DNA of 64,000 nt from Minisyncoccota bacterium (GTDB lineage Bacteria; Patescibacteriota; Minisyncoccia; Phycocordibacterales; UBA9973), in NCBI GenBank assembly GCA_031413715.1, contig JANOFO010000009.1, positions 2,718 to 66,717 on the forward strand, in the 5' to 3' direction. Under the pieces are notes generated by a model. That model ran no database searches. It was not told where the DNA came from and saw only the letters and a program-made list of their open reading frames with translations. Positions 1 to 64,000 of the stretch are shown here, piece by piece. How positions within the stretch are numbered: the first letter of the stretch is position 1; each line of letters opens with the position of its first letter. The translations under genes were made by a program, and so were the position numbers.

Positions 1-1
1 T

Positions 2-238
2 TCTGGACTTACGGGATTTACCCGAGCAGCGGCATATGCTACTGTCTGCTCTCTTGCCTCGGGAACAAATGCTATTGTCGGGCTTACCTCAACTGCGGCG
101 AATATTTTAAATTCCGGTGGAGCGCCCGTTTCTGGCGGACATGCCGAAATTATCGTCAATGCCGCTATTAGCTCTACGACTCCTGCTCATAACGACTATA
201 CAGATGAGATTTTTTTTGTCGCAACGGGGACATTCTAA
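2..238 (+). CDS. C-terminal fragment (5'-truncated by window edge) of a Thr/Ala-rich secreted surface protein, paralog of 388..1608
   Basis: Frame-2 open reading from the window start to TAA at 236-238. Its C-terminus ...TTPAHNDYTDEIFFVATGTF aligns with the C-terminus ...QPAHSDYTDALTFIGTGTF of the next gene. Confidence 0.6.
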   Translation, partial: SGLTGFTRAAAYATVCSLASGTNAIVGLTSTAANILNSGGAPVSGGHAEIIVNAAISSTTPAHNDYTDEIFFVATGTF

Positions 239-387
239 TTTATTAAATTTTTTATAAAGTTATAAAAGTTATCCACAGAACTTTTTACGTCTATTTATAT
301 ATCTTTATATGTGCTAAAATGGGGCTATAAGTAAATATTATTAATCGAAATCTAATTAATAATCAATCTGTTAAAGCAGTTTGTCTT

Positions 388-1608
388 ATGAAAATATTTA
401 AATTCAAAAAATCTATGTTGTCGAAGCTCGCAAGTTCTACTATAATAACAGCTTTGATTTTGCTTACCTCATTTGGTCCACAGCTTGCAGAAGCTCTTGC
501 TATTACAGCATCAAAAGACACAGCAACAAGGCTCCAGATTAGCACTGCTGCCGACCATGTTATAAGTTTCACACTGCCGACTGGCATAGATCTGGATGTG
601 ACTACCCAGCATGATGGATTCCACTTTGATTTTCCTGCATCATTTACTTCAGCTGGTACATGGGCCAATGCTGACTTCGCTTTTACGGACAGCAACGGTT
701 CTCACACCATTGAAGGTACAACTCAAGGCGCCGGTACTATTACTTGTACCTCTACAACAGCGCAAAATGTTTGTGTTGCTGTTGATACCACCAACAATAT
801 CTTTACCGTTAAGCCCTCGACAACCTACACTGCTTCTTCCACAGCATCAGCTATTACATTTACAATCTTAGGTACAGGTGCGGGCGGTACGCTTACCAAT
901 CCCGCTTCAGTAGCTGCGACTAACATTGATTTCCAGATGTGTGATGAGACAGCTTCTTGCTTCACATCTTTTACCATATCCCACTCTAGCCAGATTGCCT
1001 ACGCTGTCATTGATGACGATGCAGTAGCAATAACCGCGACGGTCAATTCATCAATTACTTTTGATTTAGATACTGCGGGAAGCAATGATAGTACGTGTGA
1101 TACAGATGAAACTGCGGCACCGTATATAATAGCTCTAGGCTCGATTACAACTACTGATACAAGAGTCTCTGGTGCAACTGATACTATCAATTTAATCTGT
1201 GTTGATCTTGACACCAATGCCTCCGGTGGAGCAGTGATTACTATCGCAAATGCCAATGGAACAAACGGCCTTGCGTCTACATCAGTTCCAGCTGATGACA
1301 TAGACAGTGTTACTGGTAGCGTGGCAGACAACACAGAGAATTATGGTGTATGCATTGTTACCAGTACAGCTACAACAGGTACTCTAGACGATGAAGGATT
1401 ATACGACGGTGATACTTGCGCGGCAAACTCCGAAACTAATAATGTTAAAACACTGTCTGCCACAGCAGGCAATATCTTCGATACCAATGGCGCTCCGATT
1501 GCCGGTGGTCGCGGAACGATATCCGTGCAAGCTTCAATTACTGGAGTTCAGCCTGCTCATAGCGACTACACTGATGCCCTCACCTTTATAGGAACGGGCA
1601 CATTCTAG
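388..1608 (+). CDS. Secreted Thr/Ala/Ser-rich beta-rich surface protein (signal peptide ...LAEA; conserved C-terminal DYT..TF motif)
   Basis: 406-aa ORF. N-terminal hydrophobic signal sequence, T/S/A-rich low-complexity body. C-terminal motif shared with 2..238, 24712..25353 and 26365..27141. Confidence 0.7.
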   Translation: MKIFKFKKSMLSKLASSTIITALILLTSFGPQLAEALAITASKDTATRLQISTAADHVISFTLPTGIDLDVTTQHDGFHFDFPASFTSAGTWANADFAFTDSNGSHTIEGTTQGAGTITCTSTTAQNVCVAVDTTNNIFTVKPSTTYTASSTASAITFTILGTGAGGTLTNPASVAATNIDFQMCDETASCFTSFTISHSSQIAYAVIDDDAVAITATVNSSITFDLDTAGSNDSTCDTDETAAPYIIALGSITTTDTRVSGATDTINLICVDLDTNASGGAVITIANANGTNGLASTSVPADDIDSVTGSVADNTENYGVCIVTSTATTGTLDDEGLYDGDTCAANSETNNVKTLSATAGNIFDTNGAPIAGGRGTISVQASITGVQPAHSDYTDALTFIGTGTF

Positions 1609-1627
1609 ATAAGCAAATTTCCTAGCA

Positions 1628-2656
1628 ATGCATAACTACTCAAAAAAAAAGAGATATCTGGTGTTCTTGACTATCGTCATGATGAGTGCGCTCTTTGTTC
1701 CACATCACTCAGATGCCCTTGGCCTATCTCCTGTTCGTATTGAGATTAGCGGTAACCCTGGCGAGACTGTTGCCAATGAAATGCTCCTTACTAACGAAAC
1801 TAAAAAAGAAGAAACATACTATTCTTCATACGCTAATTTTGAAGCCCAGGGTGAAACAGGCAACCCATCCCTTGTGGTACCCAAAGACGGTCTCGGTACA
1901 TGGATGAAAACCGAGGCGAGCATTACACTTGGGCCAAATACTTCCCAAGTAGTAAAGGTTTCTATCAAGATTCCGCGTGATGCAGAGCCGGGAGGACACT
2001 TCGGCGCGATAATGTGGGGCACAACGCCAAATACACCTGGAAACGGAGTTGCCATCGGCGCCAAAACGGCGATGCTCGTCCTCTTGTCTGTTACCGGAGA
2101 TGTTCAAGAAAATGGCGGACTCATAGAGTTTTCAACAAAAAATCATAAAATTTGGTACAACACCTTGCCTGTTTCATTTGTCTATCGGTTTAGAAATGAT
2201 GGAGGAGACCGTATCAAGCCGGTTGGTAAAATTACAATGCATAACATTATTTATCTTCCTGCTGATCGTATCGATGCCAATCCGAGCGCTGGCAATATAT
2301 TGCCGGGTACAACGCGTCGTTTTGAAGTTGATTGGCATAAATACAAACATGCTCTAGAGTATGCTGCGCCTGCAGGCATCTTTGCTCAATTCTTTGATTC
2401 GGCGCTATATCAATGGAAAAACTTTGCCATCGGTCCATACTTTGCCAAGCTCAATCTTCTTTACGGTACTGATGCTATTCGTGTCAGTAAGTATGCTTTC
2501 TTTTTTGTATTTCCATGGCAGTTAATCATCTGTCTCGTTCTTATCATAATGACCCTATGGTTGGGTGGGAAAAAACTAATCAAACGATATAACAGGTACA
2601 TAATCAAGAAGGCACGTGCTGGTATGAATATGCCAAACGATGCCTCTCATGTATAG
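1628..2656 (+). CDS. Membrane-anchored extracytoplasmic protein (signal peptide, C-terminal TM plus K/R tail), DAEPxGxxGA-motif family; architecture reminiscent of DUF916/DUF3324 cell-surface proteins
   Basis: 342-aa ORF. Clear paralog of 25384..26355 (shared DAEPGGHFGAIMW / DAEPRGYYGALIV, NDGGDRIKPVGKITMHN / NTGNVHLVPYGEVTIKN). C-terminal hydrophobic helix followed by KRYNRY. Confidence 0.65.
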   Translation: MHNYSKKKRYLVFLTIVMMSALFVPHHSDALGLSPVRIEISGNPGETVANEMLLTNETKKEETYYSSYANFEAQGETGNPSLVVPKDGLGTWMKTEASITLGPNTSQVVKVSIKIPRDAEPGGHFGAIMWGTTPNTPGNGVAIGAKTAMLVLLSVTGDVQENGGLIEFSTKNHKIWYNTLPVSFVYRFRNDGGDRIKPVGKITMHNIIYLPADRIDANPSAGNILPGTTRRFEVDWHKYKHALEYAAPAGIFAQFFDSALYQWKNFAIGPYFAKLNLLYGTDAIRVSKYAFFFVFPWQLIICLVLIIMTLWLGGKKLIKRYNRYIIKKARAGMNMPNDASHV

Positions 2657-3560
2657 TATAAAATACATAACTAAATGGTTTATTATTGCATCGACGGTGC
2701 TTTTGGTGCCGATTCACGCTTTTGCATTTACTATCACCACTCCTCCAGAAGAAGTAGCGATATCGGCCCAAGTTATTTCAACGACTCCACCATCTCCATC
2801 TAGCAATTCAAGTGGAGGCGGGGGTTACTTTGTTAGTTCTAGCATTACATTCTCCGGCATTGCGTATCCATTTGCGCGAGTTTATATACAGCAAGATGGT
2901 CAGGCTGCTATGACTGTGACTGCTGATTTTTTCGCTCGATTCTCGGCGACTATCTATAATCTTCCAACTAACATATATAAGTTCTCCGTGTATGCAAAAG
3001 ACAGTGAAGGTAGAAAATCTGCATCGTTTGCCTTTCCACTGGCCATAACATACGGAACAACTGTAAATATTAACAATATTTACTTGTCTCCAACTATTGA
3101 TATTGATAAAAGCCACGTTGCACGGGGCGATAGCCTTATTATATTTGGTCAAAGCGCTCCCCAGGCAAGCGTAAATATTTCAGTTAACTCTAATATTCTG
3201 CATTTATATTCGGCCACGACGAACATCATTGGCCAGTATTCATACAATCTTGATACCTCGTCTCTTCTGTTTGGTCCAAATCAAACTAAGTCGAGAGCGA
3301 TGATAAACAGCCAGCTGACCTCGTTCACCCCACCGCTTACATTCATTGTGGGAGACAGAAACAAAAAAAAAGAGGTAGTTGAATGTACAACAATCGTGGC
3401 TGACCTTAACTGCGATGGGAAAGTCAGCCTGATAGATTTCTCTATTATGGCCTACTGGTATAGAAACACTAATCCTCCTTCTCGGGTTGACCTCAATAGT
3501 GACGGAGTGATATCGCTCGCGGATTTTAGCATTCTAGCATTTTACTGGACCGGATTATGA
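2640..3560 (+). CDS. Secreted protein with C-terminal type-I dockerin-like tandem repeat
   Basis: 306-aa ORF with signal peptide. C-terminus DLNCDGKVSLIDFSIMAYWY...VDLNSDGVISLADFSILAFYW gives two DxNxDGxV(S)xxD Ca-binding segments typical of dockerins. Start could be the second Met (2649). Confidence 0.65.
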   Translation: MPLMYSIKYITKWFIIASTVLLVPIHAFAFTITTPPEEVAISAQVISTTPPSPSSNSSGGGGYFVSSSITFSGIAYPFARVYIQQDGQAAMTVTADFFARFSATIYNLPTNIYKFSVYAKDSEGRKSASFAFPLAITYGTTVNINNIYLSPTIDIDKSHVARGDSLIIFGQSAPQASVNISVNSNILHLYSATTNIIGQYSYNLDTSSLLFGPNQTKSRAMINSQLTSFTPPLTFIVGDRNKKKEVVECTTIVADLNCDGKVSLIDFSIMAYWYRNTNPPSRVDLNSDGVISLADFSILAFYWTGL

Positions 3561-4474
3561 AACATACGATTTTAAAAAAATCTATAGTAATTATGTGTAG
3601 TCTAGTTTTGTTTCTAGCTTGTACTACTTATGTACTGGCATCAGAACTATTCTTTACTCCTTCCGCAAAAATGATAGGGCTCGGCGAAGAATTTTATGTT
3701 GATCTAATGCTTGATCCGGAAAATACCTCTGTAAACGGAATTGAGTCTACTATCGTATTTCCTCCCGACAAGATTTCTTTCGTTAGAAGCGAAGAAGGTA
3801 AATCAATGGTTGATCTGTGGATTGAAAAAACGAAAGAAAAGGCCGGAGTAATTGCTTTTTCAGGCATAATTTCGGGCGGTTTTTCCGGCGTTATAGACCC
3901 ATTCTATTCCGATATAAAATCGCCAGGATTGTTAGTTCGCTTAGTATTTAGAGGAGAGAGGCCGGGAGATGCAACAATCGAAAGCATTTCTTCGCATGTA
4001 GCCCACAATGATGGGGAAGGTACCACAGAGACCATTCTTCCACAAAGTGTTTTAGTTTCCGTAGAAAATAAAACTGCTTCCGATTCATATAAAAATATAG
4101 ACGAAACAAAGCCCGAACTTGTGGTATATGTAATCCGTGATCAGAATATTTTTAATAACAAATACACGCTTGTGATACAAGCGAACGATAAAGAGTCTGG
4201 AATTCGAGATATAATGGTTAAAGAAGGGGGTAGAGATTGGCAGATAGCCGAGAGTCCATATCTCCTTGAAGATCAGGACCGAGGCAGTACAATTACTATT
4301 CGCGCTACTAATCACACTGAACTTAGCGCTACAATGACGATTGATCCTACGGCACGCAACTTTTCTGAAGGATCTAATGCAGTTCTACTTATAATCTTTA
4401 GTATATTATTACTGATTACTTTACGGGGAATATATTCACGTAGGAGAAAAAGCCGCGAGTCTCGAGATATATGA
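3557..4474 (+). CDS. Cohesin-like domain protein with C-terminal membrane anchor
   Basis: 305-aa ORF. Signal peptide, cohesin-like beta-sandwich stretch (YVDLMLDPENTSVNGIESTIVFPPDKISFVRSEEG), C-terminal TM (AVLLIIFSILLLITL) plus RRRK tail. 4-nt ATGA overlap with the upstream gene. Confidence 0.5.
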   Translation: MKHTILKKSIVIMCSLVLFLACTTYVLASELFFTPSAKMIGLGEEFYVDLMLDPENTSVNGIESTIVFPPDKISFVRSEEGKSMVDLWIEKTKEKAGVIAFSGIISGGFSGVIDPFYSDIKSPGLLVRLVFRGERPGDATIESISSHVAHNDGEGTTETILPQSVLVSVENKTASDSYKNIDETKPELVVYVIRDQNIFNNKYTLVIQANDKESGIRDIMVKEGGRDWQIAESPYLLEDQDRGSTITIRATNHTELSATMTIDPTARNFSEGSNAVLLIIFSILLLITLRGIYSRRRKSRESRDI

Positions 4475-5208
4475 AGATCAATCATCTTAAAATAACTTTA
4501 TATAGCTTTGCAATTCTCGGAATATTTTTGATATCTGCGCCTTCTTTTGCTGTTACTGCAATCAATTTTGACGGTCCGTCGCTATTGCCCACTGCTCGAA
4601 TTTTTATAAAGCCGAGCTCTGGTAATTATACAGCAGGTTCTACATTTGAAGCCCCGATTTACATAGATACAGAGAATAATAATATCAACGCTATCAATAT
4701 AAAACTGCGCTTTGACTCATCTAAACTTAAGGTTGTAAAATCTTCAAGCGGTGATTCAATCTTTGGTATATGGATAGAGAGTCCAAATTATGACAATGTG
4801 AAAGGTACGGCAAGCCTGGTGGGTGTGATACCAAATGGTATCGTCACATCATCCGGACTTATTGCGACGATTACCTTCAAAGCGCTTACAACAGGGCATG
4901 CCAATGTGATGCTTACTGACTATTCGAGCGCTAATCTCAATGATGGATATGGTACAGAAGTGAAATTAATTGAAAGTGGAGCATCGTATAATTTTACACC
5001 AGCAACCCCCAATTCGATCGTGGAGACACCTAAAGATACTTTCCCTAAACCAATTATTATCTATATTCATGATAAACAAGAGTCCTTTTTCCTATCTATA
5101 TATGCTGATCTATTTCTAAAATACAATTTTCCGATTCTTCTGCTCCTGTTACTACTTTTACTCCTTCTAGAAGAGAGGCGAAAAAAGGGAAAAACCCTTA
5201 ATAACTAA
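4471..5208 (+). CDS. Cohesin-like domain protein with C-terminal poly-Leu membrane anchor
   Basis: 245-aa ORF. Signal peptide, cohesin-like region (NAINIKLRFDSSKLKVVKSSSGDSIFGIW...ATITFKALTTGHANVMLTD), C-terminal ILLLLLLLLLLLEERRKKGK. 4-nt overlap with the upstream gene. Confidence 0.55.
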   Translation: MKINHLKITLYSFAILGIFLISAPSFAVTAINFDGPSLLPTARIFIKPSSGNYTAGSTFEAPIYIDTENNNINAINIKLRFDSSKLKVVKSSSGDSIFGIWIESPNYDNVKGTASLVGVIPNGIVTSSGLIATITFKALTTGHANVMLTDYSSANLNDGYGTEVKLIESGASYNFTPATPNSIVETPKDTFPKPIIIYIHDKQESFFLSIYADLFLKYNFPILLLLLLLLLLLEERRKKGKTLNN

Positions 5209-5295
5209 AGCTATTAACCCTTTCTTTTTAAGCTCATTTTTGCTATACTGTGAGAGTATTTCACCCGTCTAAAAGGGCGATTTTTCAATAACAAA

Positions 5296-7413
5296 ATGGC
5301 CAAAAAAGAAGAAAAAATATCTAAAAAAGGTAGTCCCTCCATCGAAAAGGCTGGCAAGTATGGAGCTGATCAGATATCTGTCCTCGAAGGCCTTGAGCCG
5401 GTACGTCGCCGTCCTGGAATGTATATCGGATCGACTGGCATAGACGGCCTCCACCATCTCATCTGGGAAATATTCGATAACTCTCGCGACGAGGCGATGG
5501 GCGGGTTTGCTGATCATATTGAAGTCACACTTCTTCCAGGGAATTCTGTCCGCGTCGTGGATAACGGCCGCGGCATTCCCGTTGATGTTCATCCGAAAAC
5601 GAAAGTGTCTGCTTTAGAGACTGTCATGACTACGCTTCATGCCGGTGGAAAATTTGGTGGAGACGATTCTGGATATAAAGTTTCCGGCGGACTCCATGGT
5701 GTCGGCGCCTCGGTTGTCAATGCACTTTCTATACATACAAAAGCTGAAGTTCATCGTGATGGTGGAAAATATATTCAAGAATATTCCCAAGGTAAAAGAA
5801 AAGCTGCTGTTAAAAAAGTAGGTACTTCAAAACAACACGGTACCATCATAAGCTTCACACCTGACGAGGAGATCTTTAAGCAAGTTAAATTTGATGGCAA
5901 TACAGTTATCAATCATTTGCGCCAGCAAGCATATCTCGTGAAAGGTTTGCGTATAGACATCATTGATGCACGCGACCTGTCTTCAAAAGAAGGCGCAAAA
6001 CTTGATTCCGATTCAATTTTTTGGTTTTCTGACTTGGGTCTCGAAGTTCCCTCCACTACATTTTACTTTGAAGGTGGGCTTGTGTCGCTTGTAAAATTTT
6101 ATAATAAACTTCAAAAACCTATTCATCCGAGTGTATTCTATATAGAGCGAGAGCTTGATAATGTCGGAGTAGAAGTTGCGTTGCAATACGTGGATGATGT
6201 AAATGCCCATATCGTTCCTTTTGCCAATAATATTTATAACCCAGAAGGTGGTACGCATGTTACAGGGTTCAAAACTGCGCTCACCCGCATACTCAATACG
6301 TATGGCAAAAAGAACAACATGATCAAAGAAGCCGACGGGGGATTTACTGGTGATGATGTTCTCGAAGGTCTTATGGTCGTCGTCTCAGTTAAACTTCGTG
6401 AAATTCAGTTTGAAGGTCAGACTAAAGGGAAGTTAGGATCAACCGAGGCTCAAGGTGCTGTCGCTACCGTATTCGGTGATGCATTTACGACTTTCTTGGA
6501 AGAGAATCCTGACGAAGCGAAAGCTATAATTAATAAATCAATATTAGCACTTAGGTCTCGTAAAGCCGCCAAGGCGGCAAAGGATTCCATTCTCCGTAAA
6601 GGAGCGCTTGAGGGCATGACTCTGCCAGGCAAGCTCGCTGATTGCCAGACAAAAAGTGCCGAAGAGGCAGAGCTTTTTATTGTAGAGGGAGATTCTGCTG
6701 GTGGAACTGCTAAAATGGGGCGCGACAGAAAAACCCAAGCAATACTTCCGCTTCGCGGAAAGATTCTCAATGTTGAGCGCGCTCGCCTTGATCGAATGCT
6801 CGGATCTGAGCAGATTAAAAATCTAGTAATTGCGATGGGCAGTTCTATCGGTGACACCTTTGATCTCGAAAAAATTCGCTACCACAAGATAATAATCGCT
6901 ACTGATGCCGATGTAGATGGAGCGCACATTCGCACTCTCATCCTTACCCTTATGTATAGGTATTTCCGCTTGGTCCTGGATGCTGGCTATGTATATATTG
7001 CCCAACCTCCGCTATTTAAAATCAAAAAAGGCAAAGAAATATTTTACGCTTATTCTGACCAAGAACGCGACAAGATCCTAGGCAAGGATGCCCCTTCGCT
7101 TGCTGAGCTTCTTTCCGAGTCTGCACAAGATGGTGCAGAAGAGGTAGAGGCAGAAATTGAAGAAGAAGACGCACAAACTAAAGCTAAAAAATCTGTAAAA
7201 ATTCATATACAAAGATACAAAGGTCTCGGTGAAATGAACGCTGAAGAACTTTGGGAGACAACTATGGACCCAGAGAGAAGGATTCTAAAACAAGTGACGA
7301 TAAATGATGCTGAAGACGCAAATAAAGTCTTCGACATGCTCATGGGTTCCGAAGTTCCTCCACGTAAGGCCTTCATCCAGTCTCACGCAAAGATGGCGAA
7401 TTTGGATATATAA
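5296..7413 (+). CDS. gyrB: DNA gyrase subunit B
   Basis: 705 aa. GHKL ATPase N-terminus (LEGLEPVRRRPGMYIGST, HLIWEIFDNSRDEAM), TOPRIM region (EGDSAGG), C-terminal ...RKAFIQSHAKMANLDI. Confidence 0.95.
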   Translation: MAKKEEKISKKGSPSIEKAGKYGADQISVLEGLEPVRRRPGMYIGSTGIDGLHHLIWEIFDNSRDEAMGGFADHIEVTLLPGNSVRVVDNGRGIPVDVHPKTKVSALETVMTTLHAGGKFGGDDSGYKVSGGLHGVGASVVNALSIHTKAEVHRDGGKYIQEYSQGKRKAAVKKVGTSKQHGTIISFTPDEEIFKQVKFDGNTVINHLRQQAYLVKGLRIDIIDARDLSSKEGAKLDSDSIFWFSDLGLEVPSTTFYFEGGLVSLVKFYNKLQKPIHPSVFYIERELDNVGVEVALQYVDDVNAHIVPFANNIYNPEGGTHVTGFKTALTRILNTYGKKNNMIKEADGGFTGDDVLEGLMVVVSVKLREIQFEGQTKGKLGSTEAQGAVATVFGDAFTTFLEENPDEAKAIINKSILALRSRKAAKAAKDSILRKGALEGMTLPGKLADCQTKSAEEAELFIVEGDSAGGTAKMGRDRKTQAILPLRGKILNVERARLDRMLGSEQIKNLVIAMGSSIGDTFDLEKIRYHKIIIATDADVDGAHIRTLILTLMYRYFRLVLDAGYVYIAQPPLFKIKKGKEIFYAYSDQERDKILGKDAPSLAELLSESAQDGAEEVEAEIEEEDAQTKAKKSVKIHIQRYKGLGEMNAEELWETTMDPERRILKQVTINDAEDANKVFDMLMGSEVPPRKAFIQSHAKMANLDI

Positions 7414-7420
7414 CCTAATT

Positions 7421-8587
7421 ATGACAATAGAAAAACTTTACATCGGTACCTGGTTCCAACGGACGACACTCCACCTCTCCGAGCTCTGGAAGCTGTTTGA
7501 TATTGACGGGCCGGAAACCGTTTTTGAAAAAAGTGATCTTATTCCTTTACGTAAATTTCTTAATCTTGCAGAGAGTGACCGTATAACTTCTGGATTCGAG
7601 GGTATAAAGTTTAAAACAGCATCAGGTATTTTGGGAACTATCTATGAAGATGGGCTTATGATTATCGCAACAGATGATGTGTCCGACACTGAAGAGGCTA
7701 AGGAATCTCTCAGACTCTACTATGAAAATTGCTTATCGAAGGCGGTCGCATATTTGTTCAGCAAAGGCGCGCCGATCCCGAAAGAGCTTGCCAATATTCC
7801 GACTGTTCTCCCATATATGTTCGTGGTTTCCAAGGGTAAGGATGATGAGATAGAGAATAAATTTTTTGGAGATAAGGAGAGGCTTCATAGTAAGACGGTA
7901 GGAAACAAAACCTCAGTTTGGAAAGGTTCATCAACCATGGTTCTTCATAATCCCACAAACGATGTCCAGCAAGCTATGATTGTCGAGACCCATATATTCT
8001 TTCGTGAGTTCAAAGTCCAGCTTGAGCGCTATCTTTCCATACATCGTTCCTTGTGGGAAAAGATCAAGAAGATCCTTGAGTCGGACAAAATAAAAGGCAC
8101 GGACATCGAACCTATCCGTACCGAACTGCAAGGATATCAGAAAACGGTCAATCTTATCGAAGCACGCATTAATCAGATGCCTGCATACGTCAAAACTCGC
8201 CAAAAACTCACAGTTATAGAAGGGGATGATAGTCTTGTTCTTATCACCTCGCTTCGGTTTGAAGATCTTCTCGATACTCATGAATATATCAAGCATCTTT
8301 GGGCTATGACCAAAAATTATTTGCAGTCAGCGCTCGATATGCTTACTGCGCTTCAATCCGAGAGTACCAAGACGAGTATTTCCTCTCTCCAGCTTGTCAC
8401 TACGATCGGCGTCATTTCAGGACTCATCGCGTATCTCGGCAAAGATGCACTTCCGCCGTTTACGATATTCGGCCTAGGATATCTGGCAAGCCTCCTTCTT
8501 CTCACTTGGCTCATCAATTCGGTTATTTCGTATATTTTCAAACGTAGGATGTATACAGTTAAGAAACATCCTAATCTAAAACTTTAA
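7421..8587 (+). CDS. Hypothetical membrane protein (cytoplasmic domain plus two C-terminal TM helices)
   Basis: The ORF track starts it at 7304 inside gyrB. The first ATG after the gyrB stop is 7421 (MTIEKLYIG...). Two C-terminal hydrophobic helices. Lies upstream of the CorC-like gene. Confidence 0.6.
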   Translation: MTIEKLYIGTWFQRTTLHLSELWKLFDIDGPETVFEKSDLIPLRKFLNLAESDRITSGFEGIKFKTASGILGTIYEDGLMIIATDDVSDTEEAKESLRLYYENCLSKAVAYLFSKGAPIPKELANIPTVLPYMFVVSKGKDDEIENKFFGDKERLHSKTVGNKTSVWKGSSTMVLHNPTNDVQQAMIVETHIFFREFKVQLERYLSIHRSLWEKIKKILESDKIKGTDIEPIRTELQGYQKTVNLIEARINQMPAYVKTRQKLTVIEGDDSLVLITSLRFEDLLDTHEYIKHLWAMTKNYLQSALDMLTALQSESTKTSISSLQLVTTIGVISGLIAYLGKDALPPFTIFGLGYLASLLLLTWLINSVISYIFKRRMYTVKKHPNLKL

Positions 8588-8590
8588 ACC

Positions 8591-9592
8591 ATGAACATAC
8601 TCCTTGCTATTGTTTGCATTTTATTCTCAGCGTTGTTCGCAGGATTGACCCTCGGACTGATGGGCCTCGATCTATCTACGCTTAGGCGCAAGATGAAACA
8701 TGGAGATCGTGATGCTGCTCGTGTTTACCATATTCGCGAGAATGGAATGTTCCTCCTGACTACGCTTCTATTGGGAAATGCTGCCGCATCGGCGTTCTTC
8801 TCGATACTTGTTGGAGATATTGTAAATAATTATTGGGCTGGAATCATCGCCACTGCCGCTCTTTTTATTGTCGGTGAAATACTACCACAAGCCATTGTCT
8901 CTCGATTTGCCCTTTCTTTTGGCGCTCATACAGCTCCGCTGATTCGCTTTATTATGATAATTTTCTCACCGATCTGCTACCCGATAGCATGGATACTCAA
9001 TAAAATTCTAGGCAAAGAAACTCCGACAAGTTATACCAAGCGCGACCTGCTCTCTATCATCGAAGATGATAAGACGACCCCTGATGGAGATGTCGATCAT
9101 GATGAACGACGAATTGCCAAAGGCGCCTTCTCATTCTCGCATCGCCTTGTAGAACATGTCATGACGCCGAATACAGTAGTCAAGCTCGTTCATGCAGAAG
9201 ATATTATTGATGAAGCATATTTGGCTGATCTGAAGGATTCCGGTTACTCCCGGCTTCCAGTCGGTACCAATGACCCGAATCAATTTGTGGGTATTTTGTA
9301 TTTGAAGGATCTTCTCGGCATTGTGATTCCGAAAAAAGTAAGAGACGTAATGGATTCTACTATTCATTTCGTAAATACTTCGGATCCTCTTGATACGGTC
9401 CTTGATCAATTTATTAAAACCAAAATGCATCTCTTTGTAGTTCTCGATGAGTTCGGAGGATTCGAAGGAGTGATTACGGTAGAAGACGTGATCGAAGAGA
9501 TCATCGGTGCTGAAATAATGGATGAAGATGATGTAACCCCCGATCTTCGTCAAGAAGCCATGCTTCATAGAATTCGTAGAAGGGTAGAGTAA
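8591..9592 (+). CDS. CNNM/CorC-HlyC family transporter (DUF21 membrane domain plus CBS pair)
   Basis: 333 aa. N-terminal multi-TM DUF21-like region (LLGNAAASAFFSIL), then CBS-like region. Confidence 0.8.
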   Translation: MNILLAIVCILFSALFAGLTLGLMGLDLSTLRRKMKHGDRDAARVYHIRENGMFLLTTLLLGNAAASAFFSILVGDIVNNYWAGIIATAALFIVGEILPQAIVSRFALSFGAHTAPLIRFIMIIFSPICYPIAWILNKILGKETPTSYTKRDLLSIIEDDKTTPDGDVDHDERRIAKGAFSFSHRLVEHVMTPNTVVKLVHAEDIIDEAYLADLKDSGYSRLPVGTNDPNQFVGILYLKDLLGIVIPKKVRDVMDSTIHFVNTSDPLDTVLDQFIKTKMHLFVVLDEFGGFEGVITVEDVIEEIIGAEIMDEDDVTPDLRQEAMLHRIRRRVE

Positions 9593-9641
9593 AAAATTGA
9601 CAATTTAATATTTTCATGTATAATGTAAAAAATTTTAAAAC

Positions 9642-10097
9642 ATGAAAAATATTCAGAATGTCAAACAATTCTTTGTCTTTAATAAGAAAGTTCCTATTGA
9701 TAGCATCGACCTTATCAAAGAAGAGGCAATCGGGAGGATTGTTCTTGTTGCTTCGGCAACAAACAACCATCCGGAAATGAAAAAACCCTTAGCAACCGAA
9801 ATAGCATCAATAATTGGAGAACTCGAAAAGGGCCTGGGTGTTGTCGCTCTTAAATCCAATTCTCTGTATTCAGGCTCAGCACAAAACAATAATACTCCGG
9901 CATTTGAATTTATCAAGGAAGCTGCGAAGAAAGCAGATACTCTTGTGATAAACACAAATTCAATTCTTATTCCAGGAGTGAAAGAGCTCATTCAGAAAGC
10001 TACAGGAATTATGCTGATTTCTACTGAAGTATTGTATGCTGGACAAATGCTGCATATTGATAATGTGCAAAAGACCTTTTGTGTTTATTTTAAATAA
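9642..10097 (+). CDS. Hypothetical protein
   Basis: 151-aa ORF in a consistent coding frame. No motif recognised. Confidence 0.5.
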   Translation: MKNIQNVKQFFVFNKKVPIDSIDLIKEEAIGRIVLVASATNNHPEMKKPLATEIASIIGELEKGLGVVALKSNSLYSGSAQNNNTPAFEFIKEAAKKADTLVINTNSILIPGVKELIQKATGIMLISTEVLYAGQMLHIDNVQKTFCVYFK

Positions 10098-10145
10098 CCA
10101 AAGTCCCGCGGCAATTATTTGTCGCAGTTGTTTTATTTTTAGCAA

Positions 10146-10176
10146 CAAAAAACCGCTCTAGGAGCGGTTTTTGATT
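10146..10176. terminator. Bidirectional rho-independent terminator between the convergent 9642 gene and thrS
   Basis: AAAAAACCGCTC-tag-GAGCGGTTTTT: GC stem flanked by an A-run and a T-run. The thrS stop codon lies in the loop. Confidence 0.7.
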
Positions 10177-11927
10177 TCGGCGGCTATGTGAGCTTTGAAA
10201 TCTTCCAGATTCATTTCTATTTTTGTTCCATCGCGTTTTTCTATTGTAAGCACTCCAGAATCCTTTTCTTTGTCGCCATAGATTATTATATATGGAGCAT
10301 TTTCCTTTTTAGCAGCGTGAATGCGTTTACCGAGACTATCATTATAATCAAAATGTTCTATGCGTATATCATTATCTCTTAGTGCTTCTGCAAGTTTTGT
10401 TGTTCCTTCTATATGTGAGTCTTTGACAGGAATGATTGCGACTTGTATCGGGTTTAACCACGTAGGGAAGACTCCTGCGTAGTGTTCTATGAGCACTGAC
10501 ATGAATCTTTCTATCGAGCCCATGATAGCTGCGTGAATCATGACAATACGTTCTTGTTCACTCTTTTCATTAATACAAAATAGATCAAATCTCTCGGGCA
10601 TATTGGAATCAAGCTGGATCGTAGCGACCTGCCATTCTCTGCCTATAGAATCTTTGGCCATAAAGTCTATCTTTGGTCCGTAGAAAGCCGCCTCTCCAAC
10701 CGCTTCAACTGGCACCTCGCCCTTCTCTTTGACTATAGAGCGGAGCTCTTCTTCAGCATGAATCCATACATCCTCAGTTCCTAAGTATGCTGTCATATTC
10801 TTTGGATCATGGAGAGAAAGCCTAGGGATCAAAGTGAACCCGAATGTGCCGTAAAAAGTTTTCACGATATCATAGATCTTAGAAATTTCTTCCTTTACTT
10901 GAGTAGTGCGGCAGAATACATGAGCGTCATCCTGAGTGATAGATCGTACGCGAGAAAGCCCAGCAAGCTCTCCTGATTGCTCATCACGATAAACTTTTGT
11001 TGTAGAGGCATATCTCTCCGGCATCTCGCGATAGCTCCACTGTCTGCGCGCAAATATCTGAGTATGATGCGGGCAGTTCATCGGCTTCATGGCAAATTCA
11101 TGACCTTCACGCGTATTGATGCGGAAAAGATCATCCTTGAATTTATCCCAGTGACCAGATGTCTCGTATAATTCTTTCTTTGTGATATGCGGAATATCAA
11201 CGCGTTCATATCCGACCCTTTGGCGGAGCTCCCAGACGAAACCATCGAGTAGGTCTCGCATAAGAGTTCCTTTTGGAGTCCACAAGGGAAGGCCTGCTCC
11301 GACAAGATCGGAAAATGTAAAAAGATCAAGCTCTCTACCGAGCTTCTTGTGGTCTCTTTTTCTAGCCTCTTCCTGCTGATTTATATATGTATCGAGATCA
11401 TGCTTATTTTCAAATGCGAGTCCATAAATGCGAGTGAGCATTTTATTCTTCTCATCTCCTCGCCAGTATGCGCCAGCGACTCGTTCAAGCTTGAATGAAT
11501 CAGACTTGATCTCATCTCTAGGATTCTCTACGTGTCCGCCACGACAAAGGTCTGTGAATGATCCTGAAGTATATAAGGTGATTTCTTCTCCTTTTTCCAC
11601 AATTCCATTTATAAGCTCCTCTTTATATTCGTTACCAGCGAACATCTTCCTAGCATCACCCTCGTTCGTCACTTTCTTTTCAAATCCAGACCAGGTTGGT
11701 AGAAGCTCTCGCATTTTTGCTTCTATTTTCTCAAGATCGCTATCGGCAATTTTGCCATTTATGTCTATATCGTAGTAGAAGCCGTTATCTACAGCAGGAC
11801 CGAGAGTGAGTTTGGACCCCGGATAAAGTTCCATGACTGATGCCCCCAAAAGGTGGGCTAGGGAGTGGCGAATATGCGCCAAATGTTCATTGTTTTCCAT
11901 AGTAAGCCCATCATAGCATATTTGCAT
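10158..11927 (-). CDS. thrS: Threonyl-tRNA synthetase (lacks N-terminal TGS domain)
   Basis: 589 aa. HxxxH editing-domain motif (HIRHSLAHLL) and class II aaRS core. An alternative start MENNEH would end the gene at 11900. Confidence 0.9.
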   Translation of the reverse strand: MQICYDGLTMENNEHLAHIRHSLAHLLGASVMELYPGSKLTLGPAVDNGFYYDIDINGKIADSDLEKIEAKMRELLPTWSGFEKKVTNEGDARKMFAGNEYKEELINGIVEKGEEITLYTSGSFTDLCRGGHVENPRDEIKSDSFKLERVAGAYWRGDEKNKMLTRIYGLAFENKHDLDTYINQQEEARKRDHKKLGRELDLFTFSDLVGAGLPLWTPKGTLMRDLLDGFVWELRQRVGYERVDIPHITKKELYETSGHWDKFKDDLFRINTREGHEFAMKPMNCPHHTQIFARRQWSYREMPERYASTTKVYRDEQSGELAGLSRVRSITQDDAHVFCRTTQVKEEISKIYDIVKTFYGTFGFTLIPRLSLHDPKNMTAYLGTEDVWIHAEEELRSIVKEKGEVPVEAVGEAAFYGPKIDFMAKDSIGREWQVATIQLDSNMPERFDLFCINEKSEQERIVMIHAAIMGSIERFMSVLIEHYAGVFPTWLNPIQVAIIPVKDSHIEGTTKLAEALRDNDIRIEHFDYNDSLGKRIHAAKKENAPYIIIYGDKEKDSGVLTIEKRDGTKIEMNLEDFKAHIAAEIKNRS

Positions 11928-11955
11928 TTTAGGAGAAAATAAGTATACTACCTAT

Positions 11956-12174
11956 ATGGTTATACGAATGCGACATACACGTTCCCATACTGGGAACCGC
12001 CGATCACACCACGCTTTAAAGGGTAAGACTTTTGGAGTTTGTTCCAACTGTCAGAAGCCTAAAGAGACTCATGTAATGTGCACACACTGTGGATTTTACC
12101 GGGGACGCAAAGTTATCGATGTGGTTAAGAAAGTAGAAAAGAAGCAGGCTAAGAAAAAAGCTAAGAAGAGTTAG
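11956..12174 (+). CDS. rpmF: 50S ribosomal protein L32
   Basis: 72 aa, MRHTRSHTGNRRSHHAL... with Cys cluster CSNC...CTHCG, K-rich tail. Confidence 0.85.
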   Translation: MVIRMRHTRSHTGNRRSHHALKGKTFGVCSNCQKPKETHVMCTHCGFYRGRKVIDVVKKVEKKQAKKKAKKS

Positions 12175-12248
12175 TTTTTAGGTGATAGGTTCTAGGTTAT
12201 AGTTCTCTACTACAACCTGTAACCTACAACCTATTCGCTCATTTATTT

Positions 12249-13157
12249 ATGGCAAACCGGCACCTTTCACGTTCAATTGTTCTTCAGACACTCTTTGAGT
12301 GGGATTTTGCTGTTGAAAAAGACATTACCCCGAAGGAGATGCTCGACAAGAATATTTTAGAATTCGGCCCTGGGCTTGACGACGCATCTTTCATGTCCGA
12401 GCTCATGCAGGGCGTCGTAAAGAAGCAGGCTATTATCGATGAGATCATAGAAAAAGCTGCGCCTGATTGGCCGATTGACAAAATATCAATCGTTGACCGC
12501 AATATTCTCCGTATGGGGCTCTACGAGCTTCTCTTTGGTGATCGAACCCAAGTTCCACCGAAAGTAGCTATCAATGAAGCTATAGAACTTGCAAAGAGTT
12601 TTGGTGGAGAAAATTCCAGCAAATTTATAAACGGCGTACTAGGAGGAGTATATAAAGAAATCGGTGAACCAGGCAAAGATGATGTTAGCAAAAAGAAGAA
12701 AGCTCTCCAATTCGAGACCGACCCTGCAAAATTTCCAATTGAGAAAAAAGCTGGCGCTGTTATATACGCAGAACATGAAAGCAGTATTTACTTTGCCTTC
12801 GTCCATGACGTTTTTGGTTACTGGACGCTTTCAAAAGGGGGAGTTGAAGAAGGTGAAGATGTCAAAGCGGGAGCAATAAGAGAGATTAAAGAAGAGCTTG
12901 GAATTGAAATAAATATAAAAGAAATCCTTGGTGAGAATGAGTACATTGCTTCTCATCCAGAAAAAGGAAAAATTCGCAAACAAGTTACATTTTTTTTGGC
13001 TGAAACTGTGTATGGTGATCTTGCACTCCACAATAAATCAGGTGGACTCGATGATGCAAAATGGTTCCCGCTTGAAGAAATCGCGAGCCTAAAGATGTAT
13101 GACAATATGATCCCGCTTCTGACGAAAGCGATTGAAATTTTAACAACAAAGAATTAG
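12249..13157 (+). CDS. nusB: NusB antitermination factor fused to a C-terminal Nudix hydrolase domain
   Basis: The N-terminal ~140 aa look NusB-like (RSIVLQTLFEWDF...). The C-terminal domain has a perfect Nudix box GGVEEGEDVKAGAIREIKEELGI (Gx5Ex7REUxEExGU). Confidence 0.8.
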   Translation: MANRHLSRSIVLQTLFEWDFAVEKDITPKEMLDKNILEFGPGLDDASFMSELMQGVVKKQAIIDEIIEKAAPDWPIDKISIVDRNILRMGLYELLFGDRTQVPPKVAINEAIELAKSFGGENSSKFINGVLGGVYKEIGEPGKDDVSKKKKALQFETDPAKFPIEKKAGAVIYAEHESSIYFAFVHDVFGYWTLSKGGVEEGEDVKAGAIREIKEELGIEINIKEILGENEYIASHPEKGKIRKQVTFFLAETVYGDLALHNKSGGLDDAKWFPLEEIASLKMYDNMIPLLTKAIEILTTKN

Positions 13158-13222
13158 TTCCTAGTTGTTATGTCCTAGTCAAAATACTAGTCCCTAGCAA
13201 CTATAACCTATAACCTAATCCT

Positions 13223-13918
13223 ATGTCCGACCTGTCCTTATTTGAGAAAAAGACCAATCTAATATTTAAAGATAAAAAGCTTCTGGAACAAGCTTTTATT
13301 CACCGTTCATATATTAATGAGAACACTGGCTCCAATTTCTCTCACAACGAACGCTTGGAGTTTTTAGGGGATGCGGTTCTTGAGCTTATTGTTACCGATT
13401 ATTTGTATAATAAATATCCTGATCGCGATGAAGGAGAGCTGACAGCGTATCGATCAGCACTCGTAAATGCTGTGATAATCGGTCAGGTAGCGCTTGAGCT
13501 CGGTATGAATGATTATTTATTGCTTTCAAAAGGAGAAGCTAAAGATATCGGTAAGGCTCGCAGTTATATTCTCGCTAATACCTATGAAGCATATGTTGGT
13601 GCTGTCTATTTAGATTTGGGATATGATTCGGCTCAGTCTTTTATCTCTAAAACTCTTTTCGGAAAGATTGATACAATAGTTGCCAAGAAACTCTGGCGCG
13701 ATGCTAAAAGCCTGGTTCAGGAGAAGTCGCAAGAATATCTTAATGTGACTCCAGTCTACAAAGTTTTAGCTGAAGCCGGTCCTGACCATGACAAGCATTT
13801 TACTATCGGAGTATTTTTCGGGGATGAGAAAATAGCAGAAGGTAAAGGCAAGTCCAAACAGGAAGCTGAACAATCTGCTGCCAAACTCGCATTAGAAGTT
13901 AAAGATTGGCTCGATTAA
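13223..13918 (+). CDS. rnc: Ribonuclease III
   Basis: 231 aa. RNase III signature ERLEFLGDAVLEL, C-terminal dsRBD. Confidence 0.92.
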   Translation: MSDLSLFEKKTNLIFKDKKLLEQAFIHRSYINENTGSNFSHNERLEFLGDAVLELIVTDYLYNKYPDRDEGELTAYRSALVNAVIIGQVALELGMNDYLLLSKGEAKDIGKARSYILANTYEAYVGAVYLDLGYDSAQSFISKTLFGKIDTIVAKKLWRDAKSLVQEKSQEYLNVTPVYKVLAEAGPDHDKHFTIGVFFGDEKIAEGKGKSKQEAEQSAAKLALEVKDWLD

Positions 13919-13923
13919 ATTCT

Positions 13924-13944
13924 GCCACAAGTCCGACTTGTGGC
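13924..13944. repeat. Palindromic element GCCACAAGTCCGACTTGTGGC (copy 1 of 2)
   Basis: Perfect 8-bp arms. The same element with similar flanks occurs in inverted orientation at 59388..59408. Confidence 0.8.
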
Positions 13945-13955
13945 TCAGTATTATT

Positions 13956-16217
13956 ATGACACTAAAATCTATAGAACTCTCCGGATTTAAATCATTTGGC
14001 AAGAAAAGCCTAGTCTCATTTACGACTCCTATTACCGCTATTGTCGGGCCAAATGGTTCCGGCAAGTCAAATATTGTTGAAGCAATCCGCTTCGTGCTCG
14101 GTGAACAATCTATGAAATCGCTCCGTGGTAAAGGAGGAGTCGATCTTATCTTCAAAGGCTCGAAAGCTATGTCGTCGGCGAACCGTGCCTTGGTGACCAT
14201 TACATTTGATAACAGCAAGAAGATTTTCTCATTTTCAAATAGCGGTCTCGGTGTCTCGCTCGACTATGATGAGATCACGATTTCTCGTGAAGTATTTTCT
14301 GATGGGGCAAACACATATAGTATCAACTCAAGCGAAGTACGACTCAAAGATGTGATAGATCTGCTTTCGTCGGTCAATATAGGTAGTTCAGGACACCATA
14401 TCATATCGCAGGGCGAATCCGATCGTGTGCTAAATGCTTCCAATAAAGACCGTCGGGCTATGATCGAAGACGCGCTCGGGCTTAAAATTTATCAATATCG
14501 TATACGAGAAGCAGAACGCAAACTTGATAAAACTATCCTCAATGTCAAAGAAGTGCAGGCCTCTCGTCGCGAGATCGCCCCGCATTTGGCATTCCTCAAA
14601 AAGCAGGTACAGATAGTAGAGAAAGCTCACGCAATGCGCGAAGAGTTAAGAGATTTATACAAAACTTATTTAGGCGCTGAATCGACATATATACATAAAG
14701 AGACAGAAAGACTTCGTGGTCTTAAGCATACACTTGATAAAGATATGCAATCGTTCGAAGAAGGCATCCATGGCTTACAGAAAGATAAAAATGAAATAGC
14801 AGGTGAAAGTGTGCATGGAAACGAAATAAAAGAACTTGAAACCAAGCTCTCCTTAGTACGGAAAGAAAAAGATGAACTTACTCGTAAGCTCGGCCGAATC
14901 GAAGGGATACTCGAGAGTTTAGAAAGAGAACTTAATCGAGCCCAAGATGTGAATGAAAAAGTAATTCCTGAGAAAGAATGGAGGGGACTAATTGCTGATT
15001 TGAAGGAAAAAATCAGCGAAGCTCTCAGGTCTCAAGATTTGCCAGAAGTCGCTCAAATCCTCAGGGCAATAAAGGAGCGTATCGATACATTAGATACAGA
15101 AAATGCGGGACAGCCGAAGGAAACCGATCCAAAGATTCACAAAGAATATGAAGAAATGAAAACTGTCCGCAGTGAGATTGTATCTAATGTAGAAGAATTA
15201 GAGAGACAAGAACAATCAGTCTTGGCAGAGATTACATCACTCCGAGAGAAAGAACACGATAGAGATCTGCAGATTCGCGACAGCGAGCGAGTTTTATATG
15301 AAGCTCTTGGTAAAAAGAGCGAAGTTACCGCAAGCTTACAAGCAGTGCATTTTGAAGAAGAAAAACTTGCTCTCATAAAAAATGCTTTTTCCATGGAAGT
15401 TGAAGAAGCAAGCGTACTTATAGGTCCTGAAATAGGAAGATATGTGGAAGAAACGGCAGCTAGTGATGTCCTACGATCTTCACAAGAAGAACTAAGAAAG
15501 AAAATTGAGCGCATCAAGATCAAGCTTGAAGATGTCGGTTCTGGTGGCGGAGCTGATGTGCTTAAAGAATATAAAGATACAGAAGAGCGTGATCTCTTCC
15601 TTGGCAAAGAAATAAGCGACTTACACAAAGGTGTCGAAGATTGTCGATCGCTCATACAAGACTTGAAAGAAACGCTTGATTCGGAATTCAAGCGTGGAGT
15701 TGAGAAAATAAACAAGCAGTTCCATGACTTTTTTGTCCTCATGTTCGGAGGAGGTTCTGCATTCTTGTCAGTGGTGATGGAACACAAAAAGGGAAGAAGG
15801 GGAGCAAATGAAGATGACGAGGAGATGGAAGAAGAAAAAGATGAAGATGAACTTGGTTTTGAGCGGGGAATAGAGATAAATGTATCTCTTCCGCACAAAA
15901 AAGTAAAAGACTTGCACATGCTATCTGGCGGTGAACGATCGCTTGCATCTATCGCGCTCCTCTTTGCTATTTCGCAAGTGAATCCTCCGCCATTCTTAGT
16001 CCTCGATGAGACCGATGCTGCGCTTGATGAAGCGAACTCTCGTAAGTATGGAAATATGCTCGAAAACCTTTCTAAATACTCGCAACTCATTGTCGTTACC
16101 CACAATCGTGAGACTATGTCTCGCGCAAATGTGCTCTATGGGGTCACAATGGACTCATCCGGTGCTTCCAAGCTTCTCTCCATTCACCTCGAAGACGCAA
16201 GTATATATGCAAAATAG
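13956..16217 (+). CDS. smc: SMC-family chromosome-segregation ATPase (short form, ~754 aa)
   Basis: N-terminal MTLKSIELSGFKSF...GPNGSGKSN Walker A. Long coiled coils. C-terminal signature LSGGERSLASIALLFAI and Walker B VLDETDAALD. Acidic insert EDDEEMEEEKDEDE. Start chosen at the Met that matches the SMC N-terminus. Confidence 0.8.
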   Translation: MTLKSIELSGFKSFGKKSLVSFTTPITAIVGPNGSGKSNIVEAIRFVLGEQSMKSLRGKGGVDLIFKGSKAMSSANRALVTITFDNSKKIFSFSNSGLGVSLDYDEITISREVFSDGANTYSINSSEVRLKDVIDLLSSVNIGSSGHHIISQGESDRVLNASNKDRRAMIEDALGLKIYQYRIREAERKLDKTILNVKEVQASRREIAPHLAFLKKQVQIVEKAHAMREELRDLYKTYLGAESTYIHKETERLRGLKHTLDKDMQSFEEGIHGLQKDKNEIAGESVHGNEIKELETKLSLVRKEKDELTRKLGRIEGILESLERELNRAQDVNEKVIPEKEWRGLIADLKEKISEALRSQDLPEVAQILRAIKERIDTLDTENAGQPKETDPKIHKEYEEMKTVRSEIVSNVEELERQEQSVLAEITSLREKEHDRDLQIRDSERVLYEALGKKSEVTASLQAVHFEEEKLALIKNAFSMEVEEASVLIGPEIGRYVEETAASDVLRSSQEELRKKIERIKIKLEDVGSGGGADVLKEYKDTEERDLFLGKEISDLHKGVEDCRSLIQDLKETLDSEFKRGVEKINKQFHDFFVLMFGGGSAFLSVVMEHKKGRRGANEDDEEMEEEKDEDELGFERGIEINVSLPHKKVKDLHMLSGGERSLASIALLFAISQVNPPPFLVLDETDAALDEANSRKYGNMLENLSKYSQLIVVTHNRETMSRANVLYGVTMDSSGASKLLSIHLEDASIYAK

Positions 16218-16241
16218 CCTTTAATATAAAGACATTATAAA

Positions 16242-16288
16242 ACACCCTCTGTCAATAGTCCTATTGACAGAGGGTGTTTTATTTGCTA
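16242..16288 (+). terminator. Rho-independent terminator after smc (18-bp perfect stem)
   Basis: AACACCCTCTGTCAATAG-tc-CTATTGACAGAGGGTGTT followed by TTTATTT. Confidence 0.8.
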
Positions 16289-16422
16289 TAATATGAAGAA
16301 TAGTGCGTTCTTTGACAATGACGGGTTAAATATTGAGGAGCAAAATCTTTTTTTGTAGTGCACGCAATGTGCATTCGAAGAAAGGTTAGCTTCTTAATTT
16401 TTTTAACTTTAAAAACAGTAAA

Positions 16423-17550
16423 ATGTTAAACAAAAAAGCAAAGAGAGCCGTAACGGCTCCAACGACACCAACCATTCCTTTAAAAAGGAGCCAGGTTGAA
16501 GAAGTTTTTTCGGGACAAAAGAAGGCGATTAATGATAATATCTACCTTCACCTGAAAGAAGTTGATGAGCTCAAAAAACCATTACCGGCAATGAGCCAAG
16601 AACTTTACAAAACCAGAGAGTATTCATTGAAAAGAGGGTACAAATTTATCCTTACAATAATAGTCTTACTGGTTGTTTCAGGATTAGAGATTCCATTGAA
16701 TGCAACCGGGCTTGAAATGCTTGGAAGACCGCAGACCACAACCACTATTATGGCTTTGGGATTAGCTTGCGCATTAGGCTTACTGGCCGAAGGTGCAGGG
16801 TTTTCTTTCAGAAGAGCCGTAGCAAGGGGAAGTTTTCTGGGAGTCATAGGTGCATTATTCTGCGCAGGTGTAGCCCTCACTATTATTTACTGGCTTTCAG
16901 AGTTTCGTGTAGACTACTTTATAAGGATGAAGTATAAGAAGGAAGATATCAGTCTCACGGGACAAGTTGTATTTTCCATTGCTGTCTGGTGTGCAGGCGT
17001 TATTGGAGTTTATTTTTTAACCAGCGGGGTTAAAAATCTCCACATGGAGAAAGTTTTTAACAGTAAACGTAAATCGATCAGGCAACTGCATAAAAAAATT
17101 GATTTACTGAAAGCTGAGAAAAACATTCTTAAAGATCAGCACCCAAAAAATTTGGTGGCCGCTGAGGCCTATGAAGCCAACATTCAGCATGAAAAACAAA
17201 GAGCCGAGAATTTGAAAAATGAATTGGCTGCGCTGACAATTAAACAAAATGAAGATAATCTAAAGCAAAAATCGGAAGAAGAAAAAGTTAGAACCGGATT
17301 GCAAAAAGATGCATTTTATGGCAAATATAAGGCTTTACTGGCTATAAAAGGCCGGGTAGAGAAAATTGCAGCCGAAAATGAAGACAAAAGTGAGTTAAGC
17401 GTTAATGAAGATTACGTATCATCTATGTCTTCAGCCGAAACCCTCGTTGAAGAAATGAAAGAGTTAGTCTCAGATGAAATCCCTGAAACAGGGAAAGATT
17501 TCCAGAACGCTAAAACTATTCTTAACGATTTAAAAAACCTGGCAGCATGA
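16423..17550 (+). CDS. Hypothetical membrane protein (about 4 TM helices) with long C-terminal coiled coil
   Basis: 375-aa ORF. Hydrophobic helices at residues ~70-200, then a K/E-rich heptad-like region. No motif recognised. Confidence 0.6.
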   Translation: MLNKKAKRAVTAPTTPTIPLKRSQVEEVFSGQKKAINDNIYLHLKEVDELKKPLPAMSQELYKTREYSLKRGYKFILTIIVLLVVSGLEIPLNATGLEMLGRPQTTTTIMALGLACALGLLAEGAGFSFRRAVARGSFLGVIGALFCAGVALTIIYWLSEFRVDYFIRMKYKKEDISLTGQVVFSIAVWCAGVIGVYFLTSGVKNLHMEKVFNSKRKSIRQLHKKIDLLKAEKNILKDQHPKNLVAAEAYEANIQHEKQRAENLKNELAALTIKQNEDNLKQKSEEEKVRTGLQKDAFYGKYKALLAIKGRVEKIAAENEDKSELSVNEDYVSSMSSAETLVEEMKELVSDEIPETGKDFQNAKTILNDLKNLAA

Positions 17551-18251
17551 AAAGTTCAATCCTCACAGTAATGATAGCTGTATCAGCTATCTTACTCTCT
17601 TGTGGCGCAAAAACACCCAAGAAAAAAAACGATGTTTATATACTGGTAGATAACACCGAAAAAGTGGCGTACAAAAATGATATGGTAGCAACTCAGGCTA
17701 TTTTAGGCCTGGTTGGCAACCGTGGCACCGTCACTTTTAAGGCCCTGACAGGGGTCTCAATAAATGCTGAGGCAGAAGCTTCAGTATTGGTGGATGGATC
17801 AACAAGTGTTCTGAGACAGGATCAAATTGATCCATTTGTTGAAAAATTGGACTCACTAAAGAAGAAGTATTTTGGTGTAATAACTGAATATAAAACTTCA
17901 AGCTTATGGGTTCCAATTTGCCAGGCTATAAAAAAGCTGAATAATTCAATATTGTCTGATCCAAATTCGGCCGGTACAAAGACGCTGATAATAATGTCAG
18001 ACATGTTGGAAAATTCGGAGTATGGAAATTTTTACAAAGATATTCCATACGAAACGGTAAAAAAAGGTTTAGAAGTATCAGGAGATACTTTGCCGAAAAA
18101 TTGTAAAGTAAAAGTCGTTGTTGTGTTCAATCCTGAACAAAGTATAGAAAAAGAGAAGAAGCATAAGAAAGCCATGAAATACTGGCACAAATTCTTCGAA
18201 GAGTCAGGAATTGAATATGAAGTAACAGCCAAAATGGGCGAAAAACTGTAA
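17547..18251 (+). CDS. Hypothetical lipoprotein
   Basis: 234 aa. Signal peptide with lipobox-like LLSCG. 4-nt overlap with the upstream gene. Confidence 0.55.
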   Translation: MKSSILTVMIAVSAILLSCGAKTPKKKNDVYILVDNTEKVAYKNDMVATQAILGLVGNRGTVTFKALTGVSINAEAEASVLVDGSTSVLRQDQIDPFVEKLDSLKKKYFGVITEYKTSSLWVPICQAIKKLNNSILSDPNSAGTKTLIIMSDMLENSEYGNFYKDIPYETVKKGLEVSGDTLPKNCKVKVVVVFNPEQSIEKEKKHKKAMKYWHKFFEESGIEYEVTAKMGEKL

Positions 18252-18254
18252 TGT

Positions 18255-18755
18255 ATGCCAAACCAAGCAGGCGAAGCGCTAGGACAGTTAAAAGGCTACA
18301 TTCCACAGCTCGTATTGGTTAAAACCATGCTTCAGCAGATGGTGAAAAGATTTTCTCCAATTAGTTACTATAAAAAGTTTATTTATGGCAAAAATCCACC
18401 GAGCCTAATTCCCATTGAGGCGATTGAAGAGTTCTGGACTGGTTTAAGTTCTGCCCAAAAGTCCCTACTTGAATTTAGGAGTTTATTTAATGAAAATGAT
18501 CTTCCTGAAAACATTAGGCCAACTTTTGTGAGTATTTCTGTAGACCTCTTACAAAACAAGTTCGATCTCGATAACGAAGTTGTGAAGATTGGAGGTATCG
18601 GCGGTGCATGGTGGAAGGATGTTCCATATGTCTTAAAAAACTGGAATCCGATGAAATATAAGGTAAAAGTAATGTACTCGCAAGAGGCTTACGAAAATAT
18701 ATCTTATTATTTCAAGCTGATAGGCCTTATTGAAGGATTAGAAGCAAAGATGTAA
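18255..18755 (+). CDS. Hypothetical protein
   Basis: 166-aa ORF, 3 nt after the previous stop. No motif recognised. Confidence 0.5.
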   Translation: MPNQAGEALGQLKGYIPQLVLVKTMLQQMVKRFSPISYYKKFIYGKNPPSLIPIEAIEEFWTGLSSAQKSLLEFRSLFNENDLPENIRPTFVSISVDLLQNKFDLDNEVVKIGGIGGAWWKDVPYVLKNWNPMKYKVKVMYSQEAYENISYYFKLIGLIEGLEAKM

Positions 18756-18785
18756 CTTTACTGTTTTACCGTCATTGAAAATAAC

Positions 18786-18830
18786 ACAACAACCCGTGAG
18801 CTTATTTATAAGTCTCCGGGTTGTTTTTCT
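18786..18830 (+). terminator. Rho-independent terminator closing the 16423-18755 module
   Basis: ACAACCCG...CGGGTTGT stem followed by TTTTT. Confidence 0.6.
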
Positions 18831-18853
18831 ATTCAGCAAGCTCATCTTTCGCC

Positions 18854-20875
18854 TTATATAATCAGGTAATCAATTGTCTTTTTGTTCATATCCGCGCTTC
18901 TGACTTCAAATTTTACTCGATCTCCGAGAGTATACTTCTTGTGTGTTTTTTTGCCGCTGATACTCATATGCTTTTTATCAAATGTATAATAATCATCCTT
19001 AAGATCTCGCATCCGGACCATACCTTCGCATTTTGTTTTCATATCCTCTATATAGAGACCCCATTCGGTCACTCCCGTAATAATACCATCGAATTTCTCC
19101 CCTATGCGGGTCGACATATATTCCACCTGCTTGTATTTAATAGATGCACGCTCTGCTTCGGCAGCTTCTTTCTCACGATTAGATGCCTCTGTACTCATCT
19201 CTTCATATTCTTTCCATTCTTCCTTTGGAACATTCTTGTTATCGAGGAAATATGATAGGAGGCGATGGACGAGAACATCTGGATATCTTCTGATTGGGGA
19301 TGTGAAGTGAGTATATGATTTAAATCCAAGTCCGTAGTGACCAATGTTTTTTGTAGAGTAAATCGCTTTAGCCATAGTGCGGATAATGGCAGTGTGGACG
19401 GTATCGCGAAGAGGATTGTGCTCAAGCTTACCGACAAGCACATTGATCTCTTCTGACGGTATGATTCCATCTTTTAGTTTCATATTGTAGCCAAGCTTCT
19501 TTAGAAATGTAACAAGATCTTGCATCTTTTCTTTATCCGGCAAGCCATGGATGCGATATACGAAGACGCCGTGATTGGGGCTCTTTTTTGCTGTCATGTG
19601 TTCAGCGACACGCTTATTTGCGAGAAGCATAAACTCCTCGATAAGTTTGTGAGTATCTCCTCGTTCTTTTGTGTAAACAGAAAGAGGTACACCATGTGAA
19701 TCAAGCTTGAATTTCACTTCTTCTTGGTCTAACGATATCGCACCTTCCTCAAATCGCTTATTGAGTAGTTTCTTTGCTATCTTATTGAGAGTCAAAAGTT
19801 CGTCAAAGAATATACCCTGTCCATCATCGAGAACTTTCTGTGCATTCTCATACGTGAATCGCTTGTCAGAATGTATGACAGTTCTTCCAAACCACTCGGC
19901 ATGGACCTCACCATCCTTATCAAGCTCAAATATTGCTGAGAAGGTGAGTCGATCTACATCGGGATTCAAACTACACAGACCATTTGAAAGCTCTTCAGGA
20001 AGCATTGGAATCGTACGGTCGACAAGATAGACAGAGGTGCCACGCTCGCGCGCTTCTCTATCAAGTGCCGTGCCAAGGCGTACATAGTGCGATACGTCAG
20101 CGATGTGGATGCCGATTTCAAAATGACCATTTGAGAGTTTTTTGAAAGAAAGCGCATCATCGAAATCTTTAGCATCTTCGGGGTCAATCGTGAATGTCGT
20201 GATACCGCGCATGTCTTTTCGCTTACTTTTTTCTTCTTCAGTGATGCCTATTTTTCCAATTTCTTCTGCTTCTCTTTCCACAGTTGGAGGGAAAACCGCA
20301 TCGAATCCTTTTTCAAGAGCGATGGCTTCCATCTCGGCATTGTGTTCCATAGGCTCTCCTAAAACTTTTGCGACTTCTCCCACTGGCGCTTTCTTGGCAT
20401 CTTTCCAATCGGTTATAACCACGAAAACTTTCTGTCCGACGCGCGCGCCATTTAGTCCACTCTCAGGGATGATGATATCCGAATACATTTTTAGGTCACT
20501 CGGAATCAGGAAGTACATGTCATGCTCTTTTTCCAAAACTCCCGAAAAGCCCTTCTTTGACCGTCTAAGCACTTCAGCCACTTCACCGCTCTGTGTGTCG
20601 TCTCTCTTTGTTGGATGCAGTAGTACCCGGACAGTGTCGCCGTGACAGGCGGTATGCAAAAAAGTATGATCTACTTCTACTGTGTCATTGGTATGCTTTA
20701 TGCGCACAGTTCCCACACCCTTATGCGAGATACTGATAATGCCTTCTATATAGCGACTATTGTGCGTGTGAGCTTTTAGCGTATCTGGCTTTCTAGTCGT
20801 ATTATTTCTAAGGTCCCTAGCTTTTTTGCCATCCGATCTTGGTCGGTTACTTGCTTGTCTTTTCTGATTTTTCAC
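18854..20875 (-). CDS. rnr: Ribonuclease R (RNB-family 3'-5' exoribonuclease with C-terminal S1 domain)
   Basis: 673 aa. RNB catalytic motifs (HIADVSHYV, DRTIPMLPE), C-terminal S1-like domain and basic tail. Confidence 0.9.
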   Translation of the reverse strand: MKNQKRQASNRPRSDGKKARDLRNNTTRKPDTLKAHTHNSRYIEGIISISHKGVGTVRIKHTNDTVEVDHTFLHTACHGDTVRVLLHPTKRDDTQSGEVAEVLRRSKKGFSGVLEKEHDMYFLIPSDLKMYSDIIIPESGLNGARVGQKVFVVITDWKDAKKAPVGEVAKVLGEPMEHNAEMEAIALEKGFDAVFPPTVEREAEEIGKIGITEEEKSKRKDMRGITTFTIDPEDAKDFDDALSFKKLSNGHFEIGIHIADVSHYVRLGTALDREARERGTSVYLVDRTIPMLPEELSNGLCSLNPDVDRLTFSAIFELDKDGEVHAEWFGRTVIHSDKRFTYENAQKVLDDGQGIFFDELLTLNKIAKKLLNKRFEEGAISLDQEEVKFKLDSHGVPLSVYTKERGDTHKLIEEFMLLANKRVAEHMTAKKSPNHGVFVYRIHGLPDKEKMQDLVTFLKKLGYNMKLKDGIIPSEEINVLVGKLEHNPLRDTVHTAIIRTMAKAIYSTKNIGHYGLGFKSYTHFTSPIRRYPDVLVHRLLSYFLDNKNVPKEEWKEYEEMSTEASNREKEAAEAERASIKYKQVEYMSTRIGEKFDGIITGVTEWGLYIEDMKTKCEGMVRMRDLKDDYYTFDKKHMSISGKKTHKKYTLGDRVKFEVRSADMNKKTIDYLII

Positions 20876-20964
20876 ACTAAAAGTATAGCATAAAATTGTG
20901 CTCTCCTCAGTTAAATCCCTTGATTATTCAAAGATTGAATTTTGACAGACGAGACGAGAAAAAG

Positions 20965-20992
20965 TTGACATTTATTATAAATTTGGTATAAT
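20965..20992 (+). promoter_or_regulatory. Consensus sigma70 promoter (TTGACA-16-TATAAT) for the 21035 gene
   Basis: TTGACA at 20965-20970, TATAAT at 20987-20992. Confidence 0.55.
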
Positions 20993-21034
20993 ATAATTTA
21001 CATTATCATTTAAAAGCAGTATTATATAATTTAT

Positions 21035-23128
21035 ATGCAAGAACAAAACAAGCCCTCAGATTCTATAGCGAAAAAACTCCAATTACTTAAGAATAAAAAT
21101 ATAGAAGAAAAACAGGCTCCTGTTCGTGCTCGGATTAAGAAAGTTCAAGAAGACTTATATTTTCTTACTGTAATTAAAGGGTCACTCACACTGAAGTCAC
21201 AACAAGTTCCAGGCTCTAATTCCACTGAGAGTGGCATAGGTATGTCAGAATACAAAGATAGCATTAATTCAATGCTTGAAGAAAAAGAGCATGCACTAAA
21301 GGATCTATTTGCATCTCATAAAGACGACCTAGCGCCTCTTGGTGTTCTAAAATGGGAAGACTTACTTACGAATAATGAATTTAAAGATGGAGTAGAAGCC
21401 AATGAATATAACCAAGCTGTCGAAGAAAACGAGATACTTGCCAAAACTGATACCACGCTTCATGAAAGACTAAAAGCACTCGATGTATTGCCACCAAGTA
21501 ATGACTTTTCTTATGCGCTAGCCACTCAAGCAGTTGATAAGAAAATTGGCGAACTAAAGAAAGAACTTGTAGAAAAAACAAAAGAATTCCCAGAAGAAAG
21601 AAAAAAACTTCTTCAAAGTATGATTCTGGAATATAAATTAAAACCCAATGGCCTAAAATTCAATATTAAGGATAATGCTGCAGAAGATTTTGACCTAACT
21701 CAAGATTCAATAGAGAAATCTCAATCAGACTTTTTTGCGTTAGAGCAAAAATACGGAAGCGATTTTGCTTATGAAGTGCTAAGAGAGACATACCGACCAA
21801 ATGTCCACGATCAGATTCGTAAGTATGATAATAATAATGAACATGTTCTCTCACTCTCTGAGCAGATAAAAGCTATTTCTCCTGAGGTAAAGAAGAGAGC
21901 TTTGGAGTTGCTCACTGAATTTCAAAGAGTTCAAGTAGTATGCATAGAAATGCTTAATGTCAAATCTGAAGAATTGAAGGGAAAGGGATTAGTTCTTGAC
22001 CCTGTCAATCTTCCTAATAGTTACGGTCTTACGTATCAAGAAATCATTGGTTTAACCAGCCATCCTGAAATGACCCAAAGTTATGAAAATAGCATTAAAG
22101 ATGAAGGATTTCCTCCAAAGTTTAATCTTAGCGATCTTTCTGCGAGATTAGAAAGTAGAACAGAGGCAGTTAAAAATTTTACTGAACAAATTAAAGGTAT
22201 TGAAGATCAAGAAAGCTTAAAAGCATTTTACGATGCCGGAGATAAAGGTCAAATAGCTAAATTACATTTCAATCTGTTGCACCAAAAAGATTTGTACAAT
22301 TTTAAATTTGTTGAAGAAAACTACGACTCTAGTAACAAATCACCTCTTAAAGAAGTAATTTCTAAGATAAGAGGCTCAAAAACATACGAAGAAGCAGAGA
22401 AATACCTTGCTGAGAAGAGAGCTAAACTCCAAGCTATGGAAGATAATGTTCTTTTGAAAGTTGAATATAAATCAAAAGATCGACATATATATAATAAATT
22501 GGAGGTTCTTTTTGCGAATGTGAGAGAAGCGGAGAATAGAAATAAAATTGCGTACATGACTGATGTTTTAAGGCGGACAGATAAAATAGAAGAACTCAAA
22601 GGTCCGTTTAATATTGCAATTGATGATGTGAAAGAAAGAATGAGACTTTATTCCGATTCTGAACCAGTTACTATTAATGAATGGGTCTTTAAAATCAATT
22701 CTTTCGATAGTTCAATATTTGCTGTGGAGTCGCGAATTCATCAATTAGAAAAAGAATTAAGAGATAAAATAAAAGAAGTAAAGATAAAACAAGAAAAAAA
22801 TCCCGGGAAAGATAGGTGGTTCAGTTTGAGTTCAAAGCATGCAGTATGGGAGTCAGAATTAGAAAAGTTAATGATAGAAGAAAGAGACTTAAGTAACAAT
22901 ATAAAAAATGAAGAAGAAAAGCTACGTGTTTTAAAAAAGGAATCGGTATTGGCGATGCCAAATGGTGATTCTTTTTCAATGTTCTTGGATAGGTTACAGT
23001 TTACTGGAACTAAAGCTGAAGTTTTCCAAGAGTTAGAAAGGATAGTAAAAGAAAAAACAGAACCTAAATTTCCACCAGGTGCTCTTGAACTATATAAACA
23101 ATATCAAGATTTACCTAAAGAGAGCTAA
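21035..23128 (+). CDS. Large hypothetical K/E-rich, coiled-coil-rich cytoplasmic protein
   Basis: 697-aa ORF, no TM or signal peptide, no catalytic motif recognised. Confidence 0.6.
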   Translation: MQEQNKPSDSIAKKLQLLKNKNIEEKQAPVRARIKKVQEDLYFLTVIKGSLTLKSQQVPGSNSTESGIGMSEYKDSINSMLEEKEHALKDLFASHKDDLAPLGVLKWEDLLTNNEFKDGVEANEYNQAVEENEILAKTDTTLHERLKALDVLPPSNDFSYALATQAVDKKIGELKKELVEKTKEFPEERKKLLQSMILEYKLKPNGLKFNIKDNAAEDFDLTQDSIEKSQSDFFALEQKYGSDFAYEVLRETYRPNVHDQIRKYDNNNEHVLSLSEQIKAISPEVKKRALELLTEFQRVQVVCIEMLNVKSEELKGKGLVLDPVNLPNSYGLTYQEIIGLTSHPEMTQSYENSIKDEGFPPKFNLSDLSARLESRTEAVKNFTEQIKGIEDQESLKAFYDAGDKGQIAKLHFNLLHQKDLYNFKFVEENYDSSNKSPLKEVISKIRGSKTYEEAEKYLAEKRAKLQAMEDNVLLKVEYKSKDRHIYNKLEVLFANVREAENRNKIAYMTDVLRRTDKIEELKGPFNIAIDDVKERMRLYSDSEPVTINEWVFKINSFDSSIFAVESRIHQLEKELRDKIKEVKIKQEKNPGKDRWFSLSSKHAVWESELEKLMIEERDLSNNIKNEEEKLRVLKKESVLAMPNGDSFSMFLDRLQFTGTKAEVFQELERIVKEKTEPKFPPGALELYKQYQDLPKES

Positions 23129-23167
23129 ACTATTGATTAGTTGTATCCTATATGCTACTATAGCCCT

Positions 23168-23473
23168 ATGCTAAAAATCAGGTTACAAAGAATAGGCCGA
23201 AAGAATGACGCGAGTTTCCGAGTTGTTTTAACTGATTCTAAAAATGCTGCTAAAAGCGGTAAATTTAAAGAAATACTGGGTTCTTACAACCTAAAGACAA
23301 ACGAGGTGCTTTTCAAGGCTGACCGTATCAAACACTGGATGAGTCATGGTGCAAAAGCTTCTGATACAGTGCATAATTTCTTGGTAAAACAGAAACTCAT
23401 TGATGGCAAGAAAAAAAATGTACTTTCAAGAAAGACTCCTACGAAAGCTCGCAAAGAACTAAAAAATAAGTAA
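23168..23473 (+). CDS. rpsP: 30S ribosomal protein S16
   Basis: MLKIRLQRIGRKNDASFRVVLTDSKNAAKSGK... The start moved to the internal Met that matches the S16 N-terminus. Confidence 0.9.
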   Translation: MLKIRLQRIGRKNDASFRVVLTDSKNAAKSGKFKEILGSYNLKTNEVLFKADRIKHWMSHGAKASDTVHNFLVKQKLIDGKKKNVLSRKTPTKARKELKNK

Positions 23474-23474
23474 A

Positions 23475-23505
23475 ATAGCCCCATCTGTGGCTATTTTCTT
23501 GTTTT
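23475..23505 (+). terminator. Terminator/attenuator hairpin after rpsP
   Basis: ATAGCC-ccatctgt-GGCTAT followed by TTTCTTGTTTT. Confidence 0.55.
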
Positions 23506-23512
23506 ATGAGTG

Positions 23513-23521
23513 TGATATAAT
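23513..23521 (+). promoter_or_regulatory. Extended -10 promoter element (TGaTATAAT) upstream of the KH-trmD genes
   Basis: TG at 23513-14, TATAAT at 23516-23521. Confidence 0.4.
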
Positions 23522-23584
23522 AGAAAGAAGGCAGGTTTCTAGTCGATACACTGCATAGATTACGAATAATACGAAAAAGATTTT

Positions 23585-23920
23585 ATGGCAGATGATAAAG
23601 GGTTTCTTGAATATATAGTTAAAGCGTTAGTTGATAATCCAGACGATGTAAAAATTGATCGAACCGTTGATGAGATGGGAGTGTTGATTACTATGACAGT
23701 CAATGCCGCAGACATGGGTAAAATAATCGGTCGCCAAGGCAATACCGCTAAAGCGATCCGCACATTGCTCCGGGTTATCGGCATGAAGAATAATGCGCGC
23801 GTCAATCTCAAAATCAATGAGCCGGAAGGTGGTACTCACCACACTGCTTCCTCTCCTAATGATTCAGGCGAAGCATCTAGATCAGTTGATGCAGCACTCG
23901 AAGACTTGAAGGGAATATAG
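23585..23920 (+). CDS. KH-domain RNA-binding protein (YlqC/UPF0109-like) with S/D-rich tail
   Basis: GKIIGRQGNTAKAIRTLLRVIG KH motif (GxxG). Position between rpsP and trmD is typical. Confidence 0.8.
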   Translation: MADDKGFLEYIVKALVDNPDDVKIDRTVDEMGVLITMTVNAADMGKIIGRQGNTAKAIRTLLRVIGMKNNARVNLKINEPEGGTHHTASSPNDSGEASRSVDAALEDLKGI

Positions 23921-24625
23921 ATGCATTTCCATGTTGTAACACTATTTCCTGAAATGTTCGATTCGTATTTAGGCGAATCTATTTTGGGGCGGGCGATAAA
24001 ACAAAAAAAGATACGTGTCTCATTTGTAAATCCACGCACGTTTGCAACTGGGAAATATAGAAAAGTCTGGCCTGATGGCAATGTTTCTCAACAAATTGAT
24101 GAGCGTCCATATGCCGGTGGTCCTGGGATGGTTATGATGGCAGAACCAATTATAAAAGCGGTAGGACAAATTTATAAAAAAATATCTAAGAAGAAAAAAA
24201 CAAAAATTCTTACGATAAATTTTATTCCAACTGCTTTAAAATTTACTACCAAATCAGCAAAACAGATTTCTAAGAAATATACAGATATTATTTTAATCTG
24301 TGGTCGATACGAAGGTATCGATGCGCGTGTAGACAAGATATTGAAAACGAAAAAGTTTTCAATAGGGGACTATGTGCTGACCGGAGGGGAAATCCCGGCC
24401 ATGGTGCTTATTGATTCTATTTCCCGACAAGTGGAGGGCGTCTTAGGCAACTTTGATTCCCGCGAAGAAGAGCGCACATCATCGAGCGAAGTCTATACTC
24501 GTCCTGAAAAATTAGTCTATAAAGGAAAAGCGTACAAGGTTCCAAAAGTACTCCTCTCCGGAGACCATAAAAAAATAGAAAGCTGGAAAAAGGATCAAAA
24601 TAAAGATCAAAGAGACTGTGGATAA
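23921..24625 (+). CDS. trmD: tRNA (guanine37-N1)-methyltransferase
   Basis: MHFHVVTLFPEMFDSYLGESILGRA..., SPOUT knot region, K-rich insert. Confidence 0.9.
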   Translation: MHFHVVTLFPEMFDSYLGESILGRAIKQKKIRVSFVNPRTFATGKYRKVWPDGNVSQQIDERPYAGGPGMVMMAEPIIKAVGQIYKKISKKKKTKILTINFIPTALKFTTKSAKQISKKYTDIILICGRYEGIDARVDKILKTKKFSIGDYVLTGGEIPAMVLIDSISRQVEGVLGNFDSREEERTSSSEVYTRPEKLVYKGKAYKVPKVLLSGDHKKIESWKKDQNKDQRDCG

Positions 24626-24711
24626 CTTAAGTCTTAAAACTAGGTGTTTCCTTGCTATATAGACTCCTTTTTGACATAATGGAAATATAATAAATAATTA
24701 AAATAATTATA

Positions 24712-25353
24712 ATGAAAACTGCTTTTACTAAAATTGCTTCTTTAACCTTGGTCTCACTTATTTCTCTTCAAGCATTCTATACGGTCGTTTTTGAACCTTC
24801 CCTAGCTGAGGCAGTTACTGACAACGTCATCGTAACTCTGACAGTCGATGCAGGCATCACTATTTCAGACGGTGCAGCTGTTACTATGTCTCCCAACATT
24901 GGTATTAGTGCCAATGGCTCCATAGGCTCTTCCTCTTGGGTTGTTACAACTAATGATGCTGATGGATATACCTTGGCTGTACAAGCTTCAGCTTCTCCTG
25001 CTCTTGCAAGCGGTGGCAACTCATTTGCTGATTATACGGAAGCGGTTGCCGGGACTCCTGAAGTATGGAGCGTGCCGGGTGGATCGAAAGAATTCGGGTA
25101 CTCAGCGTTCGGGACTGATACATCAACTGCAGAATATGGAACAGGCGCTTCATGCGGTTCAGCCGGAGCGCCGACTGGTACTGCAAAGTATGAAGGATTT
25201 GATACATCTCCTAATACGATTGCTACAAGGGCGAGCGTCACTCCAACTACTGGAATAACAACTACAATTTGTTTTGCTGCTGAACAAGACACGACCTTTG
25301 CAGCTGCTGGTACCTACACTGCAACTATTACCGGCACTGCGCTTGCATTGTAA
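24712..25353 (+). CDS. Secreted Thr/Ala-rich surface protein (paralog family of 388..1608)
   Basis: 213 aa. Signal peptide ...SLAEA, T/A/G-rich, C-terminal GTYTATITGTALAL. Confidence 0.65.
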   Translation: MKTAFTKIASLTLVSLISLQAFYTVVFEPSLAEAVTDNVIVTLTVDAGITISDGAAVTMSPNIGISANGSIGSSSWVVTTNDADGYTLAVQASASPALASGGNSFADYTEAVAGTPEVWSVPGGSKEFGYSAFGTDTSTAEYGTGASCGSAGAPTGTAKYEGFDTSPNTIATRASVTPTTGITTTICFAAEQDTTFAAAGTYTATITGTALAL

Positions 25354-25383
25354 AAGAAGTCTTAATTAAGTATCTCTAAATTT

Positions 25384-26355
25384 GTGAAGCAATCATTCCG
25401 AAATAAAACAGTCTTTTATATATTTCTTATTCTTGTCTTTTTTTCATCAGGGAGTGTTTTTGCATATCAAAAAAGTAAGATTGATATAACTCCGCAAAAT
25501 GACTTTGTGGTAGAACCGGGAAAAACTGAGATCTTTCTCAATCCAGGGGAGTCAACTGTCAAGAATATCACTATTACGAATAGAATTGATAGGAATGTTA
25601 ATTTCAAACTAACAACTGAAGACATAATCGGAACAGATAATCCTCTTGAACAGATTGTGCTTCTTGGCGATGAAGCGAGCCCGTATTCACTGAAAGACTT
25701 AATTAAGCCTGAAATCAATGAATTCTCGCTTGCACTTGGGGAAAAAATAGTAATACCTGTTAGCATTTCAGTTCCTGTTGATGCAGAGCCACGCGGGTAC
25801 TATGGAGCTCTTATTGTTTCTAACGATCCCGAAAAGGTAGCGACTAGTAATACAACAGAAGCAGAGAGTAAAACTCGTATAGTTTCACGAATAGGCTCTT
25901 TATTCCTAGTTAAAATAAATGGACAAGGAAAGGAAGAAGGCGCCCTTGATAGCTTTGGCCTAATAGGCCCTAAAAAGTCTTTTTATGAAAAGAGGCCAAC
26001 AGGATTTTCAATTGGATTTAAAAATACTGGAAATGTCCACTTAGTACCGTACGGAGAAGTGACTATTAAGAACATGCTTGGTAGGACTGTTGGCCAGATT
26101 CCTGTCGATGCTTATTTTGCTCTTCCAGATTCTATACGTTATCGAGAAGTTGTTTGGACTGAAGGCTTCGGGCTTGGTCACTACACTGCGCACCTATCTT
26201 TATATAAAGGATACGGCAATGAATATGATGAATCAAAAATCGGCTTTTGGGTACTGCCATGGAAAGTACTCCTCTCAATCTTGGGAGTCCTAGTGGTTCT
26301 TGTTTCACTTATATACTATATTTCTACTCGATTTGAACTAAGAAAGAAGAAGTAA
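25384..26355 (+). CDS. Membrane-anchored extracytoplasmic protein, DAEPxGxxGA family (paralog of 1628..2656)
   Basis: 323 aa. Signal peptide, DAEPRGYYGALIV, C-terminal TM plus RKKK. Confidence 0.65.
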   Translation: MKQSFRNKTVFYIFLILVFFSSGSVFAYQKSKIDITPQNDFVVEPGKTEIFLNPGESTVKNITITNRIDRNVNFKLTTEDIIGTDNPLEQIVLLGDEASPYSLKDLIKPEINEFSLALGEKIVIPVSISVPVDAEPRGYYGALIVSNDPEKVATSNTTEAESKTRIVSRIGSLFLVKINGQGKEEGALDSFGLIGPKKSFYEKRPTGFSIGFKNTGNVHLVPYGEVTIKNMLGRTVGQIPVDAYFALPDSIRYREVVWTEGFGLGHYTAHLSLYKGYGNEYDESKIGFWVLPWKVLLSILGVLVVLVSLIYYISTRFELRKKK

Positions 26356-26364
26356 AATTGTTAT

Positions 26365-27141
26365 ATGAAAGCATTACACTCTTTTATAAAAAGTAGAAAT
26401 GCTAGATTTATCTGTTTTGTGATTATTATCCTGATTTCTATACCTTCAAGGAGCATTTTAGCAGAAATGATGCAAAGTACCGGTTATAAAATCGAATCTG
26501 ACAGCATCAATATTGAAGGGAAAAATTCGTCAAGCACAAGTTATATTCTCGATGATACAGCGGGTGAGCTTAGTACTGGAGATTCAAATAGCACTAATTT
26601 TTATATGCATGCAGGCTTTTGGCAGATGCAGGAAAGTTATATTTCTATTTCTACTCCTTCTGATCTTGCCCTTACCTCTATACAAGGTTTGTCTGGAGGT
26701 GCTACGGAGGGTACGCTAGACTGGCTTGTGAAGACTGACAATGTCGCGGGATACACTATGACCATAGCTTCCTCTACAACTCCATCCCTTCAATCTGGCT
26801 CGGATTCATTTGCTGACTATGCCCCAAGCGGTGGTAACCCTGACTATACATTTACTAATACTGCCGCTAATTCGTCATTTGGGTTTTCTCCAGAAGGTAC
26901 TGAAGTTACACAGAGATATAAAGATAATGGCTCAATATGCAATACGGGTTCATCAGAGGCATCAGGTAAGTGCTGGGATGGACTTTCGACTACTCCGAAA
27001 ACTATAGCAGGTAGTACAACGAGCAATCACACTGCCGGAAATACTACTACGGTTAGATTCCGGGCTGAATCAGGTGCAAGTCATATTCAAACTTCTGGAG
27101 ATTACACGGTATCAATCATAATAACTGCTATGACATTATGA
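26365..27141 (+). CDS. Secreted Thr/Ser-rich surface protein (same family)
   Basis: 258 aa. Signal peptide, C-terminal GDYTVSIIITAMTL. Confidence 0.6.
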   Translation: MKALHSFIKSRNARFICFVIIILISIPSRSILAEMMQSTGYKIESDSINIEGKNSSSTSYILDDTAGELSTGDSNSTNFYMHAGFWQMQESYISISTPSDLALTSIQGLSGGATEGTLDWLVKTDNVAGYTMTIASSTTPSLQSGSDSFADYAPSGGNPDYTFTNTAANSSFGFSPEGTEVTQRYKDNGSICNTGSSEASGKCWDGLSTTPKTIAGSTTSNHTAGNTTTVRFRAESGASHIQTSGDYTVSIIITAMTL

Positions 27142-28202
27142 TTAAATCATCCCGCACTCTAATTTTACTTGGATTTTTTCTGTCCCTCACTTTTTCTACA
27201 TTCATTGGAAAAATTCAAGCTGGAACCGATGGAATAAATGTAAAACTCGGTGTTAATGGATGTGATAATAACGGAATATGCGAAGCAAGCAATGGTGAGG
27301 ATGTCAATAGTTGTCCGAATGATTGCACAGTAATTCCATTAGGTACTGGAAGTGGAAGCGGTGGGGGAGGAACATTTTCTATTAATTCTAGTAATTTTCA
27401 CGATCTAGTAATAGATGTTAGTTTAACTGATGCGACTATAGAGTGGAAGACTGCAATGCCCACTCTTACTGTTCTAAAGTGGGGAGAGAGTACTGATTAC
27501 GTGAGTGGCACTATCGGAGGCTACTTTTTTTTCAGGGATCATAAAGCTGAACTTATTAATTTGAAAAGCAATACTCGGTATTATTTCTCTATCAGTGGTC
27601 AGAATATTTATGGCACAATAATACAACCATACGTTGGTACATTTGTGACATCCACACCTCCAGACACAACACCTCCTAGTAAACCAAAAATCACAAACAA
27701 GATTATAAGTGCAGATGCAATCAAGCTAACATGGATCAATCCCTCCGATATAGATTTTGATTATGTTCGTTTGATGCGCAGTGAAAAATCCTTCCCAAAA
27801 ACTCCATTCACTGGCAAACTCATCTATGAGAATAAGAGGCAATATTTCACAGATCTAAATGTAACTCCGGTGAAAAAATATTATTATTCGCTTTTTGCCC
27901 GTGATAAAACTGGCAACTTTTCTTTAGGTGCAGAAGTATTTGCCCAGATGGAAATTAAGATAGTCACATGCGATCTTGATCCGTCACTATGTGCAGATAT
28001 TCCTTCTCTCTCACCACAAACCGATAATAGAAATATACCCATTACATTTCCTACCTTAAAATCATATTCCTACATAACAGTGCCTTCTACTATGACAGCT
28101 TCTCTGTCAATGCTAGAAATCAAGATAAACTCTTTTAAGATTAAAATAAAGGGGATTATTTCAACCCTCCAATCATTTTTTATAAATAAGCTTAATTTTT
28201 AA
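27138..28202 (+). CDS. Secreted Cys-rich / fibronectin type III-like domain protein with hydrophobic C-terminus
   Basis: 354 aa. Signal peptide, CDNNGICEASNGEDVNSCPNDC, FN3-like PPSKPKITNKIISADAIKLTWINP. 4-nt overlap with the upstream gene. Confidence 0.55.
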   Translation: MIKSSRTLILLGFFLSLTFSTFIGKIQAGTDGINVKLGVNGCDNNGICEASNGEDVNSCPNDCTVIPLGTGSGSGGGGTFSINSSNFHDLVIDVSLTDATIEWKTAMPTLTVLKWGESTDYVSGTIGGYFFFRDHKAELINLKSNTRYYFSISGQNIYGTIIQPYVGTFVTSTPPDTTPPSKPKITNKIISADAIKLTWINPSDIDFDYVRLMRSEKSFPKTPFTGKLIYENKRQYFTDLNVTPVKKYYYSLFARDKTGNFSLGAEVFAQMEIKIVTCDLDPSLCADIPSLSPQTDNRNIPITFPTLKSYSYITVPSTMTASLSMLEIKINSFKIKIKGIISTLQSFFINKLNF

Positions 28203-28228
28203 GGACAATATATAGATGTGTATAACTT

Positions 28229-28261
28229 AGCCTTATTTTATTGGAAAATAAGGCTTTTTGA
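28229..28261 (+). terminator. Rho-independent terminator
   Basis: TAGCCTTATTTT-attgg-AAAATAAGGCT followed by TTTTT. Confidence 0.75.
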
Positions 28262-28347
28262 TTTATAATATCTTTATATCGAGTTTAGTTAAAATTTAAC
28301 AAATTTTAACCTCGGCTATCCGAGATCTCCTTATTTTACTTCACTAA

Positions 28348-28716
28348 ATGAACTTATTAAAAAAAGTCGTTCCACTAAGCCAAGCAGCAAAACTCTCCGG
28401 CTACAACCAAGACTACTTGGGCTATTTAATCCGTGTAGGAGAAATTAAGGGGCAAAAAGTCGGCCGGGGATGGGTTACAACTGAAGAAGAAATAAAAAAT
28501 TATCTTTTAAAGCAGAAGATTCGTCAAAAAAAATTAGCACTCTTGGACTTCTTTACCCGAGAGCGTAATAAAAAGATTATCCTAACCACCATCATATTGT
28601 TTGTAGTCAGTTTTTCGACGTGGTTTTATATTCTAGATCATAAGAATTTTCATGCAACTGGTGTCCAATCTTCACTTACTTCTGAATCTGAAAAATTACA
28701 GGAAAAGGAAAATTAA
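28348..28716 (+). CDS. Small membrane protein with N-terminal excisionase-type helix-turn-helix-like segment
   Basis: 122 aa. LSQAAKLSGYNQDYLGYLIRVGEIKGQKVGRGWVTTEEEIKNYL resembles Xis/MerR-type HTH. One TM helix. Confidence 0.5.
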   Translation: MNLLKKVVPLSQAAKLSGYNQDYLGYLIRVGEIKGQKVGRGWVTTEEEIKNYLLKQKIRQKKLALLDFFTRERNKKIILTTIILFVVSFSTWFYILDHKNFHATGVQSSLTSESEKLQEKEN

Positions 28717-28721
28717 AAAAT

Positions 28722-31700
28722 ATGTATTCATTCGAAAAAACAAACAGAAAATTAAGAAACAAATCAAATACTGCGCTCGCAGTTTTATTGGTTGCTCTGT
28801 CACTTTTTCAGTTTCCATTCATCGGTAGAGCGGCATTTAACAAACAAATAAATTATCAAGGCAAGCTCACCAACGCGTCTGGAGTTGCAGTTGCAAATGG
28901 GGACTACAATATGGAATTCAAGTTAATGACAGTCTCAAGCGGTGGTGACACTACGCAAGGTTCGTGTACTACTAGTTGTGCATGGATGGAAACAAGAACT
29001 GGCGGAAGCAAGGTAACTGTGACGAACGGCCTCTTTAGTGTTCTCCTTGGTGAAGTTACTTCACTCTCTGGAGTTGATTTTAACCAGACCTTATATTTGT
29101 CAGTTCAGATCGGCAATACAGGAAGTCCATCATGGGATGGAGAAATGACTCCACGAAAAAAATTGGGAGCAGTTCCTGCAGCAGTTGAATCAGAGCGAGT
29201 CGGAGGATTTACTCCAGCCCAATCTGCAACAGGCAATCAAGTTCCGGTGCTTACATCTGGAAATTTAATTCTTGGCGGAACAAATCCAACATTCGGCGGA
29301 ACGGGATCAAATACATTGACGCTTCATAATGGCGCAACAGGAGATATTCAATTTTTCGGTTCATCAAATAAGATTACTTCCGGAGGCGCGCTTACAGTTA
29401 CGGGTGTTGTAAATGCTGCAGGATTGACTTCTTCTGGAGCAATTACATTTTCATCACTTGGCACCGGTATTGCTCATCTATCTTCGGGGGGCGTGCTCTC
29501 ATCGTCAGCTATTGATCTGGCAACTGCTGATGTCACGGGAATTTTGACAACAGCAAAAGGTGGAACAGGCATTGGAACACTTGCCTCCAATGCAGTACTC
29601 TATGGTAATGGTACCGGAGCCATTCAAGCCTTGGCTGTAAACTCAGGTGCAACCCTGTGTCTTACTCAAGCAAGTAGTGGTGCACCGGCATGGGGATCAT
29701 GTGGTGCAGGAGGCTCTACCAACTGGGATACCATAGGTGATGCAGGAGGGAATGGCGCCATTGCTATGGGTACCACGGAGCAGACTATGGATTGGGATTT
29801 CACTACGACTGATCACGATGGACTTACCTTTAATTTTGATAACAATGGAGGAACAGCAGGGACCGACCATGGAATTGTTATCAATAACGCACTCTCAACA
29901 AATGCATCTGGAGATCTTGATACAGAAAATTTATTACTGATTCAACAACTCGATACGACTGCTTCTGGCGTAACTGATATTGATAATCTTCTTAAGATAG
30001 ATATCGCAGCAAACTCAGGTGCAACTGATGGCATCGAAATTACAAATTCTGGAGGAAACATCACTGGCAGTGGACTTAATATTGTCGACACAGGAGGCGG
30101 TACCTTTACAACAGGCATCACGCTTGCGGGAACGTTTACTACTGGAATAGATATGGGAGCGAGTACATTAATTAATATTGGAAACGCTGCCACTGATTTT
30201 AATTCGAGCGGTGGACTAACACTTGCGAGTGACCTCGTACTCAATGCCCAAGCAGATGTCCGGTTTGCAGATGCGGATAGTTCTCATTATGTTGGATTCC
30301 AAGCACCATCAAGTATCAGTTCGAGCTTTACATGGACACTGCCATCTACTGACGCAACAGGGTGTCTAAAATCGAATGGTTCAGGAACACTTTCTTTTGA
30401 TGGTGCCTGTGGAGAAACTGACTATGAAACATTTACAGGAAATGGAACTTTTACTAAAAAATCAAATGCCCTTTTAGTTGTTGTCGAAGCATGGGGTCCT
30501 GGTGGTGGCGGTGCAGGAGGAGGTAGTGTTGCTGCTGGTACCGCTACTACAGGTGGTGGAGGTGGTGGAGGAGGCGCATATACAACTCGATCGATTGCTG
30601 CAGGATCTGTCGGAGCGACTGAAACGGTGACCGTTCCTGCTGGCGGTACGGCTGGAACCGGTGGTACAAATGCTGTCGGTACAGATGGTTCTGCTCCGAC
30701 AGCTGATACAAGTTTTGGATCACTCCTCATTGCATATAGAGGAGGAGGTTCTGGAAATGGAAACAACTCTGCTACTGGCGGCGGAGGCGGCGGAGGCGGC
30801 GGATCAGCAGGTGCAGGAACAAGCTCGACGAACCAAACAGGAGGAGCTGGTGGTACATGTGCTGGTGGTGTAACCGTTGGTGCTGGAGCAAACGCTTTTG
30901 GTAGCTGTGGCGGCGGCGGAGGAACAACAACTTCAGGTAATGCGAATGAAGGAGGAGGCGGTGGTGGAGGACTTGCTGCCGGAGGAACTGCAGGACGATC
31001 GGGAGGTACATCCCTCAAGGGAGGCGGCGGAGGCGGTGGAGGAGCAAGTCTTGCAGCAACTCATGCTTCGACTGCCGGAGGTCCAGGAGGTGCAAGTGGT
31101 GCTGCGATGCAGGCAGCAGGAACCGGCGGAGGTGTTGCCGGAGGTGCTGCTGGAACAAATAATGGAACTGCCGGCCAAGATGCAACTTCTTCAACTGGTT
31201 CGCAGATTGGAGGTGGTGGAGGAGGCGGTGGAGGAGGCAGTCAGGCTACAGCTGGATCAAACGGCGGAGCCGGGGCAGTCGGAGGTATTCCTGGAGGAGG
31301 TGGTGGAGGAGGCGGAGCAGGAACGCATAACGGTTCGACAGGAAGTGGCGGAGCCGGAGGAGCCGGCGCACGTGGAGAAATTCGTGTTTGGACCTATCGT
31401 GGCACAGGAGCCGATTTGGCGGAAGTTTACGGAACAAATGACTCAACCCTTGAAGCCGGAGATGTCGTATCTCTTGATCATGACATGCAAGCGGGAGTTA
31501 AAAAAAGCAGCAAAGCATATGATGCTGAGGTAATGGGTATTGTTTCAACAAAACCTGGCATGATTATCGGTAATATTGAAGATGCTGGCGCCATTCCAGT
31601 CCTTCTCGCACTCTCTGGTCGTGTTCCCGTAAAAGTAAATATGGAAAATGGCGCGATTAAAAAAGGCGACCTCCTTACCCCTTCATCCATTCCTGGTGTT

Positions 31701-32990
31701 GCAATGCGAGCGACAAAAGCAGGTAGTATTATCGGACAGTCAATGACAGAGTATATTGACCCTGATGCGCCAGGGTATGTGGTAGTTTTTATTAAGAATA
31801 GTCATACGACGGGAGCAAAACTTTCTGATCTTTTTGCAGGAGAACTTGAGATGATAGGAGGGGAGATAGATAAAGGAGTGGAATTAAATCCATCAGAATT
31901 AATAAAAGGAACCAAAACGCTCCAACAGCGTGCACTTGCTTATTTTAATACTAATAAATTGACTCTCTCAGAGTCTCTCAATCTTTCGGAAGTGACTGCC
32001 GATAGAGTTACTGCAGGACTTGAAATTATAACGCCGACACTCTTTGTAGGAACTGTTTCAACCGATTCTATAACTCCTCTAAATGGAACTTCTCTTGATA
32101 TACTGCTTTCGAATGAAGGTACATTCAACATTAAGAACCAATTGTTGACAGAAGGAGCCGGATCAGCCGAACCTATTGTCAGTATTGATAATTTAGGGAA
32201 CGCGACATTTGCGGGTAATCTAAAAGTAAAAAGTATCAAAGCAGATTCGATCGAAGGTCTCGATTCTTTACTCATGACTAATGCCCATTTAGCCTGGGAT
32301 TCTTTCACAACAAAAACCCTGACTGTATCCGAGAACGCAATCTTTAGTGGAGAATCAAGGTTTGATGGCCTCACATTCTTTAGTATGGCTGCGAACTTTG
32401 ATTCCAGTGTGACATTTAATGCACAATCGGAATTTATTCTTCCACCACTCTTCAATAGTGATACAGCTGGCTTTGCTATAATAAAAAAGGGGAGTCGCAG
32501 AGTTCAAATAATTTTTGAGACGCCTTATATAGTTGAGCCTGTTGTAACCACATCGCTTGTATTTAGCACTGCGGATAAAGTGACTGATTCTGGAGCAGAT
32601 GAGATATTTACTGCAAGCGTTCAGTCTCTTGTCATCGATAGTGATCAAAATGGATTTACTATTTTTTTGAACAAAAACGCGCCACAAGATCTAAGATTCA
32701 CTTGGAATGCGCTTTCTGTCCGCGATCCGAAAATTTTTGAAAGTGTTATCGAAGGTCTCACCATTGAAAATTTACCACTAGACCTACTTCCGCCAGATCC
32801 TTTACCTGATCCAATTCCAGAACCCGACCCAGTCCCTGATCCAACTTCAAAAGAAGAAGATCCAGTTCTTGATCCTATTCCTGTGCTTGATCCAGAGCCT
32901 GTCCAACAAGAAGACCCAGCCCCGATACTTATAGAGATATCTGAGCCGGTAGTGGAAACAAAAGAGGAGCCCATTCCTATAGTTGAGTAA
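28722..32990 (+). CDS. Giant (1422 aa) secreted glycine-rich fibre-like surface protein with Pro/Asp-rich C-terminal tail
   Basis: Signal peptide. N-terminal YQGKLT... beta domains. About 300 aa of GGGGGGG/GAGG low-complexity repeats. C-terminal PDPLPDPIPEPDPVPDP. Confidence 0.75.
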   Translation: MYSFEKTNRKLRNKSNTALAVLLVALSLFQFPFIGRAAFNKQINYQGKLTNASGVAVANGDYNMEFKLMTVSSGGDTTQGSCTTSCAWMETRTGGSKVTVTNGLFSVLLGEVTSLSGVDFNQTLYLSVQIGNTGSPSWDGEMTPRKKLGAVPAAVESERVGGFTPAQSATGNQVPVLTSGNLILGGTNPTFGGTGSNTLTLHNGATGDIQFFGSSNKITSGGALTVTGVVNAAGLTSSGAITFSSLGTGIAHLSSGGVLSSSAIDLATADVTGILTTAKGGTGIGTLASNAVLYGNGTGAIQALAVNSGATLCLTQASSGAPAWGSCGAGGSTNWDTIGDAGGNGAIAMGTTEQTMDWDFTTTDHDGLTFNFDNNGGTAGTDHGIVINNALSTNASGDLDTENLLLIQQLDTTASGVTDIDNLLKIDIAANSGATDGIEITNSGGNITGSGLNIVDTGGGTFTTGITLAGTFTTGIDMGASTLINIGNAATDFNSSGGLTLASDLVLNAQADVRFADADSSHYVGFQAPSSISSSFTWTLPSTDATGCLKSNGSGTLSFDGACGETDYETFTGNGTFTKKSNALLVVVEAWGPGGGGAGGGSVAAGTATTGGGGGGGGAYTTRSIAAGSVGATETVTVPAGGTAGTGGTNAVGTDGSAPTADTSFGSLLIAYRGGGSGNGNNSATGGGGGGGGGSAGAGTSSTNQTGGAGGTCAGGVTVGAGANAFGSCGGGGGTTTSGNANEGGGGGGGLAAGGTAGRSGGTSLKGGGGGGGGASLAATHASTAGGPGGASGAAMQAAGTGGGVAGGAAGTNNGTAGQDATSSTGSQIGGGGGGGGGGSQATAGSNGGAGAVGGIPGGGGGGGGAGTHNGSTGSGGAGGAGARGEIRVWTYRGTGADLAEVYGTNDSTLEAGDVVSLDHDMQAGVKKSSKAYDAEVMGIVSTKPGMIIGNIEDAGAIPVLLALSGRVPVKVNMENGAIKKGDLLTPSSIPGVAMRATKAGSIIGQSMTEYIDPDAPGYVVVFIKNSHTTGAKLSDLFAGELEMIGGEIDKGVELNPSELIKGTKTLQQRALAYFNTNKLTLSESLNLSEVTADRVTAGLEIITPTLFVGTVSTDSITPLNGTSLDILLSNEGTFNIKNQLLTEGAGSAEPIVSIDNLGNATFAGNLKVKSIKADSIEGLDSLLMTNAHLAWDSFTTKTLTVSENAIFSGESRFDGLTFFSMAANFDSSVTFNAQSEFILPPLFNSDTAGFAIIKKGSRRVQIIFETPYIVEPVVTTSLVFSTADKVTDSGADEIFTASVQSLVIDSDQNGFTIFLNKNAPQDLRFTWNALSVRDPKIFESVIEGLTIENLPLDLLPPDPLPDPIPEPDPVPDPTSKEEDPVLDPIPVLDPEPVQQEDPAPILIEISEPVVETKEEPIPIVE

Positions 32991-33020
32991 GAATTGTAAA
33001 AATAGATTACTATATATAGT

Positions 33021-33998
33021 ATGAAAATAGGCTTAAAGACAACCGCCCTCTCACTCTTCTTTCTCCTTATAGGTTTTGGAGTTGGTTTTGTTTTGGATAA
33101 AGGTACTCACTCTCGATGTAGTGCTGAAAATTTTGAACATATTAATCCTGACTTGGTTTGTAAACTGGCACCAGTGGTCAGCAAACAAGGATACAGTAAA
33201 CTCAAAGCTGATTTAGAAAAGTTTATCTCGGATAAAAAACAAGAAGGAATTGTTAGCTCAGTATCAATTTATTTTCGTGATTTACATAATGGACCTACGC
33301 TTGGTATGAATGAGTATGAAAAATTTTCTCCGGCAAGCTTATTAAAGCTCCCGCTCTTCTTAACTTACCTTAATCTTTCAGAAAATAATCCTGCATTCTT
33401 AGAAACAAAAATAGGTTTCGAAGAAAAAAATCTTACTCAAAAGCAGTACTTTCCGTCTGCGAAAATTGCCCAGAACAATACTCCCTATACTATAAATACT
33501 CTGCTTGAATATATGATAGAGTATTCTGATAATAATTCGTACTATGCCTTAAATCAATACTTGAGACAGGTCTCTCCAAATACTGATTTATTGCGAGAGA
33601 CATTCCTGGATTTAGGTATCATTGATCCACAAAACTTTGCCGATCAGACGTTGTCTGTTAAGTCGTATGGATCTATTTTTGTCCAGCTTTATCACAGTTC
33701 TTTTTTTTCTAAAAAGGAACTGTCGGAACAAGCACTTTCCTTGCTTTCTAAATCAGATTTTAAAGAAGGGATAACTCTTGGTGTGCCTACTGAACTTGAA
33801 ATAGCTCATAAATTTGGCGAACGTTCTGACTTGCCAAATAATGAAAAACAGCTGCACGATTGCGGAATTGTGTATTACCCCAAGAATCCATATCTCCTAT
33901 GTGTGATGACACGGGGGACTGACTTTAAACAACTTTCCCATATAATAGGCGAGATATCGAAAATGACATATAAAGAATTCGATTCTCGAAAAATATAG
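33021..33998 (+). CDS. Class A beta-lactamase-like / penicillin-binding-fold serine hydrolase
   Basis: 325 aa. N-terminal TM/signal. SxxK (SLLK), SDN (YSDNNS) and K(T/S)G-like (KFG) motifs in the canonical order. Confidence 0.5.
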   Translation: MKIGLKTTALSLFFLLIGFGVGFVLDKGTHSRCSAENFEHINPDLVCKLAPVVSKQGYSKLKADLEKFISDKKQEGIVSSVSIYFRDLHNGPTLGMNEYEKFSPASLLKLPLFLTYLNLSENNPAFLETKIGFEEKNLTQKQYFPSAKIAQNNTPYTINTLLEYMIEYSDNNSYYALNQYLRQVSPNTDLLRETFLDLGIIDPQNFADQTLSVKSYGSIFVQLYHSSFFSKKELSEQALSLLSKSDFKEGITLGVPTELEIAHKFGERSDLPNNEKQLHDCGIVYYPKNPYLLCVMTRGTDFKQLSHIIGEISKMTYKEFDSRKI

Positions 33999-34011
33999 TA
34001 TAATTAAAAAT

Positions 34012-34737
34012 ATGGAAAGAACACAAGAAGGATTTATTGTACCTCTTATTATTATCATAATCGCAGGGCTTGGTGTCGGGGGAGGTGTTTATTATTCTAA
34101 AAAAGTTAAACAACAAAATCTAGAGAAAGGGGCTGCTGTACAAAAAGTTGATGCCACGATAGACTCTAGATTAGATGGAAAGATTGAAGCAAATTCAAAT
34201 CAAAAAATTTCTGATAATGGTAAATCGTCTGTCGATTTAAACGCAGGGAATTCTCTATCAGGAATTGTAAAGACCAATATGACGATGCAAGAATTGCTTT
34301 CTGTATATAAAGGAAAAACTTTAGAATGCATTTCAAACTTTGCAGATCCGTCATCTGGAATGACAAATAGTGGCACAACCTATATTCATGGAAATCTTAT
34401 TCGTTCTGATAATACTATGATGTACAAAGGTGCTGTAACTAAAAGTAGTATGATCATTAAAGATGGAAATGAGATATATTCTTGGACTGGGAGTCAAGGA
34501 ACGAAAATGTCTATCAATGCTTCATTTGATATAAATACTGCGCTCAGCATGAGTGCCGGTGTCAAAAATTCCTCAAACCAAAAATCAGAATATTCATGTA
34601 CTCCTTGGATAGCTGATGCAAGTAAATTTGTACCACCAGCTTCTGTTAAATTTACTGATTACGGTACAATCTCAATCCCATCAGTTTCTCCCGAAATGAT
34701 GAAGCAGATGATAGAAGCACAGGCAGGTACTAGATAA
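34012..34737 (+). CDS. Hypothetical N-terminally anchored extracytoplasmic protein
   Basis: 241 aa. One N-terminal TM, S/N/G-rich. Confidence 0.5.
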   Translation: MERTQEGFIVPLIIIIIAGLGVGGGVYYSKKVKQQNLEKGAAVQKVDATIDSRLDGKIEANSNQKISDNGKSSVDLNAGNSLSGIVKTNMTMQELLSVYKGKTLECISNFADPSSGMTNSGTTYIHGNLIRSDNTMMYKGAVTKSSMIIKDGNEIYSWTGSQGTKMSINASFDINTALSMSAGVKNSSNQKSEYSCTPWIADASKFVPPASVKFTDYGTISIPSVSPEMMKQMIEAQAGTR

Positions 34738-34999
34738 AAAAGATATATAGGGAATTAGGTTCTCTCGAAAGCAGGGTCTTTTTCTATAATATTGTTTGAC
34801 AAAAAAGCAGGGGTAGTATATGATAGAACCCTAGTGAAATCGATTGAGTTATGGCAGATCAATCACTATTTTTAAGTTAAGACAAGCTCGCTCTGTGTCA
34901 AAACTACATTCTGCCAATTTTAATAGATAGTTCTAAATAATACGGTTTGGTCGCCGTTATTTTTTGCGTTTCGTCGGCAGGCGAATAAATTTTATTAAT

Positions 35000-37900
35000 A
35001 TGAAAAAAACAGCACAAATAGAAAAGAAGTATTTCGCGCGCTATAAAAAGCCACTCGTTCCGTTCCCAAATCTTATTCAAGATCAGCTGGCATCATTCAA
35101 CTGGTTGATCGAGAGTGGACTCAAAGAAGTCTTCAAAGAATTTTCCCCGATAAATGATTATTCTGAGAAAAAATTCCAGCTCGACTTTACATCTTTTGTG
35201 CTTGGTGAACCAAAGTTCGATGAAGAGTACACAAAGATAAATAAACTGACATACGAAGGTCAGCTAAAAGCTCGCGTCAAACTTCTAAATAAAAGCATTG
35301 GAACTTCTAAAGAACAGGAAATTTTCCTAGCTGATGTGCCACTGATGACCAAGCATGGCACTTTCATCATAAACGGCGTAGAGCGAGTTATCGTAGGACA
35401 GCTTACACGTAGTTTCGGAGTATTTTTTACCGAGCAGGAATTAAAAGGCAAGCGTTACTTCGGCGCAAAGATTATACCTTCTCGTGGTGTGTGGATTGAA
35501 GTTGAGTCTGATCCCGATGGTGCTATATATGTCCGTATCGACAAAAAGCGCAAGTTCTCCATTGCTTCTCTTCTTCGCGTTCTTGGCCTTGATACAGATG
35601 AGACTCTTACAAAAACTTTTGGCAAGGATATGAGTGAAGAATTGTCAAAAGCCCTTAAAATATCGCTTGAAAAAGACCCAGCCAAGACCCTATCGGACTC
35701 ATATATAGAGATCTACAAGCGTCTACGCGATGGCGATCTTGCAACTCCTGATAATGCCCGTGAATTTATTAACATGCTTCTTTCAAATGAGCGTTATGAC
35801 CTTTCTCCTGTCGGTCGCTTTCGATTCAACAAGCGTTTCGGTAAGAGTATGGATGATAAAGAAATGGAGCGCCGTACAATCTCTGCCGATGATGTTGTGT
35901 CTATATTTAAAAATATTGTCGAGCTCAATAATACGCTTCATGCTAAAGCAGACGATATAGATCACTTGGGCCAGCGTCGAGTACGCTATGTGGGTGAAAT
36001 GCTTCAGCAGAAGTTCCGCATGGGCATGGCTCAAATAAAAAGAAATGTTCAAGATCGCATGTCGACAATCGATGTTGGCACTAGTCTTCCGATTGCTATC
36101 ATCAACCAGCGTCCGCTCCAAGCTCGCATCAAGGAGTTTTTTACCGCAAACCAGCTTTCTCAATTCATGAACCAAGAAAATGTCATGGCTGAAGTTGAGC
36201 ATTTGAGAATCCTCTCTGCGCTTGGTCCCGGAGGTCTTACTCGTGAGCGTGCAGGTCTTGAAGTCCGCGATGTGCATACATCCCACTATGGAAGAGTATG
36301 TCCGATCCACACACCTGAAGGTCCGAACATCGGTCTTATCCTCCACCTCTCTACATATGCCAAGATCAATGAGTTCGGTATTATCGAGACACCATATATA
36401 AAAGTAAAGAATGGAAAAATAACTGGCGAAGTTGTGTACCTAAACGCGCTCGAAGAAGAGAAGTTTAATATTGCCCACGCTGGTATCGATTACGACGAAA
36501 AGGGAAATATCATGGAAGATCGAGTTGAAGCTCGTCTTTCAACAAAGCCTGGCATGATATCCCGAGACAAAATTGACTATATAGACGTAGCTACGAACCA
36601 AGCGTTCTCAGTGGCGACTTCTATGATTCCATTCCTCGAACACGATGACGCTCACCGAACACTCATGGGAAGTAACATGCAGAAACAAGCCCTCCCTTGT
36701 ATTATTCCTGAAGCACCACTTGTGGCTACAGGTATGGAAGAGCTTGCATCTCGCGACTCTGGCAGACTCGTCGTATCCGAAGTCTCAGGTACTGTTTCAT
36801 ATGTAGACGCAAAGAAAATCAACATTAAAGATGACAAAGGCAAGGAGCATGTCTACCCGCTAATTAGCTTTTCACGTACAAACAACTTCTCAGTTCTTCA
36901 TCAGCGTCCAAGTGTTTCTATGGGCGACCATGTAAAGAAAGGACAAGTTCTCGCTGATACTAGTACAACTGACCGCGGCCAAATCGCCCTCGGACAGAAT
37001 GCTCTAGTGGCCTTTATGTCATGGGGCGGCGCTAACTACGAAGATGCGATAATTCTCTCAGAAAAGCTTGTAAAACAAAGTAAATTCACAAGTATCTATG
37101 TCACAGAATTTATCTGTAACGTCCGTGATACTAAGCTTGGTCCAGAAATAACTACTCGCGATATTCCGAACGTCGGCGAAAACAAACTCAAAGATTTGGA
37201 TGAAGACGGTATTATCGTTATCGGCGCTGAAGTTCGCGAAAATGATATCCTTGTTGGTAAGATTACTCCCAAAGGTGAGACCGAACTTACTCCCGAAGAA
37301 CGCCTACTCCGATCAATCTTCACTGAAAAAGCTCGTGATGTGAAGGACACATCACTACGTCTTGAACATGGAAAGAAAGGAAGAGTAACAGGAGTCAAAA
37401 TTTTCTCACGTGATCAAGGGCACAATCTTGAGTCAGGTATCATAAAAAGAATTGTAGTAGAAATCGCTCAGATTCGTAACATCTCAGTCGGTGACAAACT
37501 TGCTGGTCGCCACGGTAATAAGGGAGTCATCTCTGTTATCCTTCCGGAAGAAGAAATGCCATTTATGCAAGATGGTACTCCGATCGATATCATTCTCACG
37601 CCGCTAGGTGTCCCATCTCGTATGAACTTAGGTCAGATTCTTGAAATGCATCTAGGATATGCTGCTCATACACTTAATTACCAAGCGATCGTCCCTCCGT
37701 TCTCTTCTGCAACCGTGCCCGAAATTAAAGCCGAGCTCGTTCTCGCTGGTCTACCTGAAAGTGGTAAAGTCACACTCTATGATGGCCGTACTGGAGATGC
37801 ATTTGATCAGGATATCGCTATAGGTTACATGTATATGCTCAAGCTACATCACATGGTGGAAGACAAGCTGCACATGCGCTCCATTGGTCCGTACTCTCTT

Positions 37901-38176
37901 ATTACTCAGCAACCACTTGGAGGTAAAGCTCAAGGTGGAGGACAGAGATTTGGAGAAATGGAGGTCTGGGCGCTCGAAGGTCATGGTGCAGCATATGCGC
38001 TTCGTGAAATGCTTACGATTAAGTCTGATGATATCATGGGTCGCTCACAGACATTCGACGCTATTATCAAAGGTAACCCGATCGGAGAGCCGAATATTCC
38101 TGCATCGTTTAATGTACTTCTCAACTATCTCCGCGGGCTTTCTCTTGATGTTGATCTTAAAAAAAGTGAGGAATAA
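35000..38176 (+). CDS. rpoB: DNA-directed RNA polymerase subunit beta
   Basis: RpoB signatures throughout. The ORF is open from 34964; the ATG at 35000 (MKKTAQIEKKYF) is the more likely start. Confidence 0.95.
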   Translation: MKKTAQIEKKYFARYKKPLVPFPNLIQDQLASFNWLIESGLKEVFKEFSPINDYSEKKFQLDFTSFVLGEPKFDEEYTKINKLTYEGQLKARVKLLNKSIGTSKEQEIFLADVPLMTKHGTFIINGVERVIVGQLTRSFGVFFTEQELKGKRYFGAKIIPSRGVWIEVESDPDGAIYVRIDKKRKFSIASLLRVLGLDTDETLTKTFGKDMSEELSKALKISLEKDPAKTLSDSYIEIYKRLRDGDLATPDNAREFINMLLSNERYDLSPVGRFRFNKRFGKSMDDKEMERRTISADDVVSIFKNIVELNNTLHAKADDIDHLGQRRVRYVGEMLQQKFRMGMAQIKRNVQDRMSTIDVGTSLPIAIINQRPLQARIKEFFTANQLSQFMNQENVMAEVEHLRILSALGPGGLTRERAGLEVRDVHTSHYGRVCPIHTPEGPNIGLILHLSTYAKINEFGIIETPYIKVKNGKITGEVVYLNALEEEKFNIAHAGIDYDEKGNIMEDRVEARLSTKPGMISRDKIDYIDVATNQAFSVATSMIPFLEHDDAHRTLMGSNMQKQALPCIIPEAPLVATGMEELASRDSGRLVVSEVSGTVSYVDAKKINIKDDKGKEHVYPLISFSRTNNFSVLHQRPSVSMGDHVKKGQVLADTSTTDRGQIALGQNALVAFMSWGGANYEDAIILSEKLVKQSKFTSIYVTEFICNVRDTKLGPEITTRDIPNVGENKLKDLDEDGIIVIGAEVRENDILVGKITPKGETELTPEERLLRSIFTEKARDVKDTSLRLEHGKKGRVTGVKIFSRDQGHNLESGIIKRIVVEIAQIRNISVGDKLAGRHGNKGVISVILPEEEMPFMQDGTPIDIILTPLGVPSRMNLGQILEMHLGYAAHTLNYQAIVPPFSSATVPEIKAELVLAGLPESGKVTLYDGRTGDAFDQDIAIGYMYMLKLHHMVEDKLHMRSIGPYSLITQQPLGGKAQGGGQRFGEMEVWALEGHGAAYALREMLTIKSDDIMGRSQTFDAIIKGNPIGEPNIPASFNVLLNYLRGLSLDVDLKKSEE

Positions 38177-38270
38177 TTATTAATAAGCGAATAGCGAATA
38201 GAATAAAGGGAATAGACAGAAGAATTGAATTTCCACTATACCCTTATAACTATCCGCTCTACCCTAATAT

Positions 38271-41200
38271 ATGAAAACAATTGATACAACTGACTTTGAT
38301 TCCATCACACTGAAGCTCGCATCGCCCGAGCGCATACGAGAGTGGTCATACGGAGAGGTTACCAAGCCTGAAACAATTAACTATCGTACAGGGCGCTCTG
38401 AGCGATCCGGACTCTTTGACGAGCGAATATTCGGTCCCGAGAAAGATTATGAATGTTACTGCGGTAAATACCGACGTATTCGATATAAAGACATCGTTTG
38501 TGAAAAGTGCGGCGTGGAAGTTACACGTTCCATTGTTCGTCGTGATCGTATGGGCCACATCGAGCTTGCAAGCCCGGTTGCACACATCTGGTTTCTTCGC
38601 GGCGTACCATCTCGCATGTCTGTACTTCTCAATATTCCTGTGAGTGACTTGGAAAAAGTCATTTACTTTGCTGGCTACATTATTACAAATATTCACCAAG
38701 AAGAAAAAGATACGATCATCAAGAATCTTGAATCTGAATTCAAAGCTAAAGTTAAAAGCGCAACTAACGAAGAAGACAAAGAGAAACTCAAGGATCTTTT
38801 GACTAATACAAAGCGCGAAATCAATGATATCGTTCCAGGCAAAGTTCTCAATGAGATCGCGTATCATCACTTTGGTCTCAAGTATGGTTCATGCTTTGAA
38901 GCATCAATCGGTGCTGAAGCTATCTTTACACTTTTCAAGAATCTCGATCTGGAGAAACTCAAAACCGAGACGCTTGCCATGATTCCAAAAGCCTCAAGCA
39001 TAGAGAAAGAAAAACTTGAGAAGCGCATGTCCCTCATCCGCTCGATGCTTGCCTCCGGCATTCGTCCTGAGTGGATGTTCCTGACTGTCATTCCAGTGAT
39101 CCCACCAGCGCTTCGCCCGATGGTTGCGCTTGATGGCGGACGACATGCAACATCTGATCTTAATGACTTGTATCGCCGCGTTATCAACCGAAATAACCGT
39201 TTGAAAAAACTAAAAGAAATCGGTGCGCCTGATGTTATCTTGCGTAACGAGAAAAGAATTCTCCAAGAAGCATGCGATGCTCTTATTGATAACTCGATTG
39301 CAAAACAGAACGATTCACAAGCAATATCTGCTTCACAGAAGCGCGCACTCAAGTCACTTTCTGATAACTTGAAATCAAAACAAGGTTTATTCCGTCAGAA
39401 TCTCTTGGGTAAGCGTGTCGACTACTCTGGTCGCTCGGTTATTGTCGTTGGTCCTAATCTTAAGCTTAATCAATGCGGTCTGCCGAAACATATGGCTCTT
39501 GAACTTTTTCGTCCATTCGTGATATCTAAAATCTTAGAAACTGAACTCTCATTCAATATTCGTGGTGCTAACCGTCTCATCGAAGAGGGAATTCCGGAAG
39601 TCTGGGCGATCTTAGAAGAAGTAATTCGTGGCAAGTACGTGCTTCTTAATCGAGCGCCGACGCTTCACCGTCTTGGTATTCAGGCATTCAATCCAATACT
39701 TATTGAAGGTAATGCGATTCAAGTGCATCCTCTTGTCTGTACAGGGTTCAATGCTGACTTCGACGGAGACCAAATGGCCGTATATGTACCGCTTTCTGAT
39801 ATGGCTCAGATAGAAGCTCGTGACTATATGGCTTCAAATAAAAACCTTCTCAAGCCTCAAGATGGAGCGCCGATTGTCATGCCAAAGATGGACATGATCT
39901 TGGGTTGTTACTGGATGACAAAATCAATAGATGGGGAAAAGGGTGAAGGTCTAGCATTTGCAAGTCCGAACCAAGCCATTACCGCTTTTGATCTTGGTGT
40001 GATTACATTCCGCGCGAAAATTAAAGTTCTCGGTAGTGATAAGACAAGGTACAAAATATTTGACGGCAAACCATTTGAGACTACTGTCGGAAGGCTTTTC
40101 TTCAATAGCATTTTCCCCGATGATTTCCCATACATGAATGAAGAAATCACTATCAAACGCATGTCCCTTCTTGTAGATGAACTTATAATGCATTACGGTA
40201 TAGATGCGACTCCACCAGTTCTCGATAAGATCAAGAGCTTCGGATTCTTGTATGCGACATATTCGGGGGTAACATGGGGTATTGATAATGTTCGTGTACC
40301 CGAAGGAAAACAAGCAATTGTAGCAAAAGGACGAAAAGAAGAAGAAATTGTCCGCGATCAATTTGCCGATGGACTTTTGTCTGAAGATGAACAATATCAG
40401 AAAGTTATTGAAATCTGGGAGCATGCTAAGAAAGAGATTGAGAAGACCATTCCAGAGACGCTTGATCGAAAAGGTTCAACATATGACCTAATCACTTCTG
40501 GTGCTCGAGGTAATATGGGCTCTCTCGTTCAGATGTGCGGAATGAAAGGATTGATTGTAAACACATCAGGTGCAACATTGGACTTCCCAATTATCCCATC
40601 ATATATAGAAGGTCTTTCACCGCTTGAATACTTTATTACTACTCACGGCTCTCGTAAAGGTGCAGCTGACACGGCGCTCAATACTGCTAAAGCTGGATAC
40701 CTAACTCGCCGTCTCGTTGACGTTGCTCAAGATGTTGTTGTTACTGAAGAAGACTGTGGCACAAAACTCGGCAAGAAAATTGTCGCAGTAGATGGTGTTT
40801 TTGCCAAGCATATCCACGGACGAGTTATTATCTCGGATATTAAAGACAAAGATGGAAAAGTTGCATTCAAAAAAGGATCTTTGATTCTCAAGGAAGATGC
40901 GCGTGCTCTTGAAAAGATGGGTATAATGGAAGCGTATGTCCGTACTCCGCTTTCGTGTGAGACGACTCATGGTATCTGCCGTATGTGTTACGGTCTCGAT
41001 CTTGGACGCAACTGTATGATTGAGCTCGGCCAAGCCGTCGGTATCATCGCTGCGCAAGCTATCGGTGAACCTGGTACACAGCTTACACTCCGTACGTTCC
41101 ACGCCGGAGGTGTGGCGACAGTGGACATCACAACCGGTCTTCCTCGTGTCGAAGAAATCTTTGAGCGCCGCATTCCAAAGAATCCCGCAATTGTATCGAT

Positions 41201-41945
41201 AACTTCTGGTGAAGTTATAAGTGTTACTGATAATGGCAAAGAGAAAGTTATTAAAGTACTCTCTGATCTAACTCTAGACAATAAGCCGACAGGCAAAGCA
41301 AGTAGCAAATCTCAATCAGTACAGACAGGTAACGAAGTTGAGTATACGATTGCCTTCCGTCGTCAGCCACTTGTCAAAGTAGGGTCAAAAGTTAAAAAAG
41401 GTGATCTTCTAACTGATGGTTCAGCTGATATCAACGAAATCGTCAAATACGGCGGCAAAGAACTCGCTGAGGACTACATCGTCGATGAAATCAACAAAGT
41501 CTACGACTTGCAGAGCGCTTCAATCTCGAGAAAGCATATCGAGATAATCATTCGTCAAATGTTCTCACGCAAGAAGATCAAAGATGCAGGCGACACAACA
41601 TTCTCACCAGGTGAAATCGTCGAAGCTATTGAACTTATCGAAGAGAATAATCGCTTAGAAGCTGAAGGCGATGGTAAAAAAGCTGTTGCAGATACGATCG
41701 TACTTGGTATCACCGAGGTATCGCTTACAACCAAGAGCTGGCTTTCTGCAGCATCATTCCAGAACACCAATCGTGTGCTTATCAACAATGCCATTCGTGG
41801 CGGCGTTGACAATCTTCGTGGACTCAAAGAAAATGTTATTATAGGCAACCTCATCCCTGCTGGTACAGGATTCGGGGTAGAACGCATACGGAAAGTGAAA
41901 GAGGTAGATGCAAGTAGAGCAAGTGGAGAGAATGACTCATTATAA
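38271..41945 (+). CDS. rpoC: DNA-directed RNA polymerase subunit beta'
   Basis: Zn finger CYCGKYRRIRYKDIVCEKCG, catalytic NADFDGDQMAVYVPLS, 1224 aa. Confidence 0.95.
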   Translation: MKTIDTTDFDSITLKLASPERIREWSYGEVTKPETINYRTGRSERSGLFDERIFGPEKDYECYCGKYRRIRYKDIVCEKCGVEVTRSIVRRDRMGHIELASPVAHIWFLRGVPSRMSVLLNIPVSDLEKVIYFAGYIITNIHQEEKDTIIKNLESEFKAKVKSATNEEDKEKLKDLLTNTKREINDIVPGKVLNEIAYHHFGLKYGSCFEASIGAEAIFTLFKNLDLEKLKTETLAMIPKASSIEKEKLEKRMSLIRSMLASGIRPEWMFLTVIPVIPPALRPMVALDGGRHATSDLNDLYRRVINRNNRLKKLKEIGAPDVILRNEKRILQEACDALIDNSIAKQNDSQAISASQKRALKSLSDNLKSKQGLFRQNLLGKRVDYSGRSVIVVGPNLKLNQCGLPKHMALELFRPFVISKILETELSFNIRGANRLIEEGIPEVWAILEEVIRGKYVLLNRAPTLHRLGIQAFNPILIEGNAIQVHPLVCTGFNADFDGDQMAVYVPLSDMAQIEARDYMASNKNLLKPQDGAPIVMPKMDMILGCYWMTKSIDGEKGEGLAFASPNQAITAFDLGVITFRAKIKVLGSDKTRYKIFDGKPFETTVGRLFFNSIFPDDFPYMNEEITIKRMSLLVDELIMHYGIDATPPVLDKIKSFGFLYATYSGVTWGIDNVRVPEGKQAIVAKGRKEEEIVRDQFADGLLSEDEQYQKVIEIWEHAKKEIEKTIPETLDRKGSTYDLITSGARGNMGSLVQMCGMKGLIVNTSGATLDFPIIPSYIEGLSPLEYFITTHGSRKGAADTALNTAKAGYLTRRLVDVAQDVVVTEEDCGTKLGKKIVAVDGVFAKHIHGRVIISDIKDKDGKVAFKKGSLILKEDARALEKMGIMEAYVRTPLSCETTHGICRMCYGLDLGRNCMIELGQAVGIIAAQAIGEPGTQLTLRTFHAGGVATVDITTGLPRVEEIFERRIPKNPAIVSITSGEVISVTDNGKEKVIKVLSDLTLDNKPTGKASSKSQSVQTGNEVEYTIAFRRQPLVKVGSKVKKGDLLTDGSADINEIVKYGGKELAEDYIVDEINKVYDLQSASISRKHIEIIIRQMFSRKKIKDAGDTTFSPGEIVEAIELIEENNRLEAEGDGKKAVADTIVLGITEVSLTTKSWLSAASFQNTNRVLINNAIRGGVDNLRGLKENVIIGNLIPAGTGFGVERIRKVKEVDASRASGENDSL

Positions 41946-41966
41946 TTAAATAGAATATAGGGCTAT

Positions 41967-43751
41967 ATGAACGGAACTGCCCAGAAAATAAAAGAGAGAC
42001 TCTCTATCGTTGATGTTATTTCATCGTATCTTTCTTTAGATCAAGCTGGTAAAAATTACAAAGCTAAATGCCCGTTCCATAACGAGAAGACTCCCTCATT
42101 TTTCATTTCTCCTGATCGTGGTACATACTATTGTTTCGGTTGCAATGCCAAAGGCGATATCTTTTCTTTCGTAGAACATTTTGAAGGAACTGATTTCCTT
42201 GGTGCTTTGAAAATTTTGGCCGAGCGTGCGGGAATCACACTCGAGTATGGTAGTCGCAATGAATCTCATGATGATAAAGAAAAACTCTACGCTATCATGG
42301 AAGAAGCTACGGTATTTTTCGAAACCGTATTCGAGAAAATGCCTGAACCTCGAAGTTATCTCCGTGATCGTGGACTCTCTGATGCAACGATTAAAGCATT
42401 TCGAATCGGATATGCACCTCAAGCATGGAAATCAGTTTCAGACCATTTGGTCACCAAAGGATTTTCTATTGCTGATATAGAAACTGTCGGACTCTCTAAA
42501 AAGGGGAACAACGGCTTTTATGATCGGTTCCGTTCTCGTATTATTTTCCCAATTAGTGATTCAAGTGGCAGAGTCATAGCTTTCTCAGGTCGGATTTTTA
42601 CTCTTTCTCCAGATACTAAATCTACTATTGAAGAGGCCCGCCCGCCCGATTCATTCGGGCAGGCAAAATATCTCAATAGTCCTGATACTCCACTTTTCAA
42701 CAAATCCAATGTGCTATTTGGTATTGATAAAGCAAAAGCTGCCATTCGTACTCGTGGATACAGCATTATGGTTGAAGGTCAGATGGATCTCATCCTTTCT
42801 CATCAAGCAGGGCTCACTAATACCGTTGCAGTGTCGGGTACCGCGCTTGCGGATAATGTAAACGATGAGTCCTCAAGCGAGTCTAAAATAAATAACCTCG
42901 GTCTTGTTCGCCGTCTCTCTCCAAATATTATATTTGCTTTTGACGGTGACACTGCCGGAATTAGGGCAGCAGGTCGCTCAGCTATGATCGCCCTGTCCCT
43001 CGATATGCAGGTCAAAATTGCTGTTATGCCGGAAGGGCAAGATCCTGCGGATATCATCGTTAAAAACGAAGCGACATGGAAAGATATCATCAAAAATTCG
43101 GTAAACATCGTAAATTTTCATATCAATCGTATTTGTACAAGCACTACTGATATCAGATTAAGAGGCAAAGAGATTCGCGACATTGTCTTTCCATTCCTCT
43201 CTATGGTCCTAAGTTCAATTGAACGTTCGGCATATATTAACGAGATTTATGCAAAGACCGGGCTATCCGAGAGGGCTATTATTGAAGACTTTGAGAAATA
43301 TGAACGTACAACTAATGTTAATAAAGTTGTTACGAGAGATCAAAAGGTAAGTAAGGAAGTAAAAGAAAGTATTGCCAAGTCCCGTCGAGAAAACCTTGAA
43401 CATAGACTCTTTGGTATACTTTTCTGGCAAACTGCTGATGGGGAAGTATCTAAAGAAATAAAAGAACTTATTGATTTTCTAAAAGAACGGATAACAGTAG
43501 AAACATTTGAAAAAATGAAAGAAGTACACGAACCATTCTCTGATAGGCTGGCAATTGAAGCTGAAATGTGGTATGGTAGCAAGATTGAGACGCTTACTCG
43601 TGACCTACGGGAACTCATATTAAACCTCGAGGAAGAAATCTTGCATGAACAAAAAATTATTCTGCAGCCTCTCGATACCGAAGAAAAACTTACAAATTTT
43701 AATATAATATCAAAACGGATTGAAGAAATTAGAAAAGAGCGTTCGTTATAA
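41967..43751 (+). CDS. dnaG: DNA primase
   Basis: CHC2 zinc finger CPFHNEKTPSFFISPDRGTYYCFGC, TOPRIM EGQMDLIL...DGDTAG. Contains an in-frame GC-rich insertion at 42637-42665. Confidence 0.9.
   Translation: MNGTAQKIKERLSIVDVISSYLSLDQAGKNYKAKCPFHNEKTPSFFISPDRGTYYCFGCNAKGDIFSFVEHFEGTDFLGALKILAERAGITLEYGSRNESHDDKEKLYAIMEEATVFFETVFEKMPEPRSYLRDRGLSDATIKAFRIGYAPQAWKSVSDHLVTKGFSIADIETVGLSKKGNNGFYDRFRSRIIFPISDSSGRVIAFSGRIFTLSPDTKSTIEEARPPDSFGQAKYLNSPDTPLFNKSNVLFGIDKAKAAIRTRGYSIMVEGQMDLILSHQAGLTNTVAVSGTALADNVNDESSSESKINNLGLVRRLSPNIIFAFDGDTAGIRAAGRSAMIALSLDMQVKIAVMPEGQDPADIIVKNEATWKDIIKNSVNIVNFHINRICTSTTDIRLRGKEIRDIVFPFLSMVLSSIERSAYINEIYAKTGLSERAIIEDFEKYERTTNVNKVVTRDQKVSKEVKESIAKSRRENLEHRLFGILFWQTADGEVSKEIKELIDFLKERITVETFEKMKEVHEPFSDRLAIEAEMWYGSKIETLTRDLRELILNLEEEILHEQKIILQPLDTEEKLTNFNIISKRIEEIRKERSL
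42637..42665. repeat. GC-rich motif GCCCGCCCGCCC...GGGCAGGC (copy inside dnaG, in frame)
   Basis: Shares CCCGCCCGCCC and GGGCAGGCA blocks with 59514..59547. Both are imperfect hairpins. Confidence 0.6.
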
Positions 43752-43785
43752 GTAAAAAGGGCCAAGCGCGATTTGGCTAAATCAT

Positions 43786-45075
43786 ATGTCTAAAAAAACT
43801 AAAAAGAAAATTATTAAAAAATCAAAAAAGAAAGCGATCAAAAAAAATATTGTCAAGAAATCTGCTAAAAAAGGAGCAAAAAAGAACGTGTCCAAGAAAA
43901 AGGTTTTAAAAAAGCCTGCAAAATCTACCAAGAAACCTCTAAAGAAGCAAAACGAGCCCAAGAAGGCAGCTAAGGGTGCCAAAGCTACCGCACTTGAGCG
44001 CAAAGCTCACGACCTTGAACAGAAATCACAATTAATGATAGAAAAAGGCAAGAAACGCGGTTTTGTGACATATGATGAAATCATAAAAGTTTTTCCTGAT
44101 ATCGAGAACAATATTCTTTTCCTTGATGAACTCTACGAGAAGCTCTCGATATCTGGTATCGATGTTCTTGAAGGTGGAAATCTTCTTGATATGGATGGCG
44201 ACACAGAGAAGCAGGCGCTTAAATACTCTAAAGATGCTCAGACGTATGACTCTATACAGATGTATTTAAAGGAAATTGGCCAGTATCCGCTTATTACTGC
44301 ATTTGATGAGAAAGATCTGGCTCGTCGTATTGAAAAAGGTGATATGGAAGCCAAGAACTTGCTTGCTCGTGCGAACCTCCGTCTCGTGGTATCTATAGCA
44401 AAAAAATACGTCGGACGTAGTTCAGATCTTACCCTTCTTGATCTCATACAGGAAGGAAACCTTGGACTATTTAAAGCAGTCGAGAAATTTGACTGGACGA
44501 AGGGCTATAAATTCTCGACATATGCTACGTGGTGGATCCGTCAGTCTATCACTCGCGCACTTGCTGACCAGTCTCGCACGATCCGTATTCCAGTTCACAT
44601 GGTGGAGACTATTTCCAAATACAAACAGGTTGTTCGCAGACTTTCTCAGGATCTTGGCCGTGAGCCACTAGTGGAAGAAATAGCAACGGAGATGAATTTG
44701 GAAGTTGAAAAGATTCACATCATTGAGCAGATCAATCAGGAAACAGTCTCACTTGAACAGCCGATAGGGGATGACGACGAAAAGTCTACTCGTGGCGAAT
44801 TCATTCCTGATGACAAGATCCTCCGTCCCGATCAAGATGCCTCACGTCGTATCCTATCTGACCAAATCAAAGAAGTTCTAGATACACTTACACCTAAAGA
44901 AAGAAAAATTCTAGAGTTGCGCTATGGTTTAAACGACGGCATTCAGCATACACTCGAAGAAGTGGGAACAGAGTTTAATGTCACTCGTGAGCGTATCCGT
45001 CAAATTGAAGCGAAGGTTCACGAAAAGCTCCGCAATAACGAAAAAATCGCAAGACTTAAAAACTACTTTGATTAA
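43786..45075 (+). CDS. rpoD: RNA polymerase sigma factor (sigma70 family) with N-terminal Lys-rich extension
   Basis: Regions 2-4 ([13 protein letters not shown], helix-turn-helix [20 protein letters not shown]). N-terminal KKxxKK repeats. Confidence 0.9.
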
Positions 45076-45679
45076 AAAAACAAAAGATATTTTAAAAAAA
45101 GTTATAGCCGCTATCATTATTACTATATTAGCGATTTTTGTTGCCTTTTCAAATTCAAAAGATAAAGAAGTATTTAAAGAAGCAAATATTGAAGTGAAAG
45201 AGTTCTCTGATAGCGAAAAAACTGAAGAAGTTAACCAAAAAGACTCTTCTATAAAGGACCAGAAAGCTCGGTATTTCTCTCTTGCTGCTGAACAAATGCA
45301 AAAGGGTGATTTTAGATCATCAATTGAAAATTTTCAAAAAGTAGTAAATATTGATCCTACTAATAATTTTGAACCACAGAACATAAGAGCACTTTCAGGT
45401 GAATTATCTTTATATATAGTTTTAGGAAGAAATGGAGACATTAGAGATTCAGATAATAAAAGGATAATTGAAGTCGCGACAAAAATCATAGATTCTGGTA
45501 TTGTTAATGATCCAGATGTTGCAGGTATCTACTTTGCTAGAGGAGTAGCATATGCCGATAGTAAGCAATATGATAAGGCAATTGCTGATTTTGACCTTGT
45601 CATAAAGATTGATCCCTCTATGAGAGAAGAGGCTCTGAATTTCAGAGAAGATGTCTTAAGAGAAAAAGAAGGGTTATAG
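45069..45679 (+). CDS. TPR-repeat protein with N-terminal TM anchor (start uncertain)
   Basis: Open from 44978, overlapping the rpoD end. A TTG at 45069 overlapping the rpoD stop is a plausible start. [18 protein letters not shown], then TPR-like repeats. Confidence 0.5.
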
Positions 45680-45691
45680 TAGGGTAGCAAC

Positions 45692-45790
45692 AGTTACTCG
45701 CGAGCGTATCCGTCAGATCGAAGCCAAAGTTCACGAAAAGCTCCATAATAACGAAAAAATCGCAAGACTTAAAAACTACAAGGAAAGAAA
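45692..45790 (+). repeat. Diverged (~90% identity) duplicate of the rpoD 3' end (matches 44983..45066)
   Basis: Would encode [29 protein letters not shown], the same peptide as the real rpoD C-terminus apart from R to H, with mostly synonymous nucleotide changes. Confidence 0.85.
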
Positions 45791-45800
45791 TACAAAAATA

Positions 45801-45836
45801 AAAAGACCATTTTTTAAAAGATGGTCTTTTCGTTTG
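45801..45836. terminator. Bidirectional rho-independent terminator
   Basis: AAAAGACCAT-tttttaaaag-ATGGTCTTTT with an A-rich 5' flank. Confidence 0.75.
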
Positions 45837-45837
45837 A

Positions 45838-46536
45838 TTATAGCTGTCCTGAAACTGTATCTTTCTTGTCCATCAAACCAAAGAGTAAGTCAGCATACTT
45901 CCAGAATGCATCTTCGCCTTTCAATTTAGCGACACAGTCAGCCGCAGTGAGCATTGCAAATGAATGCTGATGAAGAGGGTAGTGACGATAAATCCAGGCG
46001 GTATCTGGATTCTCCTTTACGATTCTCTCTAATACCGGATGATATCCTTTACAGTATGGACATTCAAAATCAGAATATTCTATTATGGTGACTTTAGCAT
46101 TCGGATTACCCATGACATGATCGCCTGGCTCGGAAAGTACGACATTACCAGTGTAGGGTATTGTTGCTTTACCGAGAAGAGCATCATCAACTATCTTTTT
46201 CGTATTTTCATATGTTTCTTGTCCGCGAATATCTGTTCTGGCTCCGTTTTGACCAATGACGATAGTATACGGAGTACCGCGCTGCTCTCGAGGATACGGA
46301 CTCATAGCTTTATCCACACTTTGCACGATACGAGCATTAAGAGCCTCATCATCGGTTCCCTCGATACATGCCTGCAAGCTCGCATTGGATACTCCTACCT
46401 GTTCGGATAGTGTTTTTGGGGTGGAGATGCCACTGCCACCTCGAGTGCCCAAAATACCAATCATAATAAGGACTCCAGCAACAATAATAGCTGAAGGAAC
46501 TGAAATTTGAGATTTACTCGCTGGCTTATTTTCCAT
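45838..46536 (-). CDS. DsbA-family thiol:disulfide oxidoreductase, membrane anchored
   Basis: 232 aa. N-terminal TM. Thioredoxin-fold CxxC motif FECPYCKGYHP. Confidence 0.8.
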   Translation of the reverse strand: MENKPASKSQISVPSAIIVAGVLIMIGILGTRGGSGISTPKTLSEQVGVSNASLQACIEGTDDEALNARIVQSVDKAMSPYPREQRGTPYTIVIGQNGARTDIRGQETYENTKKIVDDALLGKATIPYTGNVVLSEPGDHVMGNPNAKVTIIEYSDFECPYCKGYHPVLERIVKENPDTAWIYRHYPLHQHSFAMLTAADCVAKLKGEDAFWKYADLLFGLMDKKDTVSGQL

Positions 46537-46645
46537 ACGTAGTATTGTATCATGACTTTTTATTGCACGCTACGAGGCAGTATATGTTATAATAAAAACG
46601 TTATTAAATGGTCTCTTTATTATTAATTTTCCACTTCTAGGTGGA

Positions 46646-46954
46646 ATGCGAGTACACAATATGATGACATGTAATTGTAAAAGTGGATGCGGTTGCTCGA
46701 AGTTTGGGTTGGTCCTTATTATTATCGGTGGTCTTAACTGGGGCCTTGTCGGCGCAGGTATGCTCTTTGGTTCTATGCACGACATGAGTTGGAATGTTGT
46801 CCATATGCTCCTTGGATCATGGCCAGTTGTCGAAGGCATTGTTTATCTCTTGGTAGGTATTGCGGCAATCGTCAAAATTTTTGGCTGCCCATGCAAGAAA
46901 TGCAAAGGTATGGATGCTGCCCCTATGGGAACTCCTTCTGGTTCATCAATGTAA
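46646..46954 (+). CDS. DUF378-like small membrane protein with Cys-rich N- and C-terminal extensions
   Basis: GLNWGLVGAGMLFG matches the DUF378 signature. CNCKSGCGC and CPCKKCKG cysteine clusters. Confidence 0.55.
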   Translation: MRVHNMMTCNCKSGCGCSKFGLVLIIIGGLNWGLVGAGMLFGSMHDMSWNVVHMLLGSWPVVEGIVYLLVGIAAIVKIFGCPCKKCKGMDAAPMGTPSGSSM

Positions 46955-47018
46955 ATAAGGCTTTTGTAAAGCATCCTGACCATGTCAGGGTGTTTTACGT
47001 TGGATAATATGGCTTTTT

Positions 47019-48296
47019 ATGCTATCATGCATTCTACGTATGGCTTATAGTATAATCTTTTATACACTTGCTTTTTGCGCTGTATATGTCCAGGTATATT
47101 TCTTGGTGACGTTTTTAGAGAAACGTCGCTCGATTATTCGATACCCTGACACCCTTGGCCTACAATATTATCCTAGTGTGACAATTATCATACCGTGTTA
47201 TAACGAGGAAAAAACAATCGGCGCAACAGTTGAGTCACTTCTTGCACTCGACTATCCGAAGGATAAAGTCTCGATCTTTTTGGTAGACGATGGTAGTACC
47301 GATGATACGTGGAATGTTTTTAAAAGTTTTGACAATATCTCAAACATTCGTATCTTCCAGAAGGAAAACGGCGGCAAGCATACATGTCTTAATCTCGGGC
47401 TCGAGCATACAACAACAGAATTCGTCGGCTGTCTAGATTCTGATTCGTTTGCTCATCCACAAGCTCTAAAGCGCATGATGAAAATGTTTGAAGAAGACCC
47501 CAAGGCTATGGCGATTGTTCCTTCTATTATCGTCCTTAATCCTAAGAATATATTGCAAGATGCTCAGAAAATTGAGTACGAAATGGCAATTTATATAAAG
47601 AAAATGCTAGGCTTCATGGGGGGTATTCATGTTACTCCCGGGCCGCTTTCCATGTTTAAGAAAAAAGTTTTTGATGAGCTTGGACCATATCGTAAAGCTC
47701 ATAATACTGAAGATCAGGAAATTGCCCTCCGAATGCAGGAACATCACTACAAAATTGATCATTGTCCTGATGCATATGTCTACACACTTACACCAAGCTC
47801 ATTGCCGAAGCTTTATCGTCAACGCCTGCGTTGGGTATATGGATTCCTTAAGAATACAGTTGATTATCGAAGGCTTTTATTTAAAAGAAAGTATGGGACC
47901 GTAGCCTTCTTCACTATCCCATCTGGTCTCATTTCGATTATCTCTGTTCTCTTTATTTTTGGAGTGTTTTTGTATCATACAAGTAGCTTTGTCTATCATA
48001 AAATTATCGAAATCAATACCATTGGGTTCTCTCAATTATCACTTTCTGGATTCAAATTTGATTGGTTCTTCTTTAATACGAAAGCAATCGTCTTCTTCTC
48101 GATAATCCTTTACCTTCTTCTTATTACCGCTATGATCATTGGTCGTAATATTGCAAATGCGAAAAGTGGATTTTCTTTCAAGATCATTTATTTTATTCTT
48201 ATTTACAGTATCATTGCACCATTCTGGCTTTTTAGAGCGGTCCTTAATTCCGTTTTTTCAAAAGAATCCAACTGGGCACTTGAGCGAAGCACATAA
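47019..48296 (+). CDS. Family 2 processive beta-glycosyltransferase (membrane-embedded synthase, QxxRW motif)
   Basis: IIIPCYNEE, DDGSTDDT, DSDS and QRLRW motifs, then 4-5 C-terminal TM helices. Alternative start at 47040. Confidence 0.85.
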   Translation: MLSCILRMAYSIIFYTLAFCAVYVQVYFLVTFLEKRRSIIRYPDTLGLQYYPSVTIIIPCYNEEKTIGATVESLLALDYPKDKVSIFLVDDGSTDDTWNVFKSFDNISNIRIFQKENGGKHTCLNLGLEHTTTEFVGCLDSDSFAHPQALKRMMKMFEEDPKAMAIVPSIIVLNPKNILQDAQKIEYEMAIYIKKMLGFMGGIHVTPGPLSMFKKKVFDELGPYRKAHNTEDQEIALRMQEHHYKIDHCPDAYVYTLTPSSLPKLYRQRLRWVYGFLKNTVDYRRLLFKRKYGTVAFFTIPSGLISIISVLFIFGVFLYHTSSFVYHKIIEINTIGFSQLSLSGFKFDWFFFNTKAIVFFSIILYLLLITAMIIGRNIANAKSGFSFKIIYFILIYSIIAPFWLFRAVLNSVFSKESNWALERST

Positions 48297-48306
48297 TATA
48301 TAAACT

Positions 48307-49038
48307 ATGGAACCATATAAAACAAACTGGGCAAAAATTTTCTTCGTTTTTCTTATCACAATTATGCTTTTTGGTATTGCTTTTGGATTATCTTATTACT
48401 TTAATAACAAGAAGATCGTAGAGCTCCGTGAGATTGAAAATAAGATCTCAATTGATCTTATGTCGTCAGAAACGCAGTTTGCGCTTCTTGAAGAACTCGC
48501 ATGTAAAGATGTCCAGACCACAGTGCTTTCAACTGAACTTAATTCACTTGCGGATCGAATCACATACAGCGAAGAGAACATCGGTACAACGAATGTCGAC
48601 GTCATCAGTCTCAAACGTTCATATTCGCTTCTGGAAATTAAGGATTATCTTCTTATGAAGAAGATTACTGAACGCTGTGGGCAAAAGCCGATATTTGTAC
48701 TCTATTTCTACAATAATAACGATTGCAGCGATTGTACGAAGCAAGGATATGTGCTGACGAGCCTCCGCGAAAAGTATCCAGACCTCCGGGTGTATTCGTT
48801 TGACTATAATCTTGACCTCTCTGCTCTCAGGGCCATGATTTCAATCTATAAGGTTCCAGATCAGTTACCAGCTCTGGTGATAAACGGCAAGGTATATAGC
48901 GGGTTTCAGAGTGTAGAAGATATAGAGAGTATTGAGCCAGCTATCCCAAAATCGCTTGTTAAACCTGAAGACGCAGTCAAGAAAACAGATACTTCCAAGT
49001 CAAAATCTGTTCCTGCACCCACAAAACCTAAGGAGTAA
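48307..49038 (+). CDS. Membrane-anchored protein with a CxxC motif (possible thioredoxin-like fold)
   Basis: 243 aa. N-terminal TM. YFYNNNDCSDCTKQGYVL. C-terminal K/P-rich tail. Confidence 0.45.
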   Translation: MEPYKTNWAKIFFVFLITIMLFGIAFGLSYYFNNKKIVELREIENKISIDLMSSETQFALLEELACKDVQTTVLSTELNSLADRITYSEENIGTTNVDVISLKRSYSLLEIKDYLLMKKITERCGQKPIFVLYFYNNNDCSDCTKQGYVLTSLREKYPDLRVYSFDYNLDLSALRAMISIYKVPDQLPALVINGKVYSGFQSVEDIESIEPAIPKSLVKPEDAVKKTDTSKSKSVPAPTKPKE

Positions 49039-49082
49039 TATTGAACTCTTCTTTCAAAGTTTCTATTAGCTCATCAATTTGT

Positions 49083-49215
49083 GCGGGTAGATACCCGCGC
49101 TTCTAGCGGAAATGCCCGAGGCTCTTACTCATGCTTGCCCCACATCCTCCCGTTCGCGCGCACTTCTTCCGCTAATTTTAGGACGGAAAGAGAAAACGAG
49201 CGGAAACCCCCTTAA
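49083..49215. ncRNA. GC-rich island in a 650-bp AT-rich intergenic region; candidate structured RNA of unknown class
   Basis: Hairpin GCGGGTAgatACCCGC. Long-range pairing TAGCGGAA (49102) with TTCCGCTA (49163). Roughly 60% GC against an AT-rich surround. No match by eye to SRP, RNase P or tmRNA consensus. Confidence 0.3.
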
Positions 49216-49446
49216 TTCACAGCAATATAACAATTTTTATTGTCTGTGGTTTATAACTTTTTGTAAAAATTCAGAAACAATAGTGGCTTATTTCGGTTGC
49301 TTTTGATGTGTATTGTTTTTTAATTACAACAATAAAAATTACTACCATTTTTATTGTTTTCTGGTACACTTGTAATATAATATTATAAATTAATTTAACA
49401 TAAAAACTATGGAACATACACCGATATTAAATAATGCTTCATTGAA

Positions 49447-49629
49447 ATGATTGGAGCAATTGAAAAAGGAGCTATAAAATATGATGATACATGGGTAGAT
49501 CTCGTCGCTGTAAAAAATGATGAACTCGCACAACTTGAAGAAGGGTGGGGAGGTCTCCTAATATTATTGGCAGTCCACAGGGAAAGAGCTCAGAAATTCC
49601 TCATGAAAAAATTGTTGCGATTATTGTAA
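49447..49629 (+). CDS. Small hypothetical ORF (60 aa)
   Basis: Only an ORF in the long leader upstream of 49696. No support beyond an open frame. Confidence 0.2.
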   Translation: MIGAIEKGAIKYDDTWVDLVAVKNDELAQLEEGWGGLLILLAVHRERAQKFLMKKLLRLL

Positions 49630-49695
49630 AACACTTAAAGAAGAAAATTTAATCTTTTAGTCACAGAAAAGACATTGTGACTAATAACTCTTAAT

Positions 49696-51801
49696 ATGAA
49701 AGAAAAAAATATTATTGAAAATAATACAAGAGAAGAGGTATATAATACGCTTAGACAGAAATTAAATATTTCACGAGAAGCGTTCAGTGAATCCGAAACA
49801 GTTTTAGGTTTGGTAACAGAGGAATTAAAACAGAGTTACGGAAAAAATTTGCAAGAAAGAGAGCAACTTATACTCATGCGCAAAATTGCATTGTTCCATC
49901 GGGGGAATGGTATAGCAGATGCAGTAATTATCGCCAAAACGATTATAGATACACCTGATCTATTACTCTCCAATGGATTCCCTAATCTAAAAACAGCCCT
50001 TGATATTGCCAAGAATTCTCAAAAAAAATCTGCAAATCAAGTATGGCAAGGTATATCAAACGAGACCAGAGATATGCCCACAATAGCTGAAGTTTCACTA
50101 GGAAACGGTAGCCATTATCTTGGTCGTATTTTTACAAAAAATCAAATCGCAGAGAATGGAGCTACGCTCAACACATGCATTCAAGGGAAAAGTCTTGAAA
50201 GATACTTCGATAAATCTGTGAGTGGTACTATAGAAATATTTTCGGTGTTTACTTCAAACTCTCATACTCCCATTACGACCATCGTATATGATTCTGGCCT
50301 TGGAGAAATTATGCAAGTAAAGAAACAAGACGATAGACTCCTTGATGGAGCGGAGCCATTTTTTGATGTAGTCATGGAATCTATTCACCACCTTGTATCT
50401 GAACCGAGCTATCGTACTGATGGTTCACCGTATTCGCGAACTGTTAAATATATCAGAGATATGGAAGATCTATCACCTGAACACCCGATAGCAATAGATA
50501 CATCTGGGGAAATTCGTCCGCTTGACGAAATGATATACACATCACCAGAAGCAATTTTGGGCGGTTCAAAAATAAAAGTTCATTCCGATATTAATATTCA
50601 AAAAATGATTGAGCTTACTGAAAGTGCACCTGTTGCCATTGATATGACCGAGGCGACAAACGAACAGCGTAAATCGTTACGAAAGGTACTCGGAACACTT
50701 GTTGATGACAGATCGTCAGTGAGCGGGTACGATTCACTGGAATCAGTTGGAGGCCAAATACTTGCTAATAACGCGAGCGCTGCTTCTTTCAAGAATCTAT
50801 CACATGTTCGACGGGGTTTGTACGCAAAAAAGGCAAAAGAAGTTTCAATACCTCTCTTACAAACGGTTTTAGGGAGGATTGATGTGCCTATGGCAGAAAC
50901 TCTCTACGCGCCTGAATTAACATTTGCGGGCGGAAATATAGATGCTTCTTCAGTGCAAGAGTTGATATTTTCAAAATTACAGAAAGTCGGGTGGGATATT
51001 CGTGCACACAATGCATCGCGAGTTGAAATGCCACTTGTCGAAGAAATTGGTGGTGAGTTTCAGGTTGAGCAAGCGTTAGAAATATTTGCACCATTGTTGC
51101 GCGTATGTCGTGGAATTAAAACTACGCCTCAAAGCAAAATAACAGTTCCGGATGCTATTTTGGTCTTTAGGGACAGCGGAAATGATGCTCAAGAAAAATT
51201 ATCTAAACTTCAGGAACAAGATCAAATATTACAAGAAAAAAATGCTGAGATTAAAACAAAGATTGAAGTGGTATTGCATGAATGGCAACAACAACTCCCT
51301 GAAGTAAAAATAATACTGGATGGGTCGCTAGTTTCAGGATTACATATCATTGACCAAGATACGAAAGTTATTGATGCTGATGTCCGAATATTGTCTGATA
51401 TGCCCATTACAGATGAGCTTCAGAAAAAGATTACATCAATCACTGGTCTTATATATCGCAAGACACATGACATAGATATTTGGCCTGATGGAGAAAAATT
51501 GGGTAAAGGTATTATGCTTGCTGAGGCCATGAAAATATTGGGGATTAATCTTCCTGTTGAAGTATGCGCTATGCTTCGTAGTAGTGCACAGTATATTAAT
51601 TGGGGACAATATTACAGGCAGGTACTTACAGAAAATGAAATTTTTAGTTATACTAAACAAAAACGATTACTGCAATCAGGAAGTGATGAAAAAGAATACA
51701 AGAAATTCAAAAAAAAGTATTTGGACTTGGTGCGAAAACGATGCGCTGAGCGTGGTTTAGTTGAACTGCCTAATTATGTATTACCTGAAGTCCCTAATTA
51801 G
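49696..51801 (+). CDS. Large hypothetical protein (701 aa), first gene of the P-loop/HD/Nudix cluster
   Basis: No TM segment, no motif recognised. Consistent coding frame. Confidence 0.6.
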   Translation: MKEKNIIENNTREEVYNTLRQKLNISREAFSESETVLGLVTEELKQSYGKNLQEREQLILMRKIALFHRGNGIADAVIIAKTIIDTPDLLLSNGFPNLKTALDIAKNSQKKSANQVWQGISNETRDMPTIAEVSLGNGSHYLGRIFTKNQIAENGATLNTCIQGKSLERYFDKSVSGTIEIFSVFTSNSHTPITTIVYDSGLGEIMQVKKQDDRLLDGAEPFFDVVMESIHHLVSEPSYRTDGSPYSRTVKYIRDMEDLSPEHPIAIDTSGEIRPLDEMIYTSPEAILGGSKIKVHSDINIQKMIELTESAPVAIDMTEATNEQRKSLRKVLGTLVDDRSSVSGYDSLESVGGQILANNASAASFKNLSHVRRGLYAKKAKEVSIPLLQTVLGRIDVPMAETLYAPELTFAGGNIDASSVQELIFSKLQKVGWDIRAHNASRVEMPLVEEIGGEFQVEQALEIFAPLLRVCRGIKTTPQSKITVPDAILVFRDSGNDAQEKLSKLQEQDQILQEKNAEIKTKIEVVLHEWQQQLPEVKIILDGSLVSGLHIIDQDTKVIDADVRILSDMPITDELQKKITSITGLIYRKTHDIDIWPDGEKLGKGIMLAEAMKILGINLPVEVCAMLRSSAQYINWGQYYRQVLTENEIFSYTKQKRLLQSGSDEKEYKKFKKKYLDLVRKRCAERGLVELPNYVLPEVPN

Positions 51802-51841
51802 ATTTTTATGCAAAAGTATGTAATTAACTATATATAATATT

Positions 51842-54136
51842 ATGAAACCAGAAAATTCGCCTAATATTGGCATAAAAAAAGCTATAGAATATGTTAAAAA
51901 ACAAGAGGATATGCTTACAAAAAGCAAAGAAACCCCTATTGAAATTGAGTTTGAAGGAGGGTTATCTGAAAGTCAAAAAGCAAAAAAACATATTGTATGT
52001 TTCGTAGGCATGCCGGGTGCGGGGAAAACAACGCAGATAGAAGCGCTCCAAGGTTACACAGGTGCTCCAGTATTTCATCTTGCAAAAGTCGCTAAAACTC
52101 TTAATCTTGAGAAAGATGGTGTACAAGTACCAGTAGCTGATCTTATGGAGGAAAAGAGAAAAATGGGTGAACTTATCGAAGGGCTCGATGATCTCTTTTT
52201 AGCTGAAGTTGCAAACTCAAAACAAGGCATTGCAATTCTTGATGGATTTCCAAGATCACCCGACCAAGCCGCACATCTGCTGGCGTATGCGGCGAAAAAT
52301 CGATGGCACATTGATGTTGTCTATCTTGAATCAGATGTGCATCATGCATGGCGTCATCAGGTACGGAGAGCGAAAAACTCGAATGAGAATGTTGATTGGG
52401 AAAGATTCGACGGCAAAATAGATAGGGCAATCCGCAAAGATATTCCTGCTGTACAAGCTCTGAAGTCGGCTGGTGTTCCAATTACCGAACTCGATGCGAC
52501 ACGTGACAAGAAGGATCTCAAGGGAGAGATACGAGAATCCCTTGGATTTTCATACGAGAATCTTCCTTGGGAAAAGAATATTCTTGAGTACGGAAAGATT
52601 GCTTCACAGCGCTCTGGCGTTCAACTTTGGTTTGGCGCAGGGATGTTGTATCGTCCTTTTTGGAACGGAAAGTTCGGCCCTTTTCAAGAATCAACTGACA
52701 AAGACATCTTTGTCATGCGGAAAGAAGATATTGAATCGGTACAAAAGGTTCTTGAAGAGATTGCACCTGATATTAGGTGGTCAGTACATAGCCGCGCCGA
52801 AGAGAGTGAGGCGCATTTCGGACATACACCTACAACACTAGAAGAAGGTATTACACACGCACCCATGAATTTTAGAAAAGGTGGAGTTCGTATGGGACCA
52901 GATGGAAAGATGGAGGTGCTATTGTCACCTATAGTTGAGGCCGATTTACGAAATGGCATATTGCGACTTGATGATTCAGTACTTGCTTCCATTGATCAGG
53001 CGAAGCGAGAAGAGTATATCAACGATGCTATGCGCCGTATGCACAAGACCTTGCGTGAATATCCTGGTCTGCAATTTGCTGATACCACGCTCGCAGAGAA
53101 GTATGCACAAGTGACCGGTTCTGCTCACGCACCAAAAGAGCTTATTACTCGATGGGAAGAAATACAGGACGAGATTTGGGAAACGGAGACTGGGGGGCGT
53201 GCTCGATGGAATCCTGATTCAATTAACATTGAACAAGAAAACCTTATGAACGAGCTTGTTTCTTTTTATCGTACAGTAGACAAGAGTCCCTCTGCTCCTC
53301 CTCGACCAAAGAAATCTATCATGCCTGTATTGATTGAAGATTTGCGTGTACGAAATATTACTGACAAGGTTCAGCCTCCCGAGGGATACGAATCATGGCT
53401 CCAGTATGTTATCCGCGAAGCAACTGACGCGGAGTTTTGCGAATGGCTTTTGAATCAGACTCGAAGCAGACAGCCGATTGGGGGGCGTGATCAAGATCTA
53501 TCGGGAATACTGACCTTTTCGCGAGAAAAAGAGCAAGAAATTGGAGTACAGACGCAGGAGCAGAAACGGTCGCATCTCGGATTTACACTCGACCAACACT
53601 TACTCGAATCGGCTTTGCAATTACATACAGATGAACTCGAAGAATTACTCAAGTCTTTTCCAGTAATTCCATTGCAGTTTAGAGATGTACGTGCTTCCTT
53701 ACGCATGGGTATGCTCTATCACGACATCGGAAAATTGTACAATGTGCATACGCCTGGCTCCCATGAAGGAGTCGGAGCAAAAATGTGGAATCGCTTAAAA
53801 CCGTCATGGATATCAGACGAACAAGCAAGCCTTGCAGAATGGATTATTCGAACTCACGACGTATTCGGAAGGTTGGCGCGTGGCATTACAGAAAAGGAAA
53901 ATAAATCGCTTGAAGATAATAGTTTCAACCCAATGGCAACCCCATCTTATCAGGGAGCACTTGATCCCCATGAAGCCTTGGGTGAACTAGAGCGACTTGG
54001 TTACCCGAGGGATCTAGTGATAGCTCTGCATAAAATAGCGTGGACTGCGGATGTAAGTTCAGTCTCGGCACTCAGATGGATTTTACCGGCAGCAGACATC
54101 CTAGAGAAAATCGTTATACAAGAAACAAAAAAATAG
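51842..54136 (+). CDS. Multidomain protein: N-terminal adenylate-kinase-like P-loop NMP-kinase domain plus C-terminal HD-superfamily phosphohydrolase domain
   Basis: Walker A FVGMPGAGKTT and the AK-like ILDGFPRSPDQA motif. C-terminal HD motifs LHTDE...MLYHDIGK...HTPGSHEGV...IRTHDVFG...HKIAWTAD. Confidence 0.65.
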   Translation: MKPENSPNIGIKKAIEYVKKQEDMLTKSKETPIEIEFEGGLSESQKAKKHIVCFVGMPGAGKTTQIEALQGYTGAPVFHLAKVAKTLNLEKDGVQVPVADLMEEKRKMGELIEGLDDLFLAEVANSKQGIAILDGFPRSPDQAAHLLAYAAKNRWHIDVVYLESDVHHAWRHQVRRAKNSNENVDWERFDGKIDRAIRKDIPAVQALKSAGVPITELDATRDKKDLKGEIRESLGFSYENLPWEKNILEYGKIASQRSGVQLWFGAGMLYRPFWNGKFGPFQESTDKDIFVMRKEDIESVQKVLEEIAPDIRWSVHSRAEESEAHFGHTPTTLEEGITHAPMNFRKGGVRMGPDGKMEVLLSPIVEADLRNGILRLDDSVLASIDQAKREEYINDAMRRMHKTLREYPGLQFADTTLAEKYAQVTGSAHAPKELITRWEEIQDEIWETETGGRARWNPDSINIEQENLMNELVSFYRTVDKSPSAPPRPKKSIMPVLIEDLRVRNITDKVQPPEGYESWLQYVIREATDAEFCEWLLNQTRSRQPIGGRDQDLSGILTFSREKEQEIGVQTQEQKRSHLGFTLDQHLLESALQLHTDELEELLKSFPVIPLQFRDVRASLRMGMLYHDIGKLYNVHTPGSHEGVGAKMWNRLKPSWISDEQASLAEWIIRTHDVFGRLARGITEKENKSLEDNSFNPMATPSYQGALDPHEALGELERLGYPRDLVIALHKIAWTADVSSVSALRWILPAADILEKIVIQETKK

Positions 54137-54203
54137 TTTAAAAATCATAAATATATAGAGAGTTGATTATTATTAATAAATTTATCACAATATAAAAGAA
54201 ATT

Positions 54204-55508
54204 ATGAAAACTCCTGACCAACCAAACACTAATACCCGAGAACTACAACCACTAACTGGTCGTGAAGGTATTGATATGTTAAAAGCATCATCTGCAAAAG
54301 TGTCTGGCATTAGTTTGGTTGATTTTCTGAAAACTTCTGAAGGCAAAGAGGCCATGAAGCAAAAGAAAATCGTACTCGCTGGCCCCCCTCGTTCCGGTAA
54401 ATCTTGCCTACGGCAAGGATTAAAGGATGCCATAAAGCAAATAAGCAATGGTGACGTGTATCCTTATGTTTTGACAGCATGTCCTGATGGCGAGGGTGCA
54501 TGGTTCCAAGAATCAATGAACAATGATCCTATCCTGGCAGCCAAACTAAAAGCAGACTACAAATCAAAATTTACTCCAGAGTTCGTGGAAAGAATTACAA
54601 AATCTGTAGAAAATTTATCACTTCCGCTTAGTTTTGTTGATATAGGAGGTATGACTACTCCAGAGAATGAACAAATTTGCAAACACACAAATGGCGCTAT
54701 ACTACTTTGTGGCGAGACAGCAACTAAGAACGACGCCCCAGCTGAATGGAAAATTTTTTTTACAAAACTCGGTATTCCAATTATTGCTGAAGTTTATTCA
54801 GACTATAAAGGTATAGAAGATATAGTTGATGGAACTGGAGGAGATGGTGTGTTTAGAGGTTCTATACACCATCTTGAACGAGGTGAACCTCTTTTAAACA
54901 GAGAAACCATTAGAGCGTTAGGTAGTTTCATAATTAATCTTGGGAAAGAAATAGATGATACATTGAACATAACACATACAGTAAAACAGCTACAGGGTGC
55001 AGGAATAGATATAACAAATTGGGGTAAGGGAGGAACAAAAACTGTAGAACAATTACATAAGGAAATTCAAGACGAAGAGACCATTTTAGTTCAGGGTGAA
55101 CGCGGAGAGCTTTTAAGGAAAGTCATTGTAGGTGGTGGCGATATTTATTACACCTCGCCTGAAGGAAAAAAATATCGCTTGATCGAAGAAAAACAGGTTT
55201 TTGCCAATGGTAGTGAAAGAAGAAGAAACTTGGGACACGCTGTATCAGAAAAACTAAAGCACGGCGAAGATATAAAAGAAGCAATGATCCGTGGTATTAG
55301 TGAAGAGCTCGGCATCTCGGGAGATATATCTTTAGAAGAAGTAAAAACCCATGAAGAAATTCTATCCTCTCCTAGTTACCCTGGCTTAAGATCGCAATAC
55401 ATACTACCGGAGTTTAAGATACTCCTAACTCAAGAACAGTTTAAGCCAGAGGGCTATATTGAAACACAATCAGACAAGAGCACTTACTTTATTTGGAAAG
55501 AAATTTAA
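54204..55508 (+). CDS. Multidomain protein: P-loop NTPase (GPPRSGKS) plus C-terminal Nudix-like domain
   Basis: Walker A LAGPPRSGKS. C-terminal E-x7-RGISEELGI fits a Nudix box with one deviation (G in place of E at the REx position). Confidence 0.5.
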   Translation: MKTPDQPNTNTRELQPLTGREGIDMLKASSAKVSGISLVDFLKTSEGKEAMKQKKIVLAGPPRSGKSCLRQGLKDAIKQISNGDVYPYVLTACPDGEGAWFQESMNNDPILAAKLKADYKSKFTPEFVERITKSVENLSLPLSFVDIGGMTTPENEQICKHTNGAILLCGETATKNDAPAEWKIFFTKLGIPIIAEVYSDYKGIEDIVDGTGGDGVFRGSIHHLERGEPLLNRETIRALGSFIINLGKEIDDTLNITHTVKQLQGAGIDITNWGKGGTKTVEQLHKEIQDEETILVQGERGELLRKVIVGGGDIYYTSPEGKKYRLIEEKQVFANGSERRRNLGHAVSEKLKHGEDIKEAMIRGISEELGISGDISLEEVKTHEEILSSPSYPGLRSQYILPEFKILLTQEQFKPEGYIETQSDKSTYFIWKEI

Positions 55509-55513
55509 TCAAC

Positions 55514-56287
55514 TTATTCTGGATACTGATTTATAGGATATTTATTCCAGAGAGTGTCAAACAGCATATCAAAAGTTTTTCTAATATTTTGATCTTCTAT
55601 GATGGTAGTAATCATGCAATCTGCGAAAGAACTAAGCGCAACTTTATTTCCGTAAACGATAACCTGCGCCGGATTATTCAATTCCGTACGTGGCACTCGT
55701 TTTCTCTCAGTTAAATATTTTTCATCTTCTGCTTTGGAAATTGTACTGGGAGTGTTCTTGATTGGCACAATAAGTTTTATCTTAATACCAATTTCTCTTA
55801 ATGCTTCTCGATTTTTTGACCAAATTGGAATTACTTCTTCAGCATTATTATCAAGTGGAGAGCGGATCAGTTTAATATCAGACTTCGTGTGTAGTATGTC
55901 TTTATTTAGAATCTTCAATCCCTCTAGCCCTTCATAGAAACGCACCGTTGGTTTTCCGCATGCGAGATTAAACTGTGCTCCAAGTGTGCTAACCGCTTCA
56001 TGCAGAGCTTGGTCGGCAAGTTTTAAATCTTCTTCTTTTCTTTTTACTAGAGTGTGAAGTTTTGAAGGATGGAGTGCGGTGAAAGTACTAACTGATCCGG
56101 GGACAGTGCTTTCAATTATTAAACCTAATTCAACGAGTTGTTTTAGTATTTTATATACCAAACTGCGATTAACTCTACTTTCTAGAGCTATTTTTCTTGC
56201 CGGTAAAGCACCCGAAGAAACTAAAGATAAATATACTTTTGCCTGTTCAAGATTTAAACCAACTTGTTCTAGTAATTTTGTGCTCAT
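55514..56287 (-). CDS. TrmB-family transcriptional regulator
   Basis: N-terminal winged HTH LEQAKVYLSLVSSGALPARKIALESRVNRSLVYKILKQLVELGLI, then a C-terminal TrmB-like domain. Confidence 0.7.
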   Translation of the reverse strand: MSTKLLEQVGLNLEQAKVYLSLVSSGALPARKIALESRVNRSLVYKILKQLVELGLIIESTVPGSVSTFTALHPSKLHTLVKRKEEDLKLADQALHEAVSTLGAQFNLACGKPTVRFYEGLEGLKILNKDILHTKSDIKLIRSPLDNNAEEVIPIWSKNREALREIGIKIKLIVPIKNTPSTISKAEDEKYLTERKRVPRTELNNPAQVIVYGNKVALSSFADCMITTIIEDQNIRKTFDMLFDTLWNKYPINQYPE

Positions 56288-56398
56288 AAATTGTTTTTTC
56301 TACATAACAATAATAGCCTTATATTATCATAGTGGTATATAAGCTGTCAAATTTGCGTAAATATATCCTTATTTATATAGGTATTTATAAAATAATGC

Positions 56399-56427
56399 TT
56401 GACATTTAGAACTCAATATGCTATACT
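56399..56427 (+). promoter_or_regulatory. Near-consensus sigma70 promoter TTGACA-17-TATACT
   Basis: TTGACA at 56399-56404, TATACT at 56422-56427, about 55 nt upstream of a GGGAGGTG Shine-Dalgarno. Confidence 0.55.
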
Positions 56428-56480
56428 TATCCTAGTTAAGTTAGTTCTTTAAAAATAACCATAGTTATCGGGAGGTGAAC

Positions 56481-56579
56481 ATGAACGCAATAAATTTTGT
56501 TTTCATATCCACCTTCCGATTCACGGATAGTGAAAAACAATCCGCCGGTGATTGGTCCGGCAAAAATTATGTTAAATGA
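56481..56579 (+). CDS. Small peptide gene (32 aa, MNAINFVFISTFRFTDSEKQSAGDWSGKNYVK) translationally coupled (ATGA overlap) to the downstream gene
   Basis: Strong SD GGGAGGTG 6 nt upstream of ATG. The stop overlaps the start of 56576..56881. Confidence 0.4.
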   Translation: MNAINFVFISTFRFTDSEKQSAGDWSGKNYVK

Positions 56580-56881
56580 AATATTTTAATATAAATCTTG
56601 AGGGCGATACCCTTAAGATAGGGTTTGGTCAACCTGCCCAAAATGATCAAATTGTTTCCGAGGTTATCGAGACCTTAGAAGCAATGAAAACCTCCGGGGA
56701 GCTTGCTGGAGGAAAACTGGTAAAAATTAACGGGCCGGCAAGCCTGCCAGTAGCGATGGCAATAGGCCATGCCGTCGCCCATCTCTATGAGGTGGTGGCC
56801 TGCTTCGACCCGAAGCTGGCCAAGTATGTGGTTGCCGTTTCGCACGGCGTAGACCACAGGCCAGGCGACCTGATTGATTAA
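56576..56881 (+). CDS. Hypothetical 101-aa protein; the 3' half of the gene is strongly GC-rich (~58% GC), suggesting foreign origin
   Basis: Consistent frame. No motif recognised. Composition shifts from AT-rich to GC-rich midway through the gene. Confidence 0.55.
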   Translation: MKYFNINLEGDTLKIGFGQPAQNDQIVSEVIETLEAMKTSGELAGGKLVKINGPASLPVAMAIGHAVAHLYEVVACFDPKLAKYVVAVSHGVDHRPGDLID

Positions 56882-57072
56882 AAGATCAAGTTCGCCGGAG
56901 GGAGTTTAAATATTCTCCTAAGTTCCGTAAATTCGGAATACTGAACAAAATATTTTATTTGTCCCCGTATATCTAAAATAAGAAGGACTTATTTTAAGAA
57001 AATGGAGAGCCATGAGGGAGCAGAACCTCTATCGATCTTGGGGGATGAATAATTTATTTATCTCATTCCCCA

Positions 57073-57123
57073 GCTTTCACAAGATGCGTATCTTGTCTGA
57101 TGAGTCCAAAAGGACGAAAAAGC
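57073..57123 (+). ncRNA. Type III hammerhead self-cleaving ribozyme
   Basis: GCUUUC|ACAAGAU-gcgu-AUCUUGU CUGAUGA GUCC-aaaa-GGAC GAAA AAGC. Stem I is 7 bp, core is C3UGAUGA9, stem II is 4 bp with the G10.1-C11.1 pair, then G12A13A14, A15.1-U16.1, and stem III of 5 bp. Predicted cleavage after C at 57078. Confidence 0.8.
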
Positions 57124-57143
57124 ATATAAAAACTTTTGTAATT

Positions 57144-57170
57144 AAAAAACCACCTTACGGTGGTTTTTTA
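57144..57170. terminator. Bidirectional rho-independent terminator
   Basis: AAAAAACCACC-ttac-GGTGGTTTTTT. Confidence 0.8.
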
Positions 57171-57310
57171 ATTCATATAGTATTTTAAATTTTGCCCATC
57201 GCCCCATACCAAATTTAAATTCCCCCGCCAAACAAAGCTAGAATTAAAAGCAATGGGGTGAGGGCGGATGCACCGAAGGCGCATGGCGGAGTTCATTGGG
57301 TGTTGATTGC

Positions 57311-57385
57311 GGAGCCGCCTCCCAGACTCGAACTGGGGACCCTCACTTTACAAAAGTGTAGCTCTACCAACTGAGCTAAGGCGGC
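57311..57385 (-). tRNA. tRNA-Thr (anticodon TGT)
   Basis: Reverse complement GCCGCCTTAGCTCAGTTGGTAGAGCTACACTTTTGTAAAGTGAGGGTCCCCAGTTCGAGTCTGGGAGGCGGCTCC folds as a cloverleaf: 7-bp acceptor stem, GTTCGAGTC T-loop, anticodon loop TTTGTAA. A27-A43 mismatch; CCA not encoded. Confidence 0.85.
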
Positions 57386-57430
57386 ATACTAATTTTCTTC
57401 TTCTTTCAAACTTCAATTATTAATTACTCT

Positions 57431-57832
57431 TTATTCGTGTTCTTCTTTCACTTTCTCCTTGACCCTTCTTATCTTGGCTTTTGATTCCAGTATCGCTTTA
57501 CGGAAAAACGAAGGTCTCCTTGGAGTATCGGGGGATTCTGGCTTCCTTTTTAAGTAAGCATTTACCTTTGGCCAACTATCAGCAATCTTCTTCTTTGTCT
57601 TAGTTGTCAATATAAACCAGTATTTTACAATAACGAGCACGATATTCTGAACCACGTGCTTGATGAAATATAACATACTTTTCTCCACATGTCTAAACGA
57701 TAGATCTGGTAGGGGACTCTCCGTATACTCCGGTAATTTTACTCTCTCGGTGCGGAGTTCCCATGCCCGAAATACGAGCATTCCAAATGCTACGATAATC
57801 GCGACAATAAAGATAATGAAAATTATAAGCAT
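57431..57832 (-). CDS. Small hypothetical membrane protein with basic C-terminal tail
   Basis: 133 aa. N-terminal TM. K/R-rich C-terminus. Confidence 0.45.
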   Translation of the reverse strand: MLIIFIIFIVAIIVAFGMLVFRAWELRTERVKLPEYTESPLPDLSFRHVEKSMLYFIKHVVQNIVLVIVKYWFILTTKTKKKIADSWPKVNAYLKRKPESPDTPRRPSFFRKAILESKAKIRRVKEKVKEEHE

Positions 57833-57846
57833 AATATTTAGAGCTA

Positions 57847-58629
57847 CTAACCAATCGACTCACGTACAAATCGTACCAAAGTCGCACCCTTATCTGCAAG
57901 TAGCTTACCAACAGTTACATCAGGATTCTTTATGAATGATTGATCCATAAGTGTTTGTTCTTTGAAGTAAGTAGTTATTTTTCCTTCGAGCATTTTTTTC
58001 TTTATATCTTCAGATTTGTTCGATTCACCGACTTCCTTTTCAAAGACCTCGATTACTTTTTTCTTATCTTCTTCAGTTATATCATCACTTTTTGTAAATG
58101 CTGGCTTCATAGCTGCGATATGCATAGCGATATCTTTGGCAAGTTCAGATGTCCCGGCTGTAAGCGATACGATGACAGCGCTTTTACCGCCATGAACGTA
58201 TGCTCCGATAGTATCGCCAGTGACTTCCTCGACTCGGCCAAGTTCGATCTTCTCTCCTACTTTCTGAATCACAGGATTTATCATATCTCCAGCTCTTTCT
58301 TTCATCTTTCCTATTCCATCATTAAATGCAACTTGAGCAAGTTCCCGCGCGAGTTTTGTGAAGTCTTCATTTTTGGCAACGAAATCAGTTTCTGAATTTA
58401 GAGTAAGCAATAGCGCTCTGCCAATCTCTTCCATTACAACAATAGTACCATCATGCGCATCACGATCAGCTTTCTTCATCGCGATAGTACTTGATTTCTT
58501 TTTGAGTATTATCAAGGCTTTTTCCATATCGCCCTCTGCTTCCTCGAGTGCTGTTCGGCACTGCATTACAGAGACGCCAGTTGCATCTCTTAATTCTTTA
58601 ACTTGCTCTGCTGTGATTTTTGTAGACAT
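57847..58629 (-). CDS. tsf: Elongation factor Ts
   Basis: MSTKITAEQVKELRDATGVSVMQCRTALEEAEGDMEKAL UBA-like N-terminus. 260 aa. Confidence 0.92.
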   Translation of the reverse strand: MSTKITAEQVKELRDATGVSVMQCRTALEEAEGDMEKALIILKKKSSTIAMKKADRDAHDGTIVVMEEIGRALLLTLNSETDFVAKNEDFTKLARELAQVAFNDGIGKMKERAGDMINPVIQKVGEKIELGRVEEVTGDTIGAYVHGGKSAVIVSLTAGTSELAKDIAMHIAAMKPAFTKSDDITEEDKKKVIEVFEKEVGESNKSEDIKKKMLEGKITTYFKEQTLMDQSFIKNPDVTVGKLLADKGATLVRFVRESIG

Positions 58630-58684
58630 AATTTTTTAAATGTATTTAAGCAAAGTGGAGCTTATATATTATAAGTTAATATTT

Positions 58685-59377
58685 TTATTTTCCTGCAACA
58701 CCCTTTGTGTATGCATTCTTAACTGCTCTCACAAAAAAACTTATACTAGATACTGATGCGTCGTTGCCTACGATAGGGTGTTCTACTTGTTTTAGATTGC
58801 AGTCAGTATTGAGTAGGGCGATAACAGGAAGATTCATTTTGTGAGCTTCAGTTACTGCTATGTGTTCTTTCTTTGGATCAATGACAAATAGTACATCAGG
58901 AGTTTTGTTTATACCTGTAAGACCTTGGAAGTTCTTGGTCATATCTTCCATCTCACGGTCTATTAATAGGCGTTCTTTTTTAGTGTATTTATCAAGCTCG
59001 CCCTTTTCTTTCTGGTCGCGCCATTCGAGGAGCTTTGTAATGCGTTTTTTAATTTCTGGGAAATTTGTAAGAGATCCTCCAACCCAGCGTTCTGACACGT
59101 ACGGCATGTTTAGGGAAAGGGCTGCTTCTATCATTTGCTGACGCGCTTCGGCTTTTGTTCCTACGAATAGTATTGTCTTGCCGCTCGCTGCGAGCTTAGT
59201 AACTGTCTCTAGAACTTTCTCAAGCAGTTCGTATGACTTTTCAATATTAATAATGTCAACTCCATTTTTCGTTGCGAAAATATATGGAGTTGTAGACGGA
59301 TGACGGCGACTCTTTGAATATCCATAGTGCGCGCCATCTTTAAACATTTCTTCTATGATCTCGTTTTGTGTACTCAT
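58685..59377 (-). CDS. rpsB: 30S ribosomal protein S2
   Basis: FKDGAHYGYSKSRRHPSTTPYIF... 230 aa. Directly upstream of tsf. Confidence 0.92.
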   Translation of the reverse strand: MSTQNEIIEEMFKDGAHYGYSKSRRHPSTTPYIFATKNGVDIINIEKSYELLEKVLETVTKLAASGKTILFVGTKAEARQQMIEAALSLNMPYVSERWVGGSLTNFPEIKKRITKLLEWRDQKEKGELDKYTKKERLLIDREMEDMTKNFQGLTGINKTPDVLFVIDPKKEHIAVTEAHKMNLPVIALLNTDCNLKQVEHPIVGNDASVSSISFFVRAVKNAYTKGVAGK

Positions 59378-59387
59378 TTTTTATCCA

Positions 59388-59408
59388 GCCACAAGTCGGA
59401 CTTGTGGC
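59388..59408. repeat. Palindromic element GCCACAAGTCGGACTTGTGGC (copy 2, inverted relative to 13924..13944) in the rpsB 5' leader
   Basis: Exact reverse complement of copy 1, including similar flanks (CCAGCC...GGCTGG). Confidence 0.8.
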
Positions 59409-59513
59409 TGGTCGGATTTAATTATAATTACCGCTTTCGAAGGCAGTACGCTCCGTTTTTAAGCATTCCAGCTAATCTACAAGGTGATAATTCTAATGTT
59501 AATTAAAAAAATC

Positions 59514-59547
59514 CCCGCCCGCCCCCGAGTATATTGAGGGCAGGCAG
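59514..59547. repeat. GC-rich motif CCCGCCCGCCC...GGGCAGGCAGG (intergenic copy)
   Basis: Shares blocks with 42637..42665. Confidence 0.6.
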
Positions 59548-59606
59548 GCCTCACGGAACATATGGCTATAGTACCAGAAAAACCATTGTTTTGCAAATGA
59601 TTATTT

Positions 59607-59635
59607 TTGACCGGGAGGGCAATTTAGGGTAGTAT
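59607..59635 (+). promoter_or_regulatory. sigma70 promoter TTGACC-17-TAGTAT for proS; the transcript is probably leaderless
   Basis: The -10 ends 6 nt before the ATG at 59642. No SD is present. Confidence 0.5.
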
Positions 59636-59641
59636 GGCAGT

Positions 59642-60901
59642 ATGACTATAGGCATGAAGCAAACGCAACTATTTACCAAAACAAAAAAGGAAAATCCAGC
59701 TGATGAAGTCTCGCTTAATGCCGAGCTTCTTATAAAGGCAGGTTTTATCCATAAGGAAATGGCTGGTGTGTATTCTTACCTGCCTCTCGGTCTAAAGGTT
59801 CTAAATAAAATCGAAACCATCATTCGCGAAGAGATGGACAATATCGGTGGAATCGAAATGCGGACATCAGTGTTGCAGAGCAAAGAAGTATGGGAGAAAT
59901 CAAATCGCTGGGATGATAAAGTAGTAGATAATTGGTTTAAAACACAATTTAAAAATGGTGGTGAGGTGGGCCTTTCTTTTACTAATGAAGAAGCTTATTC
60001 TAATATTTTAAAGCAATATGTAAGTTCATATAAAGATCTGCCAATTTATCCATACGATTTTAAAACTATTTTTCGGAACGAGATAAGGAGTAAATCTGGC
60101 ATTATGCGCGGAAGAGAATTCTACTGGAAAGCTCTCTATTCATTTTCTAAGAATGAAGCCGAGCATAATGAATTCTATGAAAAATCTAAAATAGCGTATA
60201 AAAATATTTTCCAAAAAGTTGGCATTGGCCATCTCACATATTTAACTTTTGCTTCTGGCGGGACTTTTTCAAAATTTTCTCATGAATTTCAGACAATTAC
60301 TTCTGCAGGTGAAGATACTATCTATATTGATGAGAGCAAAGCCATCGCAGTAAATAAAGAAGTCTACACTGATGAAATATTAGAAAATCTCGGATTTAAA
60401 AAAGAAAATTTAATAGAGAAAACTACTGTTGAGGTTGGAAATATTTTCTCTCTTGGCACGAAATTCTCAGCACCGTTTGATTTGAAATATAAAGACGAGA
60501 AGGGAGAAGAAAATTTGGTTATCATGGGATGCTATGGTATAGGTCTTGGTCGTCTTATGGGGACGGTTGTTGAGGTTCTCTCAGATGGTAAAGGAATAAT
60601 ATGGCCAGAGTCTATTGCTCCGTTCAAGATTCACCTGCTCGCACTTGGCGAAGATGAATCGATACACAAAGAAGCAAGCGATCTATATGCAGATCTAGTA
60701 GCAAAAGGTATAGAAGTGCTCTTTGATGATCGCCACGATGTGAATGCAGGAGAGAAGTTTGCAGATGCTGATTTGATAGGCATTCCTTACCGAGTTGTAG
60801 TATCAAAAAGAAGCTTGGCAGATGGGGGATACGAAATTAAAAAACGCACAGAAGAGGGTGGTAAAATTGTTAACAAAGAAGAATTGTTCGCTCAACTATA
60901 A
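59642..60901 (+). CDS. proS: Prolyl-tRNA synthetase (short form without the large editing insertion)
   Basis: LFTKTKKENPADEVSLNAELLIKAGFIHKEMAGVYSYLPLGLKVL. Class II motifs. 419 aa. Confidence 0.85.
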   Translation: MTIGMKQTQLFTKTKKENPADEVSLNAELLIKAGFIHKEMAGVYSYLPLGLKVLNKIETIIREEMDNIGGIEMRTSVLQSKEVWEKSNRWDDKVVDNWFKTQFKNGGEVGLSFTNEEAYSNILKQYVSSYKDLPIYPYDFKTIFRNEIRSKSGIMRGREFYWKALYSFSKNEAEHNEFYEKSKIAYKNIFQKVGIGHLTYLTFASGGTFSKFSHEFQTITSAGEDTIYIDESKAIAVNKEVYTDEILENLGFKKENLIEKTTVEVGNIFSLGTKFSAPFDLKYKDEKGEENLVIMGCYGIGLGRLMGTVVEVLSDGKGIIWPESIAPFKIHLLALGEDESIHKEASDLYADLVAKGIEVLFDDRHDVNAGEKFADADLIGIPYRVVVSKRSLADGGYEIKKRTEEGGKIVNKEELFAQL

Positions 60902-60903
60902 AA

Positions 60904-61927
60904 ATGTTCAAAAAATTCTACAAAATGTTTTCCAACGATATCGGTATTGATCTTGGAACTGCCAACACGCTGGTCTATTTGAAAGGGCATGGTATTGTCA
61001 TCAATGAACCGTCAGTAGTTGTCGTCAATCAGAAGACTGGTCAGATCGTAGCAGTAGGAGCAGAAGCTAAAGAGATGCTCGGGCGTACGCCGGGCCACGT
61101 CCGCGCCGTGCGACCGATTGTCGATGGCGTCATCTCCGACTTTGAAGTAACAGAAGAAATGCTTTCATATCTGATCGGTAAAGCTGAGAAGATATCAAAG
61201 AAATTTATTCGACCTCGAGTGCTTCTAGGTGTGCCTACTGGAATTACAAATGTAGAGATACGCGCAGTTGAAGATGCTGCTCGCTCTGCAGGTGCTCGCG
61301 AAGTCTATATTGTTGAGGAACCGATGTCTGCCGCTGTCGGCATACGCCTTCCAGTCAAGGAAGCCATAGGTTCGGTTATTGTAGATATCGGTGGAGGCAC
61401 TACTGATATAGCGGTGATATCGCTCGGTGGCGTTGTACGATCCAAGAATTTGAAAATTGCTGGAGACTTGCTCAATACAAATATTGTAAACTATATGCGT
61501 GATGAATTTAAGCTCTTAATCGGTGAGAGAACTGCTGAGAATGTAAAGATTGCTATCGGTTCTGTCATAGAAGGGGATCATATGGAAGCTGAAGTTCGGG
61601 GAAGAGACTTAGTTACCGGATTACCTCGTCAAGTTATCATTACTGATTCTGATATTCGTGAGGCTATCATGCCGTCCGTGCTTAGCCTTATCGACGGCAT
61701 CAAGGAAGTCTTGGAAACTACCCCGCCTGAATTACTCTCCGATATTATGCACCGCGGACTTGTTTTATCAGGTGGTGGAGCTCTCATTCGTGGATTTGAT
61801 ACGTTGCTTGGGGAGGGGCTTAAGATTCCTATATATGTTGCAGAAGATCCTCTTACCGCTGTAGCAAGGGGAACAGGAGTGATAATGGATGATTTTGAGT
61901 CGTTTCGGGAAGTTTTAGTAAATACAG

Positions 61928-61950
<23 letters not shown>
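60904..61950 (+). CDS. mreB: Rod shape-determining protein MreB
   Basis: GIDLGTANTLVY, actin-fold motifs, 348 aa. Confidence 0.92.
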
Positions 61951-63939
<1,989 letters not shown>

Positions 63940-64000
63940 TCCTCTTGACGACTATGCTATTATAAATAGAGATGTCTAAAGTATTCAAACTAAAAAGCGA

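Follow-up and report, generated by a model that had tools for sequence, protein, structure and literature searches.

The first 5208 positions of a 64,000-nucleotide stretch of Patescibacterial DNA (hereafter, the window) harbor a series of genes for secreted proteins, the last three of which encode a dockerin-bearing protein and two proteins with cohesin-like modules. This raises the question of whether these genes specify one surface structure or two adjoining ones, and of what kind it might be.

Organization of the Locus

Five complete ORFs (g1–g5), all on the + strand, follow the 3′ end of a further gene, pilin0 (Table 1). Their intergenic spacing ranges from +19 to −17 nt, and the start and stop codons overlap at g2/g3, g3/g4, and g4/g5. 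An N-terminal signal-like hydrophobic segment (Kyte–Doolittle 12-residue maximum 2.2–3.1, called by a hydropathy heuristic and not by SignalP) is present in each of the five, and all products, including that of the 3′ gene end, are predicted to undergo Sec-type secretion. In a Patescibacterium of the Paceibacteria/Parcubacteria type, the region makes up the 3′ two-thirds of a conserved operon. The neighbors of this operon include a CorB-like gene and a gene for a giant protein resembling tail fibres, as has been reported for pam operons. The original prediction had described a run of signal-peptide genes comprising tandem Thr/Ala-rich paralogues with a DYT..TF motif, a membrane protein with a distant paralogue, and a dockerin-like protein followed by two TM-anchored cohesin-like proteins; all these descriptions were borne out.

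Table 1. Features of the operon and of the second cassette (window coordinates).
Feature	Position	Strand	Description
pilin0 3′ end	1..238	+	C-terminus of upstream g1 paralogue; frame 2 of 2-238
g1	388..1608	+	Pilin-like secreted protein, 406 aa, two beta-sandwich domains
g1 inter-domain linker	1012..1071	+	Putative donor strand, residues 209-228, DDDAVAITATVNSSITFDLD; core VAITATV, nt 1024-1044
g2	1628..2656	+	Chaperone-like, 342 aa: signal peptide, two Ig-like domains, C-terminal TM helix, basic tail
g2 TM helix	2495..2563	+	Residues about 290-312, KD19 2.59
g3	2640..3560	+	Adaptor, 306 aa: signal peptide, N-terminal strand, Gly-rich linker, Ig-like domains, dockerin
g3 N-terminal strand	2754..2774	+	VAISAQV, residues 39-45
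g3 dockerin	3399..3539	+	C-terminal, residues 254-300; loops DLNCDGKVSLID at residue 255 and DLNSDGVISLAD at residue 284
g4	3557..4474	+	Membrane-anchored, divergent cohesin 1, 305 aa
g5	4471..5208	+	Membrane-anchored cohesin 2, 245 aa
Terminator-like hairpin	5266-5279		Beyond g5
Cassette 2, pilin-like	24712..25353	+	One-domain protein, 213 aa, N-terminal strand NVIVTLTV
Cassette 2, g2 paralogue	25384..26355	+	TM-anchored chaperone-like protein, 323 aa
Cassette 2, PamT-like	26365..27141	+	258 aa
Cassette 2, fourth protein	27138..28202	+	354 aa: N-terminal strand INVKLGV, Gly-rich linker, FnIII-like domains

Pilin-Like Proteins and a Membrane-Anchored Chaperone-Like Protein

The C-terminus of pilin0 embedded in the window is 48% identical to g1 over 63 aa, with the common ending DYTD..F..TGTF. 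The complete gene (356 aa), located on contig L166 of the same genome (L166:1774-2844), encodes a Cys-rich N-terminal domain, different from that of g1, and a C-terminal domain, the only one common to the two proteins (45% identity over the whole domain, 188 aa, E 1e-41). The AF2 model of g1 (pLDDT 77.8) shows two beta domains. A total of 191 g1 homologues was found, and the flush C-terminal end ..ATGTF is present in 45/45 of those aligned. Hydropathy analysis disclosed no TM segment in g1, and one in 1/109 members of the pilin family; g1 also has neither a Pfam match nor a Trp-x-Leu motif, its sole Trp being located in GTWANADF. The best-conserved segment of g1 is the inter-domain linker (VxITAxV), where D211, V213, A217, V219, F225, D226, and D228 do not vary among 45 sequences, yet it is disordered in the monomer model (pLDDT <50 at residues 209–220). 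A conserved linker of low pLDDT matches the published layout of the pilins of the Pam pilus of Ca. Mycosynbacter amalyticus, a CPR bacterium, whose filament was shown by cryo-EM and whose pilins are most conserved in the donated linker and in the site that binds it (Troman et al., bioRxiv 10.64898/2026.03.03.709456).

The AF2 model of g2 (pLDDT 83.6) consists of two beta-sandwich domains and a long C-terminal helix, and hydropathy places a TM segment in 82/85 members of its family. The best PDB match in Foldseek is the WxLIP of E. faecium (9i1y/9i25, E 1e-11), followed by the chaperone-usher chaperones CfaA, CsuC, and EcpB (E 1e-9 to 1e-7); RbmA is also among the structural matches. The DUF916/DUF3324 guess made originally is correct at the level of the fold (WxLIP); in the Pfam search, WxLIP_PGBD stays below threshold (17.2 bits) and no DUF3324 match was returned. 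A PDB sequence match is weak as well (E 0.09), and the conserved WxLIP motif NQIDKxxxYFDLK was not seen when the g2 sequence was read by eye. The architecture of g2, as modeled, would be that of PamC and PamD, chaperones that resemble PapD and FimC and carry a TM helix at the C-terminus (Troman et al.). On the whole, the paired surface proteins and the membrane protein carrying the DAEP motif (DAEPGGHFGA in g2) look like a pilin/membrane-anchored-chaperone module of the CPR Pam pilus type.

A second cassette, PamT-related as judged from its sequence, is located at 24.7–28.2 kb. Its g2 paralogue (25% identity, E 9e-17) carries the motif DAEPRGYYGA and gives a weak WxLIP_PGBD match, as g2 does. 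The PamT-like protein matches NCBIfam CPR_pilus_PamT with E 2e-11 and a score of 43.6 bits, which falls short of the equivalog cutoff (240), and PamT is matched by 83 of the 87 members of its family; no profile–profile similarity links this family to that of g1. The 354-aa protein resembles PamR or g3 in architecture, without a TM segment and without a dockerin.

Dockerin-Bearing Protein and Membrane Cohesins

The g3 protein exceeds the gathering score of Pfam Dockerin_1 (28.6 vs. 22.9 bits) and is the sole dockerin-bearing ORF within the 64-kb window. Its Ig-like domains are Big_6-like and its Gly-rich linker is comparatively short (SSGGGGY); in the N-terminal strand, A43 and V45 (g3 numbering) are invariant across 36 sequences. 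In g5, a cohesin (Pfam Cohesin, 41.9 bits; gathering 24.1) spans residues 54–145 and is followed by a C-terminal poly-Leu TM segment. The g4 protein, with no Pfam match of its own, is a divergent cohesin homologous to g5 (pairwise E 4e-9; family-against-family hhalign E 5.8e-39), and 7/32 of its orthologues match Cohesin; it comprises a cohesin-like module (~29–165), a second Ig-like one (~185–260), and a TM segment (275–293). The C-terminal TM segments of g4 and g5 (KD19 2.44 and 2.39) each precede a basic tail. According to hydropathy, such segments occur in 66/69 members of the cohesin 1 family, in 48/69 of the cohesin 2 family, and in 0/70 dockerin proteins. The predicted TM topology of all five families fits the filament-anchoring model proposed below.

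Conservation of the Gene Order

The order pilin(s)–chaperone–dockerin protein–cohesin–cohesin is maintained, on one strand, in 62 of 80 species-representative Patescibacteria genomes, with a median intergenic spacing of −17 to +19 nt, and the flanking genes vary between loci (gyrB, ThrRS, MurJ). Because this order is fixed, the pilin, chaperone, and dockerin/cohesin genes constitute a single operon and not two adjoining systems. Hence, the idea that the trio is a separate assembly beside a surface-protein cassette had to be given up, and the arrangement, which had been considered unusual for a small-genome bacterium, is found in most of the genomes surveyed. Most exceptions are due to contigs ending early, frameshifts (L036, L034), or divergent upstream pilins escaping the HMM; L040 and L071 are exceptions despite room on the contig.

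In the loci retrieved via the dockerin protein, at least one cohesin gene is located downstream in 66/66 cases and at least two in 51/51. Among the metagenome loci with upstream room, the triad is preceded by a recognizable chaperone in 34/49 and lacks one in 15/49; therefore, it may also anchor other cargo. Many loci without a canonical chaperone harbor, directly upstream, a short chaperone-like gene and a gene for a ~170-aa protein with an N-terminal DTxxVSATV strand. Some triads directly follow a giant protein and a small TM protein, and giant surface proteins are encoded upstream in L002, L004, and L166.

A Strand Motif Common to Pilins and Dockerin Proteins

Every ORF of 100 aa or more in 85 loci was screened, without bias toward any family, with an HMM of the pilin linker. 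Of the 45 non-pilin matches, 27 fell on the N-termini of dockerin-family proteins (Fisher p 7e-27), the median position being residue 36. The pattern V.[IV][ST]A.V is likewise present in 65/101 pilins vs. 4/477 other ORFs, and in the first 80 aa of 53/73 dockerin proteins, directly after the signal peptide. Within genomes, the strand of g3 showed no signal of covariation with that of the pilins (p 0.14). The presence of the putative pilin donor-strand motif at the N-terminus of g3 ties the dockerin/cohesin trio mechanistically to the proposed filament.

Proposed Mechanism and Alternative Explanations

The operon most likely encodes a Pam-type surface filament that is assembled by strand donation with the help of a chaperone, with g3 as a base cap docked on g4 and/or g5, a reading to which a probability of roughly 55% is assigned. 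What has been established here concerns sequence, fold, and synteny, from which we infer the assembly and binding steps. All products would be exported by Sec. On emerging, pilin0 and g1 would each have a C-terminal Ig-like domain that is incomplete, and g2, the membrane-anchored two-Ig chaperone, would capture them through strand complementation. During polymerization, the conserved strand between the two domains of one pilin (D-D-D-x-V-x-[IV]-T-A-x-V) would fill the C-terminal domain of the next. In g3, a strand of the type V-x-[IV]-[ST]-A-x-V is located right behind the signal peptide and is followed by the flexible Gly-rich linker, and there is no pilin-like C-terminal acceptor domain; g3 would thus insert into the last (basal) pilin and cap the filament base. 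Through its calcium-type dockerin, g3 would attach to the cohesin modules of g4, g5, or both; since the C-terminal TM helices of these two proteins would hold them in the cytoplasmic membrane, the link between filament and cell would be non-covalent. Accordingly, g3, g4, and g5 would together take the place of PamR, the single membrane-anchored terminator of Ca. Mycosynbacter amalyticus. The filament appears to be fastened to the membrane via a cohesin–dockerin pair, a use of which no report was found in the literature. The likely role of the operon is host or surface attachment, and the originally suggested function in adhesion or host attachment is plausible.

The fold of g2 might also speak for a non-filamentous, WxL/Csc-like surface complex, where g2, as a WxLIP homologue, would hold single g1-type proteins at the envelope by strand insertion, a mode of action that has been proposed for the WxL clusters of Firmicutes, and the dockerin/cohesin proteins would add further surface modules without forming a polymer. 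This scenario agrees with WxLIP being the structure closest to g2 (the WxLIP-long WxL complex 9i25 included), with the weak profile matches of both paralogues, with the weak PDB sequence match, and with the layout of one TM-anchored two-Ig protein with two secreted partners; moreover, WxLIP partner proteins are not known to polymerize. However, g1 has no WxL domain, Pfam match, or Trp-x-Leu motif, g2 on reading by eye lacks the WxLIP motif, and the recurrence of the g1 strand at the g3 N-terminus is difficult to account for unless subunits donate strands to one another; the related CPR system forms a filament, and a PamT homologue is present in cassette 2. Such a complex is rather improbable.

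With the same low probability, the triad could be an independent membrane-anchored adhesin or display module merely sharing an operon with pilus genes, either with g3 itself displayed as an adhesin by virtue of its Ig-like domains, or with another anchored cargo, such as the neighboring giant tail-fibre-like protein. The invariance of the triad compared with the patchier chaperone, and the giant proteins found upstream of some triads, are in line with this possibility, but the pilin linker motif in the g3 strand, the chaperone-like and DTxxVSATV genes preceding many triads devoid of a canonical chaperone, and the start/stop overlaps from g2 to g5 argue against it. Cohesin and dockerin modules might also recall a miniature cellulosome-like scaffold for polysaccharide-degrading enzymes; this is very improbable, as the search of g1–g5 revealed neither catalytic nor carbohydrate-binding domains, no second dockerin-bearing ORF was found in the window, and the rest of the dockerin protein consists of Ig-like domains only.

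Comparison with Known Systems

The Pam-type filament proposed here combines traits of several systems. With cellulosomal and non-cellulosomal cohesin–dockerin pairs (e.g., the anchoring scaffoldins of Clostridia), it shares a dockerin with a duplicated calcium loop (DxNxDGxxxxxD twice) and cohesin beta-sandwich modules on cell-bound proteins; unlike in those pairs, there are no enzymes or carbohydrate-binding modules, the cohesins are anchored through one C-terminal TM helix and not via SLH domains or sortase, and the cargo appears to be a filament subunit.

Gram-negative chaperone-usher pili (Pap/Fim, CFA/I, Csu, Ecp) have the same two-domain Ig-like chaperone fold (CfaA, CsuC, EcpB), a comparable alternating hydrophobic strand as putative donor, and pilins ending flush in a conserved C-terminal strand. 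Here, in contrast, usher and outer membrane are missing, the chaperone is membrane-tethered, the putative donor of g1 is an inter-domain linker instead of an N-terminal extension, and anchoring is proposed to occur by cohesin/dockerin.

The WxL/WxLIP (Csc) clusters of Firmicutes (Hassan et al. 2023, PMC10599100; PDB 9i1y, 9i25) include the best fold match of g2, with a signal peptide, two Ig-like domains, a C-terminal TM helix, and a gene adjoining two secreted partner genes; a WxLIP strand is predicted to insert into the partner protein (PMC10599100). They differ in that the partners here have no WxL domain or motif, no LPXTG protein is present, WxLIP_PGBD is sub-threshold and DUF3324 unmatched, and the clusters as described (PMC10599100) contain no cohesin/dockerin genes.

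Like the system proposed here, the Pam pilus has pilins that are exported by Sec and consist of two domains with a conserved linker strand, and PapD-like chaperones anchored in the membrane, each with a TM helix at its C-terminus; both systems lack an usher and an ATPase and have a terminator made up of an N-terminal strand and two Ig/FnIII-like domains. A giant tail-fibre-like protein and a CorB-like gene are likewise found nearby in both, to which the PamT homologue of cassette 2 can be added. The NCBIfam Pam models match 0/45 g1-family and 0/41 g2-family members at E <= 0.1. The Pam report highlights Saccharimonadia and Microgenomatia and names neither cohesin nor dockerin (Troman et al.), whereas the lineage studied here is Paceibacteria/Parcubacteria, and a dockerin-bearing adaptor with two TM-anchored cohesins would stand in for the TM-anchored PamR.

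Structure and Organization of the Operon

Island 1, located at the beginning of the window, comprises the 3' end of an incomplete gene (pilin0) followed by five genes, referred to as g1-g5. They encode, respectively, a pilin-like protein, a membrane-anchored chaperone-like protein, a dockerin-bearing putative adaptor, and two cohesins anchored by a transmembrane (TM) segment. Their coordinates are listed in the table together with those of a second, paralogous pilus-like cassette (cassette 2). The intergenic distances from g1 to g5 are +19, -17, -4, and -4 nucleotides, and downstream of g5 there is a terminator-like hairpin (5266-5279), after which gyrB starts at 5296. A hydrophobic signal-like segment is present at the N-terminus of all five products. 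A C-terminal hydrophobic segment with a basic tail was detected in g2, g4, and g5 (Kyte-Doolittle 19-residue mean 2.4-2.6), and the same scan found none in g1 and g3.

Features of the operon (island 1) and of cassette 2 within the window
Feature	Position	Strand	Length (aa)	Description
pilin0 3' end	1-238	+		incomplete gene at window start
g1	388-1608	+	406	pilin-like
g2	1628-2656	+	342	membrane-anchored, chaperone-like
g3	2640-3560	+	306	dockerin-bearing, putative adaptor
g4	3557-4474	+	305	TM-anchored, cohesin-like
g5	4471-5208	+	245	TM-anchored cohesin
Cassette 2 gene 1	within 24712-28202		213	one-domain pilin-like protein, N-terminal strand NVIVTLTV
Cassette 2 gene 2	25384-26355		323	TM-anchored, chaperone-like, g2 paralogue
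Cassette 2 gene 3	26365-27141		258	PamT homologue
Cassette 2 gene 4	within 24712-28202		354	N-terminal strand INVKLGV, Gly-rich linker, FnIII-like domains

The original prediction had described tandem paralogous surface proteins, a membrane protein with a relative elsewhere in the window, and a dockerin-like protein followed by two cohesin-like ones, and the searches bore out this description. The upstream fragment shares 48% identity with g1 across the last 63 residues, and the g2 paralogue was retrieved in cassette 2 (E 9e-17). The g3 protein matches Pfam Dockerin_1 (28.6 bits vs. 22.9) and contains the duplicated segment of about 22 residues, formed by a calcium loop DxNxDGxxxxxD plus a helix, that characterizes dockerins. 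The two loops lie at residues 255 and 284, and 36 g3 sequences all retain D255, N257, D259, D266, D284, D288, and D295. The possibility that the DxNxDG repeats are chance EF-hands was discarded on the basis of the score above the Pfam gathering threshold and of the obligate adjacency to two cohesins. As for the latter, g5 matches Pfam Cohesin (41.9 bits, cutoff 24.1). The g4 protein itself has no Pfam match and is recognized as cohesin-like via homology only, since it aligns to g5 (E 4e-9) and the two families match each other by hhalign (E 5.8e-39). Pfam Cohesin is matched by 7/32 orthologues at the g4 position and by 10/35 at the g5 position, and a profile search of PDB sequences with the g4 family retrieved an Ig-like chitinase domain only.

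Conservation of the Operon and of the Dockerin-Cohesin-Cohesin Triad

The conservation of the gene order, whose survey in related genomes had been suggested together with the prediction, was evaluated in one genome per species: the chaperone profile retrieved 80 loci, whose members were called with home-built HMMs. The order pilin(s)-chaperone-dockerin protein-cohesin-cohesin, colinear and on one strand, is maintained in 62 of them, with median gaps within the operon ranging from -17 to +19 nucleotides. The exceptions mostly correspond to contig ends, to frameshift splits or fusions (L036, L034), or to loci with no recognizable upstream pilin. Two loci (L040 and L071) have a single cohesin with downstream room available, which neither contig ends nor frameshifts explain. 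The dockerin and cohesin genes are absent from L076 and L080 despite downstream room, and also from L078, but in this case the downstream sequence is only about 1.3 kb long; in L079, the gene order is rearranged. The flanking genes vary among genomes, suggesting that the block has been kept as one unit in different genomic contexts.

In a reciprocal survey, 80 metagenome loci were located via the dockerin protein. At least one downstream cohesin was found in all the loci with room (66/66) and at least two in 51/51, whereas a recognizable chaperone lies directly upstream in 34 of the 49 loci with room (25 at the strict threshold). Several chaperone-negative loci harbor a shorter chaperone-like gene and a secreted protein of ~170 aa with the mature N-terminus DTxxVSATV, and a few metagenome triad loci have other neighbours. 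The comparison of these figures indicates that the dockerin-cohesin-cohesin triad is the invariant core, usually but not always joined to pilin and chaperone. The triad may therefore be a general anchoring module. Dockerin and cohesins co-occur strictly (66/66 and 51/51), and the dockerin of g3 would bind the cohesins of g4 and/or g5.

The triad was observed without a recognizable upstream pilin and chaperone pair in the metagenome loci L096, L099, L102, L112, and L120. Some chaperone-less triads directly follow a giant protein and a small TM protein, and in these cases the dockerin protein is often longer (413-600 aa).

The operon is widespread, a metagenome scan having disclosed at least 553 loci. 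We regard the title 'Candidatus Saccharibacteria' borne by many of the TPA records as unreliable, given that the identity of these loci to others labelled Paceibacterota is 50-67%.

Cassette 2 and the Resemblance to the CPR-Type Pilus

The scan with NCBIfam models revealed that the 258-aa protein of cassette 2 matches the CPR-type pilus protein PamT (NF058579, E 2e-11), although its score of 43.6 bits falls far short of the equivalog cutoff (240); the same model is matched by 83/87 members of its family. On the basis of its sequence, this protein is a PamT homologue, not an equivalog. This match led us to reinterpret island 1, which contains no PamT, in the light of the Pam pilus of Ca. Mycosynbacter amalyticus. 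The filaments of this CPR bacterium, for which cryo-EM structures have been reported, polymerize by donor-strand exchange, and the system has neither an usher nor an ATPase (10.64898/2026.03.03.709456). PamT is a tip subunit; PamC and PamD are PapD/FimC-like chaperones, unusual in having a C-terminal TM helix; and PamR, which resembles RbmA and combines two FnIII domains with an additional N-terminal strand and a TM helix, has been proposed as filament terminator and anchor (10.64898/2026.03.03.709456). The 354-aa protein of cassette 2 has a layout similar to those of PamR and g3, yet it possesses neither a TM segment nor a dockerin.

The PamT-like family includes 717 cluster representatives at E <= 1e-3 (P0363-P0512 among the relatives), and in many members the PamT-like domain is the C-terminus of proteins of 450-2187 aa (e.g., P0421 and P0506). 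Such an arrangement would be expected if these large proteins were tip adhesins equipped with a pilin-type acceptor domain.

Both cassettes lie next to genes for giant Gly-rich, tail-fibre-like proteins. One is encoded just upstream of the window (L166:2-1351, on a Logan contig from the same genome) and carries a Peptidase_S74 intramolecular-chaperone domain (28.7 bits); the other, of 1422 aa, is encoded at 28722-32990. The two share ~230 aa of their C-terminal parts (47% identity), and each is adjoined by a small single-TM protein (142 aa at L166:1398-1826 and 122 aa at 28348-28716). The GC content is 0.50 in the 30-32 kb bin vs. about 0.40 elsewhere, and long spurious antisense ORFs occur at 30422-31533 (interval given for both strands); both features are due to the Gly-rich (GGN) repeats of the 1422-aa protein rather than to separate genes. 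Directly after this giant protein, the window encodes a secreted class-A beta-lactamase-like protein (33021-33998; NCBIfam bla_class_A, 63.9 bits vs. cutoff 200); it probably represents a protein of the penicillin-binding or serine-hydrolase fold rather than a resistance determinant. The gene at 8591-9592, 3.4 kb downstream of the operon, encodes a membrane protein of the CNNM/CBS (CorB-like) type. A corB-like gene has been reported to be conserved next to the pam operon (10.64898/2026.03.03.709456), and the giant tail-fibre-like proteins and the CorB-like gene found here echo the published pam neighbourhood.

The Chaperone-Like Protein g2

In the AF2 model of g2 (41 sequences, pLDDT 83.6), two beta-sandwich domains precede a long helix at the C-terminus (residues 297-331). 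The best Foldseek matches in the PDB are the Enterococcus faecium WxLIP (9i1y) and its complex with a long WxL protein (9i25), both at E 1e-11; next come CfaA, CsuC, and EcpB, chaperones of chaperone-usher systems (E 1e-9 to 1e-7), and then RbmA. The solved structure closest to g2 is thus that of a Firmicute WxLIP, including a complex with a long WxL protein, and Gram-negative chaperones rank lower. The suggestion of DUF916/DUF3324 held for the fold of g2 and failed at the Pfam threshold: WxLIP_PGBD (DUF916) scored 17.2 bits with g2 and 13.4 bits with its paralogue, below the gathering score of 27.3, and DUF3324 (HBD) matched neither of the two. A profile search of PDB sequences with the g2 family gave only a weak WxLIP match (E 0.09), and the NCBIfam Pam models gave none. 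The architecture of PamC and PamD (two PapD/FimC-like domains plus a C-terminal TM helix) is found in g2 at the level of architecture and fold only; the C-terminal TM segment is present in 82/85 members of the family. The fold ranking of g2 hints at a single strand-complementing chaperone architecture behind WxL clusters, Pam, and chaperone-usher systems. The g2 family includes 576 cluster representatives at E <= 1e-3, whose named members are MAGs of Paceibacterota, Nomurabacteria, or Parcubacteria; RAAC4_OD1_1 is among the named relatives.

The Pilin-Like Proteins and the Strand Shared with the Adaptor

The AF2 model of g1 (45 sequences, pLDDT 77.8) contains two beta domains joined by a segment (residues 209-220) whose pLDDT is <50 in the monomer. 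Within the family, conservation is highest in this linker, where D211, V213, A217, V219, F225, D226, and D228 are invariant. A conserved linker strand without a place in the monomer corresponds to the description of the donated linker of the Pam pilins (10.64898/2026.03.03.709456), and g1, as modelled, looks like a two-domain pilin carrying a donor strand. All the 45 g1 homologues end flush at the C-terminus with ..[AG]T[GAS]TF. The complete pilin0 gene was recovered from contig L166, which extends 2.6 kb upstream. The C-terminal domain is common to pilin0 and g1 (45% over 188 aa), and the N-terminal domain of pilin0 is Cys-rich and unrelated to that of g1.

In the fold search, the whole g1 model retrieved generic Ig-like pilins and adhesins only. 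None of the 45 members of the g1 family matches the model of the PamA/B/E pilins (CPR_Pam_pilin_C, NF058581) at E <= 0.1, and hhalign aligned only the signal peptides of the g1 and PamT-like families. The assignment of g1 as a pilin is therefore based on its architecture and genomic context rather than on homology. Profile searches of PDB sequences with the g1 family and with the 258-aa protein retrieved nothing meaningful from PDB copies without PamA and PamB coordinates.

The layout of g3 is fixed across 36 homologues: a signal peptide, a strand, a Gly-rich linker (consensus GGGGGGG; SSGGGGY in g3 itself), Ig-like domains (Big_6), and the dockerin. There is no pilin-like C-terminal domain in g3, and no TM segment in any of 70 family members; the family search retrieved 476 cluster representatives at E <= 0.001. 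The strand following the signal peptide has the pattern V-x-[IV]-S-A-x-V, with A43 and V45 invariant in the 36 sequences, and the alternating pattern is common to the strand of g3 (VAISAQV) and to the linker of g1 (VAITATV). In order to assess this resemblance without preselecting the target, a 24-column HMM of the pilin linker was compared with all the ORFs ≥100 aa from 85 loci. The dockerin family accounts for 27/45 of the best non-pilin matches vs. 80/1734 of the non-pilin ORFs (Fisher p 7e-27), and its matches are always located directly after the signal peptide (median position, residue 36); most of the others are divergent pilins or ORFs antisense to pilin genes. Similarly, the regular expression V.[IV][ST]A.V is found in 53/73 dockerin proteins (first 80 aa), 65/101 pilins, and 4/477 other ORFs. 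Within-genome covariation between the variable positions of the g3 strand and of the pilin linker gave no signal (1.15 vs. null 1.04, p 0.14), in a test that has little power because the buried strand positions are invariant.

A Possible Mechanism and Its Alternatives

On the whole, we tentatively propose (probability of about 0.4) that a pilus assembled by donor-strand exchange is anchored to the membrane via the cohesin-dockerin pair, with g3 terminating the polymerization and docking the filament on two TM-anchored cohesins. In the mechanism judged most likely, all the operon products would be exported by Sec, the pilins would be captured by the membrane-tethered chaperone g2 and would polymerize via their inter-domain donor strand, and the growth of the filament would be ended by the N-terminal strand of g3. 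By binding one or both of the cohesins held by TM anchors (g4 and/or g5), the dockerin of g3 would then tether the filament to the membrane, so that the function of PamR would be divided here between an adaptor (g3) and anchors (g4 and g5).

The fact that WxLIP is the best fold match of g2 might suggest a non-filamentous complex similar to the WxL/Csc ones; this appears unlikely, since g1 has neither a WxL domain nor a WxL motif and the common strand motif argues for donation from subunit to subunit. The triad might also work on its own, anchoring either g3 itself or the neighbouring giant protein. The loci lacking a recognizable chaperone (roughly 30%) favor this reading, which we likewise regard as rather improbable. 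Lastly, a cellulosome was considered and rejected, given that g1-g5 include no enzymes or CBMs and that g3 is the only dockerin within the 64-kb window.

Comparison with Known Systems

Like PamR, g3 has an N-terminal strand and Ig-like domains; unlike PamR, it ends with a dockerin and lacks a TM segment. In the absence of sequence-level membership in the Pam pilins and of a PamR, the locus was not filed as an orthologous pam operon. With respect to WxL clusters, the WxL domain, with its dual Trp-x-Leu motif, is missing from g1, which has no Pfam WxL match; with respect to chaperone-usher pili, no outer-membrane usher gene exists in the operon or in the 80 related loci, whose conserved members have all been assigned.

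Cohesin, dockerin, WxL, and Paceibacteria are all unmentioned in the Pam preprint, and Pam pilins have been reported mainly from Saccharimonadia and Microgenomatia (10.64898/2026.03.03.709456). Full-text literature searches disclosed neither a natural cohesin-dockerin anchor of a pilus nor a description of this operon in CPR; one paper noted, without explanation, an essential dockerin-domain protein in a Saccharibacterium. The locus joins a Pam-like logic and a chaperone architecture of the WxLIP/PapD type to bona fide cohesin and dockerin modules, a combination without a previous description.

CPR/Patescibacteria need physical attachment to their hosts, and their surface proteins are mostly annotated as hypothetical; if the proposed model is right, six conserved hypothetical gene families of Paceibacteria would gain a function. 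It would also represent, as far as the literature searches show, the first natural use of cohesin-dockerin to fasten a cell appendage. It would reveal a modular, non-covalent mode of filament anchoring in a cell that has neither an outer membrane nor sortase, and Pam-type pili would extend beyond Saccharimonadia and Microgenomatia to the large Paceibacteria/Parcubacteria class. Finally, the fold link between g2 and WxLIP would suggest that one strand-complementing chaperone principle is common to the WxL systems of Firmicutes, to the Pam pili of CPR, and to the chaperone-usher systems of Gram-negative bacteria.

What the first reader, a model, noticed from the sequence alone, without database searches (positions are those of the whole stretch)
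16242..18830. Self-contained three-gene module of unknown function inserted between convergent smc and rnr
After the strong smc terminator (18-bp perfect stem) come three tightly packed genes (4-TM plus coiled-coil protein, lipoprotein, 166-aa protein; 4-nt and 3-nt spacings) with their own terminator. None has a recognisable domain. A membrane sensor-like protein with a long coiled coil, plus a lipoprotein, wedged between two conserved housekeeping genes is a typical footprint of an acquired accessory or defence module.
Basis: inference. Interest (0 to 1): 0.5.

Follow-up and report, generated by a model that had tools for sequence, protein, structure and literature searches.

The report
Accessory membrane and vWA-lipoprotein operon
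A self-contained three-gene operon sits after smc in a Paceibacteria-type (candidate phyla radiation) genome. It encodes a previously undescribed pairing of a four-helix membrane protein with a surface vWA-like lipoprotein, plus a small cytoplasmic protein, behind a conserved structured RNA leader; it is accessory rather than housekeeping, and its function is still unknown.

Summary
There are three packed genes: A 16423-17550, B 17547-18251 and C 18255-18755. They lie between a perfect 22-nt smc terminator hairpin and a second hairpin shared with convergent rnr. None matches Pfam, NCBIfam, PHROGs or PADLOC.

In 37 related species the smc-rnr slot is hypervariable, and only 3 carry this trio. 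One relative carries it elsewhere. Composition is native and no mobility genes flank it.

New findings:
- B has a vWA-like fold with a variant metal site (D-x-T...S-D-x-x-E).
- A and B are an obligate pair. They are adjacent in more than 20 loci and fused in at least 8 proteins checked. The B family has at least 210 clusters and no curated model.
- Outside this lineage the pair often rides on mobilizable elements, twice within 3-5 kb of defence-type genes.
- C occurs only in the candidate-phyla-radiation (CPR) loci.
- In nine lineages the operon carries its own conserved promoter, a 25-nt box and a 25-bp hairpin with strong covariation. The leader has no Rfam match.

Best reading: a regulated envelope-spanning recognition or exclusion device. 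The architecture is well supported; the function is inferred.

The parts
16237..16282 (.). smc terminator hairpin (perfect 22-nt inverted repeat). Its 3' arm carries the -35 box of the operon promoter.
   Evidence: -32.8 kcal/mol, z=-8.2. It reads as a terminator on both strands.
16264..16292 (+). Operon promoter: TTGACA, 17 nt, then an extended -10 (TGcTATAAT). It matches 12 of 12 consensus positions.
   Evidence: The TATTGAC...TGCTAnnAT pattern is invariant upstream of gene A in six lineages that sit in different genomic contexts.
16307..16331 (+). Conserved leader box GTTCTTTGACAATGACGGGTTAAAT.
   Evidence: Near-invariant in the alignments. The core TGACAATGAYRG occurs once in the window and, apart from one stray site in L041, only upstream of gene A in module-bearing loci.
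16332..16398 (+). Conserved leader hairpin: 25 base pairs with a variable apex.
   Evidence: 92% of cells are paired, against 35-55% when partners are slid. 17 of 25 pairs show compensatory changes, and 0 of 500 shuffles reach this. A covariance model finds it only upstream of gene A, including held-out L139 (98 bits) and L140 (31 bits). There is no Rfam match.
16423..17550 (+). Gene A: a 4-TM membrane protein with cytoplasmic N- and C-terminal helical or coiled-coil arms. Invariant residues are E89, N93, T107, A111, G126, R162 and Y165.
   Evidence: No Pfam or PDB relative. Homologues precede B or are fused to it.
17547..18251 (+). Gene B: a lipoprotein with a vWA-like fold and a variant MIDAS site (D35-x-T37...S151-D152-x-x-E155).
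   Evidence: fold; family and invariant residues; no Pfam or PDB sequence match.
18255..18755 (+). Gene C: a cytoplasmic helical-bundle protein with an FNENDLP motif, found only in the CPR (candidate phyla radiation) loci that carry the module.
18788..18825 (.). Hairpin with flanking U/A runs between the stop codons of C and rnr. It is likely a bidirectional terminator.
   Evidence: z=-3.6 on plus, -4.5 on minus; I2.

Best explanation
What is shown. This is an autonomous, separately transcribed accessory operon. A consensus promoter is embedded in the smc terminator. A conserved structured 5' leader follows, then three translationally packed genes and a terminator.

The core is an obligate two-part envelope complex:
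- A is a 4-TM protein with both termini in the cytoplasm and variable coiled-coil arms. If the N terminus is inside, most of its invariant polar residues (E89, N93, T107, R162, Y165) fall at the outer face of the membrane.
- B is a lipid-anchored extracytoplasmic domain with a vWA-like fold. Conserved D-x-T and S-D-x-x-E residues sit at the topological positions of a MIDAS metal site.
- C is a lineage-specific cytoplasmic helical bundle.

What is inferred. B captures an external ligand through its metal site, or docks onto A's outer-face acidic residues. A couples this event across the membrane to its cytoplasmic coiled coils, where C binds. The complex would act as a surface recognition or exclusion device against invading elements or cells. 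The leader keeps expression under control.

In this lineage the cassette is an old but dispensable and fast-evolving occupant of a hypervariable envelope-protein slot next to smc.
For: Operon anatomy.

A-B partnership:
- A is immediately upstream of B in the window, L001, L003, L055, L091, L093, L094, L097, L098, L100, L108, L116, L122, L124, L125, L127, L133, L137, L139, L140 and L142.
- At least 15 family hits of 507-755 aa carry the B domain at their C terminus. In eight that were checked, the N-terminal part matches the A profile (seven by hmmsearch, E 1e-26 to 1e-40; P0038 by its motifs); a ninth, P0072, does not match significantly (E 0.23) but has the same 4+1 TM layout.
- Those fusions have a fifth TM helix before the B domain and keep the Cys at the position of B's lipobox. 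This fixes the topology: A's C terminus is inside and B is outside.

B fold:
- The AlphaFold2 strand and helix order matches vWA.
- The top Foldseek hits are vWA domains, probability up to 0.96.
- Distant family members carry DMSGST and reach VWA_2 at E=3e-5.
- D35 is invariant, and T37, S151, D152, E155 and Y163 are at least 90% conserved in 71 sequences. They lie at the ends of strands beta1 and beta4.

Accessory and fast-evolving: 3 of 37 relatives carry it. It is scattered on the SMC tree. Module proteins are 26-43% identical where SMC is 61-73% identical.

Conflict-type association of distant A-B pairs: they lie beside relaxase, coupling protein, NikA, integrase or Rep3 genes. Two of them lie within 3-5 kb of a CBASS-type patatin effector and of PDC-S06.

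Regulated leader.
Against: - There is no functional evidence of any kind. A, B and C match no curated family, including all PADLOC models.
- The B model has low confidence (pLDDT 59). In the window protein the canonical DxSxS motif is replaced by D-N-T-E-K.
- Topology and coiled coils are inferred from sequence only. No structure was predicted for A.
- In the CPR genomes the flanks are housekeeping genes, and no phage or plasmid copy was found.
- The association with mobile elements and defence genes rests on about ten sampled contexts of distant relatives (B about 20-30% identical). It may reflect ordinary cargo.
- C and the leader are absent from those distant systems, so the function could differ.
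Confidence: 0.4

Rival explanations
1. It is a surface adhesion or host-attachment complex. Paceibacteria are thought to be episymbionts. B would be a metal-dependent adhesin held at the surface by A, with no role in conflict.
For: vWA domains are classic adhesion modules; tip pilins and integrin I-domains are among the fold matches. The plus-strand slot after smc holds other signal-peptide or lipoprotein genes in relatives, which fits a variable surface-protein locus. The fast divergence suits surface proteins.
Against: The same A-B core is carried by mobilizable elements and plasmids in non-CPR bacteria with different lifestyles. This reading does not explain the cytoplasmic coiled coils or C. 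The domain is small and close to the membrane, so it cannot reach far.
Confidence: 0.22
2. It is an ion channel or transporter with an auxiliary extracellular vWA subunit. A's conserved membrane Glu, Asn and Thr residues would line a conduction path that B gates, by analogy with the lipid-anchored alpha2-delta vWA subunit of calcium channels.
For: There are invariant polar residues in TM1 and TM2. An alpha2-delta vWA domain appears among the fold matches (rank 22).
Against: The conserved residues cluster at the outer face rather than along the helices. No transporter or channel family matches significantly. The analogy comes from memory, not from a test.
Confidence: 0.1
3. It is a lineage-wide housekeeping envelope component that merely looks inserted.
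For: It lies next to smc in several divergent lineages (window, L030, L039, L055, L091, L139). Its composition is native.
Against: It is absent from 34 of 37 related species at this site, including the nearest SMC relatives and the 90%-identical L035. The leader model finds no relocated copy within the fetched loci of about 20 kb.
Confidence: 0.06
4. It was recently acquired by horizontal transfer as a mobile island.
For: Its distribution is patchy. B of L055 is closer to B of L091 (51%) than to B of L039 (43%), although the SMC proteins say the opposite. L001 has the trio at another site.
Against: GC and GC3 are native. There are no repeats or mobility genes and no matches in viral, phage or plasmid collections. 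The nearest homologue is only 60-68% identical.
Confidence: 0.12

Closest known systems
von Willebrand factor A (vWA) / integrin I-domain superfamily (for B)
   Different: B does not reach any Pfam VWA threshold. Its motif is D-x-T-[ED]-x rather than DxSxS. It is a small stand-alone lipoprotein of about 210 aa, tied to a dedicated 4-TM partner.
Zorya ZorAB and other MotAB/ExbBD-type membrane complexes (an analogy only, recalled from memory)
   Same: A polytopic membrane protein with a long cytoplasmic coiled-coil tail, an extracytoplasmic partner and one or more cytoplasmic proteins, all in one accessory operon.
   Different: No ZorA, ZorB or other PADLOC model matches. B has no conserved TM Asp and is lipid-anchored. 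The 1:1 fusions argue against 5:2 stoichiometry. There is no peptidoglycan-binding domain.
Entry or surface exclusion pairs of conjugative elements (for example an inner-membrane protein plus a lipoprotein such as TraS/TraT; recalled from memory)
   Same: A membrane protein plus a lipoprotein, encoded next to relaxase and coupling-protein genes in distant members.
   Different: No sequence relationship was tested or seen. The CPR copies are not on conjugative elements. Those systems are not known to contain a vWA fold.
vWA-containing bacterial operons: BatA-E/MoxR and the TerY-kinase-phosphatase triad
   Same: A vWA-type protein encoded with membrane or signalling partners. A Ser/Thr kinase gene lies next to the module in L001 and next to a distant B-like group.
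   Different: There is no MoxR ATPase, PP2C or BatA domain. The kinase-bearing neighbour in L001 shares only its non-kinase N-terminal part with the neighbours in L091, L100 and L095, and L091's copy has no Pfam hit. The window has none of these.

Membership tests
vWA domain superfamily (B) | Rossmann-like alpha/beta fold with the vWA strand order | tested here: met
vWA domain superfamily (B) | Canonical MIDAS motif DxSxS...T...D | tested here: inconclusive
   The window protein has D35-N-T37-E-K and S151-D152-M-L-E155. D35 is invariant and T37, S151, D152 and E155 are at least 90% conserved. Distant members have the canonical DMSGST. Metal binding was not tested.
vWA domain superfamily (B) | Reaches the gathering score of a Pfam VWA model | tested here: not met
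   B has no hit, and 0 of 71 family members hit a VWA model. The best distant relative scores 24.9 bits against a cutoff of 27.
Bacterial lipoprotein (B) | N-terminal signal peptide ending in a lipobox with an invariant Cys | tested here: met
   The N terminus reads MKSSILTVMIAVSAILLSC19G. Cys19 is at least 90% conserved. The Cys is kept after the fifth TM helix in 9 of 9 fusion proteins read.
Known anti-phage defence systems (PADLOC-DB v2, including Zorya) | At least one protein matching a system model | tested here: not met
   No hit at E<=1 for A, B or C, and none for the fusion P0045.
Integrated mobile element or genomic island | Integrase or transposase, flanking repeats, deviant composition | tested here: not met
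   The neighbours are thrS, rpmF, nusB, rnc, smc and rnr. There are no flanking direct repeats. GC is 0.37-0.39 against 0.406 +/- 0.034 for the window's genes.
Rfam RNA families (leader) | Match to a curated covariance model | tested here: not met
   Only chance-level miRNA-type hits to the terminator hairpin, and nothing on the leader.
TerY-type vWA / Ser-Thr kinase / PP2C triad | Adjacent kinase and PP2C phosphatase genes | tested here: not met
   There are none in the 64-kb window (tblastn). Of the DUF5663-linked neighbours only L001's has a recorded kinase domain; L091's copy has no Pfam hit.

The most novel reading that the evidence does not exclude
The A-B pair (plus C in CPR bacteria) is a new class of envelope-embedded conflict system. 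A surface vWA-like sensor would be coupled through a dedicated 4-TM coiled-coil protein to block phage, conjugative or predatory entry. It would be spread by mobilizable elements. In Paceibacteria it would be controlled by a previously undescribed structured RNA leader.
Probability: 0.2. Interest if true: 0.75.

Novelty: new variant of a known kind. Interest (0 to 1): 0.5.

Why it matters
- The work links three orphan ORFs to a widespread but unannotated two-component membrane system: at least 210 clusters at 50% identity, with gene fusions that prove the partnership.
- It gives a fold, a topology and candidate functional residues that can be mutated.
- It shows that the family frequently travels on mobilizable elements.
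- It uncovers a covarying RNA leader in bacteria of the candidate phyla radiation (CPR), where almost no cis-regulatory RNAs are known.
- It identifies the smc-rnr junction as a strain-variable envelope-protein slot in Paceibacteria. That slot is a practical place to look for the genes that set host or niche specificity in these uncultured bacteria.

Tried and rejected
- **Leader peptide (uORF).** The conserved box reads F-(F/S)-D-N-D-G in one frame. In-frame start codons downstream of the -10 are missing in L055, L030, L100 and L140, and stop positions range from 10 codons to none. I rejected this idea; the constraint is at the nucleotide level.
- **Insertion scars.** No flanking direct repeats were found.
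- **Compositional anomaly.** None for the module.
- **Phage, plasmid and viral origin.** No matches.
- **Sequence searches of PDB.** The A and B profiles returned only coiled-coil noise.
- **Kinase link.** The DUF5663 plus large-protein pair next to the module in L001, L091, L100 and L095 is absent from the window. Only L001's copy has a recorded kinase domain. I treated this as synteny, not as part of the system.
- **Word-indexed protein search.** It missed the 35%-identical A and B homologues in L003, so the near-orphan counts understate the family.
- **AFDB50 fold library.** It was unavailable.
- **Literature.** Searches found no description of this pairing or of DUF5663.
Full report
**The observation.** The region contains three plus-strand ORFs: A (16423-17550, 375 aa), B (17547-18251, 234 aa) and C (18255-18755, 166 aa). 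A and B share an ATGA overlap, and B and C are 3 nt apart. Upstream lies a 759-aa SMC (SMC_N, E=2e-63). Downstream and convergent lies RNase R (RNB, E=2e-112).

A perfect 22-nt inverted repeat follows smc at 16237-16282. Its energy is -32.8 kcal/mol with z=-8.2. Its 3' arm contains TTGACA, which together with TGcTATAAT 17 nt further on gives a 12/12 promoter match. A second hairpin at 18788-18825 has flanking U and A runs. It folds on both strands and lies between the stop codons of C and rnr. None of the three proteins matches Pfam, NCBIfam, PHROGs or PADLOC below E=0.01. The description is correct.

**Lineage and the junction.** The flanking genes and their best relatives place the window in a Paceibacteria / Nomurabacteria-type Patescibacteria lineage (record titles). 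I fetched the smc neighbourhood from 41 related species representatives whose SMC is 41-72% identical. The backbone is conserved: thrS, rpmF, nusB-NUDIX, rnc, smc, then rnr, rpsP, a KH-domain gene and trmD.

The interval between smc and rnr, however, is hypervariable:
- It is empty in L032, L043 and L054.
- It usually holds one or two minus-strand deacetylase-like genes (35 genes in one family).
- On the plus strand it holds an assortment of orphan genes, many with signal peptides.

The A-B-C trio occurs there only in L039 (the same contig as L003), in L055 and, cut by the contig end, in L030. That is 3 of 37 informative loci. The species with the most similar SMC (70-72% identity) lack it. 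L035 has an SMC 90% identical to that of L039 but carries an unrelated 370-aa secreted protein instead. The two DNA sequences diverge exactly after the smc stop codon.

A closer relative of the module (60-68% identity; L001, on an 840-kb contig) carries the trio between a DUF5663 gene and ftsH. In the deep-branching L091 and in L139 the trio is convergent with smc. On an SMC tree the carriers are scattered. Module proteins are 26-43% identical between lineages whose SMC proteins are 61-73% identical. B of L055 is closer to B of L091 than to B of L039, the reverse of the SMC relationships.

The module's GC (0.37-0.39) and GC3 (0.35-0.39) lie within the range of the window's genes. There are no flanking repeats and no mobility genes. 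The cassette is therefore accessory, fast-evolving and repeatedly lost or exchanged, but it shows no sign of recent import.

**Protein B.** An exhaustive profile search of 1.84 billion representatives found 210 clusters at E<=1e-3, 35 of them at E<=1e-10. Most are lipoproteins of 225-255 aa. None of 71 members hits a relevant Pfam family, and the profile finds no PDB sequence. D35 is invariant. Cys19, T37, S151, D152, E155 and Y163 are at least 90% conserved.

**Protein A and the A-B partnership.** At least 15 hits of the B profile are proteins of 507-755 aa with the B domain at their C terminus. In seven of these the N-terminal part matches an A profile at E 1e-26 to 1e-40. An eighth, P0038, carries the same TM-region motifs on reading, and a ninth, P0072, does not match significantly but shows the same layout of four TM helices plus one. 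These fusions contain the A-type four-helix membrane block, a coiled coil, a fifth hydrophobic helix and then the B domain. All nine fusions read keep a Cys at the lipobox position.

As separate genes, an A homologue lies immediately upstream of B in more than 20 distinct loci. This is Rosetta-stone evidence for a physical pair. It also fixes the topology: A's C-terminal coiled coil is cytoplasmic and B is outside. I infer that the retained internal lipobox lets the fusions be cleaved and lipidated.

Across 16 divergent A sequences the invariant residues are E89 and N93 (the E-x-P-x-N motif in TM1), T107, A111, G126, R162 and Y165. If the lysine-rich N terminus is inside, all but G126 fall at the outer face, where B sits. 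The cytoplasmic arms vary greatly in length and sequence. A has no Pfam or PDB relative.

**Protein C.** C has no signal peptide. It occurs only in CPR (candidate phyla radiation) loci that carry the module: the window, L001, L003, L055, L091, L092, L139 and, weakly, L140. Its model (pLDDT 68) is a helical bundle with only generic fold matches. Its role as a cytoplasmic partner of A's coiled coil is inferred from gene order alone.

**Context of distant members.**
- Three fusions (P0045, P0073, P0116) and two gene pairs (P0066, P0041) lie beside relaxase, type IV coupling protein, NikA/MobC, integrase or Rep3 genes. They are therefore cargo of integrative mobilizable elements or plasmids, and one of these loci carries a Bacteroidota-type marker.
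- P0036 is next to an integrase.
- P0049 lies about 5 kb from a CBASS-type patatin effector (E=4e-68), and the P0066 locus has a PDC-S06 candidate defence gene about 3 kb away (E=2e-172).

These are distant relatives and the sample is small. Even so, it is the only evidence bearing on function, and it points towards conflict or exclusion rather than core physiology.

**A conserved promoter and RNA leader.** I aligned the DNA upstream of gene A from six lineages whose A proteins are only 22-38% identical and which sit in different genomic contexts. Three features are conserved:
- an invariant promoter, TATTGAC-17 nt-TGCTAnnAT;
- a near-invariant 25-nt box, GTTCTTTGACAATGACGGGTTTAAT (window 16307-16331);
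- a hairpin of about 25 bp with a variable apex (16332-16398).

In the hairpin 92% of cells are paired, against 35-55% when the partners are slid. Seventeen of 25 pairs show compensatory changes, and no shuffle out of 500 reaches the observed values. A covariance model built from seven sequences finds the element only upstream of gene A in about 1.1 Mb of related DNA. The hits include two loci not used for training: L139 (98 bits, E=1e-16) and L140 (31 bits, E=2e-3, with a helix of entirely different sequence). Rfam has no match. A leader-peptide explanation was examined and rejected. Whether the box acts as DNA (an operator) or as RNA, and what the hairpin senses, is unknown.

**Verdict.** The finding is real. 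It is neither a housekeeping cluster nor a demonstrable defence island. It is a regulated accessory operon that encodes a previously undescribed envelope complex built around a vWA-like lipoprotein and a dedicated 4-TM coiled-coil partner. The family has no curated model, and the four literature searches run here found no description of it. The architecture and the partnership are well supported. The proposed recognition or exclusion function is an inference from fold, topology and the company that distant relatives keep.

Noticed in passing
window 21035-23128 (+): A 697-aa orphan ORF lies between rnr and rpsP. Its GC is 0.338 and its GC3 is 0.251, against about 0.41 and 0.38 for neighbouring genes. 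In related genomes rnr is followed directly by rpsP. It has no significant family hits. It looks more like a recent insertion than the module under study.
   Followed up: partly
window 16237-16292: The 3' arm of the smc terminator hairpin contains the -35 hexamer of the downstream operon's promoter. Terminator and promoter therefore physically overlap.
   Followed up: partly
window 13938-16217; L011-L055: The SMC of this lineage is only about 750-760 aa, against roughly 1,200 aa in typical bacteria (recalled from memory). This implies much shorter coiled-coil arms. The size is conserved across all relatives fetched.
   Followed up: no
window 12249-13157: A NusB-NUDIX fusion protein of 302 aa is conserved in the same position in all relatives.
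   Followed up: no
L024 12040-13300: The last 200 nt or so of smc are repeated at about 90% identity roughly 1 kb downstream, flanking extra ORFs. A run of N sits next to the repeat, so this may be a scaffolding artefact of strain-level variation at the junction rather than a true duplication.
   Followed up: partly
L099-L120 (soil metagenome loci): A distant B-like protein of 272 aa, with an N-terminal TM helix instead of a lipobox, sits in a conserved four-gene set. The other three are a 4-TM protein of 505-669 aa, a 4-TM protein of about 570 aa and a 219-aa protein, none with a Pfam hit. A Ser/Thr kinase gene is transcribed divergently alongside. This may be a larger sister system.
   Followed up: partly
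L001 3036-8562; L091 1027-4366; L100 2803-6561; L095 705-3569: A DUF5663 gene plus a very large protein lies next to the A-B-C trio in four lineages. The large protein is 1,000-1,737 aa, and a kinase domain is recorded only for L001's copy. This could be shared synteny or a functional link; the pair is absent from the window.
   Followed up: partly

Follow-up and report, generated by a model that had tools for sequence, protein, structure and literature searches.

The analysed stretch of 64,000 nucleotides (the window) contains an island of eight envelope genes between trmD and rpoB, all on the + strand in the list of its open reading frames (ORFs), with intergenic spacings of −4 to 145 nt. 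The flanks are rpsP-KH-trmD on one side and rpoB on the other; no tRNA was found flanking the island. The genes encode:

24712..25353, + strand: 213-aa secreted pilin-like protein with an N-terminal signal segment, a paralogue of the 258-aa protein
25384..26355, + strand: 323-aa chaperone-like protein (signal peptide, C-terminal TM helix, basic tail)
26365..27141, + strand: 258-aa PamT-like, pilin-like protein matching NCBIfam NF058579
27138..28202, + strand: 354-aa secreted Cys-rich/FN3 protein, PamR-like, with FN3-type matches
28348..28716, + strand: 122-aa HTH-TM protein (one TM helix; N-terminal HTH of excisionase/MerR type)
28722..32990, + strand: 1422-aa tail-fibre-like giant surface protein (ORF)
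33021..33998, + strand: 325-aa membrane-anchored serine hydrolase of class-A beta-lactamase fold (PF13354, E 9.5e-30)
34012..34737, + strand: 241-aa N-terminally anchored protein (TM aa 8-26), included by position alone

Signal or TM segments are present in every product, the HTH N-terminus excepted, indicating Sec export. Domain searches of the island proteins, the giant included, found no SLH, LPXTG or other wall-anchor domains. The window also contains a further pilus-like cluster and a gene resembling corB.

A first-pass annotation, made from the letters and ORFs alone, had described the island at 24712-34737, and its description of the genes largely stands: a secreted giant with an N-terminal beta domain and a P-D/E-P tail, an FN3 protein and a small membrane protein with an excisionase-type HTH (both recovered with weak scores), a class A beta-lactamase-like hydrolase, and a further anchored protein. 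The Peptidase_G2 chaperone domain, the H-lectin-like domain and the unity of its duplicated cassette, FN3, HTH and giant genes as one operon were absent from it.

The 213-aa protein is 31% identical to the 258-aa protein and paralogous to it over its C-terminal ~165 aa. The 258-aa protein matches CPR_pilus_PamT (NF058579) with an E-value of 2.2e-11 and 43.6 bits, the model cut-off being 240; sequence-level matching to Pam proteins is limited to PamT and this one NCBIfam model, far under its cut-off. A PamA/PamB-type two-domain major pilin was not detected among the island proteins. The chaperone-like protein, with TM segments at aa 9-27 and aa 295-313 and a weak match to WxLIP_PGBD (E 0.08), has a paralogue within the window at 1628-2656; its combination of signal peptide, C-terminal TM helix and basic tail is the architecture of PamC/PamD (bioRxiv 10.64898/2026.03.03.709456). 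The 354-aa protein matches Pur_ac_phosph_N (E 5.6e-4) and fn3 (E 0.0096) in Pfam, and the FN3 region phrog_31 in PHROGs (E 1.1e-4). Its orthologues are 434-450 aa long, with a C-terminal TM segment and basic tail, and align to aa ~1-282 only of the 354-aa protein, which itself is without the C-terminal TM anchor. The 122-aa protein matches HTH_17 (E 0.011, Pfam) and the excisionase phrog_1840 (E 4.9e-5, PHROGs), and spans the membrane at aa 77-95; the giant's start codon lies 5 nt past its stop.

These five genes and the giant form one conserved, Pam-pilus-like operon. The same fixed six-gene order is found in four independent metagenomic loci (L166-L169), at 35-68% identity and with differing flanks. 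In these loci, orthologues of the 213-aa protein occupy the equal operon position (47-68% identity) and those of the chaperone-like protein are 61-64% identical; orthologues of the PamT-like protein are 60-67% and homologues of the HTH-TM protein 45-63% identical, the latter being encoded immediately 5' of the giant in all four loci examined. The giants of L166-L169 share the N-terminal domain alone with the 1422-aa giant and diverge beyond it. The giant's N-terminal domain and upstream Pam-like genes occur together (7/9 versus 0/23 loci; Fisher p 1e-5, loci being counted without correction for shared ancestry). Near giants more widely, relatives of the chaperone-like protein occur at 8 of 84 loci, and those of the PamT-like protein at 15.

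Downstream, the 325-aa hydrolase retains the SxxK, SDN and KxG motifs, with 3cjm as nearest PDB entry. A beta-lactamase-fold homologue adjoins giants in 13 of the 84 loci, directly at the 3' end in 11; the hydrolase is thus a recurrent neighbour and partner, and its probable target is peptidoglycan. The 241-aa protein gave sub-threshold family matches only in Pfam and NCBIfam, and no relatives of it were found near other giants in the 84 loci.

The giant has a signal/TM segment at aa 17-35, followed by these parts:

28836..29231, + strand: N-terminal Ig-like beta-sandwich domain, aa 39-170, conserved in homologues
29232..30413, + strand: variable Gly/Thr/Ala-rich shaft, aa 171-564, with a weak FapA match
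29589-30251, + strand: mosaic module within the shaft, aa ~290-510, found elsewhere in other giants
30414..31406, + strand: Gly-rich domain, aa 565-895, of Gly_rich_2/polyglycine-II bundle type
31407..31796, + strand: Peptidase_G2-type intramolecular-chaperone domain, aa 896-1025, with a phi29 gp12 profile match
31413-31424, + strand: motif D898-L-A-E901, with predicted cleavage between A897 and D898
31797..32426, + strand: linker, aa 1026-1235, a family-conserved 'cterm' segment of varying length in relatives
32427..32765, + strand: H-type-lectin-like C-terminal domain, aa 1236-1348, with family-level PF09458 matches
32766..32990, + strand: Pro/Asp/Glu-rich tail by composition, aa 1349-1422, plus the stop codon

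At least 298 homologues were found at E<=1e-3 in a search limited to 8000 candidates. Species-representative genomes contain at least 582 relatives; of the best 80, nearly all are labelled Patescibacteria, and the nearest ones come from Patescibacteria MAGs. The structure models are monomeric and of moderate quality only, with a mean pLDDT of 60-61, rising to 72-91 (AF2) over aa 39-149, modelled as an Ig-like beta-sandwich. The N-terminal segment is aligned in about 95 of the 119 homologues listed, and phmmer detects the domain in 65 of 120. Its fold matches are generic Ig/MG-like ones only (E >= 0.013); we propose that it is a base or docking domain. The shaft has a weak match to the FapA beta-solenoid (E 0.0067) and a low-confidence monomer model, and its mosaic module is 56-72% identical to differently placed segments in six other giants (P0007, P0010, P0012, P0014, P0016 and P0023).

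Glycine makes up 39% of the Gly-rich domain and forms eight runs of 4-10 residues. Aligned column by column with ten other CPR giants, it shows 41-50% identity and 70 invariant columns (alignment A1), and the ten orthologous domains keep about 13 Gly runs, the flanking beta-strands and the Cys positions. Gly_rich_2 (PF21722) matches 9 of the 11 orthologous domains, the giant's own score being below threshold. The domain profile matches gp33 of phage Bxb1 (PDB 9d93) at E 1.9e-5; Foldseek matches the domain model to 9d93_Qa (E 3.3e-7, TMt 0.63) and to the Pam3 fibre 7ypx. Among predicted structures there are 210 viral matches, including tail-fibre and minor-tail proteins (best E in BFVD 8e-18). 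The gp33, gp38 and Pam3 fibre proteins are PPII bundles (PMC13243192). As judged from these comparisons, the segment is a conserved domain, predicted to be folded, and neither an artefact nor junk. Of the first-pass description as low-complexity Gly sequence, the Gly richness holds and the low complexity does not; its likening to phage tail fibres is borne out, and domain and structure prediction, which it had suggested as a check, returned a tail-fibre-type Gly domain followed by a phi29 tail-spike chaperone domain. We propose that the Gly-rich domain binds a receptor.

The profile of the chaperone domain (A2) matches the phi29 gp12 autochaperone (3gqh) at E 1.3e-3. The Asp at the putative cleavage site aligns with the residue that opens the chaperone chain released from gp12 (DFAEYFE versus DLAEVYG in the giant), and E901 with the Glu that was mutated to Gln in the premature, uncleaved form (3suc). 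Both residues are retained in 202 of 212 instances of the domain. PF11962 matches 14 of 37 members, with a best E-value of 3.6e-9, and the giant itself scores below threshold (E 0.017-0.02). The domain is non-terminal, with ~400 residues beyond it, including the possible lectin, and some relatives have two to three copies with the Asp and Glu intact; a structural module or polyprotein processing therefore fits equally with a classical C-terminal chaperone. The linker gave no family match in the domain search and has additional heptad-like insertions in relatives. H_lectin (PF09458) matches 12 of 18 aligned family members, with a best E-value of 8.5e-6; the giant's domain alone is below threshold and is 43-53% identical to the aligned members. 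The tail is 28% P, 16% E and 12% D, with no TM segment within it and no anchor motif after it.

It is hardly credible that a simple repeat, wrongly sequenced or assembled, gave rise to the Gly-rich segment and that the true gene is shorter or split. GC content does climb to 0.50 at 30-32 kb, from about 0.40 in the rest, and short GGN micro-arrays occur (by TRF, 21-30 nt only), but the longest exact internal repeat of the Gly region is 20 nt, its Gly codons are mixed (GGA 62, GGT 41, GGC 25, GGG 1) and the frame is open throughout the 4.3 kb. In a separate Logan assembly (SRR20217197), 19,241 nt including the whole giant gene are identical; the ten orthologous domains come from other samples and align with matching Gly runs, and some 50 representative clusters run through the Gly and chaperone domains from one end to the other. 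That the giant is a genuine phage tail fibre, a prophage or tailocin remnant or cargo within an integrated element, is very improbable, even though the nearest characterised relatives of every recognisable distal domain are phage tail proteins, chaperone-domain relatives occur on 119 viral contigs and an excisionase-type HTH is present in the small protein upstream. No capsid, portal, terminase, tail tube, baseplate or integrase gene was found at the island, and a PHROGs search of the neighbours gave a generic FN3 region and the HTH only, in keeping with the first-pass remark that prophage genes were not seen nearby. The setting between trmD and rpoB, with no flanking tRNA, and the export signals also argue against it. 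Furthermore, the operon recurs at other chromosomal sites with pilus-like, not phage, genes, and viral relatives are 33-44% identical versus 50-73% for those in CPR genomes.

Rather less improbable, albeit still unlikely, is an independent envelope or matrix protein (S-layer-like, biofilm or wall scaffold), with neither host recognition nor a pilus link and with the phage-like domains as generic structural modules. Among giants sharing the chaperone domain, 23 of 32 informative loci are without Pam-like neighbours, the presence of several chaperone-like domains in one protein hints at a repeated structural unit, and the N-terminal Ig-like fold is generic. Acidic Pro-rich tails are typical of wall-spanning segments, and the giant has such a tail. 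However, giants of the subfamily with this N-terminal domain keep tight synteny with the cassette, the wall anchors searched for were not detected, and Gly domains of this type are associated with the receptor-binding and tail accessory proteins of phages. Distal mosaicism, and divergence between syntenic operons, are typical of specificity determinants rather than of scaffolds.

On balance, we favour the reading that the giant is a tail-fibre-like, cell-surface host-attachment fibre whose base is conserved and whose distal part is mosaic and exchangeable. With moderate confidence, the region as a whole would be a single operon encoding a surface appendage of a bacterium of CPR/Patescibacteria type. 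Once exported by Sec, the giant would dock through its N-terminal domain, the proximal base, to the upstream-gene products or the envelope. The upstream products would make up a Pam-pilus-like set of two pilin-like proteins (one PamT-like) with membrane-anchored chaperone-like, FN3 and HTH-TM proteins. The remainder of the giant would project outwards as a fibre, in the order mosaic beta-rich shaft, polyglycine-II type Gly domain, chaperone domain, lectin-like domain and acidic Pro-rich tail. The gp12-type chaperone domain would aid folding, and probably trimerisation, of the fibre and may cut the chain between A897 and D898. Since the distal modules differ among otherwise syntenic operons, specific recognition of, and attachment to, a host surface is the most likely job. 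The first-pass annotation had likewise suggested a fibre with which an episymbiont could attach. The presence of phage tail-fibre parts inside a Pam-related operon makes the giant a concrete candidate for the structure with which these ultrasmall CPR bacteria grip their hosts.

The cassette resembles the Pam operon of Ca. Mycosynbacter amalyticus in its CPR lineage, in its PamT-like protein, in the C-terminal TM helix of its chaperone-like protein and, as in PamR, of the FN3-protein orthologues, and in having a tail-fibre-like giant within the cluster; the corB-like gene and second pilus-like cluster of the window are further points of likeness. The cassette is smaller, with two ~210-260-aa pilin-like proteins, and the HTH-TM gene belongs to it. 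A 2026 preprint mentions, but does not dissect, a "tail fibre-like protein" encoded next to pam operons (bioRxiv 10.64898/2026.03.03.709456); the giant is likened to it by that description, not by sequence. The hydrolase shares fold family and SxxK/SDN/KxG motifs with class A beta-lactamases (PF13354; 3cjm, a putative beta-lactamase), but scores far under the NCBI cut-off (bla_class_A, 63.9 bits against 200), has an N-terminal membrane anchor and recurs next to fibre genes.

The chaperone domain is homologous to that of the phi29 gp12 pre-neck appendage (PDB 3gqh, 3suc, 6qz9; MEROPS/Pfam Peptidase_G2) and likewise follows, on the C-terminal side, the beta-rich body of a fibre or spike. The gp12 protein is a homotrimer, and its intramolecular chaperone is absent from the virion (PMC9863714). 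The giant, in contrast, is cellular and Sec-exported, continues for ~400 residues past this domain, lectin-like domain included, and has relatives with up to two to three chaperone copies. For the Gly-rich domain, the best profile and fold match is the Bxb1 gp33 'tail wing brush', a 267-aa protein compared with about 330 aa here; the Salmonella phage S16 gp38 adhesin and the cyanophage Pam3 fibre, PPII/PGII bundles, are further kin. Phage Gly_rich_2 domains, common in Caudovirales tail-fibre and minor-tail proteins, also have runs of 5-10 Gly spaced by short variable loops, but stand alone or cap a fibre, whereas here the domain is embedded in a 1422-aa cellular protein. Bdellovibrio bacteriovorus, a cellular predator, recognises its prey with mosaic adhesive trimer (MAT) fibres, which are phage-tail-fibre-like with variable tips. 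By concept alone the giant is like these, as a tail-fibre-like protein with which a predator or epibiont would recognise its prey or host, built from other domain sets and in other lineages.

Searches against Pfam, NCBIfam and PDB sequences with the whole giant, a surface protein of 1422 residues resembling a tail fibre (28722-32990, + strand), returned nothing useful; only alignments of its orthologues made domain by domain proved informative. Mapping of 119 listed homologues onto the protein, together with these per-domain searches, gives the following layout, the domain assignments of which are very probably correct.

Domain layout of the giant (residue numbers; gene on the + strand)
Residues 1-38: signal or anchor segment, basic at the N-terminus and with a single hydrophobic segment (residues 17-35)
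Residues 39-170: conserved N-terminal domain, aligned in about 95 of the 119 listed homologues (phmmer, 65 of 120)
Residues 171-564: variable shaft rich in Gly, Thr and Ala, with a weak match to the FapA beta-solenoid
Residues 565-895: Gly-rich domain, Gly making up 39% and forming eight runs of 4-10 residues
Residues 896-1025: strongly conserved chaperone-like domain, similar to Peptidase_G2 (G2) and phi29 gp12
Residues 1026-1235: linker, its length varying among relatives
Residues 1236-1348: conserved terminal domain, H-lectin-like, with family matches to PF09458
Residues 1349-1422: Pro/Asp/Glu tail, 28% Pro, 16% Glu and 12% Asp over the last 74 residues, followed by no anchor motif

The signal segment, the AlphaFold2 (AF2) model and the composition bear out the first-pass annotation, which had described a secreted giant with N-terminal beta domains, a Gly-rich part and a P-D/E-P tail. 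AF2 predicts the N-terminal domain (residues 39-170) as a beta-sandwich (pLDDT 72-91), and fold and profile searches for its family gave only generic Ig/MG-like or sub-threshold matches, among them a NEAT-like one at E ~0.5, so that it is left without a family. The monomer AF2 model of residues 30-565 is uninformative past this first domain. In the shaft, a module at residues ~290-510 recurs at 56-72% identity in other giants, where its position is quite different; this is domain shuffling like that in phage tail fibres.

The DNA of the Gly-rich region is no simple repeat: Tandem Repeats Finder detects only micro-arrays of 21-30 nt in it, and exact internal repeats reach 20 nt at most. The Gly codons are mixed (62 GGA, 41 GGT, 25 GGC and 1 GGG) and are the cause of the rise in GC content at 30-32 kb. 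Over 19,241 nt, a stretch that contains the whole giant gene, the window is identical to an independent Logan assembly made from run SRR20217197. The domain, about 330 residues long, recurs in ten other giants from other samples at 41-50% identity; when the eleven domains are aligned, the Gly runs, the beta-strands that flank them and several Cys positions line up, and 70 columns are invariant. When 1.84 billion representative proteins are scanned in full with HMMER, about 50 clusters span the Gly-rich domain and the next one end to end. A sequencing or assembly artefact is very unlikely to be the source of the segment. Two open reading frames overlap the region, one at 30422-31018 (- strand, 198 residues, Pro-rich) and one at 30877-31533 (+ strand, another frame, 218 residues); they are by-products of the GGN codon runs, whose antisense NCC encodes Pro, and not genes.

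The stretch had been labelled as of low complexity, a description that has to be abandoned: the eleven-domain alignment, the matches of its members to Gly_rich_2 (PF21722) and the similarity to gp33 of Bxb1 identify it as a folded domain of phage type, with a polyglycine-II (PGII) geometry predicted by homology. PF21722 is matched by nine of the eleven orthologous domains (best E 2.8e-7), to which the giant is 41-50% identical. Residues 563-894 of the giant have no Pfam match even at E<=10, and its own member of the alignment also lacks a PF21722 match, to which the composition filters of HMMER may contribute. The alignment profile finds one solved chain in the PDB, the 'tail wing brush' gp33 (9d93, E 1.9e-5). 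An AF2 model of residues 560-1030 has moderate confidence (mean pLDDT 60.9, pTM 0.60), and the top PDB folds retrieved with it by Foldseek are gp33 (E 3.3e-7, TM 0.63 on target) and the cyanophage Pam3 fibre. The viral structure library contains 210 matches at E<=1e-3 (top E 8e-18, 29-38% identity), mostly Caudovirales 'glycine-rich domain-containing proteins', mycobacteriophage minor tail proteins and tail fibres, and database searches with the domain profile lead to proteins of 400-600 residues, often combining Gly_rich_2 with DUF2793. Both gp33 and the Pam3 fibre, as well as the S16 gp38 adhesin, are glycine-rich polyproline-II/polyglycine-II helical bundles (2026; PMC13243192). By analogy with gp38, the domain may be of the type that bears receptor-binding loops on a poly-Gly scaffold. 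An ALK/LTK-type Gly_rich domain (PF12810) and a TNF-like fold were also considered and were discarded, neither being matched in Pfam, PDB sequence or fold searches.

For the chaperone-like domain (residues 896-1025), the profile of a 37-sequence alignment matches the autochaperone of the phi29 gp12 pre-neck appendage (3gqh, E 1.3e-3; full-length 6qz9, E 2.6e-3). The match starts exactly at residue 1 of the released chaperone chain, placing gp12 D692-F-A-E695-Y-F-E over D898-L-A-E901-V-Y-G of the giant; in the uncleaved 'pre-mature' structure, 3suc, a Gln is found where the giant has E901. The Asp and Glu of this D-x-x-E motif are invariant in the alignment and retained in 202 of 212 domain instances. 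Peptidase_G2 (PF11962), the 'IMC autoproteolytic cleavage domain' of Pfam, is matched by 14 of the 37 members (best E 3.6e-9), and by the giant alone below threshold (14.7-15 bits, cut-off 25; E 0.017-0.02). Homology to the gp12 autochaperone is well supported, and self-cleavage at A897|D898 may occur, at a little under an even chance. In phi29, gp12 is a homotrimer and the IMC is missing from the virion (PMC9863714). A gp12-type chaperone ends its fibre or spike, whereas that of the giant follows a fibre-like body but precedes a further ~400 residues. Some giants have two or three G2-type copies, each with an intact D-x-A-E (loci L028, L030, L023, L039, L024 and L076; proteins P0084 and P0104). 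The trailing residues and the multiple copies could mean polyprotein-like processing into fragments, or that the domain has a structural function only.

The terminal domain belongs to a family of which 12 of 18 aligned members match Pfam H_lectin (PF09458; best E 8.5e-6). The giant's own domain, 43-53% identical to the aligned members, has no PF09458 match at E<=1, and sequence-profile searches retrieved no solved relative of it.

Eight open reading frames, all on the forward strand at 24712-34737 (island 2), had been proposed from the sequence, and all were confirmed at their coordinates. They encode envelope proteins of 213, 323, 258, 354 and 122 residues, the giant, and proteins of 325 and 241 residues, and are separated by -4 to 145 nt. 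The group is bounded by rpsP-KH-trmD upstream, genes that in a second assembly carry the Ribosomal_S16, KH and tRNA_m1G_MT domains, and by rpoB downstream; the sole tRNA gene of the window is at 57311-57385. The distal domains of the giant are clearly of phage type. For the locus, a prophage or tailocin origin is unsupported: PHROG scans of ten neighbouring proteins revealed no phage structural, packaging or integration genes, the matches being to generic FN3 and excisionase-type HTH only, and housekeeping genes lie on both sides. Scans and flanks agree with the earlier observation that prophage genes are absent nearby. Upstream of rpsP, a Lys/Glu-rich protein of 697 residues (21035-23128) could be placed in no family of Pfam (precomputed), NCBIfam or PHROGs.

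The genes preceding the giant resemble parts of the Pam pilus of Ca. Mycosynbacter amalyticus, which is assembled by donor-strand exchange from the pilins PamA, PamB and PamE with PamT at the tip, and anchored by PamR, a protein with tandem FN3 domains and a C-terminal transmembrane (TM) helix (bioRxiv 10.64898/2026.03.03.709456). Over residues 16-140 only, the 258-residue protein matches NCBIfam NF058579, 'CPR-type pilus protein PamT' (E 2.2e-11; 43.6 bits, cut-off 240); it is a homologue of PamT but no equivalog. The 213-residue protein is its paralogue (31% identity). In the 323-residue protein, hydrophobic segments at residues 9-27 and 295-313 (signal peptide and C-terminal TM helix) are followed by a basic tail; this is the architecture of the PamC and PamD chaperones, the likeness coming from the signal and TM layout. 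No other protein of island 2, or of island 1 at the start of the window, matches a Pam model in NCBIfam, those of the two-domain major pilins PamA and PamB included. The 354-residue protein (27138-28202) has weak FN3 matches. Four orthologues of 434-450 residues have an extra domain, a PamR-like C-terminal TM helix and a basic tail, but the copy in the window lacks the TM segment, its last ~70-90 residues are unrelated to the orthologues and the other reading frames contain no remnant of the lost C-terminus; the shortening may stem from a deletion, or the anchor may have been lost in this lineage.

A second pilus-like cluster, at 388-5208, encodes five secreted or anchored proteins (406, 342, 306, 305 and 245 residues), none matching the NCBIfam Pam models. 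Its 342-residue protein (1628-2656) is a paralogue of the 323-residue protein (25% identity) and also has a C-terminal TM helix. A gene for a CorB/CNNM-type transporter (DUF21 and CBS domains; GldE subfamily, E 6e-40; CorC, E 1.5e-20) is found at 8591-9592, a few kb from island 1, like the neighbourhood of corB and pam genes in Ca. M. amalyticus.

The 122-residue membrane protein contains the excisionase-type HTH first proposed for it, in agreement with its PHROG match, and has homologues at 45-63% identity. All four loci reached from this HTH-TM protein (L166-L169) have the same gene order, encoding proteins of ~210, ~320 and ~258 residues, an FN3 protein of ~440, an HTH-TM protein of ~120 and a giant. 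The syntenic orthologues are 35-68% identical to the proteins of the window; the giants, from 1422 to more than 3200 residues long, have only the N-terminal domain in common (51-63%) and then diverge. Since the loci differ in their flanking genes (MurJ, EF-G, a two-component system), the six-gene unit is portable. Among 84 loci chosen via the chaperone domain, an iterative search found the HTH-TM gene near the giant in one; its link with the giant is visible only from the HTH-protein search and is therefore specific to the operon subfamily of the window. In L050, a SAM-like gene of 170 residues lies directly upstream of the giant. Some related giants carry cytoplasmic DNA-binding-type units fused via a TM helix to the N-terminus, two MerR/HTH_17 units in P0004 (L004:3432-10301) and phage-integrase SAM-like units in P0093; such fusions suggest that the fibre is connected across the membrane to a DNA-binding module.

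Downstream, the N-terminally anchored 325-residue protein had been annotated as a class A beta-lactamase-like serine hydrolase. The fold family stands (PF13354, E 9.5e-30), with the SxxK, SDN and KxG motifs retained, but the protein does not qualify as a class A beta-lactamase, scoring 63.9 bits against an NCBIfam cut-off of 200. Iterative searches place a homologue near the giant in 13 of the 84 loci, in 11 of them directly at its 3' end, and this recurrent adjacency suggests a partner enzyme directed at the cell wall. The same searches detected no relatives of the 241-residue protein near other giants.

Scanning of species-representative genomes with a seven-sequence alignment of the chaperone-like domain gave at least 582 relatives, the best 80 of which are 47-73% identical and nearly all labelled Patescibacteria (Saccharibacteria, Microgenomates and Parcubacteria groups). 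Relatives of 50-60% identity are also present in metagenome-assembled genomes titled Gammaproteobacteria, Pseudomonadales, Planctomycetia or Nanoarchaeia (L008, L018, L024, L026, L027, L073, L081 and others), which are probably mislabelled or contaminated bins. Of 1.8 billion representative proteins, about 1,250 match strongly, and viral contigs contain 119 relatives, at only 33-44% identity. In one Saccharibacteria contig (L005, JAXLZU010000001.1), several large fibre-like genes lie side by side, adjoining a two-component system and a pair of single-domain response regulators; in some of them, Peptidase_S74 and YadA_head domains replace the G2-type domain.

In the 84 loci, iterative searches located PamT-like or pilin-like genes near 15 giants and chaperone-like genes near eight. 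For 32 giants the N-terminus is complete and the sequence extends at least 3 kb upstream; among these, Pam-like genes occur within 7 kb upstream of seven of the nine with the N-terminal Ig-like domain, versus none of the 23 without it (Fisher p 1e-5, ignoring shared ancestry); the conserved base of the giant is therefore tied to pilus-like genes.

We favour, as the somewhat more probable interpretation, a tail-fibre-like fibre of the cell surface for attachment to a host. The giant would leave the cell by Sec export, and its N-terminal Ig-like domain would dock to the upstream gene products or to the envelope. The fibre would fold and probably trimerise, aided by the G2-type chaperone domain and with a possible cut at A897|D898. 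The Gly-rich PGII domain, the lectin-like domain or both would bind a ligand on the host surface, with specificity set by the mosaic distal parts. A more elaborate arrangement, which we regard as unlikely, would make the giant not a free fibre but the exchangeable host-recognition head of a miniature donor-strand pilus of Pam type, its Ig-like domain joined to the two small pilin-like proteins via the membrane-anchored chaperone. Lineages would exchange the distal modules of phage origin (PGII, self-cleaving G2 chaperone and lectin), changing host range, and the co-transcribed HTH-TM protein, which some relatives have as a fusion with the giant, would connect the appendage to gene regulation. 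If true, chaperone-assembled pilus and phage tail fibre would be combined here in one hybrid, an architecture so far undescribed.

CPR/Patescibacteria account for a large part of bacterial diversity and, to our knowledge, no structures other than type IV pili and the newly described Pam pili have so far been implicated in recognizing and holding their hosts. As a putative host-attachment fibre, the giant provides a defined and widespread candidate for this recognition, whose base is conserved, whose six-gene operon is portable and whose receptor-binding modules are exchangeable in the style of phages, and makes the prediction of host range from sequence directly testable. The PGII domain and the G2 autochaperone also document the large-scale cellular reuse of phage tail-fibre parts. 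Single parts of the giant were already known from phages, and a protein described as 'tail fibre-like' and consistently co-localised with pam operons, with corB nearby, has been reported but not dissected (bioRxiv 10.64898/2026.03.03.709456). New with respect to these systems are the anatomy at the domain level (Ig-like base, mosaic shaft, PGII domain, G2 chaperone and H-lectin-like domain), the fixed six-gene operon with its HTH-TM protein, the association of Pam-like genes with the N-terminal domain, and the recurrent partner of beta-lactamase fold.

Follow-up and report, generated by a model that had tools for sequence, protein, structure and literature searches.

The rpoD gene at this locus appears to end twice: behind its intact 3' end lies a TPR-protein gene, and behind that gene a second, diverged copy of the rpoD 3' end. 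How did this arrangement come about, and what has become of the second copy? We address these questions in the window, by which we mean the whole 64,000-nucleotide stretch of DNA analysed here, and in related loci. The window belongs to an ultra-small member of the Patescibacteria, with a genome of the Paceibacteria ('Nomurabacteria'-like, CPR).

Setting of the insert and extent of the repeat

The comparison set comprised 162 related Paceibacteria/'Nomurabacteria' loci and three that were fetched later. The common gene order among them is dnaG-rpoD-terminator-dsbA, with dsbA on the minus strand. Synteny of rpoD and dsbA was found in 123 of the loci with data, and 36 of these 123 are empty sites in which rpoD, ending in YFD and the stop codon, is followed by the terminator and convergent dsbA with a gap of 41–137 nt. 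The closest relatives by protein are also empty (gap of 114 nt in L164 and of 42 nt in L165 and L166). In the window, rpoD matches all five sigma-70 Pfam regions and shares 93–96% amino acid identity with other Paceibacteria rpoD genes; NYFD followed by the stop closes 147 of the 162 rpoD genes, and the other 15 carry close variants of this motif with a direct stop. Since most relatives run from rpoD through the terminator to dsbA and the rpoD frame is intact here, the original prediction was right in describing the TPR gene as an insertion at the rpoD 3' end. It had also proposed a search for alleles lacking the TPR gene. Such alleles exist as empty sites in different species, but none was found in a strain-level relative: GTDB genomes, JGI metagenomes and a search of 5.8 billion proteins returned no relative of this rank (best rpoD 93–96% amino acid and 77–79% nucleotide identity).

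The two rpoD ends (Table 1) form a direct repeat of 87 nt, in which 44980–45066 and 45693–45779 agree at 79 of 87 positions (8 mismatches, 90.8%), close to the identity of about 90% first reported. Ungapped extension lengthens the repeat to 106 nt at 84% (44980–45085 and 45693–45798), the added bases being A-rich; extension upstream of 44980/45693 was rejected, as only about half of the positions match there, in purine-rich sequence. A check for additional direct repeats, suggested earlier, found no other non-low-complexity repeat of at least 35 nt in the 64-kb window, which excludes a chance origin of the rpoD-end repeat.

Table 1. Features of the rpoD-dsbA region, in window coordinates
Feature	Position	Strand	Description
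rpoD, primary sigma-70	43786..45075	+	429 aa, intact, ends KNYFD and stop; Pfam regions 1.1, 1.2, 2, 3, 4
Repeat copy 1	44980..45066	+	87 nt, 29 rpoD codons (VTRERIRQ...RLKNY); FD and stop directly after
33-nt block of copy 1	45034..45066	+	identical to 45747–45779; candidate crossover or gene-conversion tract
Left junction TTTGATTAA	45067..45075	+	last two rpoD codons and stop; overlaps TTG start of TPR gene
TPR protein gene	45068..45679	+	203 aa, N-terminal membrane anchor; Pfam TPR_1/TPR_2/TPR_8
13-nt joint TAGGGTAGCAACA, TPR stop to copy 2	45680..45692	+	second in-frame TAG plus 10 nt (45683–45692)
Copy 2, 5' part	45693..45746	+	54 nt, rpoD-derived, orthologue-level divergence
Copy 2, 3' part	45747..45779	+	33 nt, same as resident rpoD; ends ...AAAAACTAC (KNY); without TTTGATTAA
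20-nt A-rich joint AAGGAAAGAAATACAAAAAT, copy 2 to terminator	45780..45799	+	
Intrinsic terminator	45801..45836	+	13-bp stem, 4-nt loop, T run; abuts dsbA stop
DsbA/thioredoxin-like gene	45838..46536	-	convergent; Pfam Thioredoxin_4/DSBA; conserved right-hand rpoD neighbour in the clade

Copy 2, the TPR gene and the joints

All eight differences between the copies lie in the first 54 nt of copy 2 and none in the next 33 (P ~0.03). The 5' part agrees with copy 1 at 46 of 54 positions, whereas the best other lineages match it at 48 of 54. It differs from copy 1 by six synonymous third-position changes and by CGC to CAT at 45744–45746, which replaces with His an Arg that is invariant in all 162 rpoD genes; with seven synonymous changes and one non-synonymous change in total, the differences are mostly synonymous, as had been noted. 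The dN/dS comparison of the copies proposed at the outset gave dS ~1.0 and dN 0.023 for this part. The 3' part is identical in both copies (33/33), while the best of the 161 other rpoD genes reaches 30/33; over the last 31 nt the best other rpoD reaches 28/31, with a mean of 22.5. Neutral decay in situ predicts about 64% non-synonymous changes, against the one in eight observed (P ~0.004). When the eight window differences were compared with the rpoD genes of relatives, synonymous sites proved to be saturated. The synonymous bias of copy 2 is best read as divergence gained inside a working rpoD of another lineage.

Copy 2 has no ATG, GTG or TTG between the upstream stop and the repeat, and the FD-stop ending is absent. 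Contrary to what was first supposed, its frame does not close soon behind the repeat but stays open for 50 more codons, to 45929, crossing the terminator and running antisense to dsbA. The original prediction was correct that copy 2 translates as the sigma-70 C-terminus, although the last two rpoD codons and the stop are missing; its suggestion of residual coding constraint is contradicted by the missing start codon, the lost FD-stop and the altered invariant Arg, and an old segmental duplication is at odds with both the scarcity and the clustering of the changes. Copy 2 as an independent gene, or as an extension of the TPR gene, was likewise rejected, since it lacks a start codon, and a tandem TAG TAG closes the TPR gene in another frame. 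Judged from these features, copy 2 is a dead, non-functional mosaic fragment.

As originally described, the TPR reading frame overlaps the rpoD stop, its TTG start occupying 45068–45070 and the stop 45073–45075. The protein scores well above the Pfam cut-offs for TPR_1 (49.5 bits, cut-off 27.8), TPR_2 (46.1, 27) and TPR_8 (43.3, 25.7), and it has an N-terminal TM helix. Among 5.8 billion proteins only two real homologues were found, P0001 (identical, 203 aa) and P0002 (75% identical). A scan upstream of the gene revealed neither a terminator nor a promoter-like site of its own, and the terminator at 45801–45836 is the sole plus-strand terminator-like site in 43600–46700, and it now closes a unit of rpoD, TPR gene and rpoD fragment. 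The TPR gene is translationally coupled to rpoD and, lying between rpoD and the rpoD terminator, is predicted to be expressed as a coupled 3' extension of the dnaG-rpoD operon. An Rfam search of the whole window returned one tRNA only (57313–57385) and no RNA family in the rpoD-TPR region.

The composition of the TPR gene sets it apart from its surroundings (GC 0.312 and GC3 0.20, against a window mean of 0.405), and just 0.6% of 612-nt windows have so low a GC content. In the 162 loci and the three added later, the gene occurs at one other locus only, L081, again directly behind rpoD. That locus belongs to a distant genome, with amino acid identities of 41% for dnaG, 72% for rpoD and 41% for dsbA; the TPR genes are nevertheless 75% identical in amino acids and 84.6% in nucleotides, and this likeness is confined to the interval from start to stop codon, identity beyond it being 45%. 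The proportion of synonymous differences (pS) between the two loci is 0.33 for the TPR gene, compared with 0.79 for rpoD and 0.76 for dnaG, both saturated. From this gap and from the aberrant GC3 we conclude that the TPR gene was acquired laterally from another lineage. Its dS of 0.43 and dN/dS of 0.28 relative to L081 show a protein under purifying selection. L081 carries the TPR gene and has no rpoD-end remnant.

Alignment of the left junction with L081 gave ...TTTGATTAAATTATGATTCAAAAAACAAAAG, and TGATT (45069–45073) is a possible microhomology with the ATGATT at the start of the L081 gene. At the 3' end of the TPR gene, similarity to L081 stops at TAGTA. The 13-nt joint that follows has no significant similarity to the rpoD sequence upstream of copy 1. 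Behind copy 2, the A-rich joint may represent what extensive deletion has left of the native region downstream of rpoD: it bears a weak resemblance to AGAGGAGC...GAAATA... 3' of rpoD in L164, and short-word BLAST against all loci produced A-rich chance matches only. The terminator itself resembles in sequence those lying 1–3 nt behind the rpoD stop in L002 and L004.

The same scar at other loci

A second rpoD 3' end behind cargo was found in 7 of the 162 loci, namely the window, L064, L078, L110, L139, L144 and L149; comparison of these loci thus shows that the scar recurs with other cargo in six related loci. The cargo of the six comprises Y1 transposases (Y1_Tnp), a DGR (RVT_1/bAvd), GT2, a PaaX-like protein (PaaX_M) and ORFs of unknown function. 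No integrase was found in the window insert, which holds the TPR ORF only, in its neighbours or in the six analogous inserts. All seven remnants have the same orientation and overlap the same ~30 nt (...EKIARLKNY); the limits of the repeat differ by locus, from -96 to -39 on the left and before, at or after the stop on the right.

The remnants also differ in their relation to the resident gene. Perfect repeats are present in L149 (53 nt) and L078 (42 nt). In L110 and L139, mismatches to the resident copy are spread over the whole remnant, and the longest stretch of identity is 10 nt in the first and 22 nt in the second. The four differences between the copies in L064 split 2–2 relative to its nearest relative, and its second copy is followed by the native downstream element at native spacing. 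The L144 remnant matches resident rpoD at 24 of 42 positions and its nearest relatives at 25–27 of 42, whereas the tails of these relatives match the resident tail at 29–38 of 42; by these matches the remnant is clearly foreign. In L064, L110 and L144 the remnants adjoin Y1_Tnp genes and REP-like hairpins. At still other loci the flanking repeat is not the rpoD end but the post-stop hairpin region, wholly downstream of rpoD, as would be expected of joining by homology more than of a site-specific reaction.

Comparative genomics knows, as a general concept, hotspots of integration that lie between conserved core genes and have no recognisable genes of mobile elements. The rpoD-dsbA interval resembles them in holding different accessory genes in each lineage, with gaps from 41 nt to 3.7 kb, and in the recurrence of some cargo (PaaX-like genes at 4 loci, Y1_Tnp within ~0.75 kb at 6 and DGRs at 2). 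It departs from them in bearing a physical trace, the second rpoD end, of the way in which some insertions, at least, came about.

Origin of the insertion

Our preferred reading, to which we give a probability of roughly one half, is that a lateral TPR gene and a hybrid rpoD end were inserted by an integrase-less, homology-driven event at the junction of rpoD, its terminator and convergent dsbA. The insert, at ~45068–45779, would consist of a functional TPR gene and a dead 87-nt rpoD 3' end. The donor DNA would have carried an rpoD 3' end beside the TPR gene, in circular or circularly permuted form, and its recombination with the resident gene end within the 33 nt of identity (Campbell or 'ends-in' type) would have left rpoD intact, set the cargo ahead of the native terminator and produced a hybrid second copy. 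The 5' 54 nt of this copy would derive from a different rpoD allele that had diverged under purifying selection elsewhere, and its 3' 33 nt from the resident gene; Arg to His and the loss of TTTGATTAA would be later decay. Integrase-less insertion at a recurrent hotspot is our best reading; that the intermediate was circular, where the crossover fell and how the DNA was taken up are inferences. Natural transformation is a plausible route of uptake, competence being documented in Saccharibacteria (PMC10633639).

As in Campbell-type integration, a homologous segment is duplicated directly on both sides of the insert, the genes stand in a circularly permuted order relative to the donor (rpoD end then TPR gene in L081, TPR gene then rpoD end in the window), and one copy is hybrid, with a stretch of identity in which exchange could have taken place. 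However, most known Campbell-type events involve plasmids or laboratory constructs in which homology extends over hundreds of base pairs, compared with tracts of 33–53 nt here, and 33 nt of identity is near the lower limit for RecA-type exchange. A circular form of the insert was not found. The junction behind copy 2 is not the simple one predicted, since the 20-nt A-rich joint stands there in place of TTTGATTAA and an extra deletion or rearrangement is needed. The L110 and L139 remnants fit recent homologous exchange poorly unless the events are old, and the remnant-free L081 locus also counts against this model.

A different history, which we regard as doubtful, is one-sided, rpoD-anchored recombination of linear DNA (homology-facilitated illegitimate recombination, HFIR). 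The DNA would come from a relative in which the TPR gene already followed rpoD; exchange would be homologous inside rpoD and end in an illegitimate join 96 nt before the recipient rpoD stop; copy 1 and the TPR gene would be imported, and copy 2 with the terminator would be the displaced native end, as the original prediction proposed. The final structure would be the same, neither integrase nor circle is needed (PMC3240628), natural competence exists in Patescibacteria (PMC10633639), and partial duplications and merodiploids are documented by-products of transformation (PMC3784515). HFIR in natural transformation likewise leaves integrase-free foreign DNA beside a conserved anchor gene, with short unexplained joints (PMC3240628). 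Its junctions pair a homologous join with an illegitimate one that carries 3–10 nt of microhomology or filler; 45683–45692 and 45780–45799 look like such filler, and the possible TGATT lies at the TPR start. The terminator behind copy 2, with its counterparts directly 3' of rpoD in L002 and L004, and the natively spaced element behind the L064 copy agree with this history too. Yet the usual outcome of HFIR is a deletion, not a duplication, of recipient DNA, and HFIR does not predict a foreign/native mosaic; a native end should have kept YFD and the stop, which copy 2 lacks, the phylogenetically discordant copy in L144 is the remnant and not the resident tail, and the anchor would have to work across ~10–15% divergence. 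We consider it unlikely that a site-specific recombinase, since lost or supplied in trans, integrated the insert, or that an enzyme of the Y1/HUH (RAYT/IS200-like) type mobilised it. In the first case the rpoD 3' end would act as attB and its two copies as attL and attR, with the TPR gene left over as cargo of a degraded integrative element. The geometry is indeed that of elements entering gene 3' ends, a likeness already pointed out in the original prediction: as with islands and prophages in the 3' ends of tRNA, tmRNA and protein genes, repeats bound the insert, one of them in the 3' end of a conserved gene that is kept intact by an incoming equivalent end, and the same end is reused across lineages. 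The common ~30 nt and orientation of the seven remnants, the Y1_Tnp genes and REP-like hairpins beside three of them, and the diverged L110 and L139 remnants, which are more readily understood as att arms with short cores than as products of homologous exchange, point the same way. Unlike such islands, however, the rpoD-end inserts of the window and the six other loci have no integrase, excisionase or other recombinase in or beside them, are tiny (0.7–2.7 kb, often a single gene) and have repeats that vary in length (42–87 nt) and limits, with a second copy that is partly orthologue-divergent, and at other loci the flanking repeat lies wholly downstream of rpoD; the tRNA/tmRNA-type integrase mechanism first envisaged is not upheld. 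Nor does the 64-kb window hold a Y1_Tnp, PaaX-like or RT homologue, or a REP hairpin at the TPR borders, and neither the rpoD-end pattern nor the TPR gene occurs on a viral contig.

Duplication in situ, whether by a long target-site duplication, template switch, or tandem duplication with deletion, would have made copies that were both native, identical at birth and then decayed. It has parallels in the young perfect repeats of L149 and L078 and in the 2–2 split of L064, and tandem duplication plus deletion could account for the missing FD-stop; it is nonetheless very improbable, given that one non-synonymous change in eight stands against ~64% expected (P=0.004), that the 5' part has dS ~1 and dN 0.02 beside 33 unchanged nucleotides and is no nearer to copy 1 than to other lineages, and that the foreign TPR gene and the discordant L144 remnant are left unaccounted for. 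A chimera that joins two strains through a common rpoD end is hardly conceivable: the window does come from a metagenome-assembled contig (170,739 bp) and some perfect 55-nt repeats at other loci look like k-mer artefacts, but no shared k-mer could create the joint of TPR stop, 13 nt and copy 2, the identical tract is just 33 nt long in copies that differ at 8 positions, and the same architecture is found in independent assemblies from different projects. Several further origins were tried and rejected. A phage or provirus is contradicted by the absence of viral contigs matching the degenerate rpoD-end pattern and by TPR matches that are generic only; an integron cassette, by the lack of an integrase and of an attC-like inverted repeat at the cassette end; a transposon with target-site duplication, by the 87-nt repeat with its foreign-like 5' part and by the lack of terminal inverted repeats and of a transposase in the insert; and a REP/RAYT (Y1 HUH) unit at the window, by the absence there of the features present in L064, L110 and L144.

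Meaning for Patescibacteria

Homology-driven insertion might extend to a wider scheme, which we offer tentatively. The rpoD 3' end (region 4.2 coding sequence and stop) could be a portable homology arm of integrase-less mini-cassettes in Paceibacteria, each of which would carry the fossil rpoD end of a former host, leave by recombination between the copies, reach other lineages, most likely through natural transformation, and enter the rpoD end of the new host in one crossover, ahead of the rpoD terminator, to be expressed from the housekeeping operon. The cargo of such putative mini-cassettes includes the TPR protein, a PaaX/Cas2-like protein, GT2, a DGR and Y1 transposases. A search of the literature for use of the rpoD 3' end in attachment or integration turned up nothing but papers in which rpoD serves as a reference gene.

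The locus provides direct sequence evidence of gene transfer between distantly related CPR/Patescibacteria lineages, in a group about whose mobile elements and routes of transfer little is known. It suggests that insertion of a lone accessory gene does not require an element-encoded recombinase, and that the interval between rpoD and its terminator is a recurrent, tolerated and transcribed landing site. As some Patescibacteria are transformable (PMC10633639), this interval could serve as a neutral expression site, and the second rpoD end is a marker for tracing such events in metagenomes. Where a gene and a dead duplicate of it differ overwhelmingly at synonymous sites, it is tempting to see constraint at work today, but such a bias can stem from the fragment's earlier life in a different genome.

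The rpoD-dsbA interval in the window and its relatives

As stated in the original prediction, the rpoD terminus recurs at about 90% identity: copy 1, at the rpoD 3' end, and copy 2, behind the TPR gene, align over 87 nt with 8 mismatches (90.8% identity). The predicted ORF between them, which indeed overlaps the rpoD stop, encodes a 203-aa protein that has one TM helix and TPR repeats over Pfam thresholds and is rich in Lys at its N-terminus, and a protein search showed that an identical 203-aa protein (P0001) was already recorded. TAG TAG and 10 nt come before copy 2, which has no in-frame start codon and is separated from the terminator-like hairpin by 20 A-rich nt; its frame had been thought to terminate shortly after the repeat, but is open to 45929. 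A check for additional repeat boundaries found the two copies to be the only direct repeat of 35 nt or more in the 64-kb window outside low-complexity sequence. Since the single terminator-like hairpin follows copy 2, we infer that rpoD, the TPR gene and the copy-2 fragment form one transcription unit.

A weak 7-bp hairpin (GGGUAGC/GUUACUC, loop AACA) across the joint between the 10 nt and copy 2 is probably due to chance. Elsewhere in the window, a 1422-aa ORF (28722-32990) contains 11 copies of a 42-nt unit, Gly-rich imperfect repeats of the (GGN)n type.

Features of the window and of related rpoD loci (L-numbers)
Locus	Feature	Position	Strand	Detail
Window	Gly-rich repeats	30495-31382
Window	dnaG	41967-43751		upstream neighbour of rpoD
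Window	rpoD	43786-45075	+	429 aa; all five sigma-70 Pfam regions matched
Window	copy 1	44980-45066	+	29 codons, VTRERIRQ...RLKNY, directly before final FD*
Window	TPR ORF	45068-45679	+	TTG start overlapping rpoD stop
Window	weak hairpin	45682-45699
Window	copy 2	45693-45779	+	second occurrence of copy 1's 87 nt
Window	terminator-like hairpin	45801-45830	+	only one on + strand of the region
Window	dsbA-like gene	45838-46536		convergent; stop comes after hairpin
Window	scar			87 nt, 8 mismatches; cargo TM + TPR protein
L064	scar			74 nt, 4 mismatches (all synonymous, all within first 21 nt); small ORFs, Y1_Tnp gene with REP-like hairpins
L078	scar			42 nt, identical; DGR, remnant = last 13 codons of RT
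L110	scar			46 nt, 7 mismatches; cargo Y1_Tnp
L139	scar			53 nt, 8 mismatches; cargo GT2
L144	scar			42 nt; remnant flanked by REP hairpins, beside Y1_Tnp gene
L149	scar			53 nt, identical; cargo PaaX/Cas2-like gene
L078	complete DGR	7374-9845
L078	DGR variable region	7819-7948		in target gene
L078	DGR template repeat	8313-8442		87% identical to variable region
L078	bAvd-like gene	8459-8722	-
L078	RT	8841-9845
Several	REP-like hairpins	L064:7651-7678, 8390-8417; L144:5150-5420; L110:5111-5150, ~5878-5892
Several	PaaX_M gene	L149:5151-5717; L114:5229-5789; L154:5221-5781; L131 ~5154-5714	-
Several	55-56-nt repeats	L017:4969-5178; L038:12491-12700; L080:3393-3602; L058:7093-7224
Several	~80-nt element	L011:7120-7216; L015:7096-7192; L050:5202-5298; L052:7093-7189; L064:8503-8600; L077:4961-5057; L128:5096-5192; L147:2480-2577; L164:1421-1520; also L095

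Scans with the rpoD protein gave 80 species-representative genomes and 80 metagenome contigs, and every one of the 160 matches was from Patescibacteria/Paceibacteria ('Nomurabacteria'). Gene order dnaG-rpoD-dsbA(-)-[DUF378]-GT2 is kept among relatives, the rpoD tail is conserved at the end of every gene compared (..NYFD* in 147/162), and a hairpin-containing stretch follows the rpoD stop in the 23 nearest genomes examined, one of them masked. The rpoD-dsbA interval is a variable hotspot: 36 of 123 loci have a gap of 41-137 nt, and in others it reaches 3.7 kb. This comparison, suggested by the original prediction, revealed no TPR homologue at any of the 160 loci. In the search for TPR-lacking alleles, the closest rpoD proteins in a collection of 5.8 billion (96% aa identity) were found to lie at empty sites (gaps of 114 nt in L164 and 42 nt in L165/166), but rpoD there is only 77% identical in nucleotides.

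Besides P0001, the single real TPR homologue was P0002 (75% aa identity) on locus L081, where the TPR gene lies directly 3' of rpoD, followed by a terminator and dsbA(-), and a second rpoD end is absent. L081 belongs to a distant genome (aa identities of 41% for dnaG, 72% for rpoD and 41% for dsbA). Nucleotide identity to the window is 72.5% in rpoD, 84.6% in the TPR ORF (86.8% in the TPR domain) and 45% beyond the TPR stop, with similarity in TPR beginning at the start codon. Nei-Gojobori estimates for TPR (pS 0.33, dS 0.43, dN 0.12, omega 0.28), with a pS far below the saturated values of rpoD (0.79) and dnaG (0.76), show that TPR is a functional gene and much more recent than the divergence of the two hosts. 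Its GC content (0.312; GC3 0.20; window mean 0.405) is matched or undercut by only 0.6% of equal-length windows and resembles that of the low-GC L081 genome. Sequence comparison thus shows that the gene was acquired laterally. Judging from the left junction (TTTGATTAAAAAAACAAAAG in the window vs TTTGATTAAATTATGATTCAAAAAACAAAAG in L081), the TTG start appears to have arisen when the rpoD end was fused to an original ATGATT start at TGATT microhomology.

Hybrid make-up of copy 2 and possible routes of insertion

All eight differences between the copies fall in the 5' 54 nt (P=0.03 under a uniform distribution). They are mostly synonymous, as originally noted: six are synonymous third-position changes, and CGC->CAT in copy 2 replaces with His an Arg that all 162 rpoD genes share. 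The 5' 54 nt match copy 1 at 46 positions and other lineages' rpoD at up to 48, and so are no closer to the former than to the latter. The remaining 33 nt show no difference from copy 1, where none of 161 other loci exceeds 30/33. Copy 2 is therefore a hybrid, most likely of another lineage's working rpoD piece and resident sequence. The Arg->His change and the loss of TTTGATTAA are first signs of decay. In the 5' part dS is ~1.0 and dN 0.023, and the 'residual coding constraint' proposed earlier is historical rather than current. In-situ duplication of the rpoD end, the earlier alternative, is statistically disfavoured: had copy 2 originated here and evolved neutrally beside a constrained copy 1, ~64% of differences should be non-synonymous, but one of eight is (P=0.004 for at most one).

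L081 has an rpoD end and then TPR, the window TPR and then a partly foreign rpoD end, so that one arrangement is a circular permutation of the other. Most simply, a putative circular (or circularly permuted) molecule carrying an rpoD 3' end and TPR would have been integrated by a single exchange inside the 33-nt identical tract. This would explain the mosaic, the intact rpoD, why the cargo lies ahead of the native terminator and why no integrase is present; any later excision via the two copies would let the fossil 5' piece move on with the cassette. Its weak points are that a 20-nt joint, not TTTGATTAA, follows copy 2, that neither a circle nor an empty allele was found, and that the identity tract is short. 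The main rival, homology-facilitated illegitimate recombination of linear DNA anchored in rpoD, is biologically plausible (PMC3240628) and gives the same end product, with copy 2 as the displaced native end; Patescibacteria have documented competence (PMC10633639, PMC10187176), and duplications are known to arise through transformation (PMC3784515). It does not, however, predict the mosaic of copy 2. A recombinase in trans, or a Y1/HUH enzyme, may have made the insertion, but no support for either was found within the window, and the hybrid make-up of copy 2, together with scars at other loci, makes an assembly artefact unlikely.

The structure works as attL and attR do for an island inserted at the 3' end of a gene, but the defining test of such islands is an integrase, which the insert does not carry. 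On testable features the insert fits Campbell-type homologous integration, and hotspots for accessory genes between core genes are a broader pattern to which it also belongs.

Scars and cargo at other rpoD loci

At 7 of 162 loci the inserted genes are followed by another rpoD 3' end on the same strand, and none of the seven has an integrase. In L064 the native rpoD-downstream region follows the second copy at native spacing. The L139 remnant is matched better by three other lineages than by the resident copy, and that of L144 is foreign, agreeing at 24/42 positions with the resident tail and at 25-27/42 with its nearest relatives (resident tail vs those relatives, 29-38/42); it lies between two REP-like hairpins, as if mobilised along with them. 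At some other loci cargo is bounded by repeats of the post-stop hairpin region instead of rpoD repeats, and several loci share cargo types at this site.

Between rpoD and dsbA, L078 carries a complete diversity-generating retroelement (DGR) whose RT ends in 13 codons and a stop supplied by the duplicated rpoD end; an RT 86% identical to it occurs at the same offset in L053. REP-like palindromic hairpins surround Y1_Tnp (IS200/RAYT-like) genes just 3' of rpoD in three loci. One PaaX_M (Cas2-like) gene (186-188 aa, 81-82% identical) lies directly 3' of rpoD in four loci, flanked by copies of a 38-nt palindrome (TACCATAATA..CGGCCG..TATTATGGTA) or, in L149, by the duplicated rpoD end instead. Perfect 55-56-nt direct repeats in four loci, spaced exactly 155 nt apart in three, look like assembler k-mer artefacts, not biology.

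Directly 3' of the rpoD stop, 10 Paceibacteria loci share a conserved element that is absent from the window. It has an invariant motif, AATATTGTACC[CT]AG, at +52 to +55, and a predicted fold of nested outer pairs around one hairpin with a second hairpin after; 11 of 22 predicted pairs still pair despite changes on both sides. No Rfam family scored above threshold, and the element may represent a 3'-UTR or small-RNA motif not described before.

No account of repeated insertion at the rpoD 3' end came up in a literature search. We conclude that the window insert is real, a single-gene cassette of lateral origin whose recombination scar is informative and recurs in the clade.
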